Source: Hyalangium minutum | Lineage (GTDB): Bacteria > Myxococcota > Myxococcia > Myxococcales > Myxococcaceae | Assembly (NCBI RefSeq): GCF_000737315.1 | Contig: NZ_JMCB01000024.1 | Coordinates: 1-64,000, forward strand | Length of the DNA stretch: 64,000 nucleotides | Direction of reading: 5' to 3' | Shown: positions 1-64,000 of the stretch, one piece after another | Numbering within the stretch: position 1 is the stretch's first letter | Layout: the number at the start of each line of letters is the position of its first letter | Notes under the pieces: model-generated | What the model saw: only the letters and a program-made list of their open reading frames with translations | Told to the model about the DNA's origin: nothing | Database searches by the model: none | Program-made: the position numbers and the translations under genes

Positions 1-1
1 G

Positions 2-853
2 TCCCCGTCCCCGTCCCCTCCTCCGAGCGGAAACGGTCCCGCTGCGTCCGTGTCCCCTGCCTCTCCTCCTCCTCCTCCGCGTCCGTGGGAGGCGCCTCGA
101 AACATGGCCCCCACGCCTGTGGCGGCGCGTCCCTCGGAGGCCCCTCGTCCTCAAGCTCCCAGCGTGCCCGCGGGAGCGACTCCGCTCTCGCGCATCACCG
201 AGCCGGCTCCCGAGGTGCGCGTCACCAACATCCGCAAGCCCGTCCAGGAGGAGCCTGTCGACGAGGAGCGCCTCTTCGCCGAGGAGGGCTCCGCCGAAGG
301 ATGTGCCTCGGGTGAGTGTCTGCCAGACGCTCCTGTGGTCCCGGCTCCCGCCCCCGCCGCACCGCCTCCGGCCAGCACCGGCCGGGACAACCCGGCCCTC
401 TCGACGGCCGAGCGATGGCGCGCCGCGGTAGACAGCGTGAAGGCCGCCAGCGTCCGCCACGGCGCCGCGCTCTCCCACGGCCGGCTGCTGTGGCTGCGCC
501 CGGGTGAGGTGGGCGTGGCGTACATCGCCGCGCACGCGTTCCACCGGGGTCAGGTCATGGGCGGCACCGGCCGGGCGATGGTGGAGAAGGCGCTCTCGGA
601 GCACTTCGGCCGGCCCACGAAGCTGATGCTGGAGGAGGCTGTCGGTGAAGCCACCACCACTCTCAGTATCGCCGAGCAGGAATCCCAGGCCCGCACCGCC
701 CACCAACAGAGCACCGAGGGCAAGGTCCGCTCACACCCCGCCATCCGAGCCGTCCTGAAGATGCTGGGGGGAGAGATCGAGCACATCCAAGTGCTGGAAC
801 CTGAACGTCCAGCAAGCGGCCCAACCGTCGAAACTCCTGAGGACAGCGCCTGA
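2..853 (+). CDS. dnaX: DNA polymerase III gamma/tau subunit, C-terminal part (5' end outside window)
   Basis: Open frame from the window start with a Pro/Ala-rich linker, then a C-terminal domain (W..AVD.VK...HG..L...). Sits directly upstream of ybaB-recR, the canonical dnaX-ybaB-recR order. Confidence 0.8.
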   Translation, partial: SPSPSPPPSGNGPAASVSPASPPPPPRPWEAPRNMAPTPVAARPSEAPRPQAPSVPAGATPLSRITEPAPEVRVTNIRKPVQEEPVDEERLFAEEGSAEGCASGECLPDAPVVPAPAPAAPPPASTGRDNPALSTAERWRAAVDSVKAASVRHGAALSHGRLLWLRPGEVGVAYIAAHAFHRGQVMGGTGRAMVEKALSEHFGRPTKLMLEEAVGEATTTLSIAEQESQARTAHQQSTEGKVRSHPAIRAVLKMLGGEIEHIQVLEPERPASGPTVETPEDSA

Positions 854-944
854 CAAAGCGCCCGCACGACGGTAGGTTGCGCCCCGCATTGTTCATCTCG
901 GGTGCCTGGCAGGCGCCCGCCTTCCAGATCGAAGAGGAAGCCTC

Positions 945-1262
945 ATGCCCGGCATCGACCTGAACTACTTCATCCGACAGGCCAACAAGCTCACCGAGAA
1001 GATCGAGCAGCGCAAGCAGGAGCTGGCCAACGACACCGTCGAGGGCAAGGCCGGTGATGGCCGCGTGACGGTGATCGCCAACGGCATCCAAGAGATCCGC
1101 AGCATCAAGATCGACAAGGCCACCATCGATCCGAACGACACCAGCATGCTCGAGGATCTCATCACCGCCGCGGTGAACGCTGCCCTGGCGAACAGCCGTC
1201 AGCACATGCAGAAGGAGCTCGCGAAAATCTCCGGCGGCATCAAGATCCCAGGCATTACCTAA
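945..1262 (+). CDS. ybaB: YbaB/EbfC nucleoid-associated protein
   Basis: 105 aa with VEGKAGDG.VTV.ANG...I.SIKID and LEDLITAAVNAAL motifs; GAGGA RBS; lies between dnaX and recR. Confidence 0.93.
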   Translation: MPGIDLNYFIRQANKLTEKIEQRKQELANDTVEGKAGDGRVTVIANGIQEIRSIKIDKATIDPNDTSMLEDLITAAVNAALANSRQHMQKELAKISGGIKIPGIT

Positions 1263-1268
1263 AGCCGG

Positions 1269-1862
1269 ATGACTCCCGATCCTCTCAACAGGCTCGTCGC
1301 CCAGCTGGCCAAGCTGCCGGGCATTGGCGAGAAGACCGCGCAGCGCCTCGCGTTCCACATCCTGCGGGCTCCTGGCGACTACGCCGCGGAGCTGTCCCAG
1401 GCCATCCGCGAGGTGAAGGAGAAGGTGCACCTGTGCGCCCGGTGCTACTCGCTCACGGACTCGGAGCTGTGCGGCTTCTGCCGCGACATGCGCCGTGACG
1501 AGAAGGTGCTCTGCGTGGTGGAGACCTTCGCGGACCTGATGGCACTGGAGCGCACGCGCGAGTTCCGCGGCCGCTACCACGTGCTGCACGGCGTGCTGTC
1601 TCCCCTGGAGGGGATTGGCCCCGACCAGCTTCGCATCAAGGAGCTGCTGGAGCGCCTCAATGACGGCAAGGTGGAGGAGCTCATCCTCGCCACCAACCCG
1701 GACGTGGAAGGGGAGGCCACCGCGCTCTACCTCACCCGGCTCCTCAAGCCGATGGGCCTGCGCGTGAGCCGAATCGCCCAGGGCCTGCCCATGGGCGGGG
1801 ACCTCGAGTACGCCGACCAGGCGACGCTCGCGAAGGCGCTCAGCGCCCGCCGCGAGCTGTGA
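1269..1862 (+). CDS. recR: Recombination mediator RecR
   Basis: LPGIGEKTAQRLAF HhH, CxxC...CxxC zinc finger, Toprim YHVLHG and ATNPDVEGEATA, SRIAQGLPMGGDLEYAD. Confidence 0.98.
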   Translation: MTPDPLNRLVAQLAKLPGIGEKTAQRLAFHILRAPGDYAAELSQAIREVKEKVHLCARCYSLTDSELCGFCRDMRRDEKVLCVVETFADLMALERTREFRGRYHVLHGVLSPLEGIGPDQLRIKELLERLNDGKVEELILATNPDVEGEATALYLTRLLKPMGLRVSRIAQGLPMGGDLEYADQATLAKALSARREL

Positions 1863-1868
1863 GTCCCG

Positions 1869-3677
1869 CTACCGCGTGACGGTGTAGTCGAACGGCAGCA
1901 CCACGTTGACCTCCCGGTCTCGGTGAGCCGGGAAGCGCAGGCGCTCGGCCTGGGTCTCCAGGCACTGGCCCACCGGCTTGGAGGCCAGCGGCCCCTGCGT
2001 CGTGGCCTTCACACGCCCCGAGGAGGCAATGGCCAGCTGCACGCGCACCACACCCGAGTTCGAGGGCAGGTCCTGCTTGTACTTCTCGAAGCAGGTGACG
2101 ATACGAGACCGGCCGCGCGCCACCACGCGCTCCACATCTTGAATCCCCAGGGTGACCGGACGCGGCTTCCCCGTCTTGGTCACCGGATCCTTCTGCGTTG
2201 TGCCGGGCTTGTCCTCGGTCTCCTCTGGAGGTTTCACGTTCTCCGAAGAAGGAGTCTCGGGCTCGGGCGTCGCCGGCTCGGGCGGGGTGGTAGGGGCCGG
2301 AGCCACCGCCGCAACCACCGCAGGCGCAGGGGGCGTTGGCGTCGGCTCTCCAGCGGGCGGCGTCACGGGAGGCGCGGGCATGGCCACGGCCTCGGGAGGT
2401 GTGGACTTCGAGAGTCCCTTCCAGGCCGCGAAGCCGCCTCCGCCCAAGAGCAGCAACGCCCCGGCCACCACACCGATCAGCAGCCCCGTGCGGCGGGGCT
2501 TGCCCTCAGCCGTCTGCGCTGCTCCTGCCGGCGGAGGGACAATACCGGTGGCACTGTGGCGCAGGGGAGGCTGGGACGCGGGCGCCGCGACCGAGGGAAA
2601 GACGCCGCTGGAGGCAAACACCACGGGCTTCGGCGGCTGCGACACCGTCTGGGCGGCCGTGGCCGTCAGGGAGGCCAGCGTGGGGATGCGCGTCTTCGCC
2701 GCGAAGCGCTCCTCGCCGAACTGCATGCGCAGGTACTCGGCCAGCTCCTTGTGGGTGGCCAGCGGAACCTTGCCCTTCACACTGTGCTCAATGGCGTCCG
2801 CGAAGTCCGCCGCCGTGGCGTAGCGGTCCTCGGCTTTGATGGCCATGGCCTTGAGCACCACCGCCTCCAGCTCCGGAGGGATGTCCTTGCGCAGCTGGGC
2901 GGGCGGCATGAAGTCGCCCTGCAGCAGCGCATTCAAGATGGCCAGGTCGTTCTCCCGGGCGAAGGGCCGCACGTTGGTGAGCGACTCGTAGAGGCTCACC
3001 CCGAGCGAGAACACGTCCGCGCGCCGGTCCACCTCTTTGCCCTGGGCCTGCTCGGGCGCCATATAGATGTACTTGCCCTTCACCACGCCGGTGCGCGTCT
3101 GCACCACGCGGGAGGCGGCCTTGGCGATGCCAAAGTCCAGCACCTTCACCTGGCCCTGGTACGTCACGTACAGGTTCGACGGTGAGATGTCCCGGTGGAC
3201 GATGTGGAGGGGCTGGCCCTCCTCGTTGGTGAAGTCATGGGCGTAGTGCAGGCCGCGCGCCGCATCCACCAGCACCCGCAGGGTGATGGGCATGGGCGTG
3301 TACTGCCGCTTCTTGCCCGCGTGGCGCAGCGTGGTGGAGAAGTCCTCGCCGGCCAGGAACTCCATGCAGATGTAGTAGCAGCCGTCGATGAACCCCAGCT
3401 CGTGGATCTGAATGATGTTGGGGTGAGACAGCCGCGCCGCCAGCCGCGCCTCGTCCCGGAACATCTCCACGAAGTCCGGGATGCTGGAGAGGTTGGACAG
3501 CATGCGCTTGATGACGACGTTGCGCTCGAAGCCGTCGGCGCCCAGCAGCTTGGCGAGGAAGATCTCCGCCATGCCGCCCTCGGCGAGCTTGCGCACCAGC
3601 ACGTACTGCCCATAGGGGTGTAGCAGCGGCGGACTCGCGGCGCCTTGGCTCCCGGGCTCGGGCTGCGTGCTGCTCAT
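1869..3677 (-). CDS. masK: Membrane Ser/Thr protein kinase with C-terminal AgmX/PglI (TonB-C-like) domain; MasK-like
   Basis: LAEGGMAEIF, VVIKR, HRDISPSN, DFGIAK, YMAPE; TM helix LLIGVVAGALLLLGGGGFAAW; Pro-rich linker; C-terminal ..CFEKY..L...G.V.V.L.I..SGRV...C. The symbol rests on recalled M. xanthus synteny upstream of mglBA. Confidence 0.75.
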   Translation of the reverse strand: MSSTQPEPGSQGAASPPLLHPYGQYVLVRKLAEGGMAEIFLAKLLGADGFERNVVIKRMLSNLSSIPDFVEMFRDEARLAARLSHPNIIQIHELGFIDGCYYICMEFLAGEDFSTTLRHAGKKRQYTPMPITLRVLVDAARGLHYAHDFTNEEGQPLHIVHRDISPSNLYVTYQGQVKVLDFGIAKAASRVVQTRTGVVKGKYIYMAPEQAQGKEVDRRADVFSLGVSLYESLTNVRPFARENDLAILNALLQGDFMPPAQLRKDIPPELEAVVLKAMAIKAEDRYATAADFADAIEHSVKGKVPLATHKELAEYLRMQFGEERFAAKTRIPTLASLTATAAQTVSQPPKPVVFASSGVFPSVAAPASQPPLRHSATGIVPPPAGAAQTAEGKPRRTGLLIGVVAGALLLLGGGGFAAWKGLSKSTPPEAVAMPAPPVTPPAGEPTPTPPAPAVVAAVAPAPTTPPEPATPEPETPSSENVKPPEETEDKPGTTQKDPVTKTGKPRPVTLGIQDVERVVARGRSRIVTCFEKYKQDLPSNSGVVRVQLAIASSGRVKATTQGPLASKPVGQCLETQAERLRFPAHRDREVNVVLPFDYTVTR

Positions 3678-5671
3678 TCCTCGGAACCTCGCTTCAGGGT
3701 GCGCACCACGTACACATCCGGTGCGCCGGCATGCTGCATCTTAAACAGCAGAACGGGGGGAACGCCCACTGGCTCCACCCACGTATCGAAGCGGTGCTTG
3801 GCATCCAAGCTCACCGAGCGCTCGTTGATGGACAGCTTGGTCCCCACCGGAGCCACCCCCACGGCGCGTACGCGCTTCCCCACCCGCTGGCCGTTCTTGG
3901 GCGACTGGACGACGAGGACAGGCACGGAGTTGTCGTACACCAACTCCAGTTTGTTCATGCGCCCGCCCCGGAGCGGCTGTCCGGTGCGGGACAGGGGTGT
4001 GACGGACCAGAGGTAGTTGCCCTCCCGCAGCACACCGGCCTCTAGGGGGGCGCGGGTCTCCGCCACGGTGCGCTCCGCCACGGGCTTGCTCAGCTCGCCG
4101 TTGCGGTAGACCGCGATGCGGTACTGGGCCGCCTGGGGCTCGGCCGAGTACTTGAAGACCACCGCCGGAGGCTTGTCCTGGTAGAAGATCGTCGTCTTCT
4201 GCGGGCCCTCGGGAACCTCGTTGGTGACGCGCGCCAGGTCCTTCGAGGCCTGCTCCGGCGCGAAGGTGGCACTGCCCTTCGTGAGCTCGGTGCCATCCGG
4301 CCGCCGAACCCGCCAGTACAGCCTGCCGCGCTCTGGAGCAGGCACGGTGGCATAGGGCTGATGGACCACGCCGCGCACCACCGTCCGCGTGAAAGCCGGA
4401 TCCGAGGCCACCTCCAGCAGCACGTCTCCCTCTCCTGCCCAGGAGAGCTTCACCTCGGGCAGTCCCCGGTGGAACACCTGCATGTTCTCCACGGCCGGCA
4501 GCGCCACTGGGGCTTGCGCCAGCGGAGACACCTTCGGCTCGGCCTGGCCCGACACGGAGGCCTGCTCACCCGCGCGCAGCGGCTTGCGGGTGTCGCCGCG
4601 CACCAGCGTCACATCTCCGGCCCGCGCGGACACATCGAAGCCGTCCGCGGTGCGCCGTACCTTGAGGTCCGCCGCCCCCGCGCTCTCCAGCGTGAGCCCG
4701 GGCATCACCACCCGGCTGTCCCTCTCGGGCGCGAGCTTCAGCGTCAGCGAGCCCTGGCGCAGATCCAGCCGCGCCTCGTCCTGGGAGCCCTGCTTGCCAG
4801 CGCCCTCCAGCACCACCTCGCTCCCCGAGGCGAGCGCAATCGTCGAGGCCGAGCCCTCCAGCGCCAGGTACGCCGTGCCGCCCCGTGCGCGCACACCGTC
4901 TCCCGGCGAGAGCTTCTGGCCACCCTTGTTCGCCGTGCGCCACTGGGAGCTGCCCTTGCTGCGCACCTCCACCTTCCCCGAGTCCGCCCTCACCGTGACT
5001 TGAATGGTGGCCAGCTCCAGCACGCGCTGGGGCCCCGTCACCAGCTCGGCGCGGCCCGCGGAGACGTCCACGGACTGGCCCGCGGAGGCCTCCAGCTCCT
5101 GGCCATCCTTGGAGACGAACTGGATGGCGCCCATCCTCACCTCGACCCGGCTGTCCTCCGGGCCGACGCTCACGCTCACCTCGCTGGGCTGCGCGCTGCT
5201 CACGCGCGTGAGGCCGTATGGGGTGAGGATGCGCAGCTCAACGGAGGGGCCCGTGCGCACCTTGGGGGCGGCGGGGACGCGGCTCAGCACGATGCCTCGG
5301 GCCACCTTCAGGACGATGCCGCCCGTGTCCTCATCCAGCACGAAGCGCGCATTGGGGCCCACCTCCACTGTGCGCCCGTCAGCGAAGCGGACCGTCGCGG
5401 ACCCATCCGGCCCCGTCTCCAGGGCATCCCCCTTCATCAAAGGGCCCTCGGCCGCGGGAGTCAGACCTCCGTCCCGCTCCAGCTGGACCGCCCCCCTGAG
5501 CGCTTCCAGGCGCGCCAGTGCACTCACTCCTGCGTCCTGCGAAGCCGTCACAGGAGGCGGAGCACCGGGCTCGGAAGGAGGTGGAGGCTTCGACGGGGCC
5601 GACTCGTCCCCGCAGGCGGACACGAGCCCCCCGAGCAGCACCGCGGCGAGAGCGAGACGCCGCGCGCTCAC
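3674..5671 (-). CDS. FecR-domain lipoprotein (MasB-like)
   Basis: Lipobox LVSAC; two FecR-like units (GDALETGPDGSATVRFADG..VEVGPN and GDGVRA...GSEVVL); C-terminal Ig/FN3-like region; 4-bp overlaps with both neighbours. Confidence 0.7.
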   Translation of the reverse strand: MSARRLALAAVLLGGLVSACGDESAPSKPPPPSEPGAPPPVTASQDAGVSALARLEALRGAVQLERDGGLTPAAEGPLMKGDALETGPDGSATVRFADGRTVEVGPNARFVLDEDTGGIVLKVARGIVLSRVPAAPKVRTGPSVELRILTPYGLTRVSSAQPSEVSVSVGPEDSRVEVRMGAIQFVSKDGQELEASAGQSVDVSAGRAELVTGPQRVLELATIQVTVRADSGKVEVRSKGSSQWRTANKGGQKLSPGDGVRARGGTAYLALEGSASTIALASGSEVVLEGAGKQGSQDEARLDLRQGSLTLKLAPERDSRVVMPGLTLESAGAADLKVRRTADGFDVSARAGDVTLVRGDTRKPLRAGEQASVSGQAEPKVSPLAQAPVALPAVENMQVFHRGLPEVKLSWAGEGDVLLEVASDPAFTRTVVRGVVHQPYATVPAPERGRLYWRVRRPDGTELTKGSATFAPEQASKDLARVTNEVPEGPQKTTIFYQDKPPAVVFKYSAEPQAAQYRIAVYRNGELSKPVAERTVAETRAPLEAGVLREGNYLWSVTPLSRTGQPLRGGRMNKLELVYDNSVPVLVVQSPKNGQRVGKRVRAVGVAPVGTKLSINERSVSLDAKHRFDTWVEPVGVPPVLLFKMQHAGAPDVYVVRTLKRGSEE

Positions 5672-7284
5672 CGGCCCCTCGGGAAAAGATCGACGTTGAA
5701 GATGGCCTGCTCGCCATCCCGCACGGTGACGGACTTGACCTGTGTCAGGTGGCCCTTGGCGGAGATAGTGATGCGGTGGGTCCCGGGCTTGAGCTTCAGC
5801 GCGAACGCGCCTTGCGCATCCGTGCGCGTGCGCACCTTGGCGCTGGGAATCACGAGCGTGGCGACGAGCGGCCGGCCCTGCCGGGTGCTGCGGACCGTTC
5901 CGGAGATGGTGGCGTAGCCCAGGCGCTTGATGGGCGTGAGCGGCACGGACATCTCTGACTCCTTGCCACCAATGACGACCGCGGCCTCCTCCACCGGCTG
6001 GAACTCCGGCGCGGACACCCTCACCATCACGGGGCCTACCGCGAGGTTGCCCACGCTGACCAGGCCTGCCGCGTTCGTCCGCAGTTCCTTGCCGTTCACC
6101 ACGACCGGCGCATCCACCAAGGGCTTGTTGCTGCGATTGTCGACGACGGTGATCTTCAACCCGCCCAGCGTTGGCGCCTGCTTGTGCGCCTGGAGTTCCA
6201 ACGTGGCACGCTCGCCGGCCGCGACCGTGACCCGGCCCACCACGGGCTCGTAGCCCTCCGCAGAGACCTGGGCGACCACCTCGCCGGGCTCCAACTCCAG
6301 CTCCACCACCTGGCCCTTCGCATCAACGGCCCGAGGCGCCTGCGTCGTGCCCTTCACCACGAGCGCCACCTGGGCACCGGCCAGCGGGGCCTTCGTCTCC
6401 GCGTCCACTACCTGGAGGGCCAGCGAACCCATCTGCCCCAGGCGTTGCGCGGCCGCCACCGAGGCGTCGAGCCACGAGAACTCCAACGCCAGCCCTACCC
6501 GCTGCAGCGTCTGGCCGGAGCTCACCGCACTGTCGGCCTTCAGCGAGTCATGCACGAACTGGTAGTCGACCACGGCCGAGCCCATCCAGCGGCCCACCTG
6601 CCTCACCGGAATGCGCACCGCGGCACCCGCTCCAAAACCACTGGAAGAGGCCCCCTCCGCCGCAGGCAGCTGGGCCGCGAGGCTCAGAGGCAACTCCGCC
6701 CGCACCTCGCCCGTCACCCGCTGGAAGATCGGGAAGCGCAGCCGGCCGCCCAGCAGCGCCGCATGCCGGCCGCCCCGCTGGAACACGGGAGAGGCCGCCG
6801 ACGAGACCCCGAACGCAGGCAGCTGCGCGAAGCCGTACCCCACGCCCAGCTCGCCCACGATGGGCCCGAGCTGCCGGCGTGCCACCGCTCCCAAGGAGAG
6901 GCGCCACAGGCTGCCCCCAGTGACGCGATCCGCCTCGCGGTTCAGGGTAAAGCCCTCGCGCTGAAGGCGGAGCTGGGCGCCCAGCCACTCCGGGCCCAGG
7001 CCGTAGAACACCGCCCAGGCCTCGAGATCATTGGGCGTCAACCCCGAGTAGGTGAGCCCCGGCCCTGTATCCACCTGCTCGCCGCTGCGGATCGCGACGC
7101 CATAGCGCAGGCGCAGGAACACCGGCTCCAAGCCGGGACCTGACGGGGCGGCCGCCTCCTCTTGCGCCAGGACAATGCCCGGCACCACCGCCAGTGCGAG
7201 CGCGAGAATGACGAGGAAAGGAGGGGTGCGGCGCAGTCGGGCCAAGGCTCGGCGGAGTATAGGGAAAGCGCCCAAGGTCCCCAA
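5668..7284 (-). CDS. Secreted protein: putative outer-membrane beta-barrel plus carboxypeptidase-regulatory-like/PEGA repeats (MasA-like)
   Basis: Signal-like hydrophobic stretch ending LAQ; alternating amphipathic strands over roughly aa 50-270; three repeats of type L.V.D..T..PL.GA.V...G...A.GY/F. Start codon uncertain. Confidence 0.6.
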   Translation of the reverse strand: MGTLGAFPILRRALARLRRTPPFLVILALALAVVPGIVLAQEEAAAPSGPGLEPVFLRLRYGVAIRSGEQVDTGPGLTYSGLTPNDLEAWAVFYGLGPEWLGAQLRLQREGFTLNREADRVTGGSLWRLSLGAVARRQLGPIVGELGVGYGFAQLPAFGVSSAASPVFQRGGRHAALLGGRLRFPIFQRVTGEVRAELPLSLAAQLPAAEGASSSGFGAGAAVRIPVRQVGRWMGSAVVDYQFVHDSLKADSAVSSGQTLQRVGLALEFSWLDASVAAAQRLGQMGSLALQVVDAETKAPLAGAQVALVVKGTTQAPRAVDAKGQVVELELEPGEVVAQVSAEGYEPVVGRVTVAAGERATLELQAHKQAPTLGGLKITVVDNRSNKPLVDAPVVVNGKELRTNAAGLVSVGNLAVGPVMVRVSAPEFQPVEEAAVVIGGKESEMSVPLTPIKRLGYATISGTVRSTRQGRPLVATLVIPSAKVRTRTDAQGAFALKLKPGTHRITISAKGHLTQVKSVTVRDGEQAIFNVDLFPRGR

Positions 7285-7345
7285 AACTCTAGCGAAAGAA
7301 CCTCACGGGTTGTCAGGGGCGAGTGACCTCCCGTAAAGACGGCCC

Positions 7346-8335
7346 ATGCGCCTCCTCCTCTTGATCAGCTTGCTGGCCGCGACCGGAGACCCGCGCCTGG
7401 CGCAGGGCGAGAAGCTCCTGGCAGCCAAGGACTGTGAGGGCCTCCAGCAGCTCTTCGCTCCCGCTACGCCCGCGCGCACCGAGCGCAACCTGGAGGCAGC
7501 GCTCCTGCTCGCCCGAGGCGCGGCCACCTGCCGCCCCCAGGACAGCGTTCTCGCCTTCGCCCTCACCGAGAGGGCCCTGGCGCTTGCGCCGGACCACACG
7601 GAGATCCGTACCGCCCACGCCGAGAGCCTCATTGCCGTGGACGAGCGCTCCGCCGCCGCGAAGCTGCTCGACGAAGTTCTCCAAGGCCCCGCTCGCACCA
7701 CCGCCCGCGCCCACCTCGTGCGCGCCCAGCTCGCCGACCTGGAATCCGAGAGCGCCCTCGTGGTGAAGCTGGCCCAGCCGCTCGTGAAGGATCCTCAGTA
7801 CGGTCCGGCCGCCCGTGAGCTGCTCTCCCGCCACCAAGCCGCCCTCGAGAGCCACTCCCAGGCCCGCGAGTCCCTGGCCCGCGAAGAGCAGAGCGCCGCC
7901 GAGCGCACCGCCCGGGCCCGGGAGGCCGCCCGGGGCCCACCCGAGGACCTCGGCCGGACGGGCCCCCGCTCAGGAACCGAGGCCTGGAGCGCTCGAGGCA
8001 CCGTCCAGAGCGGAGGCCAGCGCACCTTCAAGACGCGCAGCCTCCAGGCCGGCTCCACCTACGTCTTCCACGCCACCGGCGCCTGTACCGGACCCTCCAA
8101 ACCCAAACGCAAGGGCGGACTTCCACCCACCGTGGATCTCTTCGGCCAAGACTTCCGCGTAAGGATCGGTACACTGGATCCACTTCCCCTCAAGGTAGGG
8201 CTCCAGCCCGAACAGAACGCCTTGATCTTCAGGGCCCCAGAGAACAACCCCCAGATCTTCCTAGAAGATCGAACGACGATCCGTCCCGGAGGTCCTCGTT
8301 GTACGATCAGCGATGTAGCAGTGCGGGTCCCCTGA
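7346..8335 (+). CDS. Hypothetical exported protein with TPR-like helices
   Basis: Signal peptide MRLLLLISLLAA; helical Ala/Leu/Glu-rich N-half with beta-rich C-half; typical high-GC codon usage. Confidence 0.65.
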   Translation: MRLLLLISLLAATGDPRLAQGEKLLAAKDCEGLQQLFAPATPARTERNLEAALLLARGAATCRPQDSVLAFALTERALALAPDHTEIRTAHAESLIAVDERSAAAKLLDEVLQGPARTTARAHLVRAQLADLESESALVVKLAQPLVKDPQYGPAARELLSRHQAALESHSQARESLAREEQSAAERTARAREAARGPPEDLGRTGPRSGTEAWSARGTVQSGGQRTFKTRSLQAGSTYVFHATGACTGPSKPKRKGGLPPTVDLFGQDFRVRIGTLDPLPLKVGLQPEQNALIFRAPENNPQIFLEDRTTIRPGGPRCTISDVAVRVP

Positions 8336-8515
8336 ATGAACCAGGGATCTCCGAGGAAGAGCGGTCTCGTAGCTTGCTGGACCCCATCGTGTCTGCTAAG
8401 CATCCGCGCTTGGGAGCGACGCATCTAACCTCCGGGATTCACTCCGGAAACCCTGGGGGCTGCCAAAGCGCAGCGAGAAGCGAACGCTGAGGAGCGTAGA
8501 GGAGCGGATACGCCC

Positions 8516-8995
8516 ATGGGCACGCAACTGGTGATGTACGAAGAGGAGTTCACCAAGATCAACGCCGTTTGCGACCGGCTGACCAAGGACGCGAACGCGA
8601 AGGTGGTGTTCCTCGTCGACAAGAACGGGCAGCTCATCTCCTCGGCGGGGCAGACCCAGAACATCGACACCACGTCTCTGGCCTCGCTGACGGCCGGCAA
8701 CGTGGCGGCGATGGGCGGGTTGGCCAAGCTGATTGGGGAGAACGAGTTTCCCAACCAATTCCACGAGGGGGCGAAGGACTCCCTCTACATGACCATCGTC
8801 GGCAGCCGGGTGGTGCTGGTGGTCATCTTCGACAACCGCACGAGCCTGGGCCTGGTGCGCCTGCGCATCAAAAAGGCCAGTGACGAGCTGACGAAGATCT
8901 TCGAGAGCCTGGTGAAGAAGACCGACACACCTGGGATCGGCTCGCCGTTCGCCGAAATCTCCGACGACGATATCGACAACCTCTTCAGCGAGTAA
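8516..8995 (+). CDS. mglB: MglB, roadblock/LC7 GAP of MglA
   Basis: [42 protein letters not shown]...[10 protein letters not shown] matches the myxobacterial MglB sequence as recalled. Confidence 0.98.
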
Positions 8996-9006
8996 CCCGG
9001 GAAGCC

Positions 9007-9594
9007 ATGTCCTTCATCAACTACTCCTCCCGCGAGATCAACTGCAAGATCGTCTATTACGGGCCGGGTCTCTGCGGGAAGACGACGAACCTTCAGTACA
9101 TCTACAACAAGACCGCCGCGGACACGAAGGGCAAGCTCATCTCGCTGTCCACCGAGACGGACCGCACGCTCTTCTTCGACTTCCTCCCGCTGTCGCTCGG
9201 AGAGATCCGCGGCTTCAAGACGCGCTTCCACCTCTATACGGTGCCCGGCCAGGTGTTCTACGACGCCAGCCGCAAGCTCATCCTCAAGGGCGTGGACGGC
9301 GTGGTCTTCGTGGCCGACAGCCAGATCGAGCGCATGGAAGCGAACATGGAGTCGCTCGAGAACCTGCGCATCAACCTGGCCGAGCAGGGCTACGACTTGA
9401 ACAAGATCCCGTACGTGATGCAGTACAACAAGCGGGACTTGCCCAACGCGGTGACGGTGGAGGAGATCCGCAAGGCGCTCAACCCCCGCAACATCCCCGA
9501 GTACCAGGCGGTGGCTCCCACCGGCGTGGGCGTGTTCGACACCCTCAAGGCCGTGGCCAAGCTGGTGCTCACCGAGCTGAGGAAGGGCGGCTAG
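9007..9594 (+). CDS. mglA: MglA, Ras-like motility GTPase
   Basis: [44 protein letters not shown]; follows mglB. Confidence 0.99.
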
Positions 9595-9688
9595 CCAGCG
9601 GGCAAGCAGCCAGCCCTCCCCCCCTGCTCGGTCAGGGGCGAAGGATGGTATGAACTGTCCAGGTCGGGCTGGCTACTCGAGGTCGCTC

Positions 9689-10537
9689 GTGCGTTCCGCT
9701 TCCTCCATTCTTCGTCTCCTCATGGTGCTGGGCGCGGGGATCTGCGCTCCCGCGCTCGCGCAGGAGACACCCGCGACCCCAGCCGCTGCTCCTGCTCCGG
9801 CCCCCGAGGCTTCGGCCCCCGCGACTGCCGCTCCCGCCGCCGCGCCCGAGGCTGCACCTGCGGCGGCTCCCGCGGCGCCCGCTCCGACTCCGGCAGCGCC
9901 TCCGTCCACTGCCATCTCCCCTACTCCTCCCGGCCCAGCGCCACAGACGGCGGACGAGGCCTTCAATACCCGCGTGAAGACGCTGGAGGAGGAGGTCGTC
10001 GACCTGAAGGAGAAGATCTACCGCTCCAAGGCGCGGCTGTTGCTGCTGCAGGAGACGGTGCTCGGGGGTGACTTGTCCACCGGCGCCCGCGCGGTGCTCT
10101 TCCACAAGAACGAGATGGGCAACTCGTTCGTGCTGGAGTCCGTGGCGTACGCGCTGGACGGCGCGCCCATCTTCACCAAGGTGAACCAGGACGGGGACCT
10201 GGACAAGGCCGAGGAGTTCGAGATCTTCAACGGCCGCATCGTCCCCGGCCAGCACCAGATCGCCGTGCGCTTCGTGTACCGGGGCAACGGCTACGGCGTG
10301 TTCAGCTACCTGGAGGGCTACAAGTTCCGGGTGCAGTCCAGCTACACCTTCAACGCCGAGGCCACCAAGGTCACCACCGTGCGCGTGGTGGGCTTCGAGA
10401 AGGGTGGCATCACCACGGATCTGAAGGATCGCCCCTCGGTGCGCTACGACATCGAGGTGTCGCGTGACTCGGGTCCAGCCAAGGGCGACACCAAGAAGGT
10501 GCCCGCGGCTGCTTCCTCCTCTGAGACGAAGAAGTAG
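9689..10537 (+). CDS. Conserved exported protein (signal peptide, Pro/Ala linker, coiled coil, beta-sandwich)
   Basis: GTG start with GAGG RBS preferred over ORF-track 9650; signal ending ALAQ; coiled coil VKTLEEEVVDLKEKI; first gene of the Glt-like cluster. Confidence 0.7.
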   Translation: MRSASSILRLLMVLGAGICAPALAQETPATPAAAPAPAPEASAPATAAPAAAPEAAPAAAPAAPAPTPAAPPSTAISPTPPGPAPQTADEAFNTRVKTLEEEVVDLKEKIYRSKARLLLLQETVLGGDLSTGARAVLFHKNEMGNSFVLESVAYALDGAPIFTKVNQDGDLDKAEEFEIFNGRIVPGQHQIAVRFVYRGNGYGVFSYLEGYKFRVQSSYTFNAEATKVTTVRVVGFEKGGITTDLKDRPSVRYDIEVSRDSGPAKGDTKKVPAAASSSETKK

Positions 10538-10548
10538 AGGGGCTGCCG

Positions 10549-12912
10549 GTGAACCCGTCTCGGAACCGAGCCCTGGCCCTGTTGGCGGTGATCGCCCAGG
10601 GGCTCGCCGCCTGGCCCGCCCTCGCCGACCCCGCGCCCCTCAAGGCCAGCGGCGAGGTGGTGCGCCAGCTGGAGCAGGTGGACAAGCAGCTGACGAACGC
10701 GGACGAGAACCTCCGCTTCGTGGAGACGCAGTTCACCCAGCGCCCCGAGCCCAGTGACGAGGAGGCCCGGCTGCGGCGCTTCTCGGACGGAGAGATTCAG
10801 TACCTGCTGGGCGACTGGACCGCCGCCTCCGTCCTCTTCTATGACTTGGTGAGCGATCCGCGCTTCCTCAAGCACCCGCGCTACCCGGACGCCCTCTTCT
10901 ACCTGTCCGACTCGCTGCTCCAGCAGCAGAACTACATCGGCGCGCGGCTGTACCTGCGTGAGCTGCTCTCGCTGCCGCCCACGGATCGCTACAAGGATGC
11001 GCTCTCGCGCTACCTGAACGTCGCCAGCCGTCTCAATCAGTTCGAAGGCATCGACGAATACATCACCCAGGCCAAGAAGCTGTCCGGCGGGCAGCTCCCG
11101 CCCGAGCTGGCGTACGTCTACGCCAAGTGGCTCTTCAAGCGCACGGACCTGAAGAACGAGGAGCGCATCGCCCGCGCCCGCGAGTCCTTCGAGCCGCTGA
11201 CGCACTCCAACATCCGCATCGTCCGGCTGCAGAGCGCCTACCACCTGGGCGTGCTCTCCGTGCAGGCGGGCGACTTGGAGAACGCCATCGAGCGGTTCCG
11301 CGAGCTGGCCTCGCTGCCCGCCAATGACGGCGAGGAGCTGCGCATCCACGAGCTGGCCACCCTCTCCCTGGGCCGGCTGCTCTACGAGACGGGCAAGGTG
11401 GAGGAGGCACTGGACCGCTACCTGGACATCCCTCGGGAGAGCGAGTCGTTCGTGGACTCGCTCTACGAGATCGCCTGGGCCCACGTGAAGCAGGGCGAGT
11501 ACCAGAAGGCCAAGAACGCCATCGACATCCTCCTCTTGGTGGATCCCGAGTCCCCGCTGGCCCCAGACGCGCGGCTGCTCCAGGGCCACCTGCTGCTCAA
11601 GCTGCAGCAGTACGAGGAGGCCACTCAGAGCTATGAGGGCGTCATCTCCACCTATGGCCCCGTGCGCACCAAGCTGGACGAGCTGCTCTCGCGCACGCAG
11701 GACCCGGTGGCCTACTTCGACAACCTGCTGTCGCGCTCCGAGCGCACGCTGGACCTGACCACCCTGCTGCCCCCGGTGGCCTTGCGCTACGCGAAGACGC
11801 AGGAGGAAGTGTCCGGCGCGGTGGCGCTGATCAGTGACCTCGACAGCGGCCGCAAGGGCGTCACCGATGCGCGCGGGCTGGCCGGGCGCATCCTCCAGGC
11901 GCTGGATGAGCGTGGGCTGGAGACCTTCCCGGAGCTTCAGGAGGGCTACACCCGCGCGGACGCCGTGGAGAGCGGGCTCACCCGCGTGGAGCAGGTGCTG
12001 GTGCAACTGGAGTCCTCCGCCGTGCTGGCGCACCTCACCTCCGAGGAGCGACAACAGCTGGAGGCCGTGCGCAAGGAGCGCGAGCGGCTGGCGCAGCGCT
12101 TCGCCCTGCTGCCCACCACCCAGCGCGAGCTCGAGGAGCGGCGCCAGCGGATGCAGGCCACCGTGGACTCGCTGGACCGCGAGGCCTTCCGCCTTGGCTA
12201 CGAGCTGCAGAGCCTGCGCGCCATCGCCACCGCCGTGCGCAAGTGGGTGGACGACACCCGCTCCGAGCGCAAGACGCCTCCCGATGAGGAGATGCAGTTC
12301 CTCGCCGCGCTCCAGAACGAGGAGAAGGCGCTGGAGACGCTGCAGGCGGACCTGGAGCGCACCCGTGCCCAGCTGGCCGACGAGCGCAACTCCGTGGCCA
12401 CGGCCGTCGCGGGTGAAGAGCTGATCCGCCAGCAATTCTACGAGGTGCTGCAGAAGGAGCACTCGCTGGTGGCCTCGTTTGCGGGCCGCCTGCCCGAGGA
12501 CGTGGGCCAGCTGATGGAGCGCTTCCAGGAGGTACGCGAGCGCACCAATGGGCTGCGCGGCCGGGTGATCAGCGCCAAGAGCGTACTCCGCGAACAACTT
12601 GAGCGCCGCGGCCGTGTCATCCGCGACAAGGTGCGCGCCGAGCAGCGCCTGCTCAGCCAGTACGACTCGGAGGTGGCCTCCGTCTCCGGCAATGCGCGCA
12701 ACCTCGTGGGCCGCATTGCCTACGACAGCTTCCGCCGCGTGCGGCAGCAGTTCTACGACCTCGTCCTCAAGGGCGACGTGGGCATCGTGGACGTGGCCTT
12801 CACCCGCAAGCAGGACAAGACGGGCGAAATCCAAAAGCTCTCCGCGCAGAAGGACGAGGAGCTGCGCGCGCTCGACCGGGACTTCAAGGAAGTCCTCAAG
12901 GAAGCGAACTGA
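10549..12912 (+). CDS. TPR and coiled-coil exported protein, GltC-like paralog
   Basis: Signal peptide ending ALA-DP; TPR motifs (ALFYLSDSL, SAYHLGVL, LYEIAWAH); long C-terminal coiled coil; upstream of a GltD-like gene. Confidence 0.7.
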   Translation: MNPSRNRALALLAVIAQGLAAWPALADPAPLKASGEVVRQLEQVDKQLTNADENLRFVETQFTQRPEPSDEEARLRRFSDGEIQYLLGDWTAASVLFYDLVSDPRFLKHPRYPDALFYLSDSLLQQQNYIGARLYLRELLSLPPTDRYKDALSRYLNVASRLNQFEGIDEYITQAKKLSGGQLPPELAYVYAKWLFKRTDLKNEERIARARESFEPLTHSNIRIVRLQSAYHLGVLSVQAGDLENAIERFRELASLPANDGEELRIHELATLSLGRLLYETGKVEEALDRYLDIPRESESFVDSLYEIAWAHVKQGEYQKAKNAIDILLLVDPESPLAPDARLLQGHLLLKLQQYEEATQSYEGVISTYGPVRTKLDELLSRTQDPVAYFDNLLSRSERTLDLTTLLPPVALRYAKTQEEVSGAVALISDLDSGRKGVTDARGLAGRILQALDERGLETFPELQEGYTRADAVESGLTRVEQVLVQLESSAVLAHLTSEERQQLEAVRKERERLAQRFALLPTTQRELEERRQRMQATVDSLDREAFRLGYELQSLRAIATAVRKWVDDTRSERKTPPDEEMQFLAALQNEEKALETLQADLERTRAQLADERNSVATAVAGEELIRQQFYEVLQKEHSLVASFAGRLPEDVGQLMERFQEVRERTNGLRGRVISAKSVLREQLERRGRVIRDKVRAEQRLLSQYDSEVASVSGNARNLVGRIAYDSFRRVRQQFYDLVLKGDVGIVDVAFTRKQDKTGEIQKLSAQKDEELRALDRDFKEVLKEAN

Positions 12913-12915
12913 GCG

Positions 12916-15900
12916 ATGCGCCGCTTCCTGCTCACGCTGCTGACGCTCTCCTCCCTGGCCGCTGCCGCCCAGCAGCCAGCGAAGCCCGAAGGCGCCGCAC
13001 CCACCGAGGGAGCCGCCGCCGCGCCCGCTCAGGCCGAGCCCGCCAAGAAGCCCTCGGACAATCGAAGCCTGGCGGGAATGGGCCGCACGCCCGAGGAGGA
13101 GGAGCGGCTGCGGGTGCTCAGCGCGGACTTGCAGCGCTACGAAGAGGAGGCGCGCGACTTCCGCCGCGAGGTGCAGCTCCTGGTGGAGCGCAAGTACGAG
13201 GAGAAGCGCAACGGCCTGGCCGCCTCGTACGAGAAGGTCATCGGCGAGCTGGAGATCAAGGAGCGCAAGGAGCGCCTGGACGCGATCGTCCGGTTCGAGG
13301 AGTTCCTCCACCGCTACCCCCGCGAGCCGCGCTACTCGCCGGACGTGATGTTCCGCCTGGCCGAGCTCTACTACGAGCGCTCCAGCGACGAGCACCTCAC
13401 CGCCATGCGAGAGCACGAGGAGAAGCTCAAGTCGCTGCCCGAGAGCGCCGAGCCTCCTCCCGAGCCCCAGGTGAACTTTGGCCCGTCCATCGCCCTCTAC
13501 CTGCGGCTCATCAACGACTTCCGGGACTACCGGTTCAATGACGCTGCCTGGTACCTGCTGGGCTACTGCTACGAGAAGCAGAACCAGTTCGACGAGAGCC
13601 GCGCCACCTACGAAGAGCTGATCGCCACCTACCCCAAGAGCCGCTTCGCCACCGAGGCCTGGGTCCGCATCGGCGAGTACTGGTTCGACAACTACAGCGA
13701 TCCGACGGCGCTGGAGCAGGCAGCCAACGCCTACGAGCACGCCACCCAGGACAAGAGCCACTCGCTCTACGACAAGGCGCTCTACAAGCTGGGCTGGACG
13801 TACTACCGCATGGACCGGTTCGCGGATGCGGTGGAGCGCTTCCTCATGCTCGCGGACTTCTACGAGGAGCAGAAACAGGCCCAGGGCGACGAGGGCGGCG
13901 GCGGAGACCTGCGCGAGGAGGCCCTCCAGTACGTGGCCGTGTCCCTGGCGGACGGAACCTGGGGCGGCCTGGCCCGGGCCCAGGAGATCTTCGCCCAGCG
14001 CGGCGCGCGCCCCTACGAGGCGGAGATCTACCGGCGCCTGGGCAACATCTACTTCGACCAGACCAACCACGCCGCCGCCATTGAGGCCTACCGGCTGGTG
14101 CTGGCCAAGGAGCCGTTCGCCACGGACGCACCGCAGATCCAGCAAAAGCTCGTCCAGGCGTACGAGCGGGACCGGAAGATGTCCGAGTCCTACGCCGAAG
14201 CCGAGAAGCTGGCCAACGACTACGCCCCCGGCAGTGCCTGGTACGAGAAGAACCAGAGCAATCCGGACGCGCTGGCCGCCGCGGACGCGCTCGCCGAGAA
14301 GAGCCTCTATACCAGTGCTCTCTTCCACCACCAGCAGGCGCTGACGTTCAAGAAGGAGGGCAAGCTCGAGCAGGCCTACCTCGGCTTCCAAGTGGCCGCC
14401 CGTGCCTACGGCGCCTACCTGACGCGCTTCCCGAACACCAAGAGCAGCTACGAGATGCGCTTCTATTACGCCGAGTGTCTCTTCAACTCGGCGCAGTTCG
14501 TGCTCGCGGCGAAGAACTACGAGGAGGTGCGTGACTCACGGCTGGACGACAAGTACCGCTCGGATGCCGCCTTCACCGCCGTGCTCGCCCTGCAAAAGCA
14601 GTTGGAGGCGGATCTCAAGGCCGGCACCGTGAAGGAGCTCAAGCCCCTGCGCTCCGCCGAGCGCCCCGCGGATGAGGTGGTCCAGCCCATTCCCCTGGCC
14701 GAGTCCGAGACGCGGCTGATCTCCGCCTCGGACGTGTACGTGAAGCTGTTGCCCACCGACGAGAAGAGCCCGGGCATCGCCTACAAGGCCGCTGAGCTCT
14801 ACTACGCGCACAACGACTTCCCCGAGGCCCGCCGGCGCTTCGAGCAGATCGTCAAGAGCTACCCGAAGAACGAGGTCGCCAAGTTCGCCACCAACCTCAT
14901 CGTGGAGAGCTTCCTCATCGACAAGGACTGGGCCAGCGTCGAAGACGTGGCGGGGCGGCTGGCCTCCAACAAGGAGGTCATCGATCCGTCGAGCGACCTC
15001 TACAAGAGCCTGGTCAAGTTCAAACTCGGCGGCCGCTTCAAGCTGGCCCAGCAGCTCATGGATCAGGGCAAGTACGAGGAGGCCGCCAAGAAGTACATCC
15101 TCCTGGTCGACGAGGAGCCTCGCCACGAGTTCGCCGACAAGGCGCTCAACAACGCCGCCGTCTGCTACGAGAACTCCCTGCGGTTCGACTCGGCGCTCAA
15201 GCTCTACGAGCGCATCTACCGTGAGTACCCCTCCTCCACCCTGGCGGACGCGGCGCTGTTCCGCGTGGCCCTCAACTCGGAGAAGTCCTACGACTTCGAC
15301 AAGGCGGTGGTCAGCTACCAGAAGCTGGTGAAGGACTACCCCGCCTCCAAGGACCGCGAGGCCGCCCTCTACAACGCCGCCAACCTGCTCGAGGGCCAGC
15401 AGCGCTACCCCGAGGCCGCCGCGGCCTTCATGCGCTACGCGGACCTGTTCCCCAACTCGGAGGATGCGCCGAAGAACCAGTTCCGCGCCGCCCTCATCTA
15501 CGAGAAGCAGGAGGACTGGCGCGGGCAGATCCGCGCGCTCACCGCGTTCATCGAGAAGTTCTCCAGGAAGCCCACGCAGTCGGAGCTGGTGGTGGATGCC
15601 AAGCGCCGCATCGGCGACGCGCACAAGAAGCTGAACAACGTCCGTGAGGCCGAGAAGGCCTGGGCCAGCGCCGCCGACGAGTTCGACCGCCGCAAGCTCA
15701 AGCAGGAGACCTCTCCGCTGGCCGCCGAGGCCGCCTCCTACTGCCGCTTCCAGCTGGCCGAGTTGGAGCTGGAGAAGTTCGACAAGCTGAAGATTGGCGG
15801 CACGGGCAAGGCGCTGGAACGCAGCTTCGTCGCCAAGCGCGCCGGGGTGAAGGCCGTCAACGAGGCCTACGCCAAGGTCTATCCTTATAAGAACCTGGAG

Positions 15901-16314
15901 TGGACGCTGGCCGCCCTCTACCGCCGCGGCTACGCCCTGGAGCGCTTCGCCACGACCCTCATCGAGACGCCCGTTCCCCCTGACGTGAAGCGCCTGGGCG
16001 AGGAGGCCGTGGTGGCCTACCAGGATCAGCTCGCCCAGCAGACAGCCACGCTGGAGGACGCAGCGGTGGAGAGCTACTCGGCCACCATTCAGGAGGCGCG
16101 CAAGAACCGCCTCTCCAACGTGTGGACGCGGCGCACACTCGAGGCGCTCAACCGCTTCCGCCCCAAGGAGTACCCGGTCCTCAAGGAGCCCAAGCAGGCC
16201 ATCTCCTCGGACGCGGTCTATCCCGAGGGCCTGGTGGGCACCCTGCTTGGCCCCGAGCGTCCCGGCACCGAGTCCGAGGCCCCGCAGAAGCTGACCGGTG
16301 GAGGTGAGAAGTGA
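12916..16314 (+). CDS. Large TPR protein, GltD/AgmU-like paralog
   Basis: Signal peptide; many TPRs (PDVMFRLAELYYE, AWYLLGYC, ALYKLGWTYY, ALNNAA, ALFRVA); position before GltE/F/G-like genes. Confidence 0.8.
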   Translation: MRRFLLTLLTLSSLAAAAQQPAKPEGAAPTEGAAAAPAQAEPAKKPSDNRSLAGMGRTPEEEERLRVLSADLQRYEEEARDFRREVQLLVERKYEEKRNGLAASYEKVIGELEIKERKERLDAIVRFEEFLHRYPREPRYSPDVMFRLAELYYERSSDEHLTAMREHEEKLKSLPESAEPPPEPQVNFGPSIALYLRLINDFRDYRFNDAAWYLLGYCYEKQNQFDESRATYEELIATYPKSRFATEAWVRIGEYWFDNYSDPTALEQAANAYEHATQDKSHSLYDKALYKLGWTYYRMDRFADAVERFLMLADFYEEQKQAQGDEGGGGDLREEALQYVAVSLADGTWGGLARAQEIFAQRGARPYEAEIYRRLGNIYFDQTNHAAAIEAYRLVLAKEPFATDAPQIQQKLVQAYERDRKMSESYAEAEKLANDYAPGSAWYEKNQSNPDALAAADALAEKSLYTSALFHHQQALTFKKEGKLEQAYLGFQVAARAYGAYLTRFPNTKSSYEMRFYYAECLFNSAQFVLAAKNYEEVRDSRLDDKYRSDAAFTAVLALQKQLEADLKAGTVKELKPLRSAERPADEVVQPIPLAESETRLISASDVYVKLLPTDEKSPGIAYKAAELYYAHNDFPEARRRFEQIVKSYPKNEVAKFATNLIVESFLIDKDWASVEDVAGRLASNKEVIDPSSDLYKSLVKFKLGGRFKLAQQLMDQGKYEEAAKKYILLVDEEPRHEFADKALNNAAVCYENSLRFDSALKLYERIYREYPSSTLADAALFRVALNSEKSYDFDKAVVSYQKLVKDYPASKDREAALYNAANLLEGQQRYPEAAAAFMRYADLFPNSEDAPKNQFRAALIYEKQEDWRGQIRALTAFIEKFSRKPTQSELVVDAKRRIGDAHKKLNNVREAEKAWASAADEFDRRKLKQETSPLAAEAASYCRFQLAELELEKFDKLKIGGTGKALERSFVAKRAGVKAVNEAYAKVYPYKNLEWTLAALYRRGYALERFATTLIETPVPPDVKRLGEEAVVAYQDQLAQQTATLEDAAVESYSATIQEARKNRLSNVWTRRTLEALNRFRPKEYPVLKEPKQAISSDAVYPEGLVGTLLGPERPGTESEAPQKLTGGGEK

Positions 16315-17798
16315 TCACGCTCCGCCTGCGCACCACGTGCCTCGTCCTGCTGCTGGGCACCGCCTGCTCCTCCACGCCGCAGCCGCGCCCGACGCCGGCT
16401 GCTGATGCCCCGGCCCCGGCCAGCACCTCCGCAGCCAGCACCTCCGCCGCGGCCACTCCCGCCTCGGAGACGGCCTCGGCCTCCCAGACGCCGGAGTCCG
16501 GTGGCGCGCAGGTGGTGAAGACCGTGCCGGCGCCTCCGGCCACGCCCTCGGTGGAGCCCTCCGCGCCTCCGCCTCGCCCCGTCACCCGCGAGGGCACGGA
16601 CTTCGAGCGCGCGGTGGAGAGTGCCCGGAAGGGTGAGCTGGAGATCGCCGCCCGGAGCCTCGAAGCGCTGCTGTCGAGCAACCCCAAGCTGGACTACGCC
16701 TGGACGAACCTCGGCGTCATCCGCGAGCGCCAGGGCCAGGTGGACGAGGCCGAGAAGGCCTACCGCAAGGCCCTGCAGCTCAAGCCGGATCAAGAGACCG
16801 CCTGGGACTTCCTCGTCCGCCTTTACTGCCGCACGAACCGCGCCACCCGCATCGAGGCCGAGCTGCGCCAGAAGCTGGAGTCCTCTCCGGACGCCGTGGG
16901 CATGCGCACCGCGCTCGCCTACGCCCTGCTGCAGCAGAAGAAGCTGGAGAGCGCCGCCAACGAGGCCAAGCGCGCCCTCAAGGTCGATGAGCGCTATGTG
17001 AAGGCCATGCAGGTGCTCGCGCAGGTCTACTACCGCGAGAAGAAGTTCGAGCTGTCCCGCTACGTGCTGGAGAACGCCCGCGCCATTGATGGACAGGATG
17101 CGGCCACCCACAACGCGCTCGGGCTGGTGCAGCTGACGCTCAAGTCTCGCATCCAGGCGCTGGAGAGCTTCCGGAAGGCCGCCGAGCTCCGCCCCGACTT
17201 CGCCGAGGCCCGCAACAACTACGGCGCCATGCTCAACGAGTCCCAGGACTACCCGGCCGCCGTGACGGAGCTGGAAGCCGCCGTGAAGGCCGCGCCGGAC
17301 TTCGCCTCGGCCCGCCTCAACCTGGGCAACGCCTACCGAGGGCTCGGGGACTTCGCCCGCGCCAAGGCCGAGTACGACCGGGTGCTGCAGCTCCAGCCCT
17401 CTCTGGTGGATCCGTACTTCAACCTCGCCATCCTCTACCTGGACATCGAGCCCCAGGGCGTGGACACGATCGAGCGCTACAAGACGGCCATCGCCCACTT
17501 CGAGAAGTTCAAGGGCCAGGGCGGCAAGGACGACCGCATCGAGCAGTACCTCAAGGATGCCCAGAAGGGCATCGAGAAGGAGGAGCGGCGCCGCGAGCGC
17601 GAGAAGCGCGACCAGCTCCGCAAGGCCCAGAAGGCCGAGGAAGACGCCAAGAAGCAGGCAGAGGAGAACGCCCAGAAGCAGGCAGAGGCCCAGAAAGCCG
17701 CTGCCGCCGCTCAGCCGCCCACACCTGCGCCTACTCCCGCAGCCCCCCCTGCCACACCCGCCCCCACCTCGGGTAAGCTGTCCACCGACGACAAGTAG
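16311..17798 (+). CDS. TPR lipoprotein, GltE/AglT-like paralog
   Basis: Lipobox LGTAC; TPRs AWTNLGVI, ARNNYGAM, ARLNLGNAY; C-terminal charged coiled coil; GTGA overlap with the upstream gene. Confidence 0.8.
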   Translation: MITLRLRTTCLVLLLGTACSSTPQPRPTPAADAPAPASTSAASTSAAATPASETASASQTPESGGAQVVKTVPAPPATPSVEPSAPPPRPVTREGTDFERAVESARKGELEIAARSLEALLSSNPKLDYAWTNLGVIRERQGQVDEAEKAYRKALQLKPDQETAWDFLVRLYCRTNRATRIEAELRQKLESSPDAVGMRTALAYALLQQKKLESAANEAKRALKVDERYVKAMQVLAQVYYREKKFELSRYVLENARAIDGQDAATHNALGLVQLTLKSRIQALESFRKAAELRPDFAEARNNYGAMLNESQDYPAAVTELEAAVKAAPDFASARLNLGNAYRGLGDFARAKAEYDRVLQLQPSLVDPYFNLAILYLDIEPQGVDTIERYKTAIAHFEKFKGQGGKDDRIEQYLKDAQKGIEKEERRREREKRDQLRKAQKAEEDAKKQAEENAQKQAEAQKAAAAAQPPTPAPTPAAPPATPAPTSGKLSTDDK

Positions 17799-17813
17799 AA
17801 GTCGAGGCCTCCC

Positions 17814-18050
17814 ATGCGAACCCTTCTCGCCCTGCTGCTGCTGATCGCCGCCGTGCCCGCGCTCGCGCAGGACTCGGGGGCCAAGAAGAAGAAGGTCATC
17901 CGCCTGGATGCCCTCACCGTCGAGGGCAAGATCCAGAAACCCCAGGCCTTCTACATCCTCCAGCGCTCGAACCTGAACTTCGAGGAGCTCAACAAGCCCG
18001 AGAGCTTCAAAGAGAAGGTCGTCCAGAGCGTGGACAAGCAACCTTTCTAG
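17814..18050 (+). CDS. Small exported GltF-like protein
   Basis: 78 aa: signal peptide, then IRLDALTVEGKIQKPQAFYILQRS, the pattern recalled for GltF-family proteins. Confidence 0.8.
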   Translation: MRTLLALLLLIAAVPALAQDSGAKKKKVIRLDALTVEGKIQKPQAFYILQRSNLNFEELNKPESFKEKVVQSVDKQPF

Positions 18051-18073
18051 GGCCTCGGCTGTCCTACACGAAC

Positions 18074-19420
18074 ATGGCTTCTCCTCAGTCCCAGCAGAAC
18101 AAGCTGTTGCGCGTCGGCATCCTCCAGGGTGGGCGCATCCTCGATGAGCGCCACGTGCTGCGCGACGACGTCACCATCGGGCACGACGCCAAGAACACCA
18201 TCGTCCTGCCGCCCTCGGAGGACTTGCCGGCGAAGTTCGCCATCTTCGAGAACCGCAACAACCAGTACCAGCTCGTGTTCGACGACACGATGCAGGGCCG
18301 GGTGAACCTGGGCAGCTCGGATGTGGACTTCGACCGCATCCGCAAGCAGGGACTGGCCCAGGAGCGCGGCACCAACTACGTGCTGCCCCTGCAGGAGACC
18401 GCCCGCGGCAAGGTGGAGCTGGGCGACGTCACCCTCTTCTTCCAGTTCATCACCCCTCCGGCCGCAGCCGACAGGCCGGTGCTCCCGGCGGATGTACAGG
18501 GTGGCTTCTGGAAGTCGATGGACCGCGTGTTCTTCGGCATCCTCGCGGTCTCGCTCTTCCTGCACTTCGCGTGGGGCGCGTACATCGTCTCGCGCGATCC
18601 GCCCCCCGAGCCCGAGCTGGCCCTGGACGAGCTCGAGGACCGGTTCGTCAAGGCGAACATCATCCCGCAGAAGCTCCCGGAGCCGGAGAAGGTGGCCGAG
18701 GCGACTCAGGCCGCCGCCGAGGACTCGGCACCCAAGGAAGAGAAGAAGGCTGCCGCCAGCGACAAGCCGGCCGACTCCAAGCCCCAGGACGCGGCGCAGC
18801 GCAAGGCGGAGATCGCCAAGAAGGTGTCCGGCAAGGGCCTGCTGAAGATCCTCGGCTCGTCGGGCGGCGGCAGCGGCGCGTTCGCGGACGTGCTCGGCGG
18901 CAGCACCGGCGGCAGCGAGATCGCCAACGCGCTGCAGGGCGCTGGCGGCGTGGGCGTCGCCACCAGCGACGCCCTGGGTGCCAGTGGTCCTAAAGGCGGC
19001 GGCGCGGGCAACGTGGCCGGCATCGGCGACCTGGGCACCAGCGGCGGCGGCAAGGTGGACCTCGGCAGCAAGAAGGAAGTCGAGGTGGTGGGCCGCGTGA
19101 AGGACGCCACCCCCGAGGTGGAGAGCTCCGACGTGGATCGCGACGCCCTGGCCCGCTACGTCAAGGCGCGCCTGAAGGCGATCCAGAACTGCTACGAGAA
19201 GGAGCTCAAGCGAAACCCCAGCCTCAAGGGCAAGGTGGTGGTCCGCTTCAACATCATGCCCACCGGCCGCACCGGTGGCATCGAGGTGGAGGAGAACACC
19301 CTGGGCAACGAGGCGGTGGGCAGCTGCATCCGCACCGTCATCCGCAGCTGGGTCTTCCCCTTCAAGCCGGATGACGAGGTGCCCGTCGCCTACCCGTTCG
19401 TCTTCTCTCCCGCGGGGTAG
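18074..19420 (+). CDS. GltG/PglI-like FHA-like, TM and TonB-C (AgmX/PglI C-terminal) protein
   Basis: N-terminal V.IG...KNTIV; single TM FFGILAVSLFLHFAWGAYIV; Gly-rich linker; C-terminal IQNCYEKELKRNPSLKGKVVVRF...C...W.FP. Confidence 0.82.
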   Translation: MASPQSQQNKLLRVGILQGGRILDERHVLRDDVTIGHDAKNTIVLPPSEDLPAKFAIFENRNNQYQLVFDDTMQGRVNLGSSDVDFDRIRKQGLAQERGTNYVLPLQETARGKVELGDVTLFFQFITPPAAADRPVLPADVQGGFWKSMDRVFFGILAVSLFLHFAWGAYIVSRDPPPEPELALDELEDRFVKANIIPQKLPEPEKVAEATQAAAEDSAPKEEKKAAASDKPADSKPQDAAQRKAEIAKKVSGKGLLKILGSSGGGSGAFADVLGGSTGGSEIANALQGAGGVGVATSDALGASGPKGGGAGNVAGIGDLGTSGGGKVDLGSKKEVEVVGRVKDATPEVESSDVDRDALARYVKARLKAIQNCYEKELKRNPSLKGKVVVRFNIMPTGRTGGIEVEENTLGNEAVGSCIRTVIRSWVFPFKPDDEVPVAYPFVFSPAG

Positions 19421-19545
19421 CGCGCAGTGCTGGATCCAAGGGCTGGGCAGTCCGTCTGCCCCTTTGGGCCCCTGGGCTCGCGTTGACACCCCCACGCACC
19501 GCTTCTACGCTCGGAGGTCCTCTTCCCTCCGGGCCGGAGACACGG

Positions 19546-20121
19546 GTGAGCTGGATGCGCTTCATGGGACTGCTGGCTGTGCTGCTCGCCGCGGGGCTTG
19601 CCTCCGCGCAGGACGGCAAGCCTGCGGGCAAGACCGGCCCTGCCGTGGTCCTCCCCCCGCTGGAGAAGGCCAGCGAGGTGAAGGATCCGGACAAGCTCAC
19701 GCGCAGCGCCAAGTCGCTGGGCACCATGCGCGAAGCCCTGCGCGGCGTTCTGGAGAAGCTCGAGGAGGCCCGCCGCACCAAGGACGTGGTGAAGCTCAAC
19801 TGCGTCAACGAGAAGCTCACGCAGATCAAAGGTCTGCTGCGCATCTCCGAGACGGCGGACGTGGCGCTCCAGGAGGCCGTCACCCGCCAGGACGGCACCG
19901 CCGCCGAGCACGAGTACACCAAGGTGATGATCGCCAACCAGAAGGTGGCTCAGCTGCGCTCGGAGACCGAGGAGTGCATCGGCCAGCTGGCCTTCCGTAC
20001 CGACGAGAACCTGTCTGTCGACGTCGAGGAGCCCCGTGATCTGCCCGGGGGTGATCCCACCAAACCGCCCTCGCCTCCGGACGTCATCGTCCGCCCGCCG
20101 CCGGCCAGTCCTACCCTCTGA
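19546..20121 (+). CDS. Conserved exported helical protein, hypothetical
   Basis: GTG start with GGAGA RBS; signal ending ASAQ; helical core with two Cys (KLNCVNEKL, TEECIG); Pro-rich tail. Confidence 0.7.
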   Translation: MSWMRFMGLLAVLLAAGLASAQDGKPAGKTGPAVVLPPLEKASEVKDPDKLTRSAKSLGTMREALRGVLEKLEEARRTKDVVKLNCVNEKLTQIKGLLRISETADVALQEAVTRQDGTAAEHEYTKVMIANQKVAQLRSETEECIGQLAFRTDENLSVDVEEPRDLPGGDPTKPPSPPDVIVRPPPASPTL

Positions 20122-20265
20122 GTGAGCAGCACCAGCACTCGGGTGGAGCCGCCCAGAATCCAACAAATTTCTGCGGGTGCTCTGAGGCTGCGTGTTATGA
20201 CCCTCCGAGGGCCCCAGCCAGAAGTAGGGAAAGGTAGCCGGCATGCCGGCGTGATCGTCCGAGTC

Positions 20266-21537
20266 ATGACGCAGTCTGGCAACATTCGCTGGGCTCTGTG
20301 TGCCTTGGTGCTGGGAGTGCTCGGCTCTGTACCGGCCAGGGCGCAGCAGCCGCCGATTGCCGCGGGTGGTAACGGCATCAAGATCGGCGACGGGCGGCTG
20401 CACCCTTTCCTCGACGCGGAGCTGCGGCTGGACACGGCGGTGGGCTACTTCCCCAATGACGCCACGCCGGATCCGGATGACGTGGTGAGCTCCCTCTCCC
20501 CCGAGTTGGTGCTGCGGGTGCGGCCTGGGCTGAAGCTGGAGGTGCCGTCGACGAAGCTGGCGCTCAACGCCTCCGGACGGCTGGAGTACGTGCGGTACAC
20601 GGGGTGGCTGACGAAGCAGTCCACGTACGCCTCGCACTTCGAGGGCGCGGCGGACCTCACGGCCCACTTCAACCCGCAGGCGCCGGTGAGCTTCGTGCTC
20701 GCGGATCAGTTCCTGCGCACGGACCAGACGCGCAACGCGGCGCTGGGCGCGGGCGTGCTCTCGCTCTTCAACGAGGTGCGCGGCAGCGTTCCCATCAAGC
20801 CCGGCGGTGGCGCCATCGAGATCGTCCCTGAGCTGGCGTGGGGACTGGAGTTCTTCGATCCCATCGGTCTTGCGGTGCCCGTGGGGTGCACCGAGGACGT
20901 GTGCGATCCCATCACCGTGGACGCATTCGACTACACCAACGTGCGTACCGGCGTGGACGCGCGCTGGCGCTTCCTGCCGAAGACGGCGGTGGTGCTGGAC
21001 GCGGACTTGGACTTCCGCACCTACCTGCGCAACACGGCGAGCCCGGACGCCCTGCTGCTGCGCGCCATGGGCGGAATCGCGGGCCTGGTGTCCACGAAGA
21101 TCGCCGTCACCGCGAAGGTGGGCTGGGGCTACAACTTCGGCGAGTCGGGGGGCAGCACCCTCATTGCCCAGGCCGAGGGCACCTACCTCTACAGCCCCAC
21201 CATGACGTTCAAGGGCGGCTACCTGCGGACGCTGAACCCGGTGGCCGCGTATGGGCTGTTCCAGGACAACCGCGGCTCGCTGGAGGCCCGGGCCCTGTTC
21301 GGCGGCAAGCTGGTGTTGCACGGAGTCCTCGCAGCGGACTTCCTGAGATTCTACAGCGCCACGCAGCCGCGCAGCGACGTGCTCGTCACCCTGGACACGG
21401 GGCCGGAGTACCAGTTCAAGCCCTGGCTCGTGGGCGCGGCGAGCTACCTGCTGAGCACGCGCTCCTCCTCGGCGACGGGCTCGGGCCTGAACTACACGCG
21501 CCACGAGGCGTATGTTCGCCTGACGCTGGTGTATTGA
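20266..21537 (+). CDS. Outer-membrane beta-barrel porin of Wzx/Wzy polysaccharide export (WzpB/EpsX-like)
   Basis: Signal ending ARA-QQ; amphipathic strands throughout; C-terminal barrel signature YVRLTLVY; immediately upstream of an OPX gene. Start moved from ORF-track 20122 to ATG 20266. Confidence 0.75.
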
Positions 21538-21545
21538 GCCCTCTC

Positions 21546-22154
21546 ATGCGTCCCCTGCTCTTCCTGTTGCTGGCCGTGCTGATCGCGGTGGCGGGTGCGT
21601 GCCGCTCGGCCGCGCCGGAGCTCCCGCTGCCCTCGGCCGAGGAGAACCGTCCGACGCCTCCAGGCCCCGCCAGCACGCTGGGGCCCGGCGACCTGGTGGA
21701 GGTGCGCGTCTTCCAGGAGCCTGATCACTCGGGCATCTGGCGGGTGTCCCCCGAGGGCACCATCGACTACCCGCTGTGCGGCAAGGTCGAGCTGGCGGGC
21801 CGCACCTCGAGCACAGCCGCGGATTCTCTTCGGGAGTGCCTGGCGCGATACCTCCGCCGGCCGCAGGTGTCGGTGCTCATCCGCGAGTACAACTCGAAGA
21901 AGATCTTCGTCTTCGGCGAGGTGCAGAAGCCCGGCACGTTCCCCTACGAGGGGGAGATGACCATCATCCAGGCCATTACCCTGGCTGGTGGCTTCACCAA
22001 GCTGGCCTCTCAGAACAACACGAACGTGACGCGGCTCGTTGACGGGCAGGAGCGGAAGATCCGTGTGCCGGTGGAGGACATCGGCGTGGGCCGCGAGAAG
22101 AACTTTCAGCTCCAACCGGGCGATATCGTCTTCGTGCCGGAGAGCTTCTTCTAG
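21546..22154 (+). CDS. wza: Polysaccharide export OPX/Wza lipoprotein (short myxobacterial type, WzaB-like)
   Basis: Lipobox VAGAC; Poly_export motif [12 protein letters not shown]...[16 protein letters not shown]; SLBB region VFGEVQKPG...[12 protein letters not shown]; no C-terminal membrane helix. Confidence 0.92.
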
Positions 22155-22270
22155 GCGCCGCGCGAAATCGCGGGGCCCGGCTTGAATACTTTCACGCGGG
22201 CAGCGTACAGACGCTGCGCCTCGCTGCTGACCAGGCGGGCGTGCCCCTATCCATCTCAAGGAGATTCTCC

Positions 22271-22936
22271 GTGAAGCAGATTGTTCGTGCCGTACTGGTG
22301 TCGTCCCTGTTTGCCTCGTCCGCAGCCTTGGCCCAGGGCGTGAACATGAACATCCAGGTGGACGAGGACGGCAACCCCACCTCGGCCAACATCCAGGTGC
22401 AGGGCATGGATGAGAATGGCGCCGGCGCCAACGTGCGCGTGCACGGCAGCACGACGACGACCACCACCACGACCACCACGCGCACGAGGGTGCGGAACGG
22501 GGTGAAGACCGAGGAGAGCTTCACGGAGACGGAGTCGGGCCCGGCCCACGCGCGCCCCATGCCGCCCCCTCCTTCCGAGCCGGCCTTTCGTGACTGCGGC
22601 ACCGGCCGCGACCCGGGCTGCACGATGACGCGCGACGGCAAGTACGCGATGGACGGGGAGACCTGGAAGGGCTTCTACCAGTCGCTCAAGTCGCAATCGA
22701 ACGAGATCTCCCGCGAGGAGATGGCGGAGAAGATGCTCAAGCGGAACTACATCACGGCGGCGCAGCTGGGCATGCTGCTGGACCTGTTCAACAACGAGAT
22801 CACCCGCCTGGACGTGGCGAAGAACGCGGCCAACCACGTGGTGAACCCCCAGCACGCGCTGGGCTTCTCCTCGAAGTGGCGGAACTCCATCTCCGCCGAG
22901 GAGTACACGGACCTGATCTCCGAGCAGCAGCCGTAA
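22271..22936 (+). CDS. Exported DUF4476-like protein
   Basis: AAGGAGA RBS plus GTG; signal ending ALAQ; poly-Thr stretch; C-terminal ..ITAAQL..LL.LF..E..RLDVAK pattern. Confidence 0.65.
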   Translation: MKQIVRAVLVSSLFASSAALAQGVNMNIQVDEDGNPTSANIQVQGMDENGAGANVRVHGSTTTTTTTTTTRTRVRNGVKTEESFTETESGPAHARPMPPPPSEPAFRDCGTGRDPGCTMTRDGKYAMDGETWKGFYQSLKSQSNEISREEMAEKMLKRNYITAAQLGMLLDLFNNEITRLDVAKNAANHVVNPQHALGFSSKWRNSISAEEYTDLISEQQP

Positions 22937-22946
22937 TTCCGCGCGG

Positions 22947-23786
22947 CTAGGGCCTGGGGTCCCACCCCAGGTTCGCCAGGGCCTGGCGGCACTCTCTCTG
23001 GAGCACCGCCGCCAGTCCCGGAGCCCCGGCCAGCACGTTGCCCTTCATGACGTCGAATGGCGAGCCGTCGATCTGCGACATCACCCCGCCCGCCTCCGTC
23101 ACCAGCAGCGAGCCCGCGCCAATGTCCCAGGGCTTGAGGTTGAACTCGAAGAAGCCGTCGAAGCGCCCCGCCGCCACGTACGCCAAGTCCAGCGCGGCGC
23201 TGCCCGTGCGCCGGATGCCCTGAGCGCGGCGGATGAAGTGGTTGAGCAGCCCCACCGGCCCGTCCGGTTTCTCGCGCACGTCGTAGGGGAAGCCCGTGCA
23301 CAGCAGGGCGCGCTCCAGCTCCGTGGTGGCGCTGGCCTTCAGCGGCCGCCCGTTGAGCGTGGCACCCTCGCCGCGTGCCGCGGAGAAGAGCTCGTCCAGC
23401 ATCGGGTTGTACACCACGCCCGCGAGCACCCCGTCCGGCCCGTCCACCGCCACGCTCACGCAGAAGTGCGGCACGTGGTGGGCGTAGTTCGTCGTCCCAT
23501 CCAGCGGATCAATGAGCCACCGCAGCTCCGAGCCCCGGGAGGCTCCGCTCTCCTCGGCGAGGATGGAGTGGCCTGGGTGGCGCTCGCGCAGGAAGCGCAG
23601 CAGCACCTCTTCCGCGGCCGTGTCCGCGTCCGTGACGAGATCGATCGAGCTGCGCTTGAACTCGATGGTGCGCTCCCCCTGGAAGCGCTCGGCGAGAACG
23701 CGGCCCGCGAGCCGGGCTCCCTCCTCCGCGGTGCGGCGCAGCGCCGCGGGCGTCTCCTGCTCCATGGCCGTGCCTGCGGTGCTCAT
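22947..23786 (-). CDS. suhB: Inositol monophosphatase family protein
   Basis: DLVTDAD, ILAEESG, WLIDPLDGTTNYAH, RRTGSAALDLAYVAAG, WDIGAG. Confidence 0.93.
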   Translation of the reverse strand: MSTAGTAMEQETPAALRRTAEEGARLAGRVLAERFQGERTIEFKRSSIDLVTDADTAAEEVLLRFLRERHPGHSILAEESGASRGSELRWLIDPLDGTTNYAHHVPHFCVSVAVDGPDGVLAGVVYNPMLDELFSAARGEGATLNGRPLKASATTELERALLCTGFPYDVREKPDGPVGLLNHFIRRAQGIRRTGSAALDLAYVAAGRFDGFFEFNLKPWDIGAGSLLVTEAGGVMSQIDGSPFDVMKGNVLAGAPGLAAVLQRECRQALANLGWDPRP

Positions 23787-24370
23787 CGCTTGCCCTTCTC
23801 TTGGAGGAGCTGCTCGATCTCGGTCTGGTACTGCTGGAGGAAGGTCTCGGAGAAGCCCTCGTGGACGAAGCGGACCACGCCCTCGCTGTCCAGGATAAAG
23901 GTGGTGGGCATCATCTTCACGCCCAGCGTCTTCTCGGCCACCTGCGCGTTGGCATCCACCAGGATGGGCAGGCTCACCTTCGTCTCCTGGAGGAAGGGCG
24001 GAATCGCGCGCGAGTCCTCATCCACGTTCAGCGCGTACACCTTGAGCCCCTTGCTGCCGTACTCCTTGGCCAACTGCTCGTAGATCGGCAGCGCGTCCCG
24101 GCACGGCTCGCACCAGGTGGCCCACACGTCCAGCAGCACCACGCTGCCCCGGTCGCTCGCCACGGTGTAGGGCGAGCCGTCCGGGTAGCGCTTCACCTCG
24201 AAGCTCAGCGGCTCGCGCAGGGCGCCCCGGAACTGTCCCAGGTCATCCGGCGAGGTGGTGGGCGCCATGGGAGCGGCGCGATTCCCCGCCACGAGCGGCG
24301 GGAGCGCGGGGTTCTGCGTCGTACAGCCCGCCAGTGCCAGCCCCCCGAGGGCCCCGAGCAACGTGCGCAT
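23783..24370 (-). CDS. TlpA-like thiol:disulfide oxidoreductase lipoprotein
   Basis: Lipobox LAGC; WATWCEPC active site; MPTTFILD cis-Pro motif. Confidence 0.92.
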   Translation of the reverse strand: MRTLLGALGGLALAGCTTQNPALPPLVAGNRAAPMAPTTSPDDLGQFRGALREPLSFEVKRYPDGSPYTVASDRGSVVLLDVWATWCEPCRDALPIYEQLAKEYGSKGLKVYALNVDEDSRAIPPFLQETKVSLPILVDANAQVAEKTLGVKMMPTTFILDSEGVVRFVHEGFSETFLQQYQTEIEQLLQEKGKR

Positions 24371-24373
24371 GGA

Positions 24374-25840
24374 CTACCCCTCCCCCGCTCGGGCCTTGAG
24401 CGCCGCGAGCAGCTTGTCGATGAAACCACCGAACGCGCCGTTGCTCATGACGAGCAGCACGTCCCCCTTCTGGGACTCGCGCGCCACGCGCTCCACGAGC
24501 GTGGGCACATCCGTCGAGGAGTCCGCCTGGATGCCCTGAGCCTTGAGCGCCTCGCACACCCGGGGCACGTCCAGCTCCTCGCTCAGGGGCACCTTGTCGT
24601 GATGCTCGGGGACCTTGAGGCTGGCGCGCGTGGCGCCGGTGAAGGAGTGCGCGTAGTCCTCCTGGTGGATATTGCGGCGGCTCGTGTTGGAGCGCGGCTC
24701 GAAGACGGCCCACAGCCGCCGCTCCGGGTAGCGGTGGCGGATGGCGGCGATCGTCTCCCGCACCGCCGTGGGGTGGTGCGCGAAGTCGTCCACCACGAGG
24801 ATGCCACCCACCTCGCCCCGCACCTCCTGGCGCCGCTTCACGCCCTGGAAGCTGGCCAGCCCCTTGGCGATCTCCTCGAAGGACAAGCCCAGCCCGCGCG
24901 CGGCGGCGATGACGCTCAGCGCGTTCTCCACGTTGTGCGCGCCGGACAACTGCATGCGCGCCGTGCCCAGCACCGCGCCGCGTTCAATCACCTCGAAGCG
25001 AGCGCCCTCGGGGCCGAATGTCACGTTGCGCGGCGTGTAGTCCGCCGTGGCGCCCTCTTTGGCCACGTACGTCACCACCCGTCCCTTCGTGCCCTGGGCG
25101 ATGCGCAGCGCGTTGGGGTACGCCGCGCAGACGATGAGCTGGCCGTCCGCGGGGATGAGCTTCACGAACTTCTCGAACGTGGCCTCGTAGTGCGGCAAGT
25201 CCCGGAAGATGTCCGCGTGGTCGAACTCCACACTGGTGAGGATGGCGGTGCGCGGCTGGTAGTGGAGGAACTTGGAGCCCTTGTCCCAGTACGAGGTGTC
25301 GTACTCATCGCCCTCCACCACGAAGTGGGCGCCCTTCCCCACGCGGTAGTTGCCCGCGTAGTTCTGGGTGACGCCGCCCACGAGGAAGGACGGATCCTTC
25401 CCGGCCTCCACCAGCACGTGCGCCATGATCGAGGAAGTGGTCGTCTTGCCGTGAGTGCCGGCCACCACCACCGAGTGCGCGCGCTTGAGGAAGAGCGAGC
25501 CCAGCGCCGCCGGGAAGCTCATCTGCGGGAGGCGGCGGTTGCGGACCTCGGTGGCCTCGGGGTTCACCCGGCGGATGACGTTGCCGATGATGACGAGATC
25601 CGGCTTCGCCGTGTCCAGGTTCTCGGGGCGGTACGGGGTGAGGACAGGGATGTTCCATGCCTTGAGCATGTCGCTCATCGGCGGGTAGACGTTCTCGTCG
25701 CTGCCCGTCACCTCGTAGCCGGCGGCCTTGAGCATGCCGCCGAACGAGCCCATTCCGGTGCCCGCCACGCCCACCAGGTGGATGCGGCGCGCGGTGCCGG
25801 GCTCGATGGTCTCCAGGACGTTTCCGTTGTCGTCAGCCAT
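24374..25840 (-). CDS. mpl: Murein peptide ligase Mpl (MurC-like)
   Basis: IHLVGVAGTGMG, VAGTHGKTTT, VEGDEYD, EFDHADIF, DDFAHHPT, FEPRSNTSRR, MSNGAFGG. Confidence 0.93.
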   Translation of the reverse strand: MADDNGNVLETIEPGTARRIHLVGVAGTGMGSFGGMLKAAGYEVTGSDENVYPPMSDMLKAWNIPVLTPYRPENLDTAKPDLVIIGNVIRRVNPEATEVRNRRLPQMSFPAALGSLFLKRAHSVVVAGTHGKTTTSSIMAHVLVEAGKDPSFLVGGVTQNYAGNYRVGKGAHFVVEGDEYDTSYWDKGSKFLHYQPRTAILTSVEFDHADIFRDLPHYEATFEKFVKLIPADGQLIVCAAYPNALRIAQGTKGRVVTYVAKEGATADYTPRNVTFGPEGARFEVIERGAVLGTARMQLSGAHNVENALSVIAAARGLGLSFEEIAKGLASFQGVKRRQEVRGEVGGILVVDDFAHHPTAVRETIAAIRHRYPERRLWAVFEPRSNTSRRNIHQEDYAHSFTGATRASLKVPEHHDKVPLSEELDVPRVCEALKAQGIQADSSTDVPTLVERVARESQKGDVLLVMSNGAFGGFIDKLLAALKARAGEG

Positions 25841-25852
25841 GGTTCCCTTGCG

Positions 25853-27013
25853 TCAGTTCGTCGGGTCGGCGATGCCCAGCACATCCACCACGACATCGTG
25901 GAAGAAGGGGCGGAAGTCGCGGATGCGCTGCTCCTTGCGGCCGTGCGCCACGCGGTTGGTGACGAGCGCCACCACGAGCGAGCGCCGCAGGTCTACCCAG
26001 AGGCTGGTGCCGGTGAAGCCCAGGTGGCCCACCGCCCCCGGCGGCGCGTTGCCGATGAAGTGACCCGCGCTGGAGCCCTCCACCGAGGGCGAGTCGAAGC
26101 CCATGCGGCGCGTGCTGCCCTCCACGAACGGATCCGCGGCCATCAGGCGGTGCCACAAGGGCCCCGGCGCCAGCACCGGCGTGCCCGAGCACCCCGCCAG
26201 CACCGCATTGCCGAAGCGGGCCACGTCCACGGCTGTGCCAAAGAGACCCGCGTGGCCGCTCACGCCGTCCATCACCCAGGCGTTGTCGTCATCCACCTCG
26301 CCGGGAGGGCTGGGCCGCGTGGGAAGCTCGCCCCACAAGCCTTCCTGGCCGGGAGCGGGCTCTCGGGGACGGGTCGGGCCCGTGGGGGCCACCTTGCCGT
26401 CGGTGGACAGCTCGGAGAGGCGGTGGAAGCGCGCGCCGACACCCAGCGGCTCGGCGACATATTGGTTGAAGAGGAAATCCAGCGGCTTGCCCGCGGCGCG
26501 GGAGAGGATCTCCCCCAGGAGGATGAAGCCCACGTCGCTGTAGGCGGCGCACGTGCGCGGCGGAGCGGCGAGCGGCGTCTGCGCGGCAGCCTGGACCACC
26601 TCCTCGCGGACACGGGCGCGGGTAGCAGGAGGGCAGGCCGAGTCGAGCAGCTCCGGGTGGGAGGTGAGTGCCTGGGCGAAGAACGGGATGAAGGGCGGCA
26701 GGCCCGAGCGGTGGTAGAGCAGATCCGCCACGGTGGCGCCGGCCTCGCCCACCGGAGAGCCGGGGAAGAAGCGGCCTACCTGGGTCTCGGGGCCGACCTT
26801 GCCCTCGGTCCACAGGTTCAGGAAGAGCGCGGTGGTGCAGAAGACCTTGGTGACGGAGGCCAGGTCGAAGCGCATGTCGCCCGTAGCGGCGCCAGCCACG
26901 CCTCCGAAGACCTGGATGCCCCGGTGGAGCACCACCGCCTGCGCGGACGGGAAGAGGCCGCTCGCCACGGCTTCGTCGAGGACGCTCTGAAGGGTGCCGA
27001 TGGGGTGGCTCAT
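25853..27013 (-). CDS. Serine hydrolase, beta-lactamase/AmpH-like family
   Basis: FDLASVTK (SxxK), LLYHRSGL, YSDVGF, GHAGLF, GHLGFTGTSLW. Confidence 0.9.
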   Translation of the reverse strand: MSHPIGTLQSVLDEAVASGLFPSAQAVVLHRGIQVFGGVAGAATGDMRFDLASVTKVFCTTALFLNLWTEGKVGPETQVGRFFPGSPVGEAGATVADLLYHRSGLPPFIPFFAQALTSHPELLDSACPPATRARVREEVVQAAAQTPLAAPPRTCAAYSDVGFILLGEILSRAAGKPLDFLFNQYVAEPLGVGARFHRLSELSTDGKVAPTGPTRPREPAPGQEGLWGELPTRPSPPGEVDDDNAWVMDGVSGHAGLFGTAVDVARFGNAVLAGCSGTPVLAPGPLWHRLMAADPFVEGSTRRMGFDSPSVEGSSAGHFIGNAPPGAVGHLGFTGTSLWVDLRRSLVVALVTNRVAHGRKEQRIRDFRPFFHDVVVDVLGIADPTN

Positions 27014-27921
27014 GCGCGCACGGCTCCTTCGAGGAAGGTGAGGCGTGCCTCGCCCGCGTCCAAGCGCACGGAGGTGCCGAGCGGCACGGGCTGGTTGATG
27101 GCGCCGTGGCCGATGGGGAAGCCCGCGGCGCAGGGCAGGCCCGTCTCTTCCGCCAGCGAGCGCAGCACGTCCGCGCTGCTGTAGGCGCCGTTCTTCTCAT
27201 CACAGTCGGTGAAGTCGCCGAGGACGATGCCGCTGATACGCTCGAAGACGCCCGCGAGGCGCAGGTGGGTCCACATGCGATCGAGCCGGTAGGGGCGCTC
27301 GCCGACGTCCTCCAGGAGGAGCACCGCGCCGTCCCACTCGGGCAGGAAGGGCGTGCCGAGGAGCCGCGTCACGAGAGAGAGGTTGCCGCCAAGCAGAGGC
27401 CCTTCGGCGGTGCCGGAGACATAGGTGGCGGTGCCGGTGAGCGGGGGCGGCGGCTCGGGGGACTCGAGGAGGCGGAAGAGGCGCTCGTGGACATCCGAGG
27501 CCTGCTTGCCGAGCTGCGTGAGGACGGGTCCGTGGATGGAGACGCGGCCCTGGGCCTGGAGCGCGAGGTGGAGTGCGGTGAGGTCCGAGAAACCGACGAA
27601 GGCGCTGGGAGCGGCGTCGGCGAGGGGCAACTCCGGCAGGAGGCGCATGACGCCATATCCGCCGCGAGCGCAGAAGATGGCGCGGGCGCTCGCGTCCTGG
27701 AGGGCCTGGGTGAGCTCTTCGCGGCGGCGGCGGTCATCCCCGGCGAGGTAGCGGTGGGCCTCGAAGATGCCGGGGCTGTAGCGGGAGGAGTACCGCTGGG
27801 CGATGAGGGCGAGCCCCGCCTCGAAACCGGCCCGGTCGAAGGGCCCGGCGGGGGCGACCACGTGAACAGTGTCCCGAGGACGAAGGAGGAGCGGCTTCTG
27901 CCAGCGCACGGGCGCCTTCAT
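27010..27921 (-). CDS. ldcA: LD-carboxypeptidase, S66 family
   Basis: CARGGYG, VGFSDLT (Ser nucleophile), GGNLS, LLEDVGE, GFPIGHG. Start set at ATG 27921. Confidence 0.9.
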   Translation of the reverse strand: MKAPVRWQKPLLLRPRDTVHVVAPAGPFDRAGFEAGLALIAQRYSSRYSPGIFEAHRYLAGDDRRRREELTQALQDASARAIFCARGGYGVMRLLPELPLADAAPSAFVGFSDLTALHLALQAQGRVSIHGPVLTQLGKQASDVHERLFRLLESPEPPPPLTGTATYVSGTAEGPLLGGNLSLVTRLLGTPFLPEWDGAVLLLEDVGERPYRLDRMWTHLRLAGVFERISGIVLGDFTDCDEKNGAYSSADVLRSLAEETGLPCAAGFPIGHGAINQPVPLGTSVRLDAGEARLTFLEGAVRA

Positions 27922-28004
27922 AGCACCGAGCGCGCAGGGGGGACGGGACTTCAGAGGGGCCAGGGGGGCAAGCGTCCAAAACCCGCCTCCCCTCCCCTGG
28001 GCGC

Positions 28005-29252
28005 TTAGCTGGAGCGTTCGAGCACCGCCGCGAAGAAGGCATCGGTCCCGTGGCGGTGGGGGGCACAGAAGAGGAAACCGTCCTGGATGCACTCGGGACG
28101 GAGCCACCCGGCTCCAGGCGGGAGGAGCCGGAAGTCAGGCTGCTGGCGCAAAAAGCCGGCGACAAGGTCCTGGTTCTCTGCGCGGTTCACGGTGCACGTG
28201 GCGTAGACGAGCCGTCCACCCGGGCGCACGAGGTCCGCCGCCTGAGCGAGCAGCTGGCGCTGAAGGGGAACGAACTCCTCGAGGACGGAGGGGGACTTGA
28301 GGAAGCGCAGGTCAGGCCCTCGGCGGAGGGAGCCCAGCTCGGAGCAAGGGGCATCCACGAGGACCCGGTCCACAGCCATCCCAGAGGGGGGCGCCCGAAG
28401 GACGGAGACATTCGAGAGCCCGGCACGGGCACAGCGCCGCAGGAGCCGGTCGAGCCGCTCGGGGTCCGGGTCATAGGCCAGGAGCCGCCCCTTGTTCTCC
28501 ATGGCGGCACCGAGCTGGAGCGTCTTGCCCCCGGCGCCCGCACAGAGGTCAAGCACGGTCTCCCCAGGCTGGGCCTCCACGAGCAGCCCCAGGAGCTGGC
28601 TGCCCTCGTCCTGGACCTCGAAGAGGCCCTCCTGGAGAGAGGGGAGCCCATAGAGGTTGGGCCTGGGGCCTTCGAGCTGCAGGGCCAAGGGGCTCCAGGT
28701 GCCGGGGCGTGTCTCAAGACCCTCGGTGCGAAGGCGCTGGGCGAGCGCCTCACGAGAGGTGCGCAGGGGATTTACACGGAGCGTGATGGGGCCGGGGACA
28801 TTGAGATGGGCACAGAAGTCCTCGGCTTCGGAGACCCACTCCTGGGCGAAGTGGTCCGCGAGCCAATCTGGCAGGGAGGCTCGGAGGGCGAGCAACGGGG
28901 GCTCACCGGGGGTCAGCTCCGGGGGGGCATCCACCCCGGCGAGCGAGGCGGCCTCGGCCTGGGGCACTCCGGCGAGCCCGTGCAGGAGGGCATAAAGGAG
29001 CAATGGGGCGGGAGCGTCGTTCCGACCCAGAAGGTAGCCAAGGCGGCGGCGCCAGAGGCCGACGTTGAAGACGGCCTCCTTGAGGGCCTGTCGCTGGGGG
29101 GCCAAGAGCTGGCGGTGATCCCGGAGAGTCCGGTCCAGCACCCGCTCGGCGGGGGTGCCAGCGAGGACACGGGAGAGGGCCTCGGCGGCGACAGGGGCCA
29201 GGCCGGCCAGGGCGGACCAGGGTTGAGCGCGCAGGCGAACGAGCGGATCCAA
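28005..29252 (-). CDS. RsmB/NOP2 family RNA m5C methyltransferase
   Basis: VQDEGSQL, DLCAGAGGKT, VDAPCSELG..RR.PD, YATCT, HGTDAFF; TTG start. Confidence 0.92.
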   Translation of the reverse strand: MDPLVRLRAQPWSALAGLAPVAAEALSRVLAGTPAERVLDRTLRDHRQLLAPQRQALKEAVFNVGLWRRRLGYLLGRNDAPAPLLLYALLHGLAGVPQAEAASLAGVDAPPELTPGEPPLLALRASLPDWLADHFAQEWVSEAEDFCAHLNVPGPITLRVNPLRTSREALAQRLRTEGLETRPGTWSPLALQLEGPRPNLYGLPSLQEGLFEVQDEGSQLLGLLVEAQPGETVLDLCAGAGGKTLQLGAAMENKGRLLAYDPDPERLDRLLRRCARAGLSNVSVLRAPPSGMAVDRVLVDAPCSELGSLRRGPDLRFLKSPSVLEEFVPLQRQLLAQAADLVRPGGRLVYATCTVNRAENQDLVAGFLRQQPDFRLLPPGAGWLRPECIQDGFLFCAPHRHGTDAFFAAVLERSS

Positions 29253-29260
29253 TCGGACTG

Positions 29261-29289
29261 TTGACAGGTGGGCCTCCCTTCTCTAGAAC
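29261..29289 (+). promoter_or_regulatory. Sigma70-type promoter of tRNA-Asn
   Basis: TTGACA (29261-66), 17-bp spacer, TAGAAC (29284-89), ending about 40 bp upstream of the tRNA. Confidence 0.75.
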
Positions 29290-29330
29290 ACACCCCGTCG
29301 CAGCGACGCGAGTCTCTGCGGCGGACATAT

Positions 29331-29403
29331 TCCCCGATAGCTCAGCCGGTAGAGCGGGTGACTGTTAATCACTAGGTCCGTGGTTCGAGTCCACGTCGGG
29401 GAG
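29331..29403 (+). tRNA. tRNA-Asn (GTT); CCA not encoded
   Basis: Cloverleaf: acceptor TCCCCGA/TCGGGGA, D-arm GCTC/GAGC, anticodon arm GGTGA-CTGTTAA-TCACT, T-arm CGTGG-TTCGAGT-CCACG. Confidence 0.97.
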
Positions 29404-29412
29404 CAGACAATG

Positions 29413-29449
29413 AAGGGCCCCGGACGAAAGTCCGGGGCCCTTTTCTTTT
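29413..29449 (+). terminator. Intrinsic terminator after tRNA-Asn
   Basis: AAGGGCCCCGGAC-GAAA-GTCCGGGGCCCTT perfect stem followed by TTCTTTT. Confidence 0.9.
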
Positions 29450-29542
29450 GCGCAGGCTGGCCATCCCAGCGTCTCCCTCGCCAATGCCCTAGGATTGAGC
29501 CCTGGTGGCACTGAGCAGTCCGTGCACTCCCAAGGGGGGCGA

Positions 29543-30631
29543 GTGAGCAAGGTCTACATCAACGGTCGCTCTGTCATCCACAAGGGGGATGGCCAGATCA
29601 ACACGAGCTCGGTGCCGGACGTGTGCAAGACGCCCTCCCCGGGCGGTCCTGTACCCATTCCCTATGTGAACGTGGCGAAGGACGCGGACCTCTCCCAAGG
29701 AAGCCAGTCCGTATCCATCGAGGGACACGCGGTGGCCCTCCAAGGCTCCAGCCTGAGTACCAGCAGCGGCGACGAGCCAGGAACCGCTGGCGGCGGCCTT
29801 ATCTCCTCGAAAACAAAGGGGAAGATGACCTGGGGTAGTTCCAGCATCGACGTGAAGATCGAGGGCAAGGGGGCCATTCGCTTCTTGGACGTCACTCAGC
29901 ACAACGGCAACACCTTCAATACTACATTCATACAACAGGGGGGAACAGGGTTCGCCTATGGCGACGACCCCATCGACGCCGAATCTTCCGATTGCCCCAA
30001 GTGCAACAAGAACAAGGCCCTGCACGCCATTCTCGAAACCCTGGAGAGTGAATCCCTGACACGAGTATTGGCAGGTCAGATCGATCTGGTCCGGCTCAAG
30101 AAGAGCCACCTTCAGACGCTTCGAGGCAAAGGCAAGAGCAAGAGAGGCTATATGATCGGCATTCTCCTCTGCAAATGCCGCAAGTTCGTCTATGCCGCAA
30201 TGTCTGGGGAGGAGACCCTTCCTGGCTTCGAAGAGGCCGTCAAGCAACTTGAGACAACAGACCCTCTGAAGCGGGAGTGGGTTGTGTGTGGGCGGGTAGA
30301 TTTCACCCAGATGCACAACAGTGAAGGACTCATCCCTGACAGTGAGAGCTTCTTCAACACATTGGCTGTACCTCCGCAAGGCAACATCCCAGGAGTTTGT
30401 GCTGCACCGAAACTCCTCCAGACAGCCCAGCAGAGCAAGCACCGCCCTGCTCACATGACCGAAGTCTATTACAGTCCTGGAATCGCAAAAACTGTCGAGG
30501 TGACCTTCTTCCGGGACGGGAAACCAGTCACTGAGAATTTCGGCCATGGGGCTACGACCCCATCATGCTCCACGTGCCAGCTTCACGTCACCCCTATGCT
30601 CTGTGGGAACAACGAGGCTGTGTGCAGTTGA
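29543..30631 (+). CDS. PAAR-like (DUF4150) protein with C-terminal Cys-rich toxin domain (putative T6SS effector)
   Basis: GTG start after AAGGGGGG; DUF4150 motifs SVPDVCKTPSPGGPVPIPYVN, SSGDEPGTAGGG.IS, V.IEGK...RFLD...HN; C-terminus with CxC, CAAPKLL and PSCSTC; visibly more AT-rich codons than flanks. Confidence 0.88.
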   Translation: MSKVYINGRSVIHKGDGQINTSSVPDVCKTPSPGGPVPIPYVNVAKDADLSQGSQSVSIEGHAVALQGSSLSTSSGDEPGTAGGGLISSKTKGKMTWGSSSIDVKIEGKGAIRFLDVTQHNGNTFNTTFIQQGGTGFAYGDDPIDAESSDCPKCNKNKALHAILETLESESLTRVLAGQIDLVRLKKSHLQTLRGKGKSKRGYMIGILLCKCRKFVYAAMSGEETLPGFEEAVKQLETTDPLKREWVVCGRVDFTQMHNSEGLIPDSESFFNTLAVPPQGNIPGVCAAPKLLQTAQQSKHRPAHMTEVYYSPGIAKTVEVTFFRDGKPVTENFGHGATTPSCSTCQLHVTPMLCGNNEAVCS

Positions 30632-30644
30632 CAAGAGAGTTGCT

Positions 30645-31376
30645 GTGACCCAAGCCACCATTGACTTCCTGCGCAAGTACGACCCTGACTACCCACGCAA
30701 GGTACATGGTGCGAGTCGCCATGACATCGAGCGAGTCAAGTCCCTGAGCGGTCAATCACTACCAGCCGCCTACGAGGACTTCCTCAGCACGATGGGGAGA
30801 AGCATGGGGGATCTCAAGGTTCCCCAAACCAATTTCAGCATCGACAGGGTCATTGAGTTCTATAGCCAAGGGGCTCAACTACCTCCTCCACACTACCTCT
30901 TCATTGCCGCGCATGAGCAGGATCCTTATATCGACTACTACCTCGACTTGCGCACCTCCAATGGCTCGGACAGCGAGGTAGTCCGCATCACCAGCGAGGT
31001 GGAGGAATTCAAGAGCCAGTATGTCCATCCCCTCTTTCTGTCCTTTCAGGATTTGATATTTACATTTGCCTTCACGCTCAAGCGAATGTCTTATCTAGCA
31101 CATCGGACACAGCTTATCCCGTCACCGCCCAAAGCGCAGAAACAGGGGCTTGAGCTTGCTGATACCTTGAGCACTCTGGAGGCGCTGGCACTTCGGATGG
31201 GCTTCCAGAAACTACTCCTCACGAGTTCACGTTGCTTAATGCTTGAGCGGCAGGATGCTGCACTTTACGGGCGAGCGACTCCTCAAGGCGGCGTCCACGC
31301 CGAACTCGCCGCGAGTACGGAGAGTGAGAAAAACCGGCTCCGTGAGATCATCTGCGATCACACAGCGCTCGTGTGA
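30645..31376 (+). CDS. SMI1/KNR4 (SUKH) family immunity protein
   Basis: GAS..DIERV....G..LPAAYEDFL.TMG signature; starts 13 bp after the toxin stop; similar low-GC codon usage. Confidence 0.78.
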   Translation: MTQATIDFLRKYDPDYPRKVHGASRHDIERVKSLSGQSLPAAYEDFLSTMGRSMGDLKVPQTNFSIDRVIEFYSQGAQLPPPHYLFIAAHEQDPYIDYYLDLRTSNGSDSEVVRITSEVEEFKSQYVHPLFLSFQDLIFTFAFTLKRMSYLAHRTQLIPSPPKAQKQGLELADTLSTLEALALRMGFQKLLLTSSRCLMLERQDAALYGRATPQGGVHAELAASTESEKNRLREIICDHTALV

Positions 31377-31590
31377 CCTTGCATCACCTGCTTACTTTTG
31401 CCGGTTTGACCGGCGCACCGATGGGGCACGGCAAACATCTGGCCAAGGAACCGCTGCCGGAGTTGGCGGAGTCTGCCCCCTGCCCTCACCGGAAACAGTT
31501 CGCCCGGTGCCACGCCTGCGCCGAAACGCTGTCCCGCAGCGCGAAAACGTCCATGCTGTGCCCAGACCACCCCTTGAGAGATAGAGGAGG

Positions 31591-32967
31591 TTACCGCTCG
31601 CCCGCCACCGGCGCTACCCGGGTGGAACCCAGCACCTGGAGCCCTGAGGGCTGCCGCCACTCCACCAGGGACACCTCCGCGCCCCCCTGCTTGTGCGGCT
31701 GACACTCCACCGCGGTGAAGCGCTGCACCAGCCGCGCGAGCCGTTGGTGCTCCGAGTCCAGCCTCGGGTTGCGCTGCAGTTCCCGGAGGAAGTCCGCCCA
31801 GACCGTGTCGGGCGCCTCGGGCGCGGGCAGCCGCATGAGCTCGATCCACGTGCCCGAGTTCACGTACAGCAGGCCTTCCTCCTGCTTCCACCGCGCCGCG
31901 TGCGTGTGGCCGATGAGCACCGCGCCCGCCCGGTACTTCTGGGCCAGCCGCTGCGCCTCCATCCACTCGCTGGGCATCGGCTCCAGGTCGAAGTACCGCT
32001 CGCTGGAGGCTCCCGCTACCACGCGGTGCATCCGCGCGTACCCCTGGAGCGCGCTGCGCCCCAGCTTCTGCCGGGCGCTCAGCAGTTCGGGCTCGTCCTC
32101 GCCGAAGTGGACCCCTCCCCCGGCCATCATCTCCTCCAGTGCCCGCTGCTCCTCCAAGGTGAGACCGGCCTCCTTCACCCGCTCGGCCAGTCCCAGATCC
32201 GGCTCGGCCTCCTCACCGAACGTCAGCGGCGCCATGTCCCGGCGCAGCAACTGCCAGCCAATGCGCAGCGATGACTCCTGGAAGGCGAGCCGCACCGCCC
32301 CCGGGTTGATTGCGAACGCCGCCAGCAGGGCCCCCTGGAAATCGGGCATGAGCAGATCCGCGAAGCGCATGCCGTACTGGCGCTTGAGCGGGTTGAGCAG
32401 CCTCTTCACCAGCAGCGAGCCCGCCGAGTAGCGGTACCCGGCGGCATCCGTTCCCTCCGGGGCACCCGGTCCCGGAAGGTGCTCGTAGTCCACCTTGTTC
32501 CAGGTGTCGTGCTGCTCGCCATGGGCCAGCAGCACCCGCGCCCCGCCCACCTCCAGCACCCACGGCGCGTCCCCGCGCTGGAAGCGCAGACGCTGGGCCA
32601 CCTCGGGTGGCTGGCCGAGCGCCTCGCGCAGCACCGCCTGCACCTCTCCGAGCGCCAGCTCTACATCATGGTTGCCCAGGCGCAGCACCACCTCGCCTCC
32701 CGCCGCCAGCACCCGCCCGAGCGCCTCGAGCACCGCCGCCGTCGGCGCCGAGGCCACCAAAGCCCGAGCCTGCGCCACCGCCCGCTCCACCTGCAGCTCG
32801 AGCGGATCCTCGTTCATGAGGAAGTCCACCGAGTCACCGTTGAGCACCACCCGCGTGGGCTCGCGGGTGAGCGTGTCCAGGAAGGCGGGCAGCGCATGGG
32901 CTCCCGCGAAGATGTCATAGCCTTGGCCATTGCCCAGATGCAGATCGCTCAACACCACCGTACGCAT
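31591..32967 (-). CDS. Calcineurin-like metallophosphoesterase
   Basis: SDLHLG, LNGD..D, GNHD, HGEQHD, IGHTH, NSGTW: a full metallophos motif set. Confidence 0.9.
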   Translation of the reverse strand: MRTVVLSDLHLGNGQGYDIFAGAHALPAFLDTLTREPTRVVLNGDSVDFLMNEDPLELQVERAVAQARALVASAPTAAVLEALGRVLAAGGEVVLRLGNHDVELALGEVQAVLREALGQPPEVAQRLRFQRGDAPWVLEVGGARVLLAHGEQHDTWNKVDYEHLPGPGAPEGTDAAGYRYSAGSLLVKRLLNPLKRQYGMRFADLLMPDFQGALLAAFAINPGAVRLAFQESSLRIGWQLLRRDMAPLTFGEEAEPDLGLAERVKEAGLTLEEQRALEEMMAGGGVHFGEDEPELLSARQKLGRSALQGYARMHRVVAGASSERYFDLEPMPSEWMEAQRLAQKYRAGAVLIGHTHAARWKQEEGLLYVNSGTWIELMRLPAPEAPDTVWADFLRELQRNPRLDSEHQRLARLVQRFTAVECQPHKQGGAEVSLVEWRQPSGLQVLGSTRVAPVAGER

Positions 32968-33018
32968 GATGGGGACTCCCGAGAGGTAGAAAGGGGGTTG
33001 CTCGTGCGAAGGCAGGCC

Positions 33019-34707
33019 TCAGCCTGGTGAGCGCAGCGCGGCCAGCGCCTTCAGACCGGCCTCTGTGTAGACCTTCCGCCAGCGGCGCAGCTCCGACAGG
33101 GGAACCCCCATCCGCGAGGCAATGGCCTTCTCGCTTTCTTCACCGCTGAGCATGCCGAGCACGGCCTCGGCCATGGCCTCGGTGGGTGGCAGCGCCCCCG
33201 CGCTGGAGGCCAGGTGCTGCGCCAGAGAGACCTCCGGCGCCACGGAGAGGCTCGGGCGGACCTGCAACGCCAAGGAAGCGGAGGCCTCGGCCTGGGTGAG
33301 CGGCAGGCGCGCCGCCGGATCCCCCAGGAGGAGGTAGCCGGAGAGATCCTGCCGTAGCATCCACAGATGGGCGCGCTCGGCGGAGTCCACGGGGTTGTCG
33401 CGCCCGGCCAGGCGCGCCGACTCCTCGTAGTCATAGAGGGTGGTGAGCTCCGTGTTGGCCTCGTTGAAGAACCGCATGAGCGCACTCAGGCCCGCGCCCG
33501 CGCGGCGGCCTTCCACCAGGGTGCGCAGCAGGCCCAGAAAGCGCGAGGGCCGGTTGCGCGCCGCGCGGCCCAAGTCCTGGAAGGAGTAAGTCCACGCCAA
33601 GTCCACGTGGCCCACCACCGCCAGCGGCCCCTGAGGGTTGGCGAGCACCGCTTGAGGCAAGGCCGCGACGAAGGGACGCTCGCCTTCGCGAGGGAGCGCG
33701 GCCAGCAGCCGCTCCAGCCGGCCGGGGTACTGGCCCACCTCGCGCAGCCGCGACAGCCACGGGTAGTAGGCGCTGCGAGCGGGAGTGCCTGCCCCGAAGC
33801 ACGCGAGGAAGAACCAGATTCCCCCCGGCAGAAACGGAGTTGAAGCCAAGGTCGAGGCGTCCAGCGCCCCTTCCACGCCCAGGCTCATGGCGCCCTGGCG
33901 CGCGCGCTGCTCGTCCACCGAGCGCCAACCACTGCGCGGGGCGCCCAACCCGTGGCTCATGGTGAAGAGCACGGAGGGCTGAGGCGAGGCCACCTCCGCG
34001 AGGAGCTTCTGCGCGGACCAGTCCGCAGGCTCGCCCAGCTCGGAGAGAGACGCCGCGGAGAGGCTGCCCAGCTCCTGCAGCTTGCGCAGGCTCTCGAGGC
34101 TGGGAGCCATCAGCGCCCGGTAGCCCACGGTGGTGGCGGCGGTCCCATCGTGCGCGGTGAAGAGCATCGCGCGGCCCTGCTGCGTGGGCGAGGGCGAGCG
34201 GCTCCAGCGCAGCACCTTGTCCACATAGGCCTCGTAGCCCGCCTCCGAGGGGAAGACGAGCCGGCCCGCGAAGCCGTCACTGCCGAGCACCTGCTGCAGC
34301 TCGACCGACACCTGATCGAAATCGCCCAGCAGCAGCAAGTAGGCAGGCTGCTCCGTCTCGAACTCCGCCTCGTTGCGCAGCACGGTGTCCTTCCACCGGA
34401 CGGCCTGCATCCCATCCATGCCGGGCTTGACCCGGTAGATGCGCGCTGGGGCGCCCTGCTCCTCTTCGCGCAGCCGGCGCAGCGGCTCGATGAGGGCAAG
34501 CAGCCTGTCCCCCAAGGGGCCTTCCGGGGCAATCACCCCCCAGCGCTGATCCGGCAGGGAGTTGGGATCCACCCCCGCATCGATCAGATCCTTGCCCGAG
34601 GCGCGCTCCTCGGGCCGGGGCAGATGGGCCGCCGCATCCAAGGGCAGCGCATCTTCCAGCACGGGCCGCCGGTCATCGGCATGGGTCAGCAGCAGCTCGA
34701 AGTCCAT
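33019..34707 (-). CDS. Putative clan-CD (C25/gingipain-like) cysteine protease with C-terminal HTH
   Basis: YLLLLGD, then FTMSHGLG (His-Gly) and FFLACFGAG (Cys) as a dyad, and LLGDPA near the domain end; C-terminal IASRMGVPLSELRRWRKVY helix-turn-helix. Start set at ATG 34707. Confidence 0.62.
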   Translation of the reverse strand: MDFELLLTHADDRRPVLEDALPLDAAAHLPRPEERASGKDLIDAGVDPNSLPDQRWGVIAPEGPLGDRLLALIEPLRRLREEEQGAPARIYRVKPGMDGMQAVRWKDTVLRNEAEFETEQPAYLLLLGDFDQVSVELQQVLGSDGFAGRLVFPSEAGYEAYVDKVLRWSRSPSPTQQGRAMLFTAHDGTAATTVGYRALMAPSLESLRKLQELGSLSAASLSELGEPADWSAQKLLAEVASPQPSVLFTMSHGLGAPRSGWRSVDEQRARQGAMSLGVEGALDASTLASTPFLPGGIWFFLACFGAGTPARSAYYPWLSRLREVGQYPGRLERLLAALPREGERPFVAALPQAVLANPQGPLAVVGHVDLAWTYSFQDLGRAARNRPSRFLGLLRTLVEGRRAGAGLSALMRFFNEANTELTTLYDYEESARLAGRDNPVDSAERAHLWMLRQDLSGYLLLGDPAARLPLTQAEASASLALQVRPSLSVAPEVSLAQHLASSAGALPPTEAMAEAVLGMLSGEESEKAIASRMGVPLSELRRWRKVYTEAGLKALAALRSPG

Positions 34708-34720
34708 GCCAGACGGCCGT

Positions 34721-34736
34721 TGCCATTTCCTTGCCA
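34721..34736 (-). promoter_or_regulatory. Possible sigma54 promoter for the protease-phosphoesterase operon
   Basis: Minus strand TGGCAAGGAAATGGCA fits GG-N10-GC, but -12 is TGGCA and the predicted leader is only a few nt. Confidence 0.35.
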
Positions 34737-34775
34737 ACCCCTTTGTAGACGCACACTTGCGCGGACGAGCGCCCG

Positions 34776-34809
34776 TTGACGCGTCAGCTGACGCCCATTG
34801 ACGCGCAAA
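34776..34809. promoter_or_regulatory. Tandem palindromic enhancer boxes (putative sigma54-activator UAS)
   Basis: TTGACGCGTCAG (34776) and TTGACGCGCAAA (34798), starts 22 bp apart; the same boxes recur at 42038-42070. Confidence 0.7.
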
Positions 34810-34857
34810 TGGCCGCCAGATCCCTCCAGCAGTCACGCCCTTCCCCCGAACCTCTCT

Positions 34858-34873
34858 TGGTTCAGGGCTTGCA
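34858..34873 (+). promoter_or_regulatory. Sigma54 (-24/-12) promoter of the Kelch gene
   Basis: TGGTTCAGGGCTTGCA fits GG-N10-GC with TTGCA; 50 bp from the proximal UAS box; RBS GAGGAG and ATG 34918 downstream. Confidence 0.68.
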
Positions 34874-34917
34874 ACCTTGTGTGCGGAATCCCACTCGCAC
34901 CACGAGGAGATTCGACC

Positions 34918-37872
34918 ATGACGAAGCGGCTCGAGAGGAGCGCCCCCGCCCTGCCTCAAGGGGCGACCTGCCTGCTGCTGGGGTGCCTGGCGCTGGGCTG
35001 TGGCCCCTCGTCGAGCTCGGAGCTCCCATGGATGAAAGAGCTGCTTCAAGGAGAGTCCTCCACCGTGGAGACCTCCGGCTGGCGCGACATCGCGGCGATG
35101 GACTCCATCCGGACGAGCCACACCGCCACGCTGCTGCCCAACGGCAAGGTGTTGATCTTGGGCGGGAGCAATGCCACCGCCAAGGCTCTCGTCAGCGCGG
35201 AGTTCTATGACTTGAGTACCGGCGAGTGGGAGAAGGCAGGCACACTGGAAACCCCCCGCGCTGGACACACCGCCACGCTGCTACTCAACGGCAAGGTGCT
35301 GGTGGCGGGAGGAAGGAACGACAACGACCAGGCCCTCGACACCTTCGAGGTGTACGACCCAGCGACGAAGATCTCAACCCAGCCGACCCTTCTCATGGAC
35401 TCCGCCCGCTATGATCACACGGCGACGCTGTTGGCCTCGGGCAAGGTCCTGGTCACCGGAGGGCTTTCAGACTCCACAGGACGGTCCTCCCTCGACACGG
35501 CGGAGGTCTACGATCCGGATCAGGGCTCCTGGCAAGCAGCAGACACCATGAGCCATGCCCGCTCGCGACACACCGCCACGCGCTTGCCCTCCGACCGCGT
35601 CCTGATCGCTGGGGGAACAGACTCTGAGCTCACCAGCGACGCCGAGGAGTACGCCCCGGATGGCAGCGCGGCGATTCCCGTCGGCAAGCTGATCCAAAAT
35701 CGCTCGGAGCACACGGCCACGCTGCTGCCCTCGGGAAAGGTTCTGATCGCCGGCGGCAAGGACTTGAACGGACGCAGCATCGGCACCGCCGAGTTGTACG
35801 ATCCCAATCTGCGACAGTGGCGTCCCTGCAAGGAAATGATGCAGCAGGCCCGCATCGGCCATACGGCGGTGCTGTTGTTCACAGGCAAGGTGCTGGTCGC
35901 GGGAGGCTACGTCAGCCCCACATCGCCCACCGGTATTCCCAACACGGAGGAGTACGACCCAGACGAGGAAACCTGGAGCGACAGCGGCACCTCTCTGGGC
36001 ACCGGTCGTCTCAAGCACACGGCCACGCTGCTACCTGACGGCAGGGTGCTGGTCACGGGCGGGTTCGGAACCAGCGCCGTCCAGAGCGCGGAGGTATACG
36101 GCTCGGGGATGGGCAACTGGCGTGACGGGGAGGCCCTGCTCCAGGAGCGCTCCGGTCACACGGTGACGCAGCTTCCCGGTGGCAAGCTGCTGATCGTCGG
36201 CGGCACGTCGAACGGAACTACCGCCCTGAAAAGCGCAGAGCTCTATGACCCAGCCAGCGGCAAATGGAGCCCCACTGCCAAGCCTTTGGGGACCGCCCGC
36301 TTCCACCATACGGCCACGCTGCTTCCCAACGGCAAGGTGCTCGTCACCGGGGGCACGTCGAGCGGGACCAGCGCCCTGAAAAGCGCCGAGCTTTATGACC
36401 CGGCGACCGGCAACTGGAGCCCCACTGCCAAACTTTTGGAGACCGCCCGCTTCCACCATACGGCCACGCTGCTGCCCACGGGACAGGTGCTCGTCGCCGG
36501 AGGCACCTCAGGTCAGGACACAGCGCTGAAGGACGCAGAGCTGTACGACCCGGCAAGCAATACGTGGATCCCTGCCGAGAACCTGAGTTCCCCCAGGTTC
36601 CTCCACACGGCCACACCGCTTCCCTCGGGCGAGGTTCTGCTCATCGGAGGCACCCAGGGCCTTAACTCGCCCGTGGACAGCGACGAGCTGTATGACCCGA
36701 AGACCGGGACCTGGAGCAGCATCCCCTCATCGCGGGCCTCCCGCTTCGAGCACACCGCGACGCTGCTGCCCTCCGGACTGGTCATGGTCGCCGGAGGACG
36801 AAGTGGGGCCCACGCAGTCTCCTCCGTGGAGTTCTATGATCCGAAGGAAAGCGCGTGGGTGGAGACCGCCTCCGTCACGCTCAACACGGGCCGCTACGGC
36901 CATACGGCAACGTTGTTGCTTTCCGGCCTCGTGCTGATTGCAGGGGGGACGAATGGACTCACGGTCTTCGCCAGCTCGGAAGTGTACGACCCCGCCCTGG
37001 GGGTCTGGAGCCCTCTCACCCCGTCGCAGCTCACCGCCCGCCATCACTCGACCGCCACGCTTCTGCCCTCGGGCAAGGTGCTGGTCGCCGGAGGCGTGAA
37101 CGACAGCGGCCGCCTGAAAAGCTTCCAGATCTACGAAGGCCCCGTGGCTGCCAAGAGCGAGACGTCTCGTCCCTCGCTCCATTCCATTCCTCCCAAGCAG
37201 CCGGGAAGCACACTGGAGCTCCAAGGGACGCATCTGATCAATCACTCCGAGACCAGCGGAGGCAATGCCCGCAGCTCCTCCTCCGCCCTCCCCCTCGTCA
37301 GCTTGGTGGCCGTGGACGGAGGAGCGCTGACCCGCGTCACCCAGTGGGCCACATTCTCGGACAGCTTGCTCACCTTCACCTTGCCGAAGCTGCAAACGGG
37401 CCACTACATCCTCTCCGTCACCGCCCAGGGCGCTTCCGGAGGGCGGGTTCTCCTCGTGGACGGAACACCCCCGGCCGCGCCGCAGGTCGCTCGGCCCCTC
37501 CAGGACCAAGCCATCCACACCACGAGCCCCCCAGACATGACCGGCGCCGCCGAGCCGGGCAGCACGGTGGCACTGACTCTGGATGGAGTTAAGGCTGGGT
37601 CGATGGACATCGATGCCAAGGGGAATTGGAGCTACACTCCTCCGGCCCCCTTGGGGCTTGGAGCCCACACCCTCTCAGTCACCGCGACGGACCCGGCCGG
37701 AAATTCCAGTGAGGCCTCTTCCGTCACCTTCCACATCGAACGCCCCGTGAGCCACTATGGATGGGGTTGTGCCAGTACTCCGGGGCTTTCCCTCAGCGGG
37801 CTCTGGCTGGGGGTGACCTTATGGCTCAGGCAGAGGAGCAAGCGCCAGTCCGCCTTCCCTCTTGGCCACTGA
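34918..37872 (+). CDS. Kelch-repeat surface lipoprotein with Ig-like domain and MYXO-CTERM-like tail
   Basis: Lipobox LALGC; 14 HTATLL.xGKVL..GG Kelch repeats; Big-type domain (G.AEPGSTV.L.LDG...G.W.Y......G.HTL.VTATD.AGN); tail YGWGC, hydrophobic stretch, RQRSKR. Confidence 0.88.
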   Translation: MTKRLERSAPALPQGATCLLLGCLALGCGPSSSSELPWMKELLQGESSTVETSGWRDIAAMDSIRTSHTATLLPNGKVLILGGSNATAKALVSAEFYDLSTGEWEKAGTLETPRAGHTATLLLNGKVLVAGGRNDNDQALDTFEVYDPATKISTQPTLLMDSARYDHTATLLASGKVLVTGGLSDSTGRSSLDTAEVYDPDQGSWQAADTMSHARSRHTATRLPSDRVLIAGGTDSELTSDAEEYAPDGSAAIPVGKLIQNRSEHTATLLPSGKVLIAGGKDLNGRSIGTAELYDPNLRQWRPCKEMMQQARIGHTAVLLFTGKVLVAGGYVSPTSPTGIPNTEEYDPDEETWSDSGTSLGTGRLKHTATLLPDGRVLVTGGFGTSAVQSAEVYGSGMGNWRDGEALLQERSGHTVTQLPGGKLLIVGGTSNGTTALKSAELYDPASGKWSPTAKPLGTARFHHTATLLPNGKVLVTGGTSSGTSALKSAELYDPATGNWSPTAKLLETARFHHTATLLPTGQVLVAGGTSGQDTALKDAELYDPASNTWIPAENLSSPRFLHTATPLPSGEVLLIGGTQGLNSPVDSDELYDPKTGTWSSIPSSRASRFEHTATLLPSGLVMVAGGRSGAHAVSSVEFYDPKESAWVETASVTLNTGRYGHTATLLLSGLVLIAGGTNGLTVFASSEVYDPALGVWSPLTPSQLTARHHSTATLLPSGKVLVAGGVNDSGRLKSFQIYEGPVAAKSETSRPSLHSIPPKQPGSTLELQGTHLINHSETSGGNARSSSSALPLVSLVAVDGGALTRVTQWATFSDSLLTFTLPKLQTGHYILSVTAQGASGGRVLLVDGTPPAAPQVARPLQDQAIHTTSPPDMTGAAEPGSTVALTLDGVKAGSMDIDAKGNWSYTPPAPLGLGAHTLSVTATDPAGNSSEASSVTFHIERPVSHYGWGCASTPGLSLSGLWLGVTLWLRQRSKRQSAFPLGH
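36224..36523 (+). repeat. Recent 150-bp tandem duplication of a Kelch blade
   Basis: CCCTGAAAAGCGC at 36224 and 36374; long identical tracts such as TGGAGCCCCACTGCCAA and GACCGCCCGCTTCCACCATACGGCCACGCTGCT. Confidence 0.85.
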
Positions 37873-37950
37873 AGTGCACCGCCTCTCATGATAGTTTGGT
37901 CCGTTGCACGCGCGCGGCGTGCGCTAAGAAATTGCAGTAGCGCATGAGGA

Positions 37951-40900
37951 ATGCCGATGCGTGAGAAGTATGAGCAAGAATTGCGCGTAGCGCAGATGCG
38001 GGGTGTGCTCTCCCAAGAGGAAGCCGAGGCCCTCATCACCGAGGGCCTCCTCCAGGGCTGCCACCCCCTGGAGCTGCTCGTGGCCCGGGGCATCCTCTCC
38101 GAGGAGACCCTGGACGAGATTCGAGCCGCGGCCTACGGCACCGGAGCGCCCCTCCACGCGGGCTTGAAGCAGGGAGAGACGCTCTCCTTTCGTCGTCCCC
38201 CGGCAGAGCCCCCGGCGCGCGTGGAGGAGCCTCTCACCCCGGGCTCTCCGACTCGCACCATTCAGCCCGGGACCCCACCGGCGGTCCCACCCGCGAAGCC
38301 CCCAGTTCCCGCGGACGCGCCCGTGACCCCTGGGTCTCCCACCCTCACGGTCCACCCCACTCCCAGCCAGACGACCCCCTATCCCCAGGAGCCGGCCTTC
38401 CCCGTACCGGGCTGGGAGCGCTACCAGCCGGTGCGCTTCCTGGGGCAAGGCGGCATGGGCCGCGTCTACCTCGCGTATGACCCGGTGCTGCGCCGCAACG
38501 TGGCCCTGAAGTTCGTGCGCGGGGACGACCCCGAGCTCCAGCACCGCTTCATCTCCGAGGCGCAGGCCCAGGCCCGCGTGGAGCACGAGCGCGTGTGCAA
38601 GGTGTACGAGGTCGGCGAGGTGCAGGGCCAGCCCTTCATCGCCATGCAGTACGTGGAGGGCTGCTCGCTGCTGGATCTGATCCGGGAGCTGTCCCTGGAG
38701 CAGAAGGTGATGGTGATGCAGCAAGTGACGGAGGGCGTGCACGCCGCCCACCGCGCCGGCCTCATCCACCGGGACATCAAGCCGACCAACATCCTGGTGG
38801 AGCGTGGGGAGGACGGGCGGTGGAAGCCCTACGTCATGGACTTCGGCCTGGCGCGCGACTGGCAGCGCGAGGCCACCGTCACCGGCACGGTGCTGGGCAC
38901 CCCGCACTACATGGCGCCCGAGCAGGCCCGGGGCGAAGTGAGCCAGTTGGACCGGCGCGCGGATGTCTACAGCCTGGGCGCCACGCTGTACGTGATGCTC
39001 ACGGGCAAGACGCCCATCCCCGGCACCAACGCCTTGGAAGTGCTCACCAACCTGGCCACCCAGGAGGCGCGCCCACTGCGCGAGCACAACAAGAACGTAC
39101 CGGTGGACCTGGAGGCGATTGTCCTCAAGTGCCTGGAGCGGGAGCCGTCAGCCCGGTACGACTCAGCGCGGGCGCTGGCCGAGGACCTGGGGCGCTTCCT
39201 CAACGGCGAGCCGGTGCAGGCGCGCGCCGTGGGCACCTGGTACCGGCTGCGCAAGAAGGCGCGCAAACACTGGGCCCTGGTCTCCGTGGCCTCCGTGGCG
39301 CTGGTGCTGGTGCTCCTGGCGCTGGGAAAGGCGGAGCTCACCCGTCGTGACTCAGCTGAACGTGAGCGTCTGTCAAGCCACTTCACCAAGGTGGCGGGAG
39401 ACGTGGAAGCACGCGCCCGCTTCATCGCGCTCAGCCGCCTGCACGACACCCGCGCCGAGCGCCAGGAGCTGCGCACCCGGCTGGGAGAGATCGAGCGAGC
39501 GATGGGCGAGAGCGGCGAAGTGGCTCAAGGGCCCGGGCACTATGCGCTTGGACAGGGATGGCTGGACCTGGGGGATCCCGCCAAGGCCCGCGAGCATCTG
39601 GAGGCAGCCAAGGCGGCGGGCTATGAGGATCCGCAGGCCAACGTGGCCTTGGCCCTGGCGATGAGCCAGCTCTACAACGAGCAACTGCTGTCCCTGGGAC
39701 AGCTCGCTTCCGAGCTACGTAAAGCGCGCCGCGAAGAGCTGGCTGTCCAGTACCGGGAACCCGCGCTCAACTTGTTGCGCGAGAGCAAGAACGCCCAGGT
39801 GAACTCCAGCGAGTATATGAAAGCGCTCCTGGCCTTCTACGAGGAGCACTATGACGAGGCGCTCGGCCAGCTGAACTCGCTCGGAGAACGGATGCCCTGG
39901 TTCTACGAGGCCCCCAAGCTCCGGGGCGACATCCTCCACGTGCGCGCTCTGATGCGCTGGAGCGATGGACAGCAGACGGAGAAAGAAAAAGAACAGGTCC
40001 AAGCGGACCTCGAAGAGGCCCGCCGGTCTTACCTCCGGGCGGCGGACACCGCCCAGAGCGCACCGGAGGTGCACTGCGGGTTGGCCCGGGTCGAATGGGC
40101 GGCGGTCTCCATGGCCCTCTACAGCAACGGGGAGGTGGCGCCCCATATCGAGCGCGCGCTCCAGCACCTCTCCCGAGCCCTCCAGGCGGCGCCAGACCAC
40201 GCTGCGTCCTGGGTCCTGCAGGCCACGCTCTATCGTAACCTCGCCCAGTCCAGCCACTTGCAGGGACAAGCCGCTGAGAAGCCACTGCGCCAGGCGATCG
40301 ACTCTGCCCAGAAGGCCTTGGACCTCAACCCGTCAAACATGGAGGCGCGCAAGGAGCTGGGCATGGACTGGCTGGAGCTGGCCACGCTCCATCAAAAGAT
40401 CAACCAGGACCCTCGCGAGCCGCTCCAGCACGCTCTCAAGGTCTTCAAGGAGTTCGAGACCACCCAGAGCGACTATTACGTCTACCATGGACTGGGCCTC
40501 ATCTTCACAAAGCAGGCCGACTATGCGGAGAGTCTTGGAGCAGACTCGCTGCTCCATCGCAACGAGGCCATCAAAGCCTTCCAGAAATCGGTCGAGCTCA
40601 AAGACAACTATGAAGCGGGCTGGGTCAACCTCGCGACTCAGTATTACAAGCGAGCCACCCTCCCCAAAGCTCCCTCCCCCAAAGAAGACCTCGAGCAGGC
40701 CTGGCAGGCGCTGCAGAAGAGCCGAGAGCTGGATCGTCAGAACTTCTTGGTCCGCTTCCAAGCGGGCAGGGTCCAGTTGGCCCAGGCGCAGCGCCTGCGT
40801 GACTCAGGCGAGGATGAGCGCCCAGCCTTGACCGCGGCCCTCGACGCCTGCCGCGAGGGGCTGGCAATCAACCCTCGCATGGTGGAGTTGCACAACCTGA

Positions 40901-41643
40901 AGGGCCTGGCGCACAAGGAGCAAGCTCGGGCCGCATGGGAGCGCGGCGAGGACCCGCTGCCACTGATGGATCAGGCACAACAGGCCTTTGACCAGGCACG
41001 GACCCTCGCCCCTCAGCGGAACTGGGCCTACAACAACCTGGCGGACCTGTCCGCCACCCGGGCCATGTATCTGAGTTCCCGAGGCCAGGATGCCCGGCCC
41101 AGTGCCCGCGCAGCGCTGCAGCTCGCACGCGAGGCCCAGCAGCGCGCGCCCACGCACTACGCGCCGCTGATCGACATGGGGCATGCCTCCCAGCTGCTGG
41201 CAGCCTTCGCCTTGGAGGACGGCGCGGATCCGCGCCCGTATCTCATTGACGCCCTGGAGACCCTCCAACAGGCGCTTGAGCGCTCCCCTGACAATACGGA
41301 GACGTGGCTCTATCTGGCGGAAGCCCGAGCGGTGCAGGCGCAATGGAGCGCACGGCAAGGGCGAGGGGCTGACAAGGATTTCGAGAAGGCCCACAAGGCC
41401 TATCAGCAAGCCATCCTCTCGACGGAACGGCCCCTGGACTACCGCCTGGCCTTTGGCCGCTTCTGCCACACGTGGGCCACCTGGAGAAAACAAGCCGGGC
41501 TTGATGCCTCGGTTCCCCTCGAGCAGGGGCTGTCGCTGGTGAGCGAGGTGTTGAAGGCTCGGCCCGATTGGGCCGAGGCGCTCGCGCTGCGCGCCAGCCT
41601 CGAGGGGCTGCGTCCCCAGTCACAACCGGACGCAGCACCCTAG
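37951..41643 (+). CDS. Membrane Ser/Thr protein kinase with C-terminal TPR region
   Basis: LGQGGMGRVY, VALKF, HRDIKPTN, DFGLAR, GTPHYMAPEQ; TM WALVSVASVALVLVLLALG; long TPR-like helical C-terminus. Start may be 37957. Confidence 0.93.
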   Translation: MPMREKYEQELRVAQMRGVLSQEEAEALITEGLLQGCHPLELLVARGILSEETLDEIRAAAYGTGAPLHAGLKQGETLSFRRPPAEPPARVEEPLTPGSPTRTIQPGTPPAVPPAKPPVPADAPVTPGSPTLTVHPTPSQTTPYPQEPAFPVPGWERYQPVRFLGQGGMGRVYLAYDPVLRRNVALKFVRGDDPELQHRFISEAQAQARVEHERVCKVYEVGEVQGQPFIAMQYVEGCSLLDLIRELSLEQKVMVMQQVTEGVHAAHRAGLIHRDIKPTNILVERGEDGRWKPYVMDFGLARDWQREATVTGTVLGTPHYMAPEQARGEVSQLDRRADVYSLGATLYVMLTGKTPIPGTNALEVLTNLATQEARPLREHNKNVPVDLEAIVLKCLEREPSARYDSARALAEDLGRFLNGEPVQARAVGTWYRLRKKARKHWALVSVASVALVLVLLALGKAELTRRDSAERERLSSHFTKVAGDVEARARFIALSRLHDTRAERQELRTRLGEIERAMGESGEVAQGPGHYALGQGWLDLGDPAKAREHLEAAKAAGYEDPQANVALALAMSQLYNEQLLSLGQLASELRKARREELAVQYREPALNLLRESKNAQVNSSEYMKALLAFYEEHYDEALGQLNSLGERMPWFYEAPKLRGDILHVRALMRWSDGQQTEKEKEQVQADLEEARRSYLRAADTAQSAPEVHCGLARVEWAAVSMALYSNGEVAPHIERALQHLSRALQAAPDHAASWVLQATLYRNLAQSSHLQGQAAEKPLRQAIDSAQKALDLNPSNMEARKELGMDWLELATLHQKINQDPREPLQHALKVFKEFETTQSDYYVYHGLGLIFTKQADYAESLGADSLLHRNEAIKAFQKSVELKDNYEAGWVNLATQYYKRATLPKAPSPKEDLEQAWQALQKSRELDRQNFLVRFQAGRVQLAQAQRLRDSGEDERPALTAALDACREGLAINPRMVELHNLKGLAHKEQARAAWERGEDPLPLMDQAQQAFDQARTLAPQRNWAYNNLADLSATRAMYLSSRGQDARPSARAALQLAREAQQRAPTHYAPLIDMGHASQLLAAFALEDGADPRPYLIDALETLQQALERSPDNTETWLYLAEARAVQAQWSARQGRGADKDFEKAHKAYQQAILSTERPLDYRLAFGRFCHTWATWRKQAGLDASVPLEQGLSLVSEVLKARPDWAEALALRASLEGLRPQSQPDAAP

Positions 41644-41693
41644 CTCGCGCAAGCCCAGCTGGCCGAGGGCCTTACGCGGGACTCGCAGCACGC

Positions 41694-41900
41694 TCAGATA
41701 TCGTTTTCGATACCAGGCCGCTGGGGATCGGAGGTCTGCGAGGCCTCGCCCGTACCGCCGGTGTCGTCATCATCGAAGGGGATGGGCCACTTGCCACCGT
41801 CGCTGTGCTGGGTGCGGCTCTGAGCGTGGGTGGCGGTCTCCTGCTCGCGGTTCGCCGGCTTGTTCGCTGCGGACTTGCGCGTGGACTCTTCGCTGCTCAT
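41694..41900 (-). CDS. 68-aa acidic, low-complexity peptide of unknown function
   Basis: ATG 41900 with GAGG RBS; a consensus sigma54 promoter lies ~75 bp upstream. No homology evidence available. Confidence 0.55.
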   Translation of the reverse strand: MSSEESTRKSAANKPANREQETATHAQSRTQHSDGGKWPIPFDDDDTGGTGEASQTSDPQRPGIENDI

Positions 41901-41972
41901 GGTGTGCCTCGACTGTGAGGGGGGGGAACTGCACAGGCCCCGCTGCTGCGCGGAAGCCTTGCCTTGTCCTTG

Positions 41973-41988
41973 AGCAACCCGCGTGCCA
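41973..41988 (-). promoter_or_regulatory. Sigma54 (-24/-12) promoter of the small peptide gene
   Basis: Minus strand TGGCACGCGGGTTGCT matches the consensus TGGCACG-N4-TTGCW. Confidence 0.82.
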
Positions 41989-42037
41989 CCCACCGTCTCC
42001 GGTAGGGGCCGCTCGACCCGTCCTCAGCCGTCACGAA

Positions 42038-42082
42038 TTGACGCGTCAGCCGCGCGCGCTTGCGCGTCAATTGACGTCAGGC
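42038..42082. promoter_or_regulatory. Second set of enhancer boxes (putative UAS)
   Basis: TTGACGCGTCAGC (42038, identical to 34776-34788), TTGCGCGTCAA (42060, reverse complement of 34798-34808) and TTGACGTCAG (42071); 50 bp from the -24 element at 41988. Confidence 0.72.
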
Positions 42083-42086
42083 TTCG

Positions 42087-43664
42087 TCAATTCGAGACCA
42101 GCCCCAGTTCCCGCACACGGCGCTGGAGCGCTCGCAAGGAGACCTCGAGCCGCTGCGACATGAGCTCCAGGTCGCCGTTGCACTCACTGTAGCTCTGACG
42201 AATCTGCTCGACGCTCAGGTCCTTGGCGGTGCGCACCCGGGAGCTCTTCTTCATCAAGTTGTAGAGCGAGGCGCGGGTGATGCCGAGCTGGTTCGAGGCA
42301 GCCGCCAGGTCATAACCGTGCGCACGCAGTGCCCCCATCATCTCCTCCTCGGAGACCTCGGAGGGCTTGCGGCGCGTCTCGGGCAGTGCTTTCGAAGAGG
42401 AAGGCGACGGAGGCGTGGGGGACACCGCAGCCAAGGAAGACAGCTCCTCCTCCAGCCGAGGATCCACATGCAAGCTCGGCAGGCCGCGGCTGCCGATGAC
42501 GAGCTGACGCGTCACGTTGCGCAGCTGGCGGACATTGCCAGGCCACGGGTAGCGCACCAGCCGCGAGGCCAGCGCCGCTGGCAGCCATGGCTCGGCCGAG
42601 GGCTCCGAGGACTCCAGCCGCCAGACCTCTCCGAGGCTCTCCAACTCCTGGCGAGCAAAGTGCAAGAGCAGCAGGCCCAAGTCCTCACGGCGCTCGCGCA
42701 GAGGAGGAACCCGGATCTCGAACCCCGCCAGCCGATGAAGAAGCGGAGCCTTGAACTGCCCCTGCTGGATCTGCTCCTCCAGGTGAGCGTCTGTCGCGGC
42801 CACCAGACGCACCTGCGTCTTCACGGGCGTGCGGGCCCCCACGGGAAACATCTCCCCAGTCTCCAGCACGCGCAGGAGCAGGGCCTGCACCTCCGGAGAG
42901 GCCTCGGCCACCTCGTCCAGAAAGAGGGTGCCGCCCTGGGCCGCGCGGAAGAAGCCCTCGCGGGAGTGCGTGGCGCCCGTGTAGGCCCCACGCTCGGCGC
43001 CAAAGAGCTCGGAGGCGGCCAGCTCCTTGGGCAGGGCTCCCAGGTTCACGCTGATGAAGGGCCCCTTGTGCCGCAGGCCGTGCTGATGAAGCGCCCGGGC
43101 CACCAGCTCCTTGCCGGTGCCTGTCTCGCCCCGGATGAGCACAGGCACGTCCAGGTCCGCCACTTGCATCACCTGCCGGCGAACCCGCCTCACCGCCGCG
43201 CTCTGGCCCACCATGCCCAACTCCTCCCCCCCCTCCTTCTCCGCAGGCTCTACCCAGTGCAGCAGCAGCACCACGCGTTCGGCCAGCTCCAGCGTGACGC
43301 CAGTGACCAGCGCCTGGGTCTCCAGCTCACGCTCTCCCGTGAGCGGCTCACCCTCCACGATGACCTGGGGACTGCTTCCCGCGACGATGCGCACGCCCCC
43401 TTGCTCTCTCGGAAGGAGGCGCAGCGGCTTGCGGCTCAGGAAGGGGTCGGCCAGCGGCAGGCCGACAACGGAGCCCGGGCGCGCGAAGAGAGGCTCCGTG
43501 CGCGAGATGGCGGCCTCCCGGCCCGCCTCGAGCTCGCGCAGCAGCACCCGCTCACCGATGCGCTGGATCTTCGGGTGGGAGATGAGGGTCAACGCTGGAA
43601 CCAGTCCCGGCGCCCCGGGGCCACTGCGGCGCGGGTTCCGGGTGAGCGTGGAGATGTCTTCCAC
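42087..43664 (-). CDS. Sigma54-dependent enhancer-binding protein with FHA-like N-terminus and HTH
   Basis: GETGTGKELVA, SELFG..RGAYTGA, GGTLFLDEV, RLVAATD, WPGNVRQL; tandem C-terminal HTH-like segments; N-terminal ISR...LSR resembles a degenerate FHA; no receiver Asp pocket seen. Start set at GTG 43664 (RBS AAGGGGAGG). Confidence 0.92.
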   Translation of the reverse strand: MEDISTLTRNPRRSGPGAPGLVPALTLISHPKIQRIGERVLLRELEAGREAAISRTEPLFARPGSVVGLPLADPFLSRKPLRLLPREQGGVRIVAGSSPQVIVEGEPLTGERELETQALVTGVTLELAERVVLLLHWVEPAEKEGGEELGMVGQSAAVRRVRRQVMQVADLDVPVLIRGETGTGKELVARALHQHGLRHKGPFISVNLGALPKELAASELFGAERGAYTGATHSREGFFRAAQGGTLFLDEVAEASPEVQALLLRVLETGEMFPVGARTPVKTQVRLVAATDAHLEEQIQQGQFKAPLLHRLAGFEIRVPPLRERREDLGLLLLHFARQELESLGEVWRLESSEPSAEPWLPAALASRLVRYPWPGNVRQLRNVTRQLVIGSRGLPSLHVDPRLEEELSSLAAVSPTPPSPSSSKALPETRRKPSEVSEEEMMGALRAHGYDLAAASNQLGITRASLYNLMKKSSRVRTAKDLSVEQIRQSYSECNGDLELMSQRLEVSLRALQRRVRELGLVSN

Positions 43665-43812
43665 CAAGTGCCCTCCCCTTCGCATGCCTCCGTCGTCCGA
43701 GGCTCCTGCCCAGTACTTCAAGGGACTGAACCCTTCAAGCCCTTGCCGCTCCCCATCCTGGAACCACCTCGAGGACGTGCGCCGCTGGCGCACACGCGTC
43801 AGCGCCGTGTTC

Positions 43813-44715
43813 ATGCTGGCCTGGGCGTTGGCGTGCCTGATGGCGGGACCTGCTTGGGCGGAGGAGGCCACGAACATCGACGTGCCGGAGACGGAAAACC
43901 CATACATCCAGGCGGTAGCCACGCTCTACGGACAGTCCAAGTATGAGGAGGCGTTCTCCAAGCTGGAGAAGGCGCAGGACTGGAAGTCCAACGGGCCGCA
44001 GGAGCAACTGTGGCTCAAGCTGATGCAGGGCGTGCTGCAGGTGGAGCTCGCCCCGGAGGCGGCGCTGCAGACATTCAAGGAAGCGCTGGCGATGGATGAG
44101 CAGGCGCAGCTGCCGGTGAAGAAGGGCTCGCGGCGCTTGCGCAAGCTCTTCGAGCAGGCGCGCAACACGGCGGGGCTCCCGGCGGACCTGGCGCTGGAGG
44201 AGGAACCGGACGAGGCCGACGCGCCCGTGGTGACGGGCCCGCCCGAGCGGCGAATGGGCCTGAGCCTGAGCGTGCGCGGAGAGGTGGATGTGCCAGGACT
44301 GGGCGTCACCCGCTCTATCTCTTCCGTGGTGGGGCTTGGGTACACGAAGGAGCGGATGGGAGGATTGGTGGGAGTCCTGGTGCAGCCCACGCCAGGGCTT
44401 CGGGCCGAGTGGCAGTACCACCCCATCAACCTCGGCTGGGTGCGGCCCTATGCGGGGGTGGGGGCTACGGCGTTCTTCCTGGAGGAGAATGCGGAGGGAA
44501 CAAACACCGTCTTCGGTGGAGTCAGCGGTCGCGGGGTTCTCGGGGTGGATGTCCAGTGGAACTCTCGCATGTTTGTCTTTGCCGACGTGGCGTATGAGCG
44601 CTTCTTTACCGGGGGCGAGCGGTACCGCTCGGAGGCAGTGCTGTTCTCGATAGGCGTGGGCCTGTTCCCCCAGCATCCCAATCCGGTGGGGGCCGGGACG
44701 AACCTCCCCCGCTGA
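43813..44715 (+). CDS. Exported protein: TPR-like N-domain plus small C-terminal beta-barrel (paralog 1)
   Basis: Signal ending AWA-EE; NPYIQAVATLY...YEEA..KLEKA; C-terminal amphipathic strands (VRPYAGVG, GRGVLGVDVQW, VFADVAYE). The start may be slightly upstream. Confidence 0.72.
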   Translation: MLAWALACLMAGPAWAEEATNIDVPETENPYIQAVATLYGQSKYEEAFSKLEKAQDWKSNGPQEQLWLKLMQGVLQVELAPEAALQTFKEALAMDEQAQLPVKKGSRRLRKLFEQARNTAGLPADLALEEEPDEADAPVVTGPPERRMGLSLSVRGEVDVPGLGVTRSISSVVGLGYTKERMGGLVGVLVQPTPGLRAEWQYHPINLGWVRPYAGVGATAFFLEENAEGTNTVFGGVSGRGVLGVDVQWNSRMFVFADVAYERFFTGGERYRSEAVLFSIGVGLFPQHPNPVGAGTNLPR

Positions 44716-44866
44716 GAAGGGGAGCGCTCCCATGAGAGTCAGTCAGCGGTGAAGCGCTTCACCAGCGGCGTATGAGCCCCCTCACTGCGTGGAGGAGGCC
44801 ACAGGTCTACAGAGCCAGTCATGGAGCGCCAGCGCGTGCTCCGTTCCTCCATCCAGGACTGACTCC

Positions 44867-45784
44867 ATGACCTCTGCCTTGAAAATCGCCCTTCTCTGCC
44901 TGACCGCCGTCACCGCGTCCGCCGAAGAGCCCTCGAAGCTCGAGCGGCCGTTCACGCCCAACCCCTACATCCCCGCAGTGGCCACGCTCTATGAGCAAGC
45001 CCGGTACGAGGAGGCCCTCGCCAAGGTGGAGAAGGCTGTGGGCTGGAGATCCAACGAAGTGCAGGAGCTGGTCTGGCTCAAGTTGATGCGGGGCGTGCTG
45101 CTGGCGGAGCAGTCCCCGGAAGCGGCGCTGCAGTCCTTCCGCGAGGCCCTGGCGATGGATGTCTCCGTGCAGCTCCCCGTGAAAGGCCCGAGGCGCTTGC
45201 GCAGGCTCTTCGCGCAGGCCCGCGGCACCCTCGCGCTACCGGACGGTTCGCGGGAGGACGAGGAGGAACTGGAACTGGAAACACCCGCGGTGGCTCGCGA
45301 AGAAGCGGCGGACGGCTCCCCGAGGCAGCTGGGATGGAGCATGAACATTCGTGGAGAGGTGGATGTGCTGGGGCTCGGCGTCACCACGACCGTCACCCCG
45401 GTCGTGAGCATTGGGTACACCCAGGAGCGCGTGGGCGGTCTGCTCGGAGTCGTGGTGCAGTCCTCTCCGGGGCTCAGGGCCGAGGCGCGATTCCATCTCT
45501 CTACCCAGGGCGGTCTGCGCCCCTATGCGGGGCTGGGCACCACGGCCTTCTTCCATGAACTGAACGCACAGAGGACGCCCACCTTCTTCGGCGGAGTCAG
45601 CGGGAGAGGAGTGCTCGGCGTGGAGGTGCAGTGGACCTCGCGTCTGTATGGCTTTGCCGACGTTGCCTACGAGCGCTTCCTGCGGCGCAAGGAGCTGTAC
45701 CGCTCCGACTCGGTGCTGTTCTCGATAGGAGTGGGGTTGCGAGCGTGGGCTTCCCGGGCCTCCTCGAGCGTCTCGCCCAGGTAG
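44867..45784 (+). CDS. Exported TPR-like plus beta-barrel protein (paralog 2), C-terminus altered by overlap
   Basis: Colinear with paralog 1 from NPYI to FSIGVGL; the last 15 codons lie antisense to the neighbouring WD40 gene. Confidence 0.72.
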   Translation: MTSALKIALLCLTAVTASAEEPSKLERPFTPNPYIPAVATLYEQARYEEALAKVEKAVGWRSNEVQELVWLKLMRGVLLAEQSPEAALQSFREALAMDVSVQLPVKGPRRLRRLFAQARGTLALPDGSREDEEELELETPAVAREEAADGSPRQLGWSMNIRGEVDVLGLGVTTTVTPVVSIGYTQERVGGLLGVVVQSSPGLRAEARFHLSTQGGLRPYAGLGTTAFFHELNAQRTPTFFGGVSGRGVLGVEVQWTSRLYGFADVAYERFLRRKELYRSDSVLFSIGVGLRAWASRASSSVSPR

Positions 45785-48700
45785 CGCTGGCGCTGACGGA
45801 GCTCCAGGCTCGCGCTCGTCATCTGGTGCAGCCGCTCGCGCAGCATGTCCACGCCCAGCCTCCACACGCGCGCGGAGCCGTCGCTCGAAGCGATGGCCAG
45901 CATGTCCCCCTTCGCGCTGAAGACTGCTCCCATCACGCGGTCCCCATGGCCGGTCAGCACCAGGGGCTCACCGCTCCCATCCACCGGCCACACCCGCACC
46001 GCCCCATCTCCCGAGGCCGTCACCACCCGCGTGCCTCGGGAATCGAACCGGGCCGTATGTCCCCGGAGCACCACCGGCTCCCCCACTCCCTCCGCGGACC
46101 ACACCCGCGCCGTCTTGTCGTGCGAGGCCGTCAGCACCCGCGTCCCGTCCGGACTGAACTCCGCGCTCACCACCGCCTGCTCGTGCCCCTTGAGCACCAC
46201 CGGCTTGCCTTGGCCATCCGCGCGCCACACCCACGCCGTCCCGTCCTCTGACGCTGTCACCACCCGCTCGCTGTCCGAGCTGAACGCCGCCATCACCACC
46301 CGGCCTTGATGTCCCTGGAGCACCACGGGCGCACCGCTGCCGTCCGCACGCCACACGCGAGCCGTTCCGTCATCCGAGGCCGTCACCACCCGCGCCCCGT
46401 CCGGGCTGAAGGCCGCGCTCCGCAGGAACTCCGTGTGCCCGTGAAGCACCACGGGCTCTCCACTCCCGTCCGCCTGCCACACCCGTGCCGTCCCATCCCA
46501 CGAGGCCGTCACCACCCGCGCCCCGTCCGGGCTGAACACCGCCGTCACCACCCGGCCCGTGTGCCCATAGAGCACCACCGGCTCTCCGCTGCCGTCCGTG
46601 CGCCACACCCGCGCCGTCCCATCCACGGAGGCCGTCAGCACCCGCTCCCCCTCCGGGCTGAAGGACACCATCCTCAATTCCGCCCCATGCCCCTTGAGCA
46701 ACACCTTGGTCATGGAGCCATCCAGCCGCCACACCCGCGCCGTGCCATCCGCATGCGCCGTCGCCAGCAGCTCCCCGCTCGGGCTGAAGGCCAAGCCCTG
46801 CACCGCGCCCGCTCGGCGGCGCAGCGTGAGCGCCTGGGGCTGCGCGCGCCACCGCCACACCCGCGCCGTCCCATCCCGTGAGGCCGTCACCACCTGCTCC
46901 CCATCCGCGCTGAACCGCGCGGACAGCACCTCGTCCCCGTGCCCCAGCAAGTCCAGGGGCAGGCCTTCCCCGTCCGTGCGCCGCACCCGCGCCGTCCCAT
47001 CCCGCGAGGCCGTCACCACCCACATGCCGTCCGGGCTGAAGGCCACCGTGAGGATCTCCCCCGTGTGTCCCGCCAGCCGCATCCCTCCCTTCCCATCCGC
47101 CCGCCACAGGCGCACCGACCCATCCGCGTGCGCGCTCACCACCAGCCCTCCGTCCGGGCTGAAGGCCACCGCGTTCACGAAGCCGGAGTCGCTCTGCAGC
47201 AGAATCGGCTCGCCCTGCTCCTCCACGCGCCACACCCGCACCGCTCCGTCCACCGAGGCCGTGGCCACCCGCGTCCCATCCGGGCTGAAGACCGCGGCGC
47301 GCACATCTCCCGGGTGGCGCAGCACCGCCAGCTCGCCACGCCCATCCGCGTGCCACACCCGCGCCGTCCCATCCCGCGACGCCGTCACCAGCCGCGCGCC
47401 CGTGCCGTCAAAGGCCGCGGCCACTACGCCCTGCTCGTGGCCCCGGAGCACCACCGGCACGCCCATCCCATCCGTGCGCCACACCCGCGCTGTCCCATCC
47501 CGCGACGCTGTCACCACCCGCTCGCCATCCGGGCTGAACGCCACTGCCACCACCTCGCCCACGTGCCCCTCGAGCGGTGCCCCCGGGCCGCCCTCCAACC
47601 ACCACAGCCGGGCCGTGCGGTCCGCCGAGGCCGTCACCACCCGCTTCCCGAGCGGGCTGAAGGCCGCCACCAGCACCTCGCCGCTGTGCCCTTCGAGCAC
47701 CGTGGGCTCGCCCGTCCCATCCGCGCGCCACACCCGCGCTGTTCCATCCCGAGACGCCGTCACCACCCGCGTCCCATCCCGGTTGAACGCCGCGGCGCGC
47801 ACCGGCCCTCGGTGCCCTCGCAGCACCGCGGAGGCGAGTGGCTGCTGCAGCACCTCCAGCGCCGCTTGCGTCCACGCCAGGTGCTGCTCGGGCTCGCGCA
47901 CCTCCAACAGCACCAGCAGGGCCGCCGTGGGGTCCTCCCGCCGCAGCTTGTCCGCCACGATCAGCCGGGCGAAGTCCTGCAGCCGCTCCTGGTGCCGGCG
48001 CGCCTCCCGCGCGAGCCGCTCCTCCCGCTCCCGGCTCGCGTTGATGAACGGGAACACCCGCTCGTCCAGCTCGTCCGGATGGGCAAGCAGGAACTCCAGC
48101 GCCTCCTCCAGGCGCCGGCCTCGCAAGAGATAGTCCTCCGCGTGCTCCGCCCCCTGGTGGTCACCCCAGGCCTCCGCCGCCACGCGCAGCTCCAGCCGCC
48201 TGCGCCGGCGCTCCTGGCCCTCGCGGATCCACTCCGCCAGGGGCCCCCAATGGCGCAGCAACGCCTCGTGGGCCACTTCGATGAAGACCTCGCCCTCCTC
48301 CTCCGCGCCGCCGCCGAGCACCAGCACCCGGCCCTCCACCAGCCGCCCCAGCGCCGTGTCGAAGGCGCGGCGCGCCTGCTCCCCCATGGGCCGCACCCGC
48401 TCCCTCTCCACGCGCTGGCAGGTGAAGGGGGCTGACCCCTCCCGCACATCCACCAGTTCCACCAGCAGCCGACGCACCTGGTGGCGCTCCTCCTCGCCCA
48501 GCCCCAGGAACAGCCGGTCCAGTTCCTGGGCCAGCGCTCCGGCCACCCCGCCCAGCGCCCGGTACGCGCTGTGCTTGAGCCATCGCCCCTCGCGCATCCG
48601 CCACAGCCGCTCCAGCGTGTGCGCCAGCAGCGGAAGGCCGCCCGGCTGGCGCTCCACTTCCTGCAGGAGCCGCTCCGTCAGGCCCTCCTCCAGCGAGAGC

Positions 48701-50379
48701 CCTTGCTGCCACGCGGGACGCTCGATGGCGTCGCGCAGCTCCTCCGCCGTCATCTCCGGCACCAGCAGCAGGCGCCCGCCCTCGAAGAGCACCGCGTCCA
48801 ATCGGGGACCGCCCTCCCCCAAGCGCACCTCCGCGCAGCGCCCCAGGTAGTCCACCCGCAGCGTGGCGAGCACCACCGTGCCCCGCGTGGGCTCCTGCGA
48901 GGCCTCCCATAGCGCGCGCAGCAGCTCTCCGCGCTCGCCCTCGGCCAGCCGCGTGAAGGCCTCGTCCAGTGGATCCACCACCAGGAGCCGGTGCTTGCCC
49001 GGAGACGCCCGCGCCGAGCGCACCACCTCCAGCGCTCCCGCCTCTCCCGCGCGTACCCGGGTCACCTCCCAGCGCTCGGGAGACAGCTCCGGCAACAGCC
49101 CGGCCCGAAGCAGCGAGGACTTGCCACTCCCGGAGGCGCCGGCCATCACCACCAAGGCAGGGGCCCGTCCTTCCGCAGCGGCCTCCACCCGCTGGTGCAG
49201 TGTCTGGCGCAGCGCCTCACGGCCGAAGAAGCGCCGATGATCCCCCGGCTCGAATGGCCGCAGGCCGCAGTACGGCGGGAAGATGAACGGGCGCAGGTCC
49301 GGCCCATCTCCGGCGTGGGCGTAGAGCTGGAGCGAGGCTCCATCCATCCGCGCCCCCTCGAGCCGCAGCGCCTTGCGAGCCTCGGCCAGCGCCTGCTCCA
49401 GCGATACGTGGTGTCCGAGCAGCTCCCCATAGAGCACACGGGTGAAGGTGACGGAGCCCACCTTGGAGAGCGGCAGCCGGGAGGCAACCACCGTGGAGAG
49501 CCCCGCGCGGTGCAGCTCGCGGGCCGGGCTGCCCAGGTGGTTGCCGGGGAGCCCCGCATCCCCTCCGCGGCAGGCGCACAGCACCACCATGCGGACATGC
49601 CCGGCGTGCGGTTCAAGCACGGCGCGCAGCGAGGCGGCATCCACCACCTCCCCCTCTCCCTCCATTCGAGAGGAGTTCCAGGCCAGGCCGTAGGCCCCGG
49701 GCTCGGAGGGAACGCCATGGCACAGCAGGTGGAGCGCGCCGATGGGCTCCTCACTGTCCCTCAAGGCCTGCTCGAGCGAGGCGAGGCTCACATGAGGAAG
49801 CACGTCCCGGCTCGGATCGAAGCGGTACCCTGCCTGGGCGCAGACCTCCACGAGGGCGCGCTGGTGTGCCGCTGCGGGCACATCCCCCGCCCAGGCGAAG
49901 AGGATGCGGCCCCCCGCAGGCGGAGGCGAGGGCTGCGCCGGGTGGGTCTGCGTCCCGGGCCGCTCGTAGCAGAGCGTCAGGCCGTCGAGATCACTCAGAG
50001 CCTGGCCCGTGGACTCCAGCGTGAGCAGCTCCCAAGGGAGCACGCACAGCTCGGCAGGCTCCAGCCTCAGCGTGAGCCGCACGAGCCTCCCCGCCTCCAC
50101 GGCCTGCCGCAGGCGCTGCTCGTCCTGGGCCCACCCCAGAGGCGCGAGGAAAGCACGCAGCAGCTCTCCCAGCCGCTGGGCGGCATTGGGGCTGGGGCGG
50201 CTGGAGCCCAGGTTGGACAGATCCTCCAGGGCTCGCTCCCAGGGGAACGAGGCGCGCACGGAGGTGCCCTCCTCTCGGAGGCGCAGGTAGTCCCGCGCCT
50301 GGAAGAGGAACCGGTCGGCGTCGCGGGTGCGCTCGCCGGAGACCAAGTGCAGCGTCAGCTCCAGGGGGCTTGGGGCCAC
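45667..50379 (-). CDS. CHAT protease, nSTAND1-type NTPase and WD40 (16 repeats) NLR-like protein
   Basis: CHAT: [19 protein letters not shown]; PYCGLRPF....FFGRE; Walker [17 protein letters not shown]; [10 protein letters not shown]; [10 protein letters not shown]; [12 protein letters not shown]; 16 GH...AFSPDG.RVVTAS.DGTARVW repeats. Confidence 0.92.
45860..47835 (-). repeat. WD40 tandem array (~126-bp period), 16 units
   Basis: Recurrent DNA unit CCACACCCGCGCCGTCCCATCC...GAGGCCGTCACCACCCGC...CCGTCCGGGCTGAA; unit 15 lacks about 5 codons. Confidence 0.9.
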
Positions 50380-50397
50380 AGGGTGCGCGCTCCCGGC

Positions 50398-51951
50398 TCA
50401 GCTCGTGGTGAGGCGCTCGCGGAAGTAGCGCCGGTACAGCTCGCAGCGAGGCAGCATCGTGGTTCCCTCCTGCCGTACCAGCCCCGCGCTCCGCAGGCGG
50501 ATGAACACGTCCTCGTCCGGGTGTGCGCCGCGCTGCAGCACCTCGCGAAAGCCAGCCTTGAGCTGCGGCTGGCCGCCCAGCCGGAAGAGCAGGTGCCGCA
50601 AGTGGTCTCCAAACGGGCCTCGGTCCTCCGCCGCTTGGGAGAACAGGTCCTCCACACGCATGCTCCGGCTGGCCACCAGGTAGAGCGCCTTGCGCACCAG
50701 ATAGGGATGTCCGCCCAGCAAGGCGAAGAGCTCTTGCTCCTGCTTGGGCCCCAGCGGCGAGCCATGCCGCCGGTTCAGCTCGGCCACCTGCTCCGGGGTG
50801 AAGTCTCCCAGCTCCACCGTCTGCCCCACGTTGAAGGGCGACTGCGTCAGGTTCTTGATGAAGAGGAAGGGCTCGGTCGAGGTGACGAGGACGATGCTGA
50901 GCTTCTTCCACACGGGCGTGGTGGGCAGCGCGCGGTTGTTGTGCCAGCTGCGCAGCATGCCGAAGAAGTCCGTGCCGAAGGGCGTCTCGAAGAGCGTCTC
51001 CACCTCGTCCAGCCCCAGCACCAGCGGGGCCTCCAGCGCCTTGAGGATGTGTCCGCTCATGTATAGGCCGCAGCGCTGGCTCAGGCCCATGGGCTTCTGC
51101 CAGTAGGCATCCACCTGGTTGGACAGCTCGAGCTGATCCCCCAGCGAGGTGCAGAAGCGCTGGAAGAAGAGATCCGGGTTGGAGAACGTGGCCGAGTCGA
51201 ACTCCTGGAACGAGAGGTAGGCCACGCGCTTGCCCGCGGTGATGGCGCCAGCCAAGCCTCGCATGAGCAGGGAGCTCTTGCCCATCTGCCGGGCGCCCTT
51301 GATGGTGACGGTGGTGCCCTGCTTCTGCGAGACAGCCTTCATCACCGTCGCATCGGCATCGCGCACCACATAGAAGGCCGACTGCGTGTCCATGGCCCCT
51401 TCGAGCGGCTCATCCAGCTCGAGCGCCGCGGACGGCAGAGGCGCCTGAAAGGCAGTGGCGGCGGCGGCAGGCGCGGGCTCGGGCGCCGCACTGGCCCGGG
51501 GAGGGCTCGCGGGAGTCGAGGCGGAGCCCGGCAACGTCCCCCCGCTCATGGCCTTGGCGAGCTGCTCGAGCAGGCGCGGAGTGTCCTCGGGCCCCTCCCA
51601 GAGCGCCCAGTTGATGGGGCTGAGGTACCCGCCCAGCGGCGGCGGCAGGCGCTCGTGGTAGGCGACCCGGATGGGTAGCAGCACCGGGCGCCCGCGCTGC
51701 ACCTGGAGCTGGTGCGCCAGCTCGATCTCCGTGCGGGCCATCTCGCTGTTGACGGAGAAGGGGGACAGCAGCGCGATGAAGAAGTCCGCTTGGCGGATCT
51801 CCGCGTCGATGCGCTCCACCCACTTCTCACCCACGAGCATGGAAGTGTCGATGAACACCTCGTGGTCGACCTTGAGCGCCTTGTAGAGGGCATTGGCAAG
51901 GTCTTGATCGGGCGTGACGTCGCGCTTGTAACTGATGAAGACACGGGCCAT
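50398..51951 (-). CDS. TIR-domain plus AAA-like (AAA_35-type) NTPase protein
   Basis: TIR: RVFISYKR, VFID, FFIALLS..S..SEM.RTEIE; FYVVRDAD; Walker A GARQMGKSSL; Walker B LGLDEVE; SPFNVG; GGHPYL; RCELYRRYF. Confidence 0.92.
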   Translation of the reverse strand: MARVFISYKRDVTPDQDLANALYKALKVDHEVFIDTSMLVGEKWVERIDAEIRQADFFIALLSPFSVNSEMARTEIELAHQLQVQRGRPVLLPIRVAYHERLPPPLGGYLSPINWALWEGPEDTPRLLEQLAKAMSGGTLPGSASTPASPPRASAAPEPAPAAAATAFQAPLPSAALELDEPLEGAMDTQSAFYVVRDADATVMKAVSQKQGTTVTIKGARQMGKSSLLMRGLAGAITAGKRVAYLSFQEFDSATFSNPDLFFQRFCTSLGDQLELSNQVDAYWQKPMGLSQRCGLYMSGHILKALEAPLVLGLDEVETLFETPFGTDFFGMLRSWHNNRALPTTPVWKKLSIVLVTSTEPFLFIKNLTQSPFNVGQTVELGDFTPEQVAELNRRHGSPLGPKQEQELFALLGGHPYLVRKALYLVASRSMRVEDLFSQAAEDRGPFGDHLRHLLFRLGGQPQLKAGFREVLQRGAHPDEDVFIRLRSAGLVRQEGTTMLPRCELYRRYFRERLTTS

Positions 51952-51977
51952 GGGTCTCTTTCCTGGCGTCCCGGAAC

Positions 51978-54900
51978 TCAGGGCAGGTTAGGGCAAGCCT
52001 TCCGATAGGGTGCAACCTTGCTCACATCCGCAGGCCACTCCTGACGCGTCAAGTTGCGAGGCAACAAGGCGCAGGTGAGATCGATCCAATCCTGGGAGCG
52101 CACCGGCCACAGGCGCGCGGTCTCGTCCTCGCTGGCGGTGGCCACGCGCGAGCCATCCGGGCTGAAGGCCACGGCCAGGACACGGCTCCGGTGGGGCATG
52201 CGCGCAAGCCGGCGCCCCGTGGTGGCCTCCCACAAGCGCGCCGAGCCGTCCTCACTGGCCGTGACCACGAGCGTGCCATCCGGGCTGAAGGCCACGGACG
52301 TCACACTGCTGTCGTGCTGCAGCAGCTGGCGCTGCTGGCCGGTGGCCACGTCCCAAAGGCGGGCAGTGCTGTCCTCGCTGGCCGTGGCCAGGAGCGTGCC
52401 ATCCGGGCTGAACACCACCGCAGTGACGACGAGCTCGTGCTGCAGGACTTTGCCCAGGGATTCGCCGGTGGCCGCGTTCCACAGGCGTGCGGTGCCATCC
52501 TCGCTGGCGGTGGCCAGGAGCCTGCCATCCGGGCTGAAGGCCACGGCCCGGACACCGGCCGCGTGCCGGAGGGGCCGGCCCCTGAGCTCGCCGCTGGCCG
52601 TGTTCCACAGGCGCACCGTGTCGTCATCGCTGGCAGTGGCCAGATGTGTGCCATCGGGGCTGAAGGCCACGGAGCGGATCGCCGCCTTGTGCGAGAAGGG
52701 CGGGCTCAGGGACTCGCCGGTGGACGCATTCCACAGGCGTGCCGTGCCATCCTCGCTGGCGGTGGCCACGCGCGTCCCGTCCGGACTGAACACCACCGCC
52801 GTCACCGGCTTGTTCGTGTCATGGGTGAACCGCCGGCCTCGCTGCCCGGTGGCCTCGTCCCAGAGCGTGGCCTGGTTGCCGCTGGTGGTGGCCATGCGCG
52901 TGCCGTTCGGGCTGAATGCCAGCGCGGTGACCGCTGCGCCATGCGGCAGGAGCACGAGCGGAGAACGAGGGGCGATCTGCCAGAGCCGGGCACGCTGGTC
53001 CTCGCTGGCCGTGGCCAAGGTCTTGCCGTCCGGGCTGATCGCCACGGAGTTGACGGTGTCCTGATGAGGCAGGAGCACCTGCTGCTTGCCGGTGGCCACA
53101 TCCCACAGGCGCGCGGTCTTGTCCTCGCTGGCTGTCGCCACGCTCTTGCCGTCGGCGCTGAAGGCCACGGCCGTGACGGCTTTGTCGTGAGCCAGCACCA
53201 TGGGGGAGAAGTCGCCCGCCACTTCCCACAGGCGCGCGGCTCTGTCCTCACTGGCCGTCGCCACGAGCGTGTTATCCGGGCTGAAGGCCACTGACAGCAC
53301 ACGGCCCATGTGCTGCAGCACGGAGAGCCGCTTGCCCGTGGCCACGTCCCACACACGCGCCGTCCGGTCATTGCTCGCCGAGGCCATTCGCGTGCCATCA
53401 GGGCTGAACGCCACGGCCGTGACACGGTCCCGGTGCGTCATCGCCTTGGCAAAGGACACCTCGGCGCCAGTGGCCGTGTTCCACAGGCGCACGGTGCGAT
53501 CGTCACACCCGGTGAGCAGCAGCTTGCCGTCGGGGCTGAAGGCCACGGCATTGACGGGGTAGTGGTGCTGAAGGGGAGCGCCCAGGGGCTGGCCGGTGGC
53601 CGCGTTCCACAGGCGTGCGGTGCCATCCTCGCTGGCGGTGGCCACACGTGAGCCATCCGAGTTGAAGGCCACGGCCGTGACGGGCTTGTTGTGAGAGAGC
53701 TTCAGGCGCTGGCGGCCCGTGGCCACCTCCCAGAGCCGGGCAGTTCCGTCTTCACTGGCGGACAGGGCCAAGCTGCCATCCGGGCTGAAGGTGACGGCCA
53801 GGACGTTGTCATCATGAGCCAGAGGGACCGGGTCCGAGCGAAGCTGGACGAGCGCGCGGATCAGCGAGTCCATGGCTCCCGCCGAGGAGGGATAGAGCCG
53901 CAAGGCCTCCGTGGAGAACGCGGCGCTGACAGGCAAGGCCGAGGAGGCGGCACGCAGCGTGTCATCCGCCCGGTTCAGGAACACATACGAGGCGGCTTCC
54001 TTGAACTTCTCCTCGGCCTCGGCTCGGGCGCGAGCGCTTTCCCGCTCGACCTGTTCCTTTTGCGCCAAGGCCTGCTGTGCCTCCGCCTGCAGCCGCTGTG
54101 CCTCCGTGCGAGCGGTCTCCGCCTCTTGCTTCGCCTTCTCCGCTTCTTCCTTCGCCTTGGTGGCATCCGCCTGGAGTACCTGCGTCTCCCGCTGGGCTTG
54201 AGCTACGCTCTTTTGTGCCTCCTCTTTGATGCTGCTGGCCTCTTTTTCTGCCCGGCCTTTGGCTGACTCGGCATCCTCCCTGAGTTTCTGCGCCCGCCCC
54301 AGCTCCTCGCGAACCGCATCGGCATCGCGCTCCGCAGCCGCCAACTGCCGGTATAGGAGCACCGAGGCCGGCAGCAGCACGATGAAGCCCAGGATCACCA
54401 ACCCCAGCGCCGCCAGCCGCACCACGCGCCAGTCCACCGGCAACTGGCTGCGCGCCCACGCCACCGTGAAGACCCGGTCGTAGATGGCGTTGCGCACCCG
54501 CAGCACCTGGCCCTCGCGCCGCACCACCCCCGCGAGCTTGAGGTGCGCCTTGACCAGCGACCGCTCCTCATCGGCCACCCGACGGCCACGCCGGATGTCC
54601 TGATACGTCCGCAGCACCCGCTCGGGCTCCGGCGCGCGCCGCGTCAGCATGTCGCGCACGAACACCAGGTTGTTGTCCTGGAAGCTCTTCTCCGCGAAGA
54701 ACGTTCGCTCCACCACCTGCTGCACGTCCTGACGCGCCCAGGCGCCCCCACCGTTCTGCTGCTTGTGGTCCACCAGCGCCTGGCACAGCCGCTGCGTCAG
54801 GTACGGGTGCCCGCCCGTCCACCCCAGCACCCACTCCAGCACCTGCCTCCCCTGCTCGGGCCCGTCCCCCAACCCCTGCGCCAGCGGCCTCGCCTCCTCC

Positions 54901-55523
54901 AACGTGAAGTCCGTCAGCTCCACCCGCTGGCCCAGGTTGAAGGGCGTGCGCTTCTCGTCCTGGATGAGGTCTCCCGGCGTGGCCACGCCCACGAGCACGA
55001 AAGACAGACGCGCCAGCTCCGGGTTGCTCGCGCGCGCGTTATAGAGGTAGCGAATGGCCGCGTAGAAGTCGTCCGTGAAGCCCATCCCCAGCGTGGTGTC
55101 GATCTCATCGACAAACACCACCACGCGCCCGGGGACCTCCTGGAGCACCACCTCTTCCAGGAAGCGCGTCATCCGCTGCACCGGGCCCTGGTCCCGGTTG
55201 CGGTTCCACCACTCGGCCGAGTCCGTGTTCAGCTCGAGCTGCTCCTGGATGACGACCAGCAGGCCCACGTACCACTGGTCCGCCGTCACCTGCTTGCCAA
55301 TGCGCGTCAGGTCAATGATGACCGAGCGGATGCCCTCTTCGTAGAGCTGCTCCGCGGTGCGCACCATCAGGCTGGACTTGCCCATCTGACGCGCCGTCAG
55401 CACAAAGGCAAACGTGCCCGCGCGGCACAGCGAGAGCATCTCCGGGTCCGCCCGGCGGGCCAGGTACACGCCTCCGCCCGCCTGCACCGTTCCACCCACT
55501 GTGTACAAGCTGGCGTCGCTCAC
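51978..55523 (-). CDS. AAA_35-type NTPase, TM helix, coiled coil and WD40 (14 repeats) protein
   Basis: YTVGGTV...YLARRAD; TARQMGKSSL; VFVDEID; TPFNLG; GGHPYLTQ; hydrophobic LAALGLVILGFIVLLPASVLLY; Ala/Glu/Lys coiled coil; 14 H...[22 protein letters not shown] repeats; RNLT..EW tail. Start set at GTG 55523. Confidence 0.9.
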   Translation of the reverse strand: MSDASLYTVGGTVQAGGGVYLARRADPEMLSLCRAGTFAFVLTARQMGKSSLMVRTAEQLYEEGIRSVIIDLTRIGKQVTADQWYVGLLVVIQEQLELNTDSAEWWNRNRDQGPVQRMTRFLEEVVLQEVPGRVVVFVDEIDTTLGMGFTDDFYAAIRYLYNARASNPELARLSFVLVGVATPGDLIQDEKRTPFNLGQRVELTDFTLEEARPLAQGLGDGPEQGRQVLEWVLGWTGGHPYLTQRLCQALVDHKQQNGGGAWARQDVQQVVERTFFAEKSFQDNNLVFVRDMLTRRAPEPERVLRTYQDIRRGRRVADEERSLVKAHLKLAGVVRREGQVLRVRNAIYDRVFTVAWARSQLPVDWRVVRLAALGLVILGFIVLLPASVLLYRQLAAAERDADAVREELGRAQKLREDAESAKGRAEKEASSIKEEAQKSVAQAQRETQVLQADATKAKEEAEKAKQEAETARTEAQRLQAEAQQALAQKEQVERESARARAEAEEKFKEAASYVFLNRADDTLRAASSALPVSAAFSTEALRLYPSSAGAMDSLIRALVQLRSDPVPLAHDDNVLAVTFSPDGSLALSASEDGTARLWEVATGRQRLKLSHNKPVTAVAFNSDGSRVATASEDGTARLWNAATGQPLGAPLQHHYPVNAVAFSPDGKLLLTGCDDRTVRLWNTATGAEVSFAKAMTHRDRVTAVAFSPDGTRMASASNDRTARVWDVATGKRLSVLQHMGRVLSVAFSPDNTLVATASEDRAARLWEVAGDFSPMVLAHDKAVTAVAFSADGKSVATASEDKTARLWDVATGKQQVLLPHQDTVNSVAISPDGKTLATASEDQRARLWQIAPRSPLVLLPHGAAVTALAFSPNGTRMATTSGNQATLWDEATGQRGRRFTHDTNKPVTAVVFSPDGTRVATASEDGTARLWNASTGESLSPPFSHKAAIRSVAFSPDGTHLATASDDDTVRLWNTASGELRGRPLRHAAGVRAVAFSPDGRLLATASEDGTARLWNAATGESLGKVLQHELVVTAVVFSPDGTLLATASEDSTARLWDVATGQQRQLLQHDSSVTSVAFSPDGTLVVTASEDGSARLWEATTGRRLARMPHRSRVLAVAFSPDGSRVATASEDETARLWPVRSQDWIDLTCALLPRNLTRQEWPADVSKVAPYRKACPNLP
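52100..53830 (-). repeat. WD40 tandem array, 14 units, some nearly identical at DNA level
   Basis: TTCCACAGGCGTGC(G/C)GTGCCATCCTCGCTGGCGGTGGCCA recurs near 52477, 52730 and 53604. Confidence 0.88.
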
Positions 55524-55611
55524 GGTGCGAGTATCTTCGAGCGCTGTCCGAACTGTCCCCTTATTTTGACGGGGTTCCCGAAGGACGTCCGACCCACCGG
55601 CCAACCGCTCC

Positions 55612-56094
55612 TCACTCCGCCGAGCGAATCTGCTCCACGAAGCGCTGCGCCGCCGAGGGCTCCACGCTGTGAGTGCGGGCCAGGTCCTTGGCGATGGTCT
55701 CCGGCGCGTCCCCCGAACGAAGCAGCATGCGCACATTGTGCTCGAAAGGACCGAGGAGCTTCTGCGCCTCGTCCCCCGTGGCCACCGTGGCGCGGGAGTC
55801 CTCGCGCGGCCGGGCCCGCCCCAGCTCGCTCTGCGCCCGCAGGTAGGTGAGCAGGTTCGAGACCAGGAAGTACCAGGTCATGAAGAACGAGATCATCCCC
55901 CACCACCCCAGCGTCACGTTCCGCAACGTGTGGTGCCAGAACGCGCGCTTCAGGCAGCTCCGGCAGAGCTGCCCCTCCGTGGAGTACTCCTGCCGCATGA
56001 GCAGCAGTCCCACGTTGTGATGCAGCTCCACATACGCTGAAGGTTCCGCCTGAAGACAGGAGTCACATCGCATGGCCGCCGGAACATAGCTCAC
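55612..56094 (-). CDS. Small membrane protein with zinc-finger-like CxxC...CxxC
   Basis: CDSC and CRSC flanking a beta segment, then TM GWWGMISFFMTWYFLV. The start may be at the MRCD ATG. Confidence 0.65.
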   Translation of the reverse strand: MSYVPAAMRCDSCLQAEPSAYVELHHNVGLLLMRQEYSTEGQLCRSCLKRAFWHHTLRNVTLGWWGMISFFMTWYFLVSNLLTYLRAQSELGRARPREDSRATVATGDEAQKLLGPFEHNVRMLLRSGDAPETIAKDLARTHSVEPSAAQRFVEQIRSAE

Positions 56095-56147
56095 TTCAGC
56101 TCCAGAACGGATAAGACGCGCGTCCTTCCCCCTCTCTCGGAGCTCCC

Positions 56148-56546
56148 ATGCACCACAGCCGCTTCTGTGCCCTCGTCATCGACTGCAAGGTCGAGGACAT
56201 CGATGCCGCCGCCACCTTCTGGAGCCAGGCCTTTGGCCGGCCCGTCAACACGCCTCCCCCCGATGCCGGCCCCTACCGCGATCTCGCCGTCTCCCAGGAC
56301 GAGCCGATGATTCTCCTCCAGAAGGTGGACCATGACAGCCGCGTCCACCTCGACATCGAGACCGATGACATCGAAGCCGAGGTGAAGCGGCTCGAGGCGC
56401 TGGGCGCCAAGCGGGTCGCATTCGTCAAGCGCTGGTGGGTGATGGAGGCCCCCACCGGCCAGCGCTTCTGCGTCGTCCGCCCCCAGCGCGGACCGCTCAA
56501 TGCCCAGAACGCGAATGTCTGGAATGACGCGGCAACCACACCGTGA
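56148..56546 (+). CDS. VOC/glyoxalase family protein
   Basis: LVIDC......AATFWSQAFG, SRVHLDIETDD.EAEV.RLEALGA, W.VMEAPTG.RFCVV. Confidence 0.88.
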   Translation: MHHSRFCALVIDCKVEDIDAAATFWSQAFGRPVNTPPPDAGPYRDLAVSQDEPMILLQKVDHDSRVHLDIETDDIEAEVKRLEALGAKRVAFVKRWWVMEAPTGQRFCVVRPQRGPLNAQNANVWNDAATTP

Positions 56547-58716
56547 ACGTTGTCCCCTCCCCGGACTCCGAGCGCACCTCGATACGCCCCTGGTGCGCCT
56601 GGACGATCTGCCGCGAGATGAAGAGCCCCAGCCCCAGGCTCCCCGTCCCCGTCCTCGCCTCCCGGCCCCGATGAAAGGGCTCGAACAACACCGGGAGCTG
56701 AGCGGCGGAAATGGGCGCCCCCTCGTTGTGCACTGCCACGAGCACCCCCTCCTCTTCTCCGCGCACGTCGACCTTGACCGGGGTGCCTGCCGGGCTGTGC
56801 TGCACCGCGTTGCCCAGCAGGTTCGCCAGCACCTGCGCCAGCCGATCCGGATCCACATCCAGCGCTCCCTCCGCCTCCACCCGCAGCTCCAAGTGCCGTT
56901 CGGGGAACGCGGACTGGAGTTCCTCCACCACCTGCCTCACCAGTTCCCCGGGTGACACCTTGCGCGGGGTCAGAGGAATGCCCCCCACCCGCGCCTGCGT
57001 GAAGTCCAGCAGGTCCCGAATCAGCCGGTGCGCCCGATCCGCCGCCGCGTAGATGCGCGTGGCCGCCTTCGCCGTCCGGACATCCAGTTCCTCGCGCTTG
57101 ATGAGCGTCGACGCCGACAGGGAGATGGCGTTCAGGGGGTTGCGCAGATCGTGGCTGACGATGGCCACCACATCCTCACGCACCTTCACCGCCTCGCGCG
57201 CCTCCTGGTAGAGCCGCGCATTGTCGATGGCAATCGCCGCCCGGTCCGCCAACCCCTGCGCCACCGCGATGCTCGAAGCCCGCGACATGCGCCCCGGCTC
57301 CAGGGAGGCCAGGTTGAGCACCCCCAGCGTTCGCCCTCGTGCCTTCAGCGGCAGAATCACCGAGGACCGCGGCTCCAGCGCCTCCAACATGGCCCGGTGC
57401 TCCGGGCACTGCGCGACGCTGTCCAGCCACTCGGGGGTGATATCGGCCACATGAGGGATGCCCGTCTCGAACACGCGCGCCACCGGGCTCGAGGCTCCCC
57501 GCCGCGGCGCGTACGCCATCGCGCTGTGGATGAGCTCCCTCCGAGCCGGCTCCCTCGCCTGCACCTCCACCCGGTGGAGCTGCCCGTCTTCTCTCAGCAG
57601 ATCCAGCATGCAGTAGTCCGACAGATGCGTCACCGCCAGCAAGGCAATGCTCTTCAACGTCGTGTCCACGTCGAGCGACTGCGCCAGCACTGCCCCCGCC
57701 TCCACCAACAGCGCCTGCGCCCGCTCCGCCTCCTGGCGCTGATGGATGTCCTCCACCAGCCGCTCCATCAACTGGGCCTGGATGATCAGCGAGGTGGCTC
57801 GCTGCGCCATGGTGCGCAGCAACTGCTGGTCGTCCTCCGAGAAATCGAAGGCCGTGCGCGAGCCCATCTGCGCGACCCCGATCATTTGCCCTTCGTGCAG
57901 CAGCGGCACGCCGTAGAGCGCGTGAATCCCCTTGCTGCGAAGACGCGAGCCGCGCCCCAGCGGATCCCTGGACGCGTCCCGCAGCAAGAGCGGCTCTTTC
58001 CGTGCGGCCACCGTCCCCGTGAACCCCTCCCCCACTCGCACGGGCTGCCGCGCCTGGACCTCCTCCTCCAGACCGATGGCTGCCCGGACGCGCAGCACGT
58101 CCTCCGCGTCCTGAAGGAAGATCGCCACCGAGTCCACCGCGGCCACTGTCTCCAGCAGCACCGTCATCAACTGGGGCAGGAAGGTGTCCAGTTTCCCTGT
58201 CCCCAGCGCCGCCGAGGAGACCCGATCCAGCGCCCTCAAGGTGCGCTCCCGGGCCAGAGCAAAGCGGGCCGCCGAGGCGGAGATCACCTCATCGATGGCG
58301 CGGTCCAGCTCGCGCACCTCCCGCACGGCGAGAACGCCCGAGACCTCCTGCTCCCACAGCCCCAGGATGGTGTCGCGCAGAGCGCTCAGCTCCTCGGTCG
58401 CTGTACGCAAGTCGTAGCCCTCGTCCAGCCTCTCGAGGGCATGCCTGTCCGGCAGTTCCTGGAGCGACGCATGCCCGCCCGTCTCCAGCGCCTGGAGGAC
58501 GCAGGCGATGCGCTCGAGGATCTGCGGGACATGGTCGCGTAGCGCCGCCCCTTGCAGGCGCTCGGCCACCGGGAAATGCCGGGCCCGGCGCTCCCACTCT
58601 TCCAGGATGACGTGGAGGCGCCCCCGGATGAAGTCACAGAGCCGATTGCCCTCCTGGGCAGTCACCACGCCGTGTCCCGCCATGAGGACAAGGTAGAGCG
58701 CCCCAAGACCACCCAC
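56497..58716 (-). CDS. Cytoplasmic sensor histidine kinase (N-terminal RsbRD-like helical domain, two GAF domains, HisKA, HATPase)
   Basis: VSHDLRNPL H-box, QVLANLLGNA N-box, VHNEG, GLGLFI G-box; two GAF-type segments. True start probably slightly downstream. Confidence 0.9.
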   Translation of the reverse strand: MGGLGALYLVLMAGHGVVTAQEGNRLCDFIRGRLHVILEEWERRARHFPVAERLQGAALRDHVPQILERIACVLQALETGGHASLQELPDRHALERLDEGYDLRTATEELSALRDTILGLWEQEVSGVLAVREVRELDRAIDEVISASAARFALARERTLRALDRVSSAALGTGKLDTFLPQLMTVLLETVAAVDSVAIFLQDAEDVLRVRAAIGLEEEVQARQPVRVGEGFTGTVAARKEPLLLRDASRDPLGRGSRLRSKGIHALYGVPLLHEGQMIGVAQMGSRTAFDFSEDDQQLLRTMAQRATSLIIQAQLMERLVEDIHQRQEAERAQALLVEAGAVLAQSLDVDTTLKSIALLAVTHLSDYCMLDLLREDGQLHRVEVQAREPARRELIHSAMAYAPRRGASSPVARVFETGIPHVADITPEWLDSVAQCPEHRAMLEALEPRSSVILPLKARGRTLGVLNLASLEPGRMSRASSIAVAQGLADRAAIAIDNARLYQEAREAVKVREDVVAIVSHDLRNPLNAISLSASTLIKREELDVRTAKAATRIYAAADRAHRLIRDLLDFTQARVGGIPLTPRKVSPGELVRQVVEELQSAFPERHLELRVEAEGALDVDPDRLAQVLANLLGNAVQHSPAGTPVKVDVRGEEEGVLVAVHNEGAPISAAQLPVLFEPFHRGREARTGTGSLGLGLFISRQIVQAHQGRIEVRSESGEGTTFTVWLPRHSRHSRSGH

Positions 58717-58741
58717 TGGCGAGCGCCCGCAGGCTTGGCCG

Positions 58742-59590
58742 ATGAGCGAGCAAGCGCAGGTTCTGGCGTGCTACGGTGCCCGCGTGGCGCGCGAAGAGTC
58801 CATTGCGGAGCGGGTCGACCGGCTCGAGCTGCCGTTCAACGAGTTCGGCGTCGACCCGTATGGCATCTCCAAGAAACATCTCACCCTGGCGGCGTCGGCG
58901 CTCGCCGTGCTGTACCGGTACTACTTCCGGGTGCGGTGCTACGGCATCGAGCACGTGCCGCCGCGCGGCCGGGCGATGATCGTCGGCAACCACTCGGGCG
59001 GCTACGCCATCGACGGGGCCATGCTCCTCACCTCGTTGCTGCTGGAGATGGAGCCGCCCCGGCTCGGCCAGGGCATGGCGGAGAAGTTCCTCAACCGCTT
59101 CCCCGTTGCCTCCCTGTGGACCAGCCGCACCGGCCAGTTCACCGGCCTGCCCGAGCACGCCCTGCGCCTGCTCGAGGACGATCGCCTCCTCATGGTCTTC
59201 CCCGAAGGCTCACGCGGCACCGCCAAGCTCTACCGCGAGCGCTACTCACTGGTGGACTTCGGCACCGGCTTCATGCGCCTGGCCTTGCAGACGCGCACCC
59301 CCATCGTCCCCACCGCCATCCTCGGCGGCGGCACGGCCGTTCCCACGGTGGCCAACCTCTACGCGCTGGGGCGCCTGATAGGCATGCCCTACGTCCCCGT
59401 CACCCCCTACCTGCTGCCCCTGCCTCTGCCCGCGCCCATGGAGCTGCACTACGGCGAGCCGCTCACCTTCTCCGGCACCGGAGACGAGGACGATGACGTC
59501 ATCAGCGGCTACGTGGAGCAGGTGAAGGCCCGCGTGGCCGAGCTCATCGAGCGCGGGCGCGAGCTGCGCCACCGGAGGCGGACGCAATGA
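58742..59590 (+). CDS. Lysophospholipid/glycerol acyltransferase family protein
   Basis: VGNHSGG..IDG (HX4D-type), VFPEG.RG, GFMRLAL, PIVP. Confidence 0.88.
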
Positions 59591-60522
59591 AGGTCCTCAT
59601 CCTCGGTATCGCGGGAGGCATCGCCCGAAAGCTGGCCACGCGGCTGCTCGACTCCGGGCACGAAGTGCTGGGCATCGACGTGCGCCCCTGGTCCAGCGTC
59701 CCCAAGGGCATCGAGTTCCACCAGGTGGACGTGCGCAAGCGCGCCGCGGAGGACGTCTTCCGCCGCCGACGCCCGGACGCCGTCATCCACATGGCCACCG
59801 TCACCGCCCTCACCGTGAGTGGCGGCGAGCGCGGCCGCATCAACCTGGATGGCACGAAGGCCGTCTTCGATCACTGCCGGGACTACGGTGTGAAGCAGGT
59901 GCTCTTCGTCGGCCGCCATACCTTCTATGGCGCCGCGCCGGACTCGCCGCTCTACCACTCCGAGGACGAGCCCCCTCGCGCCCTGGAGAAGGTGCCCGAG
60001 CTGGCCGACCTCGTCGCCGCTGACCTCTACGCGGCCACCGCGCTCTGGCGCATGCCCGAGATGACCACCGCCGTGCTGCGCCTCGTCTACACGCTGGGTG
60101 CTCCCGGCACCGGGACGCTCGCGAGCTTCTTGCGCGGCAAGCGGGTGCCCATGGTGCTCGGGTACGATCCGCTCTTCCACGTCCTCCAGGAGGAGGATGT
60201 CGTCACCGCGCTCCAGCTCGCGCTGGAGAAGCGCCTGCGCGGCATCTTCAATGTGGCGGGTCCTCCGCCCATCCCCTTCTCCGTCATTATCCGGGAGACA
60301 GGCCGCACACCGGTGCCGCTGCCCGGCCCGTTGCTCGCACGGCTCGTGGGCCGGTTCGGGCTGCCTCGCACCTCGCAGGGCGCGCTGGCCCACATCCAGT
60401 ATCCCATCGTCGTGGACAACCGCCGCTTCCGTGAGGCCACCGGCTTCCGCTACGCCTTCGACGAAGGCCGGATTCTCCGCATCTTCCGCGAGGCCTCTCC
60501 GCCTCCCGGCTCGGCAAGGTGA
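59587..60522 (+). CDS. NAD-dependent epimerase/dehydratase (extended SDR)
   Basis: [31 protein letters not shown]; ATGA coupling to the acyltransferase. Confidence 0.85.
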
Positions 60523-60588
60523 GTCACACTGGGAGTGCGGCTGGAGCCCCTTGGCAGACCTTGGCCGTCGCGGCGAAGATCGCGCGCC

Positions 60589-62721
60589 ATGATTATCCAG
60601 GACCCGGCGGGCCTCCTGCAGCGCATCCCGGAGCTGAAGCCTCTGTGCGAGGACCCCGGTGTGCGCCGCGCGGTGGAGCGCGGTGACCCGTTCCGGCTCT
60701 ACCGCACGCTGCGCTGGGCCCGGTGGATGGGGCGGCTGCGCTCGCACCGCGAGGTCATCGACATCCTGCTCCGCCATCGGCGGCTCTTCGCGCGCCCCCT
60801 CAAGAGCAACCCCATGCTGGGCACCGTGAATGGCTTCGGGGCCTCGCTGCTCGGCAGCGCGGAGAAGGATGAGCAAGACGGCACGTGCATCGCCACCCAC
60901 TGTGTCGTCGCGCTCTTCGCCATCCCCCTGCTGCCCTTGGGTGCCTATGTGGTGCGCCCCGGCCAGGGCAGCGGCGCCTTCAACCGCTCGTGGACACTCT
61001 TCGCCCGTGTGCCGCTGGGCCCGCTGCCCTGGCTCTGGAGCCGGGCCCTGGCGCTCGGGGTGATGGCGCTGGTGGTGCTCGGCGCGGCGCAGGCCTTCCA
61101 AGCCTCGCGCTACCAGGATGTCCGGCTGATCAACGGCTTCCCTCAGCCCGTCAGCGTGGAGCTCGGAGGCAAGAAGGCCGTCGTCCCGGCGAGCGGGATG
61201 ACCCTCCTCCCCCAGGTCCCCACCGGCCACCAGAAGGGCCGCGCGGCGACCCAGGACGGCGTCGAGATCGACACGGTCGAGCTGGAGGTGGCCTCGGGCT
61301 TCGATGTGCTCGCCTGGAACATCGCGGGCGCGACACCCGTGTTCCTGGAGACCGTCGTCTACGGACCGGACTCGAAGAACAACGCACCGACGGGCTATGA
61401 GCCGCAGCTCTACTGCGGCCAAAAGGTCCTCACGCTCCGCGATGTGGACCACGTCTTCAGCGAGCCGCCCTCGTCGCTGCGCCTCTCCGAGTCCCAGCGC
61501 TACGCCACCCGCTCCCACGTCGGCATCCTGCCGCAGGACCTCAGCGGCCCGCCCGTGTGCCTCAGCCTGCTCATAGCGCAGGACCGCTACGCCGAGGCCG
61601 TGCCGCTCCTCGAGCTGTACGCTCGCCTGGCGGGCTGGGAGCGAGGGTCCGCCACCCGCGCCATTGCCATCGCCCTGATGCACAGCCCCGAGGAGGCGGT
61701 GCGGATTGCCAAGCTGGCGCTCGCGGTTCATCCAGAGGACGCCGAACTGCACCGCATCTACCAGTGGGCGGCGGAGCGCATGGGCCAGCATGAGGCCCTG
61801 GTCCAGGAGTACCGCGCCCGCGCCGAGGCTCAGCCGGACTCCGCGACCGCCCAGTACCTCTCCGTGCGGCTCCAGCGGGGTTCCGAGGGCACCGCCGCCA
61901 TGGAGCAGCTCGCGCAGCGCTTCCCCCAGGAGCCGCTCATTCTCAGAGCGGTCGTCTACAGCCGCTGGCGTACCGGGGACTGGAAGGGCACGGCAAAGGC
62001 CTGGGAGACTCTGCGGGGACTCGACACCGAGGGTGCCGCCACCCTGGCCGAAGCCGAGGCCACGGCGCTGGTGGCCCAGGGACGGCGCGCCGAGGCGCTG
62101 GCGCAGCTGAAGAAGCTCTTCGCGGAGGCGGACCCAAGCAGCCGCGCCGAGGCCGCCGAGGTCTACGCGCGGGTCGCCCACGGTGAGAAGGGCGTCGACC
62201 CCGAGGAGCTCATCGCGGTGCTCGAGGCGGAGGGGGGTCAGCAGGAGGAGGAGTCATCGAAGCGGTGGGAGCTCCGCGCGCGAGCGGGGCTGATCCCCGA
62301 GGACGCACCCGACATGCCGATGCTGCGCTTCATGTCCTCCGTAGGCCGCGATCCCAAGGCGGCCGTGGACATGGCCCCCCAGTTGAAACCCGCGCTGCTC
62401 CGAGCGCTCGGTGGAGCGGGCTGGGCGTTGGCCTACGGCGAAGCGGTGCGCACCGGCGCGACGGAGCCCGAGCAGGCCCTGGCCAAGGCGTACCTGCTGG
62501 AGCCACACAGCCTGGAGGTGTTCCGCCAGTTCGTGCGCGGAGAGAGCGTCTCCCTCGAAGCGGCCGAGCTGACACCGGAGTTTCGCGCCGCAGCCTATCT
62601 CGTGCGCTCACGCAACACGGCCCTGCCCTCGGAGGAGCGGCGGCGCTTGGTGGAACTGGCCCGGCGCGATGATCTGCTCCACAGTCCTGTCAGCGAGGCG
62701 ATCGCATCATGGGCACCGTGA
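60589..62721 (+). CDS. Hypothetical membrane protein with TPR-like C-terminal region
   Basis: Hydrophobic segments VVALFAIPLLPLG and ALALGVMALVVLGAA; helical Ala/Glu-rich C-half. Start set at ATG 60589. Confidence 0.7.
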   Translation: MIIQDPAGLLQRIPELKPLCEDPGVRRAVERGDPFRLYRTLRWARWMGRLRSHREVIDILLRHRRLFARPLKSNPMLGTVNGFGASLLGSAEKDEQDGTCIATHCVVALFAIPLLPLGAYVVRPGQGSGAFNRSWTLFARVPLGPLPWLWSRALALGVMALVVLGAAQAFQASRYQDVRLINGFPQPVSVELGGKKAVVPASGMTLLPQVPTGHQKGRAATQDGVEIDTVELEVASGFDVLAWNIAGATPVFLETVVYGPDSKNNAPTGYEPQLYCGQKVLTLRDVDHVFSEPPSSLRLSESQRYATRSHVGILPQDLSGPPVCLSLLIAQDRYAEAVPLLELYARLAGWERGSATRAIAIALMHSPEEAVRIAKLALAVHPEDAELHRIYQWAAERMGQHEALVQEYRARAEAQPDSATAQYLSVRLQRGSEGTAAMEQLAQRFPQEPLILRAVVYSRWRTGDWKGTAKAWETLRGLDTEGAATLAEAEATALVAQGRRAEALAQLKKLFAEADPSSRAEAAEVYARVAHGEKGVDPEELIAVLEAEGGQQEEESSKRWELRARAGLIPEDAPDMPMLRFMSSVGRDPKAAVDMAPQLKPALLRALGGAGWALAYGEAVRTGATEPEQALAKAYLLEPHSLEVFRQFVRGESVSLEAAELTPEFRAAAYLVRSRNTALPSEERRRLVELARRDDLLHSPVSEAIASWAP

Positions 62722-64000
62722 CTTCTCCGAGCACTCCGCGGCGGGCGCTGCTGACGCTCGTGCTCTGGGCCGGCTTCTGGATATTGGGGCTCGCGGTGGT
62801 CGCCGCGCTCGCGTGGGTGCCCATCGCCGAGAGCCTCTACTCGGGCGGACTGGGGTGGGCGGGCATCTTCTCCGCCGCGGGCGCGCTCACCGTGCTCTGG
62901 GCGCTGCGGCCCCGCTGGTCGTTCCAGAAGCATCAGCAGGACGACGTGGAGTACCTGTCCCCGGAGCGCTTCCCCGCCCTGCACGCGCTGGTCGAGGACG
63001 TGGCCAAGCGCGTGGGCTCGCGGGTGCCGCGCAAGGTGTACCTGGCGGATCAGACCACCGCCTTCATCACCATGCAGCGGCGCTGGCTCGGCCTGCGGCG
63101 CGAGGCCATCGTCGGGGTGGGCTTCCCGCTGTTCGCCATCCTCTCGCGCGAGGAGCTGGCCGCCGTGCTCGCGCACGAGTTCGGCCACCACACGGGCGGA
63201 GACCTGACGCTCGGCCCGTGGGTGTACCGCACGCGATCCGCCATCGCCTCGGCGGTGGACACGCTGGAGGACTCGGCCTTCTTCCTGGACGTACCCTTCC
63301 GCCTCTACGGCCAGATGTTCCTCCGGGTGTCGGGCGCCGTGTCCCGACAGCAGGAGCTGGCCGCGGACGCCCTGTCGGCCAAGACGTGCGGGGCCGACGC
63401 CGCCGCTCGCGCGCTCCACAAGGTGCACGTGCTGGCGCCGCTGTGGAGCGCCTACCTGCACCACGACGTCATCCCGATCATCGAGAAGAGCGTGCGCGTC
63501 CCCTTGCTGGACGGATTCAAGACCTTCCTCCAGGAGAAGACCTGGCGCGCGGAGATCACCCATGACATCGAGGAGGAACTCCGCCGCCCGCCGTCACCCT
63601 GGGACTCGCACCCTCCCTTCGAGGAGCGGCTGAGCTCGCTGGGCCACGAGGGCCCCCGCGAGGGAGAGCCCCTGCCGCTCCAGGAGTTCGAGGCCGGAGG
63701 CTGCATCGATCTGCTCGGGGGCGCAGCCGCCGCGGAGGAGGTCTTCTACGAGCAGAAGACGCGCGGCAGCTTGGTCCACCTGAAGTGGGAGGAGCTGGGC
63801 GAGAAGATCCTCCTACCGGAGATCTCCAAGCACCTCACGGGTGGTGCGCTGGATCCACGCCGCACGCCGCTGACCTCCCTGCCGGAGCTGCTGCGCGAGG
63901 GCTCCACGCTCTGGGACCGGGTGCGGCCCCCGGGGCTGGACATCCTCTCTCCCGAGGCGAAGCGCCTGCGTGCCCGTCAGGTGCTGGTGCAGTGGCTGGC
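62718..64000 (+). CDS. M48 (HtpX/Ste24-like) zinc metallopeptidase, 3'-truncated by window end
   Basis: Absent from the ORF track because it runs off the window. GTG overlaps the upstream TGA; two N-terminal TMs; EELAAVLAHEFGH (HExxH), SRQQELAADA, SHPPFEERL. Confidence 0.9.
   Translation, partial: MTSPSTPRRALLTLVLWAGFWILGLAVVAALAWVPIAESLYSGGLGWAGIFSAAGALTVLWALRPRWSFQKHQQDDVEYLSPERFPALHALVEDVAKRVGSRVPRKVYLADQTTAFITMQRRWLGLRREAIVGVGFPLFAILSREELAAVLAHEFGHHTGGDLTLGPWVYRTRSAIASAVDTLEDSAFFLDVPFRLYGQMFLRVSGAVSRQQELAADALSAKTCGADAAARALHKVHVLAPLWSAYLHHDVIPIIEKSVRVPLLDGFKTFLQEKTWRAEITHDIEEELRRPPSPWDSHPPFEERLSSLGHEGPREGEPLPLQEFEAGGCIDLLGGAAAAEEVFYEQKTRGSLVHLKWEELGEKILLPEISKHLTGGALDPRRTPLTSLPELLREGSTLWDRVRPPGLDILSPEAKRLRARQVLVQWL

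Follow-up and report, generated by a model that had tools for sequence, protein, structure and literature searches.

A horizontally acquired toxin-immunity cassette encodes a PAAR-like protein whose C-terminal domain weakly but consistently resembles cytidine and blasticidin-S deaminases

Introduction

The interbacterial deaminase toxins DddA and SsdA have given rise to base-editing tools, and toxins of this kind can mutagenise the cells that survive them. In the polymorphic deaminase toxins at large (the DddA/SCP1.201, BURPS668_1122, SsdA, MafB19 and YwqJ clades), as in the locus described here, the toxin is a C-terminal module carried by a T6SS or other delivery protein, and immunity of the SUKH type is common. 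Unlike the family described here, those clades retain the [H/C]xE motif and a C-terminal beta4-beta5 hairpin. On the side of structure, the systems to be compared are the homotetrameric cytidine deaminases (CDA) and blasticidin-S deaminases (BSD), exemplified by B. subtilis CDA (1JTK) and A. terreus BSD (1WN5), with which the family shares an all-cysteine pattern of putative ligands, namely a Cys of helix 2 and a [P/S]-C-x-x-C motif of helix 3, with one strand between them. As to delivery, the DUF4150/Tox-PAAR-like T6SS effectors, such as the Agrobacterium Tde2-type and the Myxococcus PAAR-CTD proteins, are alike in that a PF13665 domain at the N-terminus is combined with a toxin extension at the C-terminus, and in that an immunity gene lies next to the effector gene.

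Here, we analyse a gene within a 64-kb stretch of DNA (hereafter, the window) that had been read as encoding a PAAR-like effector with an unusual C-terminal toxin domain, probably of the deaminase fold and with a relocated catalytic residue. All the strings quoted in that original prediction (CPKC...H, GYMIGILLCKC, YAAMSG, GNIPGVCAAPKLLQTAQQSKHRPAHMTEVYYSP and HGATTPSCSTCQ) are present in the translation of 29543-30631.

A mobile two-gene cassette next to a tRNA gene

The locus consists of the following elements, given by their positions in the window.

29331..29404, + strand: tRNA-Asn (GTT) gene, found by ARAGORN, with the low-GC cassette immediately 3' of it
29412..29443, + strand: terminator of the tRNA gene, a strong hairpin (14-bp stem with 10 GC pairs) and a T-run
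29530..31378, no strand assigned: mobile two-gene toxin-immunity cassette, delimited by the GC profile and by Logan contig L011
29543..30631, + strand: toxin gene, 362 aa, with a GTG start and a TGA stop
30645..31376, + strand: cognate immunity gene, 243 aa, with a GTG start; SUKH superfamily, without a signal peptide

The cassette, of about 1.85 kb, has a GC content of 56.4%, compared with 68.9% for the remaining window. Logan contig L011 shares 75.6% nucleotide identity with it over exactly 29530..31378, in flanks that are unrelated and contain no tRNA. Because of the difference in GC content, the adjacency to tRNA-Asn and the presence of the same cassette in other flanks, we conclude that the cassette was acquired horizontally and that the toxin and immunity genes move as one unit. 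The tRNA terminator is where the native DNA ends before the cassette. On the far side of the cassette, the search for att-like direct repeats of the tRNA 3' end gave just chance-level matches of 11-14 nt, no integrase lies nearby, and tblastn against plasmid and phage collections returned no match. The locus is a clean example of a toxin-immunity pair that entered a tRNA-adjacent site as a unit in a myxobacterium-like genome, and as such is relevant to kin discrimination.

The GTG start codon of the toxin gene at 29543 is preceded by the Shine-Dalgarno-like run AAGGGGGG, and this start matches that of a database copy (P0001) as well as the MSKVY/MGKVY starts found among relatives. The region upstream of the toxin gene showed no sigma-70-like promoter, a result that is uninformative in such an organism.

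Delivery domain and junction

Three features describe the architecture of the encoded protein.

29606..29914, + strand: Tox-PAAR-like/DUF4150 domain, a T6SS spike-tip adaptor (aa 22-124, PF13665)
29951..29971, + strand: FAYGDDP junction between the delivery and toxin domains, which behaves as a recombination boundary
29960..30628, + strand: C-terminal toxin domain of an uncatalogued family (aa 140-362, 223 aa)

The proposal that the protein is a PAAR-like effector was borne out by the Pfam match to PF13665 (E=3.9e-32), whose score of 111 bits is well above the gathering threshold of 31 bits. This PAAR-like domain is the one feature that points to delivery of the toxin by a T6SS. In relatives' DUF4150 loci the effector gene is followed by a gene for a TIGR02270-like HEAT protein. 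The window cassette, in contrast to DUF4150 effector loci, is an orphan: none of the large ORFs scanned in the 64-kb window is a T6SS structural gene, and tblastn showed the TIGR02270-like accessory gene to be absent from the window.

The module that precedes the toxin domain is PAAR-like in 72 of 153 proteins of the family. In four proteins it is an eCIS_core/DUF4157 N-terminus and in two a set of CarboxypepD_reg repeats, and others have N-termini of no known family. An N-terminal DUF4157 domain has been described as a marker of toxins delivered by eCIS (PMC8213781). The junction itself is marked by a sudden loss of similarity. In blastn comparisons, the identity of 70-81% to other myxobacterial PAAR-like loci stops at about 29969-29980 in four of the six loci matched, and in one it extends to 30179, the toxin domain being only 33-46% identical to those loci. 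Moreover, a YGDD/YADD motif recurs at the start of the family domains. The locus thus has what characterises polymorphic toxins, i.e. a conserved delivery N-terminus, a sharp junction and one toxin domain that is found with different delivery modules.

Immunity gene

The original prediction also implied that the downstream gene confers immunity, and the comparison agrees with this. Firstly, the gene starts 14 nt past the toxin stop codon, and its product matches SMI1_KNR4 (PF09346) with 29.1 bits against a cut-off of 25.4; among 11 immunity homologues, eight match SMI1_KNR4 (SUKH-1), five SUKH_5 and three SUKH_6. Secondly, a homologue with 22-69% identity is kept directly 3' of the toxin gene at all the loci compared, which were nine independent genome loci (L001-L009), ranging from Myxococcota to Rhodocyclaceae, plus Logan contig L011. 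In nine of the 11 pairs the immunity protein is acidic, with a pI of 4.9-6.3. Most of the toxin domains are basic (median pI 8.6); that of the window, with a pI of 7.15, is not. As a member of the SUKH family, the immunity protein would presumably bind and block the toxin in the cytoplasm of the producer.

Extent of the toxin domain family

The C-terminal 223 aa have no match in Pfam or NCBIfam, nor among PDB sequences searched with phmmer/hmmsearch. Searching for homologues at E<=1e-3 yielded a family of 212 representative clusters (50% identity), seen in Myxococcota, Betaproteobacteria and Acidobacteriota and in both T6SS and eCIS contexts. By these searches, the domain represents a real family that is uncatalogued and undescribed, so that calling it unusual was justified. 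A word-indexed protein search, which has poor recall, gave 3, 8 and 4 matches, one of which is named 'DUF4150 domain-containing protein [Hyalangium sp.]'.

The domain had also been likened to the N-terminal extension of long RluA pseudouridine synthases, a resemblance that gained no support. Pfam scans covered ten proteins from the top 150 relatives, among them eight of the nine in which a long stretch follows the toxin domain, and detected no pseudouridine-synthase domain; for four additional core-alignment matches, which came from the word index with its poor recall, no Pfam domain is recorded. No RluA-linked clade appears in the deaminase classification paper (PMC3239186), and our literature search on an RluA link found nothing relevant.

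Conserved residues and motifs

The conserved and variable elements of the toxin domain are the following.

29993..30025, + strand: CPKCNKNKALH knuckle (C151, C154 and H161), recognised by the co-occurrence of CxxC, H and C354
30146..30211, + strand: beta1-beta2 hairpin GYMIGILLCKCRKFVYAAMSGE, with near-invariant M204, G206, S221 and G222; DSSP strands 64-71 and 76-81
30398..30412, + strand: CAAPK at the N-terminal end of helix 2, with the invariant C286 as putative Zn ligand 1 and A288 in the canonical Glu position
30455..30463, + strand: MTE on strand beta3; E307 (127/127) is the candidate relocated general acid/base
30494..30541, + strand: lineage-specific insert that forms a beta-hairpin and separates beta3 from the CxxC helix; DSSP strands 179-185 and 188-194
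30563..30577, + strand: SCSTC at the N-terminal end of helix 3, with the invariant C342 and C345 as putative Zn ligands 2 and 3
30602..30625, + strand: C-terminal tail at the domain end, with C354 (95% conserved) and C361 (71%)

Conservation was assessed on an alignment of 127 homologous domains, in which exactly four residues, C286, E307, C342 and C345, are invariant in every sequence. The alanine that had been noticed at the usual Glu position, two residues past C286, is typical of the family: the position holds Ala in 86% and Gly in 13% of the 127 sequences, and never Glu. Because Ala replaces the canonical Glu and the Glu of the MTE strand is invariant, the earlier reading of a relocated catalytic residue fits the family as a whole. 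Position 290 is K, R or Q in 93%, and the residue before C342 is S in 82% and P in 16%. Depending on the family member, E307 and the CxxC motif are 12 to 76 aa apart, and compact members do not have the hairpin insert.

In other classes of enzyme, covalent chemistry on pyrimidines relies on a Cys paired with a Glu. One alternative is that the domain is a thiol enzyme, with C286 as the nucleophile and E307 and K290 as its partners, for example in covalent catalysis on a pyrimidine or another electrophile, and with the CxxC and the other cysteines being purely structural or redox-active. The joint conservation of C286, E307 and K/R/Q290 would suit such an enzyme, and the CxxC could join a Cys4-type structural site, given that C354 is 95% conserved. 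On the other hand, a C286 at the N-terminus of its helix that faces the CxxC of the next helix corresponds to the classic tri-ligand zinc geometry of deaminases (PMC3239186), C354 co-varies with the N-terminal CxxC...H and not with the core tetrad, and the family has no conserved His or oxyanion motif. We consider a thiol enzyme very improbable.

The CPKC...H segment had been taken for a linker and is rather a conserved part of the toxin domain. Of the 96 sequences that span the knuckle, 90 have CxxC, H and C354 together, and two eCIS-type members that lack both the knuckle CxxC and C354 retain the C286/E307/C342/C345 tetrad. This pattern suggests that C151, C154, H161 and C354, possibly with C361, form a structural metal site. 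If C354, instead of water, were the fourth ligand of the zinc site, the latter would be structural only.

Fold of the toxin domain

The AF2 models of the window domain and of a compact relative are confident, with pLDDT values of 93 and 91, respectively. C286 is positioned immediately before a DSSP helix (148-158), a strand follows (163-171), and C342/C345 are at the start of a further helix (204-213). As in deaminases, C286 and C342/C345 are thus at the N-termini of consecutive helices that are separated by one strand.

The check by Foldseek that accompanied the original prediction gave a divided answer. On the one hand, the model of the window domain has no significant match in PDB and BFVD (none at E<=1e-3); SAM synthetases came out on top with a TM of 0.18, and a cytidine deaminase appeared at rank 43 with prob 0.23. 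On the other hand, the model of the compact relative has the tetrameric CDA/BSD enzymes as its top matches, which make up about 38 of its top 50 PDB matches (prob <=0.85, TM <=0.51, E 0.06-0.5). Profile comparison with hhalign gave in-register alignments to CDA and BSD that cover CAA, beta3 and SCxxC, at P 0.008-0.026 and a probability of 1-5%, and no other alignment was in register. CAA is paired with C53-A-E55 of B. subtilis CDA, MTE is aligned with its beta3 (A74), and SCSTC with P-C86-x-x-C89 of CDA and the BSD equivalent. When compared with shuffled controls, the score corresponds to a z of about 3.7 and was reached by 2 of 200.

Neither AF2 model contains strands after helix 3, and in every member the domain ends 1-13 residues beyond C354. 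Since the domain stops directly behind the CxxC helix, the canonical beta4 and beta5 are absent, and because these strands are lacking, the models identify the toxin domain as a derived deaminase-like module rather than a canonical member. Furthermore, 38 family members compared with the Pfam deaminase models gave no match even at E<=10. Thus, of the proposal of a deaminase fold, the likeness of the compact relative to CDA/BSD and the hhalign result (P about 0.01) stand, whereas the window model itself has no significant match and lacks beta4/beta5. Overall, we regard a deaminase fold as moderately supported by the models, and the resemblance to CDA/BSD in predicted structure and sequence as weak but consistent.

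It could be argued that this resemblance is a coincidence, and that the domain has a new fold containing a structural zinc cluster, any toxicity being due to binding, or is a pseudo-enzyme. All the matches are statistically weak (E >=0.06, hhalign probability <=5%) and the canonical catalytic residue is missing, a loss that in known deaminases such as Tad3 means inactivity (PMC3239186). Yet two independent methods, one based on structure and one on sequence profiles, both point to a single small clade; the motifs align in register, and the score exceeds shuffled controls. An invariant buried Glu and three invariant Cys in 127 diverse sequences with several delivery contexts look like an active site. 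In addition, polymorphic toxins with dedicated immunity are, from the literature (PMC3482391) and general knowledge, almost always enzymes or pore-formers. A coincidental likeness is therefore, in our view, distinctly unlikely.

Kinship with DddA had been suspected because a K lies two residues past the canonical Glu site and because an insert separates beta2 from helix 2. With a DddA query sequence that was checked against 6U08, hhalign gave a probability of 0.2% for DddA/SCP1.201, and a larger profile produced an out-of-register match only; this candidate was rejected. There was no in-register hhalign alignment with TadA or DddA, and our comparisons revealed no similarity, by sequence or profile, to the polymorphic deaminase toxin clades.

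Proposed mechanism

The reading we favour, to which we assign a probability of about 50%, is that the locus is a polymorphic-toxin cassette whose toxin domain is a rewired CDA/BSD-like domain, in which E307 replaces the lost Glu and which deaminates or hydrolyses a base or nucleotide. According to this model, the 362-aa product would ride on the T6SS spike by means of its PAAR-like (DUF4150) domain, so that the toxin domain enters neighbouring cells. The toxin domain would be a stripped-down and rewired relative of the small all-cysteine cytidine and blasticidin-S deaminases, with a predicted layout of a helix, the beta1-beta2 hairpin, a variable insert, helix 2 (C286), beta3, a variable loop and helix 3 (C342-x-x-C345), after which it ends. 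C286, C342 and C345 may hold a catalytic zinc and its bound water. The canonical general acid/base, two residues past the first ligand, would have been lost to Ala or Gly, and E307, predicted to lie on beta3 beneath the resulting gap, may take over proton shuttling. The enzyme would then hydrolytically deaminate, or otherwise hydrolyse, a base or nucleotide in the cytoplasm of the target, and a second, dispensable structural metal site (C151, C154, H161 and C354) may clamp the N-terminus to the C-terminus. What the analysis shows directly is the gene pair, the domain family with its conservation pattern and delivery contexts, the mobility of the cassette, the confident fold model and the weak likeness to CDA/BSD; that the domain binds zinc, what E307 does, which substrate is used, and that the protein is toxic and depends on a T6SS are all things we infer. 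More tentative is the specific proposal of an active enzyme that modifies nucleic acids or nucleotides with a minimal deaminase core of three strands and two helices, in which the proton-shuttling Glu has moved from helix 2 to beta3 and the beta4-beta5 half, which normally selects the substrate, is gone.

The same scaffold and metal site could instead serve another chemistry, that of a zinc hydrolase with a reaction other than base deamination, such as a JAB-like amidohydrolase/peptidase or an enzyme that acts on a nucleotide cofactor or a cell-wall precursor. The deaminase-like fold does host JAB peptidases, with their strand-borne Glu, and AICAR transformylase (PMC3239186); the helix-2 Glu and beta4/beta5, which shape the substrate pocket of deaminases, are lost in the family, and no deaminase HMM matches it. 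Still, the ligands (a Cys and a CxxC at two helix N-termini) are the CDA/BSD set and not the HxH...D of JAB, and it is CDA/BSD that provide both the nearest structures and the in-register sequence alignments. Cytoplasmic SUKH immunity and mostly basic toxin domains also suit an intracellular target that is a nucleic acid or nucleotide. We consider a different chemistry rather unlikely; should it prove to be the case, the family would extend the T6SS and eCIS repertoires by a further kind of toxin activity.

If, on the contrary, the minimal-core proposal is true, the family would represent a new catalytic architecture in the deaminase-like fold that is used by both T6SS and eCIS, and its substrate range or chemistry could differ from those of DddA, SsdA and the APOBEC/TadA enzymes. 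An active enzyme of this kind would show how far the catalytic centre of deaminases can be rewired, and could offer a compact domain with a new specificity.

Comparison with known systems

With respect to the DUF4150 effectors, the difference lies in the C-terminal domain of the window protein, which by our searches belongs to a different, uncatalogued family. The JAB/MPN metallopeptidases provide the precedent, in the same fold, for a catalytic Glu on a beta-strand instead of helix 2 (PMC3239186); they differ in their metal ligands, HxH plus Asp, and in the strand concerned, and no similarity to the window family was detected.

With CDA/BSD the toxin family shares, in addition to the ligand pattern, the beta1-beta2 hairpin with its conserved beta1 Gly. 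Unlike CDA/BSD, the family has C-A-A/G instead of C-A-E and an invariant Glu on beta3, contains an insert of 36-259 aa between beta2 and helix 2, and is without the beta4 and beta5 strands and without the C-terminal helix, and it possesses, in addition, a long helix and the knuckle formed by CxxC...H near the N-terminus. Its context is that of a toxin rather than nucleoside salvage, and no Pfam deaminase HMM detects it. The family retains the deaminase inventory of three Cys plus a Glu in a scaffold that has been rearranged and truncated.

The toxin gene and its family

The open reading frame (ORF) at window positions 29543-30631 (+) is intact, with a GTG start preceded by a AAGGGGGG run and a TGA stop. 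The original prediction of a PAAR-like effector with an unusual toxin domain was sound as an observation, since all the strings it quoted are present in the translation, residues 22-124 match the Tox-PAAR-like/DUF4150 model PF13665 (E=3.9e-32; 111 bits against a gathering score of 31), and the toxin domain (residues 140-362, 223 residues) has no match in Pfam, NCBIfam or PDB sequences. DUF4150 corresponds to the 'PAAR_E' class, and the highest PAAR copy numbers are found in Myxococcales (PMC8651086). The large ORFs scanned over the 64-kb window include no T6SS structural gene.

An exhaustive HMMER search, for which three close C-terminal domains served as query, retrieved 212 representative clusters at E<=1e-3 and 44 at E<=1e-10. 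None of 38 family members matched Pfam toxin or deaminase models, even at E<=10, and the sole name given by any source to a member's protein is 'DUF4150 domain-containing protein'. The toxin domain founds a family that has not been described previously.

A PAAR-like N-terminus is present in 72 of the 153 family proteins collected. Four others contain an eCIS_core/DUF4157 domain and two contain CarboxypepD_reg repeats, and the remainder include proteins with unrecognised N-termini. The published hallmark of eCIS-loaded toxins is a DUF4157 domain at the N-terminus with the toxin at the C-terminus (PMC8213781). When the window is compared at the DNA level with myxobacterial PAAR-like loci, similarity breaks off near 29969-29980, where the FAYGDD junction lies, in four of the six loci matched; one match continues past it to 30179. 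Based on this endpoint and on the varied N-termini, the domain behaves as an exchangeable toxin module.

A genome scan identified ten loci, in Hyalangium, Corallococcus, Pyxidicoccus, Myxococcus, Archangium, two Rhodocyclaceae MAGs and one Bryobacterales MAG. In the Archangium MAG locus (L007 5681-6747), the reading frame changes between the PAAR-like (5681-6109) and toxin (6106-6747) parts, either because a frameshift has pseudogenised the effector or because the assembly is in error. The N-terminal ~200 residues encoded at L008 4633-5850 and L009 492-1700 (Rhodocyclaceae) and L010 5236-6204 (Bryobacterales) have no Pfam match and may be unrecognised delivery domains.

A mobile toxin-immunity cassette

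Features of the cassette region
29331-29404: tRNA-Asn(GTT), with the toxin gene directly downstream
29412-29443: strong terminator hairpin of the tRNA-Asn gene
30645: GTG start of the immunity ORF, 14 nt past the toxin stop; 243 aa, SMI1_KNR4/SUKH-1 above threshold

The toxin gene lies within a 1.85-kb stretch of 56% GC, surrounded by DNA of 69% GC. Its neighbours are housekeeping genes, encoding RsmB, LD-carboxypeptidase, a beta-lactamase-fold protein and Mpl ligase upstream, and a metallophosphoesterase downstream. Both cassette genes recur on a Logan contig (L011) with 75.6% nucleotide identity across exactly window 29530-31378, amid unrelated flanks and without a tRNA; the toxin-immunity pair is therefore a mobile cassette. 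The PAAR-like effector and SUKH immunity cassette is horizontally acquired. No integrase and no convincing att repeats were found with it.

A homologue of the window's immunity ORF directly follows the toxin gene in nine of the ten scanned loci, among them both Rhodocyclaceae loci, where it is SUKH-like. The Myxococcota homologues share 33-39% identity with the window's immunity protein, those of Rhodocyclaceae 26%. Eleven immunity homologues were compared, matching SUKH-1 (8/11), SUKH_5 (5/11) and SUKH_6 (3/11). They have no signal peptides and are acidic in 9 of 11 pairs, the two Rhodocyclaceae homologues having a pI of 8.5-9.0; the toxin domains are mostly basic (median pI 8.6; the window's own, 7.15). 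The absence of signal peptides and this charge pattern are consistent with a target inside the cell and with an immunity protein that neutralises the toxin by binding it.

In six myxobacterial relatives, a TIGR02270-like HEAT-repeat gene encoding ~440 aa follows the immunity gene (L001 7607-8920, E=2.5e-36, below the NCBIfam cut-off; L002 7292-8761; L004 7285-8601; L005 7511-8824; L006 7426-8754; L007 7308-8513). The window lacks this gene, as L011 apparently does too; a role for its product in loading or otherwise assisting DUF4150 effectors is possible.

Elsewhere in the window, three adjoining large genes at 45667-55736 (-) resemble a conflict/defence cluster, and the TPR genes, Ser/Thr kinases, sigma-54 activator and GAF histidine kinase represent gene content typical of myxobacteria.

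Other features of the window
1869-3677 and 37951-41643: Ser/Thr kinases
10549-17798 (+): three successive large TPR-repeat genes (787, 1132 and 495 aa)
33019-35268 (-): 749-aa ORF without Pfam match, overlapping the start of the Kelch-repeat gene
34798-37872 (+): 1024-aa protein with many Kelch repeats and C-terminal bacterial Ig-like domains
42087-43922: sigma-54 activator
45667-50379 (-): nSTAND1 NTPase with WD40 repeats
50398-51951 (-): TIR_2 + AAA_35 protein
51978-55736 (-): 1252-aa WD40 protein
56497-58716: GAF histidine kinase

Conserved residues

An alignment of 127 domain sequences has only four invariant positions, numbered here as in the full protein: C286, E307, C342 and C345. M204, G206, S221, A287 and C354 are at least 95% conserved, and position 290 is K/R/Q in 93%. 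Position 288, where canonical deaminases have glutamate, is Ala (86%) or Gly (13%), and a motif census of the family never found C-x-E. The proposed displacement of this glutamate to the MTE motif thus agrees with the family as a whole.

Of the 96 sequences covering the N-terminal motif C151-x-x-C154...H161, 90 have it together with C354; the two sequences without C354, both eCIS-type, also lack the CxxC and keep the tetrad. From this covariation we infer two separable sites, a dispensable, probably structural one (C151, C154, H161, C354, perhaps C361) and the invariant core. The spacing between the Glu and the CxxC varies from 12 to 76 residues, and the beta-hairpin at residues 318-333 of the window protein is therefore an optional decoration. 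All members end 1-13 residues past C354.

Probable relationship to deaminases

A resemblance to N-terminal extensions of long RluA pseudouridine synthases had also been proposed. Ten of the 150 top-ranking relatives were scanned with Pfam, eight of them drawn from the nine whose sequence runs on well beyond the toxin domain, and none showed a pseudouridine-synthase domain; the four proteins from a core-only alignment search have no Pfam domain on record. The deaminase classification paper contains no RluA-linked clade (PMC3239186), and literature searches on 'CAAPK' or on RluA with deaminase found nothing relevant. On these scans and searches the resemblance is unsupported, though not strictly refuted.

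The AF2 model of the toxin domain (pLDDT 93, pTM 0.91; 38-sequence alignment) contains, in order, a long helix, a beta1-beta2 hairpin, an insert of two helices and a short strand, helix 2 from C286, beta3 with E307, a hairpin, and helix 3 from C342. In Foldseek searches against PDB and BFVD this model gave nothing significant (best E 0.015 at TM 0.18), with mouse cytidine deaminase (CDA) only at rank 43. On the other hand, about 38 of the top 50 PDB matches of a compact natural member (180 aa, no hairpin; pLDDT 91.3) were homotetrameric CDA or blasticidin-S deaminase (BSD), at probability <=0.85, target-normalised TM 0.40-0.51 and E 0.06-0.5.

CDA, BSD, DddA and TadA sequences, verified against PDB entries, were compared with the family profile by hhalign. 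G-x-C-A-A-P-K-L aligned over C53-A-E55-R-T-A-L of CDA/BSD, the MTE strand over beta3 with E307 opposite A74, and S-C-x-x-C...L-C over P-C86-x-x-C89...L-C97. This register was common to all three family alignments, with B. subtilis CDA and BSD each separately (P 0.008-0.026, probability 1-5%). The observed score was 21.1, compared with 11.9 +/- 2.5 for column-shuffled controls, 2/200 of which reached it, and 10.4 for a reversed control. TadA matched only over a 12-residue CxxC stretch (P 0.34). DddA aligned out of register, and kinship with it was rejected.

Structure matches and hhalign register are thus two weak, independent lines that converge on the CDA/BSD clade, and we estimate a probability of about 0.7 that the toxin domain is of deaminase-like origin. 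The putative zinc ligands are C286, C342 and C345, at the N-termini of two helices, an arrangement defined for deaminases (PMC3239186). A small residue replaces the canonical Glu, and E307, on the strand beneath, probably fills the gap and shuttles protons; JAB provides a precedent in a deaminase-like fold for a strand-borne catalytic Glu (PMC3239186). Against catalysis by E307, Tad3 is inactive through loss of the canonical Glu, and C354 could in principle make the putative zinc site structural. The substrate would most likely be a base, nucleoside or nucleic acid of the target cytoplasm.

Thus, the predicted deaminase fold gains from the CDA/BSD convergence, but not in its canonical form: unlike canonical deaminases, the family lacks the +2 Glu and strands beta4/beta5, both of which were tested. 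Homotetrameric CDA and BSD have an all-Cys site, C-A-E...P-C-x-x-C, and the most fitting reading of the toxin domain is a CDA/BSD-like module that has been truncated and rewired, its glutamate relocated.

Follow-up and report, generated by a model that had tools for sequence, protein, structure and literature searches.

A candidate self-contained sigma54 signalling cassette with a kinase-linked activator in a Hyalangium-like myxobacterium

Introduction

Divergent sigma54 promoters that share activator sites occur in Escherichia coli, namely at zraP/zraSR with ZraR and at hyc/hyp with FhlA. For Myxococcus xanthus, Ser/Thr kinases were reportedly proposed by Jelsbak, Givskov, and Kaiser in 2005 to control the FHA-domain activators (EBPs) of this organism. 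The sites of EBPs usually lie 80-150 bp upstream (PMC7910581), which is a range that the positions of the boxes described here fit. The NtrC/NifA class, including M. xanthus Nla28 (PMC7910581, PMC9765219), shares with the activator of the present locus its AAA+ sigma54 domain and a Fis-type HTH; moreover, this class has tandem sites ~80-130 bp upstream of GG-N10-GC promoters and targets local genes, as the present activator is predicted to do. In contrast to the NtrC/NifA class, the activator described here has (i) a predicted FHA fold instead of a receiver or GAF domain, (ii) a GAYTGA loop, and (iii) a second C-terminal HTH-like segment, and the site predicted for it, TGACGCGTCA, is unlike the CT(C/G)CG(C/G)AG half-site of Nla28. 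In the searchable literature, we found neither a binding motif nor a set of local targets nor a paired kinase for this EBP subfamily.

Here, we analysed a stretch of 64,000 nucleotides from Hyalangium minutum (the window) and propose that it carries, in this Hyalangium-like myxobacterium, a self-contained cassette for sigma54 signalling. From sequence and comparative evidence, we assign this reading a probability of roughly 0.75. The boxes of this cassette are most likely bound by the adjacent, kinase-linked activator. The proposed gene switch is of an ordinary bacterial type and is well supported, and this example of it was previously undescribed.

Results

We defined a sigma54 element by a GG and a GC exactly 10 nt apart within TGGCACG-N4-TTGCW, and this arrangement was found in all three promoters considered here. 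Among these, P_pep (TGGCACGCGGGTTGCT; 41988-41973, minus strand) matches the consensus at 12/12 positions, is the sole zero-mismatch match to TGGCAC-N5-TTGCW in the 64-kb window, and has a predicted start at ~41962. P_kelch (TGGTTCAGGGCTTGCA; 34858-34873, plus strand) is a GG-N10-GC element with a 9/12 match, a weak -24 half (TGGTTC), and a predicted start at ~34884, while the divergent sigma54-type promoter (TGGCAAGGAAATGGCA; 34736-34721, minus strand) matches at 10/12 positions with a predicted start at ~34710. An earlier note on this DNA had correctly derived the predicted starts at 34884 (plus) and 41962 (minus) from the GC positions, sigma54 starts being expected ~12 nt past the GC, and all of its strings were located where it had placed them. 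It had, however, called the divergent element weaker, whereas this proved to be the most strictly conserved block, with 16/17 bases of TGGCAAGGAAATGGCAA invariant in four loci.

Upstream of these promoters lie two groups of boxes, to which no strand is assigned. Enhancer 1, between P_kelch and the divergent promoter, comprises box A (TTGACGCGTCAGC, 34776-34788; core TGACGCGTCA at 34777-34786) and, 22 bp from it, box B (TTGACGCGCAAA, 34798-34809), which together form a direct repeat CGCCC(G/A)TTGACGCG with a spacing of 22. Relative to the predicted starts, the centre of box A lies at ~-102 for the Kelch operon and ~-72 for the divergent promoter, and that of box B at ~-80 and ~-94, respectively. 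The spacings of the two promoters from this box pair differ by ~10-11 bp in the window (one helical turn); they are equal in locus L081 and agree to within 3 bp in L001. Enhancer 2, upstream of P_pep, comprises a proximal box (TTGACGCGTCAGC, 42038-42050; core 42039-42048), a middle box (CTTGCGCGTCAA, 42059-42070), and distal elements (42072-42091), with box centres at ~-81, ~-102, and ~-113, respectively, from the predicted start. The distal elements, namely TGACGTCA at 42072-42079 and a half-site CGTCAAT (~42085-42091) that spans the activator stop codon (TCA at 42087-42089), lie in a region with inverted repeats and show a mean column identity of 0.73. The two enhancers also share TTGACGCGCAA, which occurs at 34798-34808 on the plus strand and as its reverse complement at 42060-42070.

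The earlier proposal of paired boxes at identical spacing before both promoters needs some adjustment. Pairs are present at both sites, and, seen from the promoter, the two box types come in opposite order; by the same measure, the gap from the 12-mer to the TGG comes to 48 and 49 nt at the two promoters, which is nearly but not exactly the same. On the peptide side, the enhancer was described incompletely, as TGACGTCA and the half-site belong to it as well.

Conservation of this arrangement was examined in ten orthologous loci (EBP identity 80-91% where measured), nine of which were aligned for column identity. In all ten, a TGACGCGTCA box lies between the activator stop codon and the peptide gene, with its proximal centre 55-58 bp from the P_pep GG, and P_pep is invariant in the form TGGCA(C/T)-N5-TTGC; a second box follows 21 bp upstream of the proximal one in 9/10. 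Column identity across the nine aligned loci reaches 92-95% in the boxes and 93% in the -24/-12 element, against 65% in the rest of the intergenic region. Four loci (the window, L001, L081, and L082) keep the second box pair together with the -24/-12 elements on either side of it. Box A is identical in L001 and kept in L081 and L082, and TTGACGCGCAAATGG of box B is the same in the window, L001, and L081, with a diverged copy in L082. P_kelch, in the form TGG..-N..-TTGCA, is kept in L001, L081, and L082, and is degenerate in L083, where the GC is lost. This phylogenetic footprinting supports the earlier reading of a putative sigma54 regulon with a local activator, which can only hold for local genes, the boxes having been searched in local DNA.

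The cassette layout is also retained in all four relatives examined at ~60% protein identity. Two of these, from A. gephyra and H. gracile, have their own box variant at both local targets: in A. gephyra, TGAC(A/G)(C/T)GTCA follows the stop codon and recurs before a second sigma54 promoter, and in H. gracile three boxes with a 21-bp period precede TGGCACGCTCGCTGCT. This sharing of a locus-specific variant between the two targets appears to tie the boxes to the adjacent activator and not to a global factor. In both relatives, the second module faces away from the kinase gene, so that kinase feedback is no rule of the family. Furthermore, the sigma54 promoter of a more distant cassette (53%-identical EBP plus kinase) is preceded by TGACGCGTCA-C-TGACGTGTCA.

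The activator gene (42087-43664, minus strand) encodes 525 residues from a GTG start that is conserved together with its Shine-Dalgarno sequence. Its product contains a Sigma54_activat domain (PF00158, E = 2.7e-59, residues 151-317), an HTH_8 domain (E = 7.8e-7, residues 436-473), and, at ~493-520, another HTH-like segment, with a second, weak HTH_8 match in the last 67 residues. The sigma54-contact loop reads GAYTGA, as it does in 71/120 family members (GAFTGA in 22/120), and F-to-Y variants of GAFTGA are reported to stay active in PspF. The recognition helix of the second HTH is invariant among the several related EBPs of one genome, which, judged by this identity, could cross-bind.

At the N terminus, AlphaFold2 predicts an FHA fold at ~20-140 (mean pLDDT 83). 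All 12 Foldseek matches in the PDB at E <= 0.001 are FHA domains, the top ones being ArnA, OdhI, CT664, and GarA, and the best matches have target-normalised TM-scores of 0.7-0.8; Pfam detected no FHA domain from the activator sequence. Phosphothreonine is canonically bound by the Gly-Arg, Ser-x-x-His, and Asn positions of FHA domains; of the candidate counterparts here, R35, G37, S54, and R55 show complete or near-complete invariance, but the His is absent. The fold is preceded by a probably disordered tail (residues 1-17, pLDDT < 50 in the AlphaFold2 model) with a D-x-S-T motif; across 25 diverse members, its S5 and T6 never vary and its D3 rarely does.

The partner Ser/Thr kinase (37951-41643, plus strand; 1230 residues) has intact catalytic motifs (VALK, HRD, DFG, and APE), a transmembrane segment at ~447-466, and a long TPR region. 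Since its gene lies downstream of the Kelch gene with a gap of 78 bp, it is probably part of the P_kelch operon. The EBP and kinase are paired in all 8 orthologous loci that are long enough and in 4/4 of the ~60% relatives, the partner being a convergent Pkinase-TPR gene of ~1100-1280 codons, or a co-directional one in an Acidobacteriota relative.

P_pep faces a gene for a hydrophilic, acidic peptide of 68 residues (41694-41900, minus strand) with an invariant MS start and a PFD(D/E) core. Each of the nine aligned loci has a called peptide gene of 61-68 codons, and a 65-residue homologue is found in L095. The predicted mRNA of the peptide has, close to its 5' end, a hairpin of the CAGGCC...GGCCTG type (41931-41962, minus strand), which is present in 8/9 minimum-energy folds with weak z-scores. 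Its arm changes in L082 and L088 are, by eye, consistent with compensation; RNAalifold did not recover it.

P_kelch precedes a gene (34918-37872, plus strand) for a 984-residue Kelch beta-propeller and bacterial Ig protein whose signal is of the lipoprotein type. This slot is species-variable, being occupied by other genes in L081, L083, and L086 and empty in L082. The divergent promoter faces a gene (33019-34707, minus strand) for a 562-residue, C25 (gingipain/caspase-fold)-like peptidase that is cytoplasmic and carries an HTH at its C terminus. This protein shows a weak Peptidase_C25 match and dyad-like motifs (SHG...ACFGAG), and many of its homologues carry PF01364 and PF13518. Downstream of it, a gene for a 458-residue calcineurin-like metallophosphoesterase (31591-32967, minus strand) is probably co-transcribed with it, and the gene pair also occurs in L081 and L082. 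The predicted start of the divergent promoter lies ~3 nt before the peptidase ATG at 34707. The mRNA predicted from it would be almost leaderless, which is unusual and counts against this reading of the promoter.

Discussion

We weighed three other explanations for these elements. One is that the sigma54 promoters and enhancer boxes are real but that the boxes are bound by another EBP, such as one of the ~60% relatives, or by some dyad-binding factor of an unrelated kind, so that the activator gene would be adjacent only incidentally. In its favour, the flagellar flgB and fliL promoters on metagenomic contigs have the same TGACGCGTCA, 61-65 bp upstream of TGGCA(C/T)G-N4-TTGC, in unrelated lineages, and no member of this EBP family was detected on those contigs. 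As these sigma54 promoters carry it elsewhere, the palindrome is not private and other EBPs can use it; the contigs differ from the present locus in lineage (GC 0.57-0.64), in targets, and in spacing. The several related EBPs per genome with an invariant second-HTH helix point the same way. However, in every orthologue and in 3/4 of the ~60% relatives the boxes start at or overlap the activator stop codon, a locus-specific variant marks both targets in the two relatives that have a second module, and EBP, boxes, and targets stay together in 10 loci although the genes around them change. We therefore regard a different binder as unlikely, and binding by the adjacent activator as the better account.

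It is far less probable still that the palindromes are terminator or attenuator hairpins, sigma70 -35 elements (TTGAC), or RNA structures, as might be suggested by the boxes directly after a stop codon, by the likeness of TTGAC to a -35 hexamer, and by larger inverted repeats in 42030-42098. A scan for terminator-like sites (a T-run after a G+C-rich stem of 5 bp or more) and sigma70-like sites (TTGACA-N16-18-TATAAT) found none overlapping 34770-34810 or 42030-42095, and there was no match to an Rfam family. Moreover, no T-run follows the boxes, the stem of the 10-bp palindrome is at most 3 bp, the same boxes occur in the divergent promoter region, where they follow no gene, and the 21-bp phasing and fixed distance to the -24/-12 element are typical of activator sites. 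Chance occurrence in GC-rich DNA, preserved by close relatedness of the genomes, can point to single elements: taken by itself, the 8-mer TTGACGCG shows no enrichment in the window (5 copies against 2.8 expected; at least 5 in 14/100 shuffles), and sigma54-like matches of at least 9/12 number ~46 against 48 expected by chance. Four of the five TTGACGCG copies, however, fall in the two intergenic regions, and the 12-mer palindrome with up to two mismatches occurs 6 times against 1.6 expected, a count that 0/100 shuffles reach. When the window was simulated 500 times with a first-order Markov model, no run produced a box pair with a sigma54-like element after it; modules with a single box, of which the window has 3, averaged 0.12 per 64 kb. 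The footprint (0.93 against 0.65 in the same alignments) and the persistence of the layout at ~60% protein identity, where flanking DNA is unalignable, agree with the simulations, and together these effectively refute chance. A near-perfect fifth box at 52041-52052 lies within a coding region and lacks conservation.

For the kinase-linked cassette that we favour, we infer binding, sigma54 dependence, transcription starts, operon structure, and phospho-control as follows. The EBP would bind tandem dyad boxes of the TGACGCGTCA type, ~21 bp apart, as dimers and form an active AAA+ ring, which would remodel sigma54-RNA polymerase at P_pep, P_kelch, and the divergent promoter. P_pep would drive the acidic peptide gene directly downstream of the activator gene; P_kelch would drive the variable secreted or lipoprotein gene and then, by read-through, the kinase gene, giving positive feedback; and the divergent promoter, using the same box pair as P_kelch, would drive the C25-like peptidase and metallophosphoesterase genes. 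The membrane TPR kinase may sense an extracytoplasmic cue and produce phosphothreonine, which the FHA domain of the EBP would read, perhaps in the EBP's own N-terminal Ser-Thr motif by analogy with GarA and OdhI.

Several described systems resemble parts of this scheme. M. xanthus FHA-domain EBPs such as MXAN4899 are likewise myxobacterial sigma54 activators with an N-terminal FHA domain. The ZraR and FhlA systems resemble the present locus in that sites are shared between back-to-back promoters and one operon encodes a signalling part, whereas the role of sensor, held there by a histidine kinase or by an EBP that binds a small molecule, would fall here to a Ser/Thr kinase of the Hanks type. 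GarA and OdhI of actinobacteria (PDB 4qcj and 6i2q), which are among the top structural matches, likewise have an FHA domain after a disordered tail with a conserved Ser/Thr motif and are genetically linked to a Ser/Thr kinase; while they are stand-alone metabolic regulators, the FHA fold predicted here is fused to an AAA+ activator, with phosphorylation of its tail being hypothetical.

Conserved putative enhancer boxes lie at fixed positions ahead of predicted sigma54 promoters

An earlier note proposed that a local sigma54 activator binds a palindromic enhancer shared by two promoters, and a string search found all of the sequences that it listed in their places. The box TTGACGCGTCAGC lies at 34776-34788 and again at 42038-42050, and the box TTGACGCGCAA lies at 34798-34808, with its reverse complement at 42060-42070; the two box types are in inverted order between enhancer 1 (~34776-34809) and enhancer 2 (~42038-42091). 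GG-N10-GC elements occur at 34858-34873 (+), 41988-41973 (-), and 34736-34721 (-). The spacing, which was said to be identical, proved to be nearly rather than exactly equal, with box-to-promoter gaps of 48 and 49 nt by the same measure at both sites. The element upstream of the small gene, TGGCACGCGGGTTGCT, is the sole perfect TGGCAC-N5-TTGCW match in the 64-kb window, and the enhancer on this side contains additional elements, namely TGACGTCA at 42072-42079 and a half-site spanning the activator stop codon.

We weighed these arrangements against chance. By a simple count the 8-mer is not significantly enriched in the window (2.8 expected vs 5 seen), and four of its five copies fall within the two intergenic regions. 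When up to two mismatches are allowed, the 12-mer palindrome occurs more often than expected (6 matches vs 1.6), and none of 100 shuffles reached 6. A box pair followed by a sigma54-like element arose in none of 500 Markov simulations of the window, and the real window holds three single-box modules vs a mean of 0.12 per simulated window. A scan of the window detected no terminator-like or sigma70-like site overlapping the boxes, and no Rfam family matched at them. A fifth, near-perfect box, CTGACGCGTCAA at 52041-52052, was treated as chance; it lies within the 3' end of the coding region of a WD40 gene (51978-55736, -), has no -24/-12 element close by, and is not conserved, being missing from the related loci L082 and L086.

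About a dozen activator relatives at 80-91% identity were treated as orthologues, and DNA was compared for eight orthologous loci and one found in a metagenome scan, which makes ten loci with the window. All ten have a peptide-side box and promoter between the activator stop codon and the small gene; the box is of the TGACGCGTCA type, the promoter reads TGGCA(C/T)-N5-TTGC, and 55-58 bp separate the box from the promoter's GG. A second box, 21 bp further upstream, is present in nine. Among the nine aligned loci, column identity is 0.92-0.95 for the boxes and 0.93 for the promoter vs 0.65 for the rest of the same alignment.

The small gene (41694-41900, -) encodes a hydrophilic peptide of 68 aa, whose MS start and PFD(D/E) core are invariant and whose frame is open, at 61-68 aa, in every locus; judged by its sequence, it is a real gene. 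A stem-loop, CAGGCC(C)...(G)GGCCTG (41931-41962, -), opens the predicted peptide mRNA and is conserved at homologous positions, with a variable loop length, in the relatives L001 and L081-L088. Arm changes in L082 (GGACCC/GGGTCC) and L088 (CGGGCC/GGCCCG) look compensatory by eye. The hairpin appears in single-sequence folds with weak z-scores, and RNAalifold, run on the peptide 5' UTR, did not recover it; it could have a regulatory or, as a 5' hairpin, a stabilising function.

The second module, namely the enhancer 1 box pair with its two flanking divergent promoters, is kept in the window, L001, L081, and L082, each with two boxes between TGG..-TTGCA and TGGCAAGGAAATGGCA, and L083 carries a decaying copy ahead of a different gene. 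The distances from the box pair to the two promoters are equal in L081 and differ by no more than 3 bp in L001; in the window, one spacer is shorter by 10-11 bp, that is, by one helical turn. In all five loci with sequence, the module lies upstream of a predicted operon that ends in a kinase gene, and the gene in between is variable or missing. This slot, which turns over quickly, holds a Kelch-propeller/Ig lipoprotein in the window (34918-37872, +), Big_13 fragments in L081 (15880-16355), a 242-aa protein in L083 (15630-16358), and a protein of >1980 aa in L086 (15827-21584), and it is empty in L082. Within 34707-34736 (-), the predicted start of the divergent promoter is only ~3-4 nt ahead of the ATG of the C25-like gene, so that the mRNA would be nearly leaderless; this short spacing is conserved in L001, L081, and L082.

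The activator carries a predicted FHA domain

The activator (42087-43664, -; 525 aa) matches Sigma54_activat (E 2.7e-59), an AAA lid, and HTH_8, and its first 150 residues have no Pfam match even at E <= 10. This N-domain was identified through structure prediction alone: AlphaFold2, given 25 family members, produced a confident model (mean pLDDT 83), and all 12 of the model's Foldseek PDB matches at E <= 0.001 are FHA domains, with ArnA, OdhI, CT664, and GarA on top. The disordered N-terminal tail contains an invariant D-x-S-T motif. At the C-terminus, a second HTH-like segment beyond HTH_8 (42087-42290, -) matches HTH_8 weakly (E 0.0016). Relatives whose boxes differ share its helix, RALQRRVRELGL, almost unchanged, whereas the first HTH varies. 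We considered and set aside a code relating HTH to box, since the variable first and invariant second recognition helices were set against five box variants, too few for a rule. One database protein, P0005 (Kofleriaceae, 817 aa), appears to join a partial activator to a full FHA-type one, which may reflect a tandem duplication or a gene-calling fusion.

Autoregulation through the boxes was likewise rejected, as the DNA ahead of the activator gene contains no TGACGCGTCA box. What eight orthologous loci do share there, almost without change, is the direct repeat CTTGAAG-N10-CTTGAAG with TACTGG after it (43716-43739, read on the - strand), perhaps the promoter of the activator gene itself or a binding site for a different regulator.

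Kinase, predicted target genes, and neighbourhood

The kinase gene (37951-41643, +) encodes a Hanks-type Ser/Thr kinase of 1230 aa with intact VALK, HRD, DFG, and APE motifs, a transmembrane segment, and a long TPR region. On the other side of enhancer 1 lie genes for the 562-aa C25-like protein (33019-34707, -), whose own C25 match is only weak and whose homologues often combine Peptidase_C25 with a C-terminal HTH, and for a 458-aa metallophosphoesterase (31591-32967, -). PDB sequence searches with these two proteins gave no useful match, and PADLOC and NCBIfam yielded no specific family for them, the activator, or the peptide. Divergent from the activator in all orthologous loci is a gene for a ~312-aa protein (43777-44715, +) with a signal peptide, a beta-barrel-like C-terminal half, and no family match.

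An island beside the cassette (45667-55736, -) encodes a WD40 protein (1252 aa), a TIR_2-AAA_35 protein (517 aa), and a CHAT-like-nSTAND1-WD40 protein (1570 aa), and such domain combinations also flank the cassette in L082, L083, L085, and L086; no boxes or sigma54 promoters were seen ahead of it. Together with this TIR/CHAT/STAND island, the caspase-fold peptidase, the phosphoesterase, and the fast-changing secreted Kelch/Ig targets hint at a cell-envelope or conflict role. A tRNA gene (29331-29403, +; Rfam, 68 bits), ~2 kb beyond the metallophosphoesterase gene, adjoins a ~29.3-31.6 kb stretch that lacks a high-GC3 ORF and contains a SUKH-1/SMI1_KNR4 gene (30546-31376), and this tRNA gene and stretch may mark an island boundary.

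Box variants within loci point to the adjacent activator

Metagenome contigs were scanned with TGACGCGTCA-N40-65-TGGCAYG-N4-TTGC; 60 stretches matched, of which only L095 is orthologous to the window locus. Fixed-spacing groups among the matches sit ahead of flgB and fliL (Pfam-confirmed). The TGACGCGTCA palindrome is therefore a common site of the enhancer-binding type, which supports the enhancer reading and removes any claim to uniqueness. In six stretches (L105, L107, L109, L122, L132, and L134), which form a conserved group, TGGCACGAACTTTGC lies exactly 57 bp downstream of TGACGCGTCA, with no consistent ORF after it; a sigma54-dependent small RNA may be transcribed from this promoter in a lineage of ~56% GC. 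In L112, L118, L124, L129, L146, and L123, two boxes side by side, TGACGCGTCA-C-TGACGTGTCA, stand ahead of a sigma54 promoter and a gene for a ~254-aa protein; this protein starts ITITLDEKGNAKI and was not confidently assigned to any family. L112 also carries, 3-5 kb away, a kinase and a 53%-identical activator.

The best available argument that the boxes are read by the adjacent activator rather than a global factor comes from more distant relatives, in two of which (A. gephyra and H. gracile) the box variant matches within the locus. Many activators share about 60% identity, several per genome in Archangium, Hyalangium, and Myxococcus, and the four compared, probably paralogues, all retain a core in which the activator is accompanied by a convergent TPR kinase and, in most cases, a small ORF. 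Immediately past their activator stop codons lie dyad boxes and a -24/-12 element: the box is TGACATGTCA in Pyxidicoccus (L089), TGACACGTCA / TGACGTGTC in A. gephyra (L091), and GACGCGTC in M. stipitatus (L092). In A. gephyra, the locus's own variant recurs ahead of a second sigma54 promoter, and in H. gracile (L090) three boxes with a 21-bp period lie ahead of TGGCACGCTCGCTGCT. Distant full-length relatives (L002-L004 and L046; Acidobacteriota and Nannocystaceae) lack both TGACGCGTCA boxes and a small downstream gene, so that, of the relatives examined, only those in Myxococcaceae/Archangiaceae showed the box-and-peptide layout; in L002, the kinase gene directly follows the activator gene.

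Proposed mechanism and known systems

Sequence comparison shows the elements with their phasing and conservation, the activator domains, and the conserved kinase pairing. The earlier note's reading of a local activator acting through the boxes on sigma54 promoters is supported. The activator would bind boxes at about -81 and -102 and drive three sigma54 promoters; co-transcription of the kinase gene with the Kelch gene would create positive feedback, and the kinase would control the activator through an FHA domain that reads phosphothreonine. In the manner of GarA and OdhI, this residue may belong to the D-x-S-T tail motif of the activator.

A broader interpretation, which we consider tentative (roughly three chances in ten), is that the cassette is a modular device, present in several copies per genome, in which a eukaryote-like kinase route replaces the histidine kinase and receiver. 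The TPR receptor kinase would phosphorylate the invariant N-terminal Ser-Thr of its partner activator, whose own FHA domain would capture the phosphothreonine, as in GarA, and thereby gate AAA+ ring assembly. Each relative's TGAC-N2-GTCA variant at its own stop codon would insulate dozens of parallel kinase-to-sigma54 pathways, and the small downstream product, here the acidic PFD(D/E) peptide, would feed back on the kinase or the FHA domain.

In myxobacteria, sigma54 activators number in the dozens and Ser/Thr kinases about a hundred. The locus yields testable predictions. The binding site would be a 10-bp palindrome with fixed phasing, the targets would be served by three promoters whose start sites are predicted, and the partner would be a conserved receptor kinase on which positive feedback may act. 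Since this arrangement is repeated, with small differences in the boxes, in many relatives and several times per genome, targets could be assigned for a family of orphan regulators, and the avoidance of cross-talk between parallel pathways could be studied in it. The literature searched held no site, target set, or cognate kinase for this activator subfamily, and no paper connecting TGACGCGTCA with a myxobacterial enhancer-binding protein. A 2005 paper by Jelsbak et al. reportedly describes FHA-type sigma54 activators in myxobacteria. In its architecture, the locus is a standard sigma54 activator/enhancer/promoter system, and its box differs from the known binding site of Nla28.

Follow-up and report, generated by a model that had tools for sequence, protein, structure and literature searches.

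A three-gene block of Hyalangium minutum probably serves cell suicide or immunity, and we consider the chances about even that it works as a split, paired NLR-like system, in which a transmembrane sensor (gene A) nucleates a TIR helper (gene B) and to which a caspase-like arm (gene C) has been added. The genes lie in a window of 64,000 nucleotides (the whole stretch of DNA that was analysed), and their features are summarized in Table 1. All three are on the minus strand in the order A-B-C (ORF listing, translation). The earlier note had described AAA-TM-WD40, TIR-AAA and CHAT-STAND-WD40 genes in one orientation, 26 and 18 nt apart, and this was confirmed by the ORFs, their translations and the Pfam matches.

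Table 1. Genes, domains and junctions of the A-B-C locus (coordinates in the window)
Feature	Coordinates	Strand	Description
Gene A	51978..55523	-	1181 aa; AAA_35 NTPase followed by one TM helix, a long helical stalk and 14 WD40 repeats; candidate transmembrane sensor
A AAA_35 module, aa 13-352	54468..55487	-	Pfam E 2e-31; Walker A ARQMGKSS, Walker B VFVDEID
A single TM helix, aa 365-392	54348..54431	-	AF2 helix; hydrophobic, conserved in A-type homologs
A stalk, aa 404-516	53976..54314	-	Ala/Glu/Lys/Gln-rich; one helix of about 113 residues in AF2
A WD40 array, 14 repeats (about two propellers)	52089..53807	-	Pfam E 3e-149; 126-nt period; proposed extracytoplasmic sensor
A-B junction, 26 nt	51952..51977	-	Purine-rich RBS-like motif AGGAAAGAG before B
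Gene B	50398..51951	-	517 aa; TIR joined to AAA_35 by a disordered Pro/Ala linker; candidate helper and effector lacking a sensor
B TIR domain, aa 4-120	51592..51942	-	Pfam TIR_2 E 3e-20; putative catalytic Glu75, codon 51727-51729
B AAA_35 module, aa 184-512	50416..51402	-	Pfam E 6e-106; Walker A GARQMGKSS, Walker B LDEVE, invariant
B-C junction, 18 nt	50380..50397	-	Purine-rich RBS-like motif GGGAG before C
Gene C	45667..50379	-	1570 aa; CHAT, nSTAND1, 15 WD40 repeats; complete single-chain STAND receptor layout
C CHAT caspase-like protease, aa 90-340	49360..50112	-	Pfam E 6e-16; His220 and Cys270 dyad
C nSTAND1 NTPase, aa 369-742	48154..49275	-	Pfam PF20703 E 1e-85, 289 bits (cut-off 27.1)
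C WD40 array, about 15 repeats	45880..47829	-	Pfam; TRF period 126 nt, 13.8 copies; presumably cytoplasmic sensor

The reading frames of the three genes are all backed by codon-position GC, and the catalytic and nucleotide-binding motifs are intact in all three proteins (motif positions, alignments). The longest ORF of gene A extends to 55736, and the GTG start at 55523 agrees with the N-termini of the orthologs (MSDxxLYTVGG). From the sequence, a single 9.9-kb transcript covering A, B and C is plausible. A scan of the locus gave no promoter, and terminators at chance level, such a scan being uninformative in a genome of 68-70% GC. A small upstream ORF (55612-56073) was considered as a fourth operon member and rejected, with no homolog in 86 loci (best E 0.61).

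The NTPase modules of A and B both match AAA_35 (Pfam PF14516; 109 and 354 bits, gathering cut-off 27) and are paralogous to each other (hhalign probability 100%, E 5e-38). The two genes have the arrangement of a sensor/helper pair, that is, adjacent paralogous NTPase genes of which one is sensor-only and the other effector-only: a sensor domain never occurs on B in the homolog set examined, and A carries no effector at this locus. Walker motifs are intact in both proteins, so the P-loop shows no obvious asymmetry between sensor and helper, a point against the paired reading. In B, E75 of the TIR domain is invariant in 19 homologs, and the closest solved structure to this domain is the CRISPR-associated TIR Cat1.

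The association of A with B is widespread. In a sample of 80 loci from GTDB species genomes, 76 had enough flank, and in 75 of these 76 an A-type AAA_35 gene adjoins the TIR-AAA_35 gene (tblastn), the partner NTPases being 50-66% identical to that of A. The pair spans five phyla (cyanobacteria, Chloroflexota, Acidobacteriota, KSB1 and Myxococcota), and in most loci outside the myxobacteria B comes first, with the A-type gene abutting or overlapping it. Distance matrices of the two NTPase modules covary (r 0.82; 0 of 999 permutations), which lends indirect support to hetero-oligomerisation of A and B but is likewise expected from simple co-inheritance. B-type proteins make up more than 5,000 protein clusters, with 429 loci in species-representative genomes.

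In structure models, the AAA_35 fold of A and B appears to be ORC/Cdc6- or STAND-like. Foldseek found ORC2/Cdc6, RuvB, Avs3/4 and the apoptosome as best structural matches of A, whose NTPase is modelled by AF2 at pLDDT 80-95, while the top matches of B (mean pLDDT 79) are the plant TIR-NLR RPP1, Avs3, PAB2304, Orc1/Cdc6 and Dark. The STAND proteins among these (RPP1, Avs3/4, Dark, apoptosome) and ORC/Cdc6 and RuvB score equally well. A structure search gave no solved structure for AAA_35 or CHAT-nSTAND1, and in the literature within reach, which leaves out most subscription journals, we found no experiment on any AAA_35 protein and no paper on the A-B pair. Going by the two-gene name and by background from Leipe et al. 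2004, AAA_35 may be the Npun2340/2341 family. For Npun2340 and the MNS clade, the literature found was Kaur et al. 2021 alone.

The C-terminus of A, with its WD40 array, most likely lies outside the cytoplasm, judging from sequence and structure models. It is placed there because of the charge bias on the N side of the TM helix, the presence of CHASE2 in place of WD40 in some homologs, and the fast divergence of the WD40 region. A hydrophobic 19-mer at about aa 360-465 (mostly 370-430) is kept in nearly all A-type homologs across phyla, and the net charge beside the TM helix averages +1.56 before it and -0.45 after it, the N side being the more positive in 58 of 60 proteins. WD40 was found in 37 of 47 A-type C-termini scanned, and in three homologs (L028, L061 and L079) CHASE2, a known extracytoplasmic sensor, stands where WD40 would (E 1e-56 to 1e-66) and is followed by further TM helices. 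These are the features expected of a transmembrane receptor whose sensor faces outward: one TM helix, more positive charge on its inner flank and, at the equivalent place in homologs, a domain known to be extracellular. Moreover, the helix of about 113 residues after the TM helix also supports an external sensor; AF2 confidence is moderate across TM helix and stalk (pLDDT 50-86). The domain scan lists a coiled coil in A, and the weak NCBIfam matches of the stalk are TolA- and ATP-synthase-b-like.

Among orthologs of A, the NTPase is 83-92% identical, compared with 49-65% for the WD40 region and 42-58% for the stalk, and the faster divergence of WD40 may reflect sensor-like evolution. For example, A is tandemly duplicated in Cystobacter fuscus, where the NTPases of the two copies are 98.6% identical and the WD40 regions 85% (74-77% in parts). 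A likeness to fungal HET-type repeats was considered and rejected, since the WD40 repeats are 66-72% alike in DNA and lack extreme internal conservation.

An all-cytoplasmic arrangement, in which the hydrophobic segment is a mere anchor or does not span the membrane and A acts as a membrane-tethered intracellular receptor with both WD40 sensors inside, seems quite unlikely to us. The repeats of A do share the FSPDG...D.TARLW type with the presumably cytoplasmic ones of C, to which they are 40% identical, and this counts against external placement; propellers built from such repeats mostly occur in the cytoplasm, and periplasmic WD40 propellers are rare. However, A has a single hydrophobic helix and its ATP-dependent N-terminal module has to be cytoplasmic, and the charge bias in 58 of 60 proteins, the CHASE2 domains with their trailing TM helices and the long stalk behind the helix all speak against keeping the whole of A inside. 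An external WD40 sensor on A together with an internal one on C, as the earlier note had suggested, is therefore the most likely reading (TM conservation, charge bias, CHASE2, AF2).

Gene C has the effector-NTPase-repeat layout of nSTAND1 STAND proteins (Kaur et al. 2021), with a PF20703 match and intact Walker motifs (Walker A GASGSGKS at aa 414; Walker B LLVVD at aa 465). The protease dyad was assigned by visual comparison with the GHG and NAC motifs in an alignment. Orthologs of C are 1556-1566 aa long, and their WD40 arrays are 74-82% identical.

The order A-B-C was found in every related myxobacterial locus retrieved; it is complete in eight (L001-L004, L006 and L081-L083), and three truncated contigs (L005, L007 and L086) show B-C. 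In all 11 loci the ortholog of C lies immediately next to B, at a distance of 3-30 nt wherever the ends of both genes are readable. As the same order recurs while the upstream flanks differ between genera, the adjacency is not due to chance. On the other hand, A-B-C was seen only in one group of related genera (Myxococcaceae/Archangiaceae) and downstream synteny is partly conserved, so vertical inheritance could explain it; a metagenome scan for C orthologs gave one locus, and the co-occurrence of C is counted over 11 loci. Within 10 kb of the pair, an nSTAND1 gene is absent from 71 of 73 non-Myxococcota loci, the exceptions being L037 and L069. L069 has no A partner. By this comparison of loci, C is a lineage-specific addition of myxobacteria to A-B. 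The combination of three genes proposed earlier thus holds in that they adjoin in all related loci, but it is not indivisible, since A-B is an old pair of five phyla that C joined later.

CHAT itself recurs more broadly. It lies near the pair in all 10 myxobacterial loci that were scanned, in L086 as well, and in about 29 of 73 other loci. In about 40% of the non-myxobacterial loci the protease is fused directly to B, and each of the 27 N-terminal extensions of B that were examined from other phyla is a CHAT domain. Going by the sequences, CHAT joined the A-B pair twice independently, as C in myxobacteria and by fusion to B elsewhere. The fusions argue that protease and TIR outputs were selected together, and the suggested link between the two outputs gains comparative support.

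How C relates to the pair in function admits other explanations. It is a real, though lesser, possibility that two independent systems are packed together, with C an autonomous STAND receptor and co-transcription merely coordinating expression. C has the full effector-NTPase-sensor layout of stand-alone STAND proteins, its paralogues (43-46% identity) stand alone among housekeeping genes, no adaptor domain is common to C and A or B, and the pair lacks a nearby nSTAND1 gene in nearly all loci outside Myxococcota. Against such independence, C abuts B in all 11 loci despite their different upstream flanks, and CHAT has independently been fused to the TIR-AAA_35 protein in other phyla. A tighter coupling, in which a TIR-derived nucleotide signal from activated B switches on the C protease, is very improbable. 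Type IV Thoeris, which consists of a short TIR and a caspase-like protease (Rousset et al., bioRxiv 10.1101/2024.10.24.620036), has such a relay experimentally established via N7-cADPR, and TIR and CHAT genes adjoin here too. However, the Thoeris TIR protein is short and not described as NTPase-fused, while at this locus B joins its TIR to an NTPase and C its protease to nSTAND1-WD40; the Thoeris match in NCBIfam reaches 27 bits where 220 are required, and TIRs within STAND/Avs proteins are regarded as effectors that deplete NAD+ and not as sources of a signal. C shows neither SAVED, SLOG or Macro nor any other domain known to sense nucleotides, and the PADLOC SAVED_CHAT model covers only its CHAT part (E 1e-33). 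The cascade from TIR signal to CHAT that the earlier note had put forward therefore gained no specific support.

The role of the locus may also lie outside phage defence, in kin discrimination or allorecognition, or in developmental programmed cell death during fruiting-body formation, which we consider unlikely. An external sensor could read neighbouring cells, and the AAA_35 family occurs mainly in bacteria that are filamentous or social (cyanobacteria, Chloroflexota and Myxococcota). No recognisable defence island was found around the locus, which counts against an immune module; a defence-island setting was rejected because the neighbouring genes match PADLOC only at the level of generic kinase and sigma-54 AAA. 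Yet no polymorphic toxin, immunity or TraA-like genes were found nearby, and TIR, CHAT and STAND domains all have established roles in anti-phage systems.

The expectation that the operon corresponds to no named defence system was borne out, as PADLOC and NCBIfam give domain-level matches only. A parallel in organisation may be drawn with paired NLRs (NAIP/NLRC4 in animals; RRS1/RPS4-type and sensor/helper TIR-NLRs in plants), which likewise have two paralogous modules, one sensor-only and one effector-only (here TIR), encoded by adjacent genes, with the sensor copy duplicated and diverged. In contrast to these, the NTPase of A and B is AAA_35 rather than NACHT or NB-ARC, A spans the membrane with a probably extracytoplasmic sensor, and A/B hetero-oligomerisation is presumed. 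C resembles Avs/AVAST and other single-chain STAND defence proteins in its effector-NTPase-repeat sensor layout, and Avs3/4 turn up when A and B are compared with known structures; A/B differ in splitting the three parts over two proteins and across the membrane, and no Avs model matched A, B or C in PADLOC 2.0, which covers families described up to 2023.

A census describes caspase-like-STAND-WD40 "bacterial Apaf-1 orthologues", with TIR and caspase-like effectors and WD40 sensors (Lee et al. 2026, PMC13581612). Unlike bacterial Apaf-1-like proteins (AP-ATPase), C has an nSTAND1 NTPase, and NB-ARC is not among the Pfam matches listed for its N-terminal 856 aa. With type IV Thoeris the locus shares TIR and caspase-family protease genes in one operon and an expected cell-suicide logic, but the TIR of B is fused to a 330-aa AAA_35, both enzymes are fused to NTPases and repeat sensors, and neither a diffusible signal nor a signal-binding domain was recognised here. 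The VMAP, EAD and Death-like conflict systems are similar in occurring in cyanobacteria, Chloroflexota and myxobacteria, in their TIR, caspase-like, kinase and trypsin effectors, and in the nSTAND1 of C. An adaptor system of this kind was rejected for the locus, as A, B and C have no VMAP, EAD or Death-like domains, and vWA, MoxR and VMAP of the vWA-MoxR ternary systems are absent from the three genes and their neighbours. Toll-like receptors and PknB-type one-pass kinases have in common with A/B an external repeat or ligand domain, one TM helix, a cytoplasmic module and a TIR output. They are an analogy only, because here the TIR is on the separate partner B and the cytoplasmic receptor module is an AAA+ NTPase.

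In the preferred reading, that of a split and paired NLR-like system, two units that are probably co-transcribed would form a conflict or regulated-cell-death module. In the first unit, A would be a bitopic inner-membrane protein with its NTPase in the cytoplasm and its stalk and two WD40 propellers outside, where the propellers would sense an envelope or extracellular cue. Ligand-activated A would then nucleate a nucleotide-dependent hetero-oligomerisation with B, and clustering of the TIR domains would switch on NAD+ cleavage, so that NAD+ is depleted or a signal is made. The second unit, the self-contained STAND protein C, would contribute a caspase-like protease together with a cytoplasmic sensor of its own. 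In this scheme we infer the topology, the A-B hetero-oligomerisation, the TIR activation, the coupling of A/B to C and the trigger.

To our knowledge, characterised bacterial STAND/NLR-like receptors are cytosolic single chains that bind phage proteins inside the cell. A division of labour between a sensor NTPase and an effector NTPase may therefore be new for bacterial STAND receptors, and so may an outward-facing, membrane-spanning sensor, which would permit detection ahead of genome entry or during it, or the detection of neighbouring cells. That the A/B pair is the first outside-in NLR-like immune receptor, with C as a coupled caspase-like executioner in myxobacteria, we put forward tentatively and regard as rather doubtful. 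If it is true, one TM helix would link an AAA+/STAND-type NTPase to periplasmic WD40 propellers, or in some relatives to CHASE2; the cue would be extracellular or in the envelope, for instance phage adsorption, an envelope breach or a foreign cell surface, and a paralogous TIR (often also CHAT) helper would be nucleated inside. In its logic, such a receptor would cross a Toll-like receptor with a sensor/helper NLR pair in a prokaryote, and it would occur in thousands of genomes of cyanobacteria, Chloroflexota, Acidobacteriota and myxobacteria. One experimental demonstration would annotate thousands of genes, and it would shed light on the first combinations of TIR, caspase-like and NLR modules.

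Three long ORFs occupy the minus strand within 45667–55523, and their codon-position GC profile is that of real genes. They are called here A (AAA_35-TM-WD40), B (TIR-AAA_35) and C (CHAT-nSTAND1-WD40), AAA_35 being a Pfam NTPase family present in both A and B. The start residue of A, for which the codon chosen in the earlier note was kept, matches the N-termini of its orthologs (MSDxxLYTVGG), and AGGAAAGAG is found directly before the ATG of B and GGGAG before the GTG of C. Walker A and Walker B motifs are intact in the NTPases of all three proteins, as are His220 and Cys270 of C and Glu75 of B, which occupies the S-x5-E position characteristic of TIR NADases. The ORFs, Pfam domains and intact catalytic and nucleotide-binding motifs therefore confirm the earlier note, which had described three co-oriented genes with these domains and narrow gaps, and co-transcription of A, B and C is likely from their spacing; a scan for promoters and terminators showed no promoter and terminators at chance level only. 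The WD40 arrays are tandem repeats at DNA level, and that of C coincides with the strongest GC-skew excursion of the window (-0.28 at 46–48 kb).

Coordinates of features in the window and in homologous loci from other genomes or contigs (L numbers)
Sequence	Feature	Coordinates	Strand	Remarks
Window	Gene A	51978–55523	-	GTG start; AAA_35 aa 13–352, 14 WD40 stretches (Pfam)
Window	Gene B	50398–51951	-	26 nt after A; TIR_2 aa 4–120, AAA_35 aa 184–512 (Pfam)
Window	Gene C	45667–50379	-	18 nt after B; CHAT aa 90–340, nSTAND1 aa 369–742, 15 WD40 stretches (Pfam)
Window	WD40 array of A	52107–52801		126-nt repeats, 5.6 copies, 72% matches
Window	WD40 array of C	46061–47793		126-nt repeats, 13.8 copies, 66% matches
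Window	Kelch/Big_13 protein	34798–37872	+	recurs near trio in some other genera
Window	STK-TPR kinase	37951–41643	+	recurs near trio in some other genera
Window	Sigma-54 activator	42087–43922	-	recurs near trio in some other genera
Window	Tandem paralogous ORFs convergent to C	43951–44715; 44789–45784	+	no Pfam or PADLOC match; second overlaps 3' end of C by 118 nt
Window	153-aa ORF	55612–56073	-	88 nt upstream of A; CxxC...CxxC motifs, hydrophobic segment
L008	A-type partner	11364–13535		C-terminal protein kinase domain
L028	CHASE2-bearing A partner	6632–7900		Nostoc-type variant (Pfam)
L061	CHASE2-bearing A partner	12666–13817		Nostoc-type variant (Pfam)
L079	CHASE2-bearing A partner	12714–13961		Nostoc-type variant (Pfam)
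L029	Both partners	1140–3953; 3946–7158		CHAT in both
L046	CHAT-TIR-AAA_35 and AAA_35-TM-WD40 pair	9341–16108		on large plasmid
L069	Lone CHAT-TIR-AAA_35 gene	9518–11491		no A partner
L069	CHAT and nSTAND1-like gene	16870–19436		separate, ~5 kb downstream
L083	Two tandem copies of gene A	2710–6258; 6398–9952		upstream of single B and C

A search with B returned more than 5,000 related protein clusters. In a scan covering a single genome for each GTDB species, 429 loci were obtained, and the 80 best were retrieved for comparison. Using the window domains in tblastn, an A-type AAA_35 gene was found adjoining the TIR-AAA_35 gene in 75 of the 76 loci with enough flank, and this neighbour is 50–66% identical to the NTPase of A but only about 27% to that of B. 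Within the best 80 of 429, the pair occurs in cyanobacteria (about 63 loci), Myxococcota (7), Acidobacteriota (5), Chloroflexota (3) and KSB1 (1), as well as in one MAG labelled Heliobacteriaceae. In non-myxobacterial loci B usually comes before A and the genes abut or overlap, and six loci have the pair in divergent orientation; A before B is found in myxobacteria only. The NTPase modules of A and B are paralogous (hhalign probability 100%, E 5e-38), and their pairwise distance matrices covary (r 0.82; 0 of 999 permutations), as expected for a unit travelling and diversifying together, which is no proof of contact. Judged by sequence, the pairing of A with B is ancient and conserved.

Several loci show further arrangements. 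One pair lies on a large cyanobacterial plasmid (L046, Nostoc carneum NIES-2107 plasmid1), and the only full-flank locus without an A partner is L069 from Scytonema sp. HK-05. The A-type partner in an Anaerolineales MAG (L008) has no clear TM helix. In Oscillochloris sp. (L029) CHAT occurs within an N-terminal extension of 434 aa in B and also at the C-terminus of the A-type protein, where it replaces WD40.

The domain content of C is that of a complete single-chain STAND protein. Paralogues of C, 43–46% identical to it and bearing WD40 or TPR sensors, are common among Myxococcota, and both that were checked stand alone among unrelated genes. An nSTAND1 gene lies within 10 kb in only 2 of 73 non-myxobacterial loci, which places C outside the ancestral pair. 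A C ortholog abuts the 3' side of B in all 11 loci that have one (Archangium, Cystobacter, Hyalangium, Myxococcus sp., Corallococcus, several MAGs and one soil contig), with a gap of 3–30 nt where both gene ends are readable. In other phyla, each of the 27 N-terminal extensions of B that were scanned is a short CHAT domain with His and Cys motifs. About 29 of 73 non-myxobacterial loci have CHAT either fused to B or split off directly upstream, and other B homologs have a protein kinase or trypsin domain in this position. A caspase-like protease has thus joined the TIR-AAA_35 protein on two or more occasions, by fusion and, in myxobacteria, as an adjacent gene.

No solved structure was matched to the AAA_35 module by sequence. 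Modelled with AF2 (mean pLDDT 79), B has the plant TIR-NLR RPP1 resistosome as its top structural match, followed by Avs3, the archaeal Walker ATPase PAB2304, Orc1/Cdc6, the Dark apoptosome and Roq1. For A, the model of residues 1–620 (mean pLDDT 77; NTPase 80–95) matches ORC2/Cdc6, RuvB, Avs3/4 and the human apoptosome. These matches indicate that the module is an AAA+ NTPase of ORC/Cdc6- or STAND-like type that has a winged helix at its C-terminal end; on the models, B would in effect be a TIR-NLR without sensor and A an NLR-like NTPase without effector.

Nearly every A-type protein has one strongly hydrophobic 19-mer (mean Kyte-Doolittle score 2.2) after its NTPase, mostly at aa 370–430. 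The flanks of this segment have a net charge of +1.56 on the N-terminal side versus -0.45 on the C-terminal side, and 58 of 60 informative proteins have the higher charge on the N side, which fits a cytoplasmic NTPase and an external C-terminus. In the model of A, the TM helix (365–392) is followed by one 113-residue helix (404–516), rich in Ala, Glu, Lys and Gln and with weak TolA-like matches, which looks like a periplasm-spanning stalk. WD40 repeats are present in 37 of 47 complete A-type C-termini. In L028, L061 and L079, CHASE2 (Pfam E 1e-56 to 1e-66) and further hydrophobic helices replace them, and L035 and L063, judged from TM pattern and flanking sequence, appear to have this arrangement too. 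Since CHASE2 serves transmembrane receptors as an extracytoplasmic sensor module, the exchange independently supports an outward-facing sensor. A is thus predicted to span the membrane once, with its sensor outside the cytoplasm. Among orthologs the WD40 region is 49–65% identical in A versus 74–82% in C, and the NTPase of A 83–92%. Between the duplicated A copies of Cystobacter fuscus DSM 2262 (L083), identity is 98.6% for the NTPase, 70% for the TM region, 80% for the stalk and 85% for the WD40 region (74–77% for sections of the second propeller), as would be expected of several diversifying sensors acting through a single helper.

The window has a GC content of 68–70%, and its closest protein relatives are from Archangium, Cystobacter, Hyalangium, Myxococcus and Corallococcus. 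Outside the trio it is ordinary myxobacterial chromosome, which besides the tabulated genes encodes Ser/Thr kinases, TPR proteins, a Mur ligase, a GAF histidine kinase, a glyoxalase and sugar-modifying enzymes and shows no defence-island signature beyond generic domain matches. Upstream of the trio the neighbours differ completely between genera. Downstream synteny is partly conserved, since the Kelch/Big_13, STK-TPR and sigma-54 genes recur in L001, L002, L081 and L082, and the conserved part of this flank also includes a convergent gene without assigned family. In L001 one region downstream of C is matched by both of the ORFs convergent to C, and the corresponding place in L082 holds a convergent 285-aa gene with no Pfam match. 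The 153-aa ORF has no Pfam or PADLOC match, and none of the 86 related loci holds a homolog; it therefore probably does not belong to the system, but it could share a promoter with A.

As the earlier note expected, PADLOC found no full system, giving only domain-level matches (TIR, CHAT and WD40 models) and no Avs model for A, B and C; NCBIfam matches were all sub-threshold (Thoeris, retron-TIR, FxsC). Unlike the ternary systems of Kaur et al. (PMC7159879), the locus has no vWA, MoxR, VMAP or EAD parts. Kaur et al. 2021 (PMC8195603), who named nSTAND1, mention an "MNS clade (Npun2340/2341 family)" among STAND NTPases, which from its two-gene name may be the AAA_35 pair. WD40-sensor and caspase-like STANDs are described by Lee et al. 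2026 (PMC13581612), in whose abstract, phylogeny section and term matches no STAND receptor is mentioned that is split or spans the membrane. Our literature search found no paper on the AAA_35 pair itself.

We propose that the propellers of A would sense an envelope or extracellular cue, which the stalk and TM helix would relay to its NTPase; this would nucleate oligomerisation of B via the paralogous module, and the clustered TIR domains would cleave NAD+. C would add a protease arm, triggered by its own cytoplasmic ligand or recruited by the A/B complex, and the affected cell would arrest growth or die. One main rival has the WD40 region of A in the cytoplasm, against which stand the charge bias and the CHASE2 exchange. 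Another makes C independent of A/B; the repeated attachment of CHAT is the best available argument that the NADase and protease pairing is functional and not accidental, although the coupled cascade of the earlier note is not demonstrated thereby. By analogy, a small molecule might instead pass from TIR to protease as in Thoeris IV, for which a precedent exists, but PADLOC gives C no nucleotide-sensing domain. Likewise a main rival is a role of the trio in kin recognition or developmental lysis in place of phage defence. The AAA_35 pair is a very large family still without a characterised member, and we class the locus among NLR/STAND-type conflict systems with TIR and caspase-like effectors.
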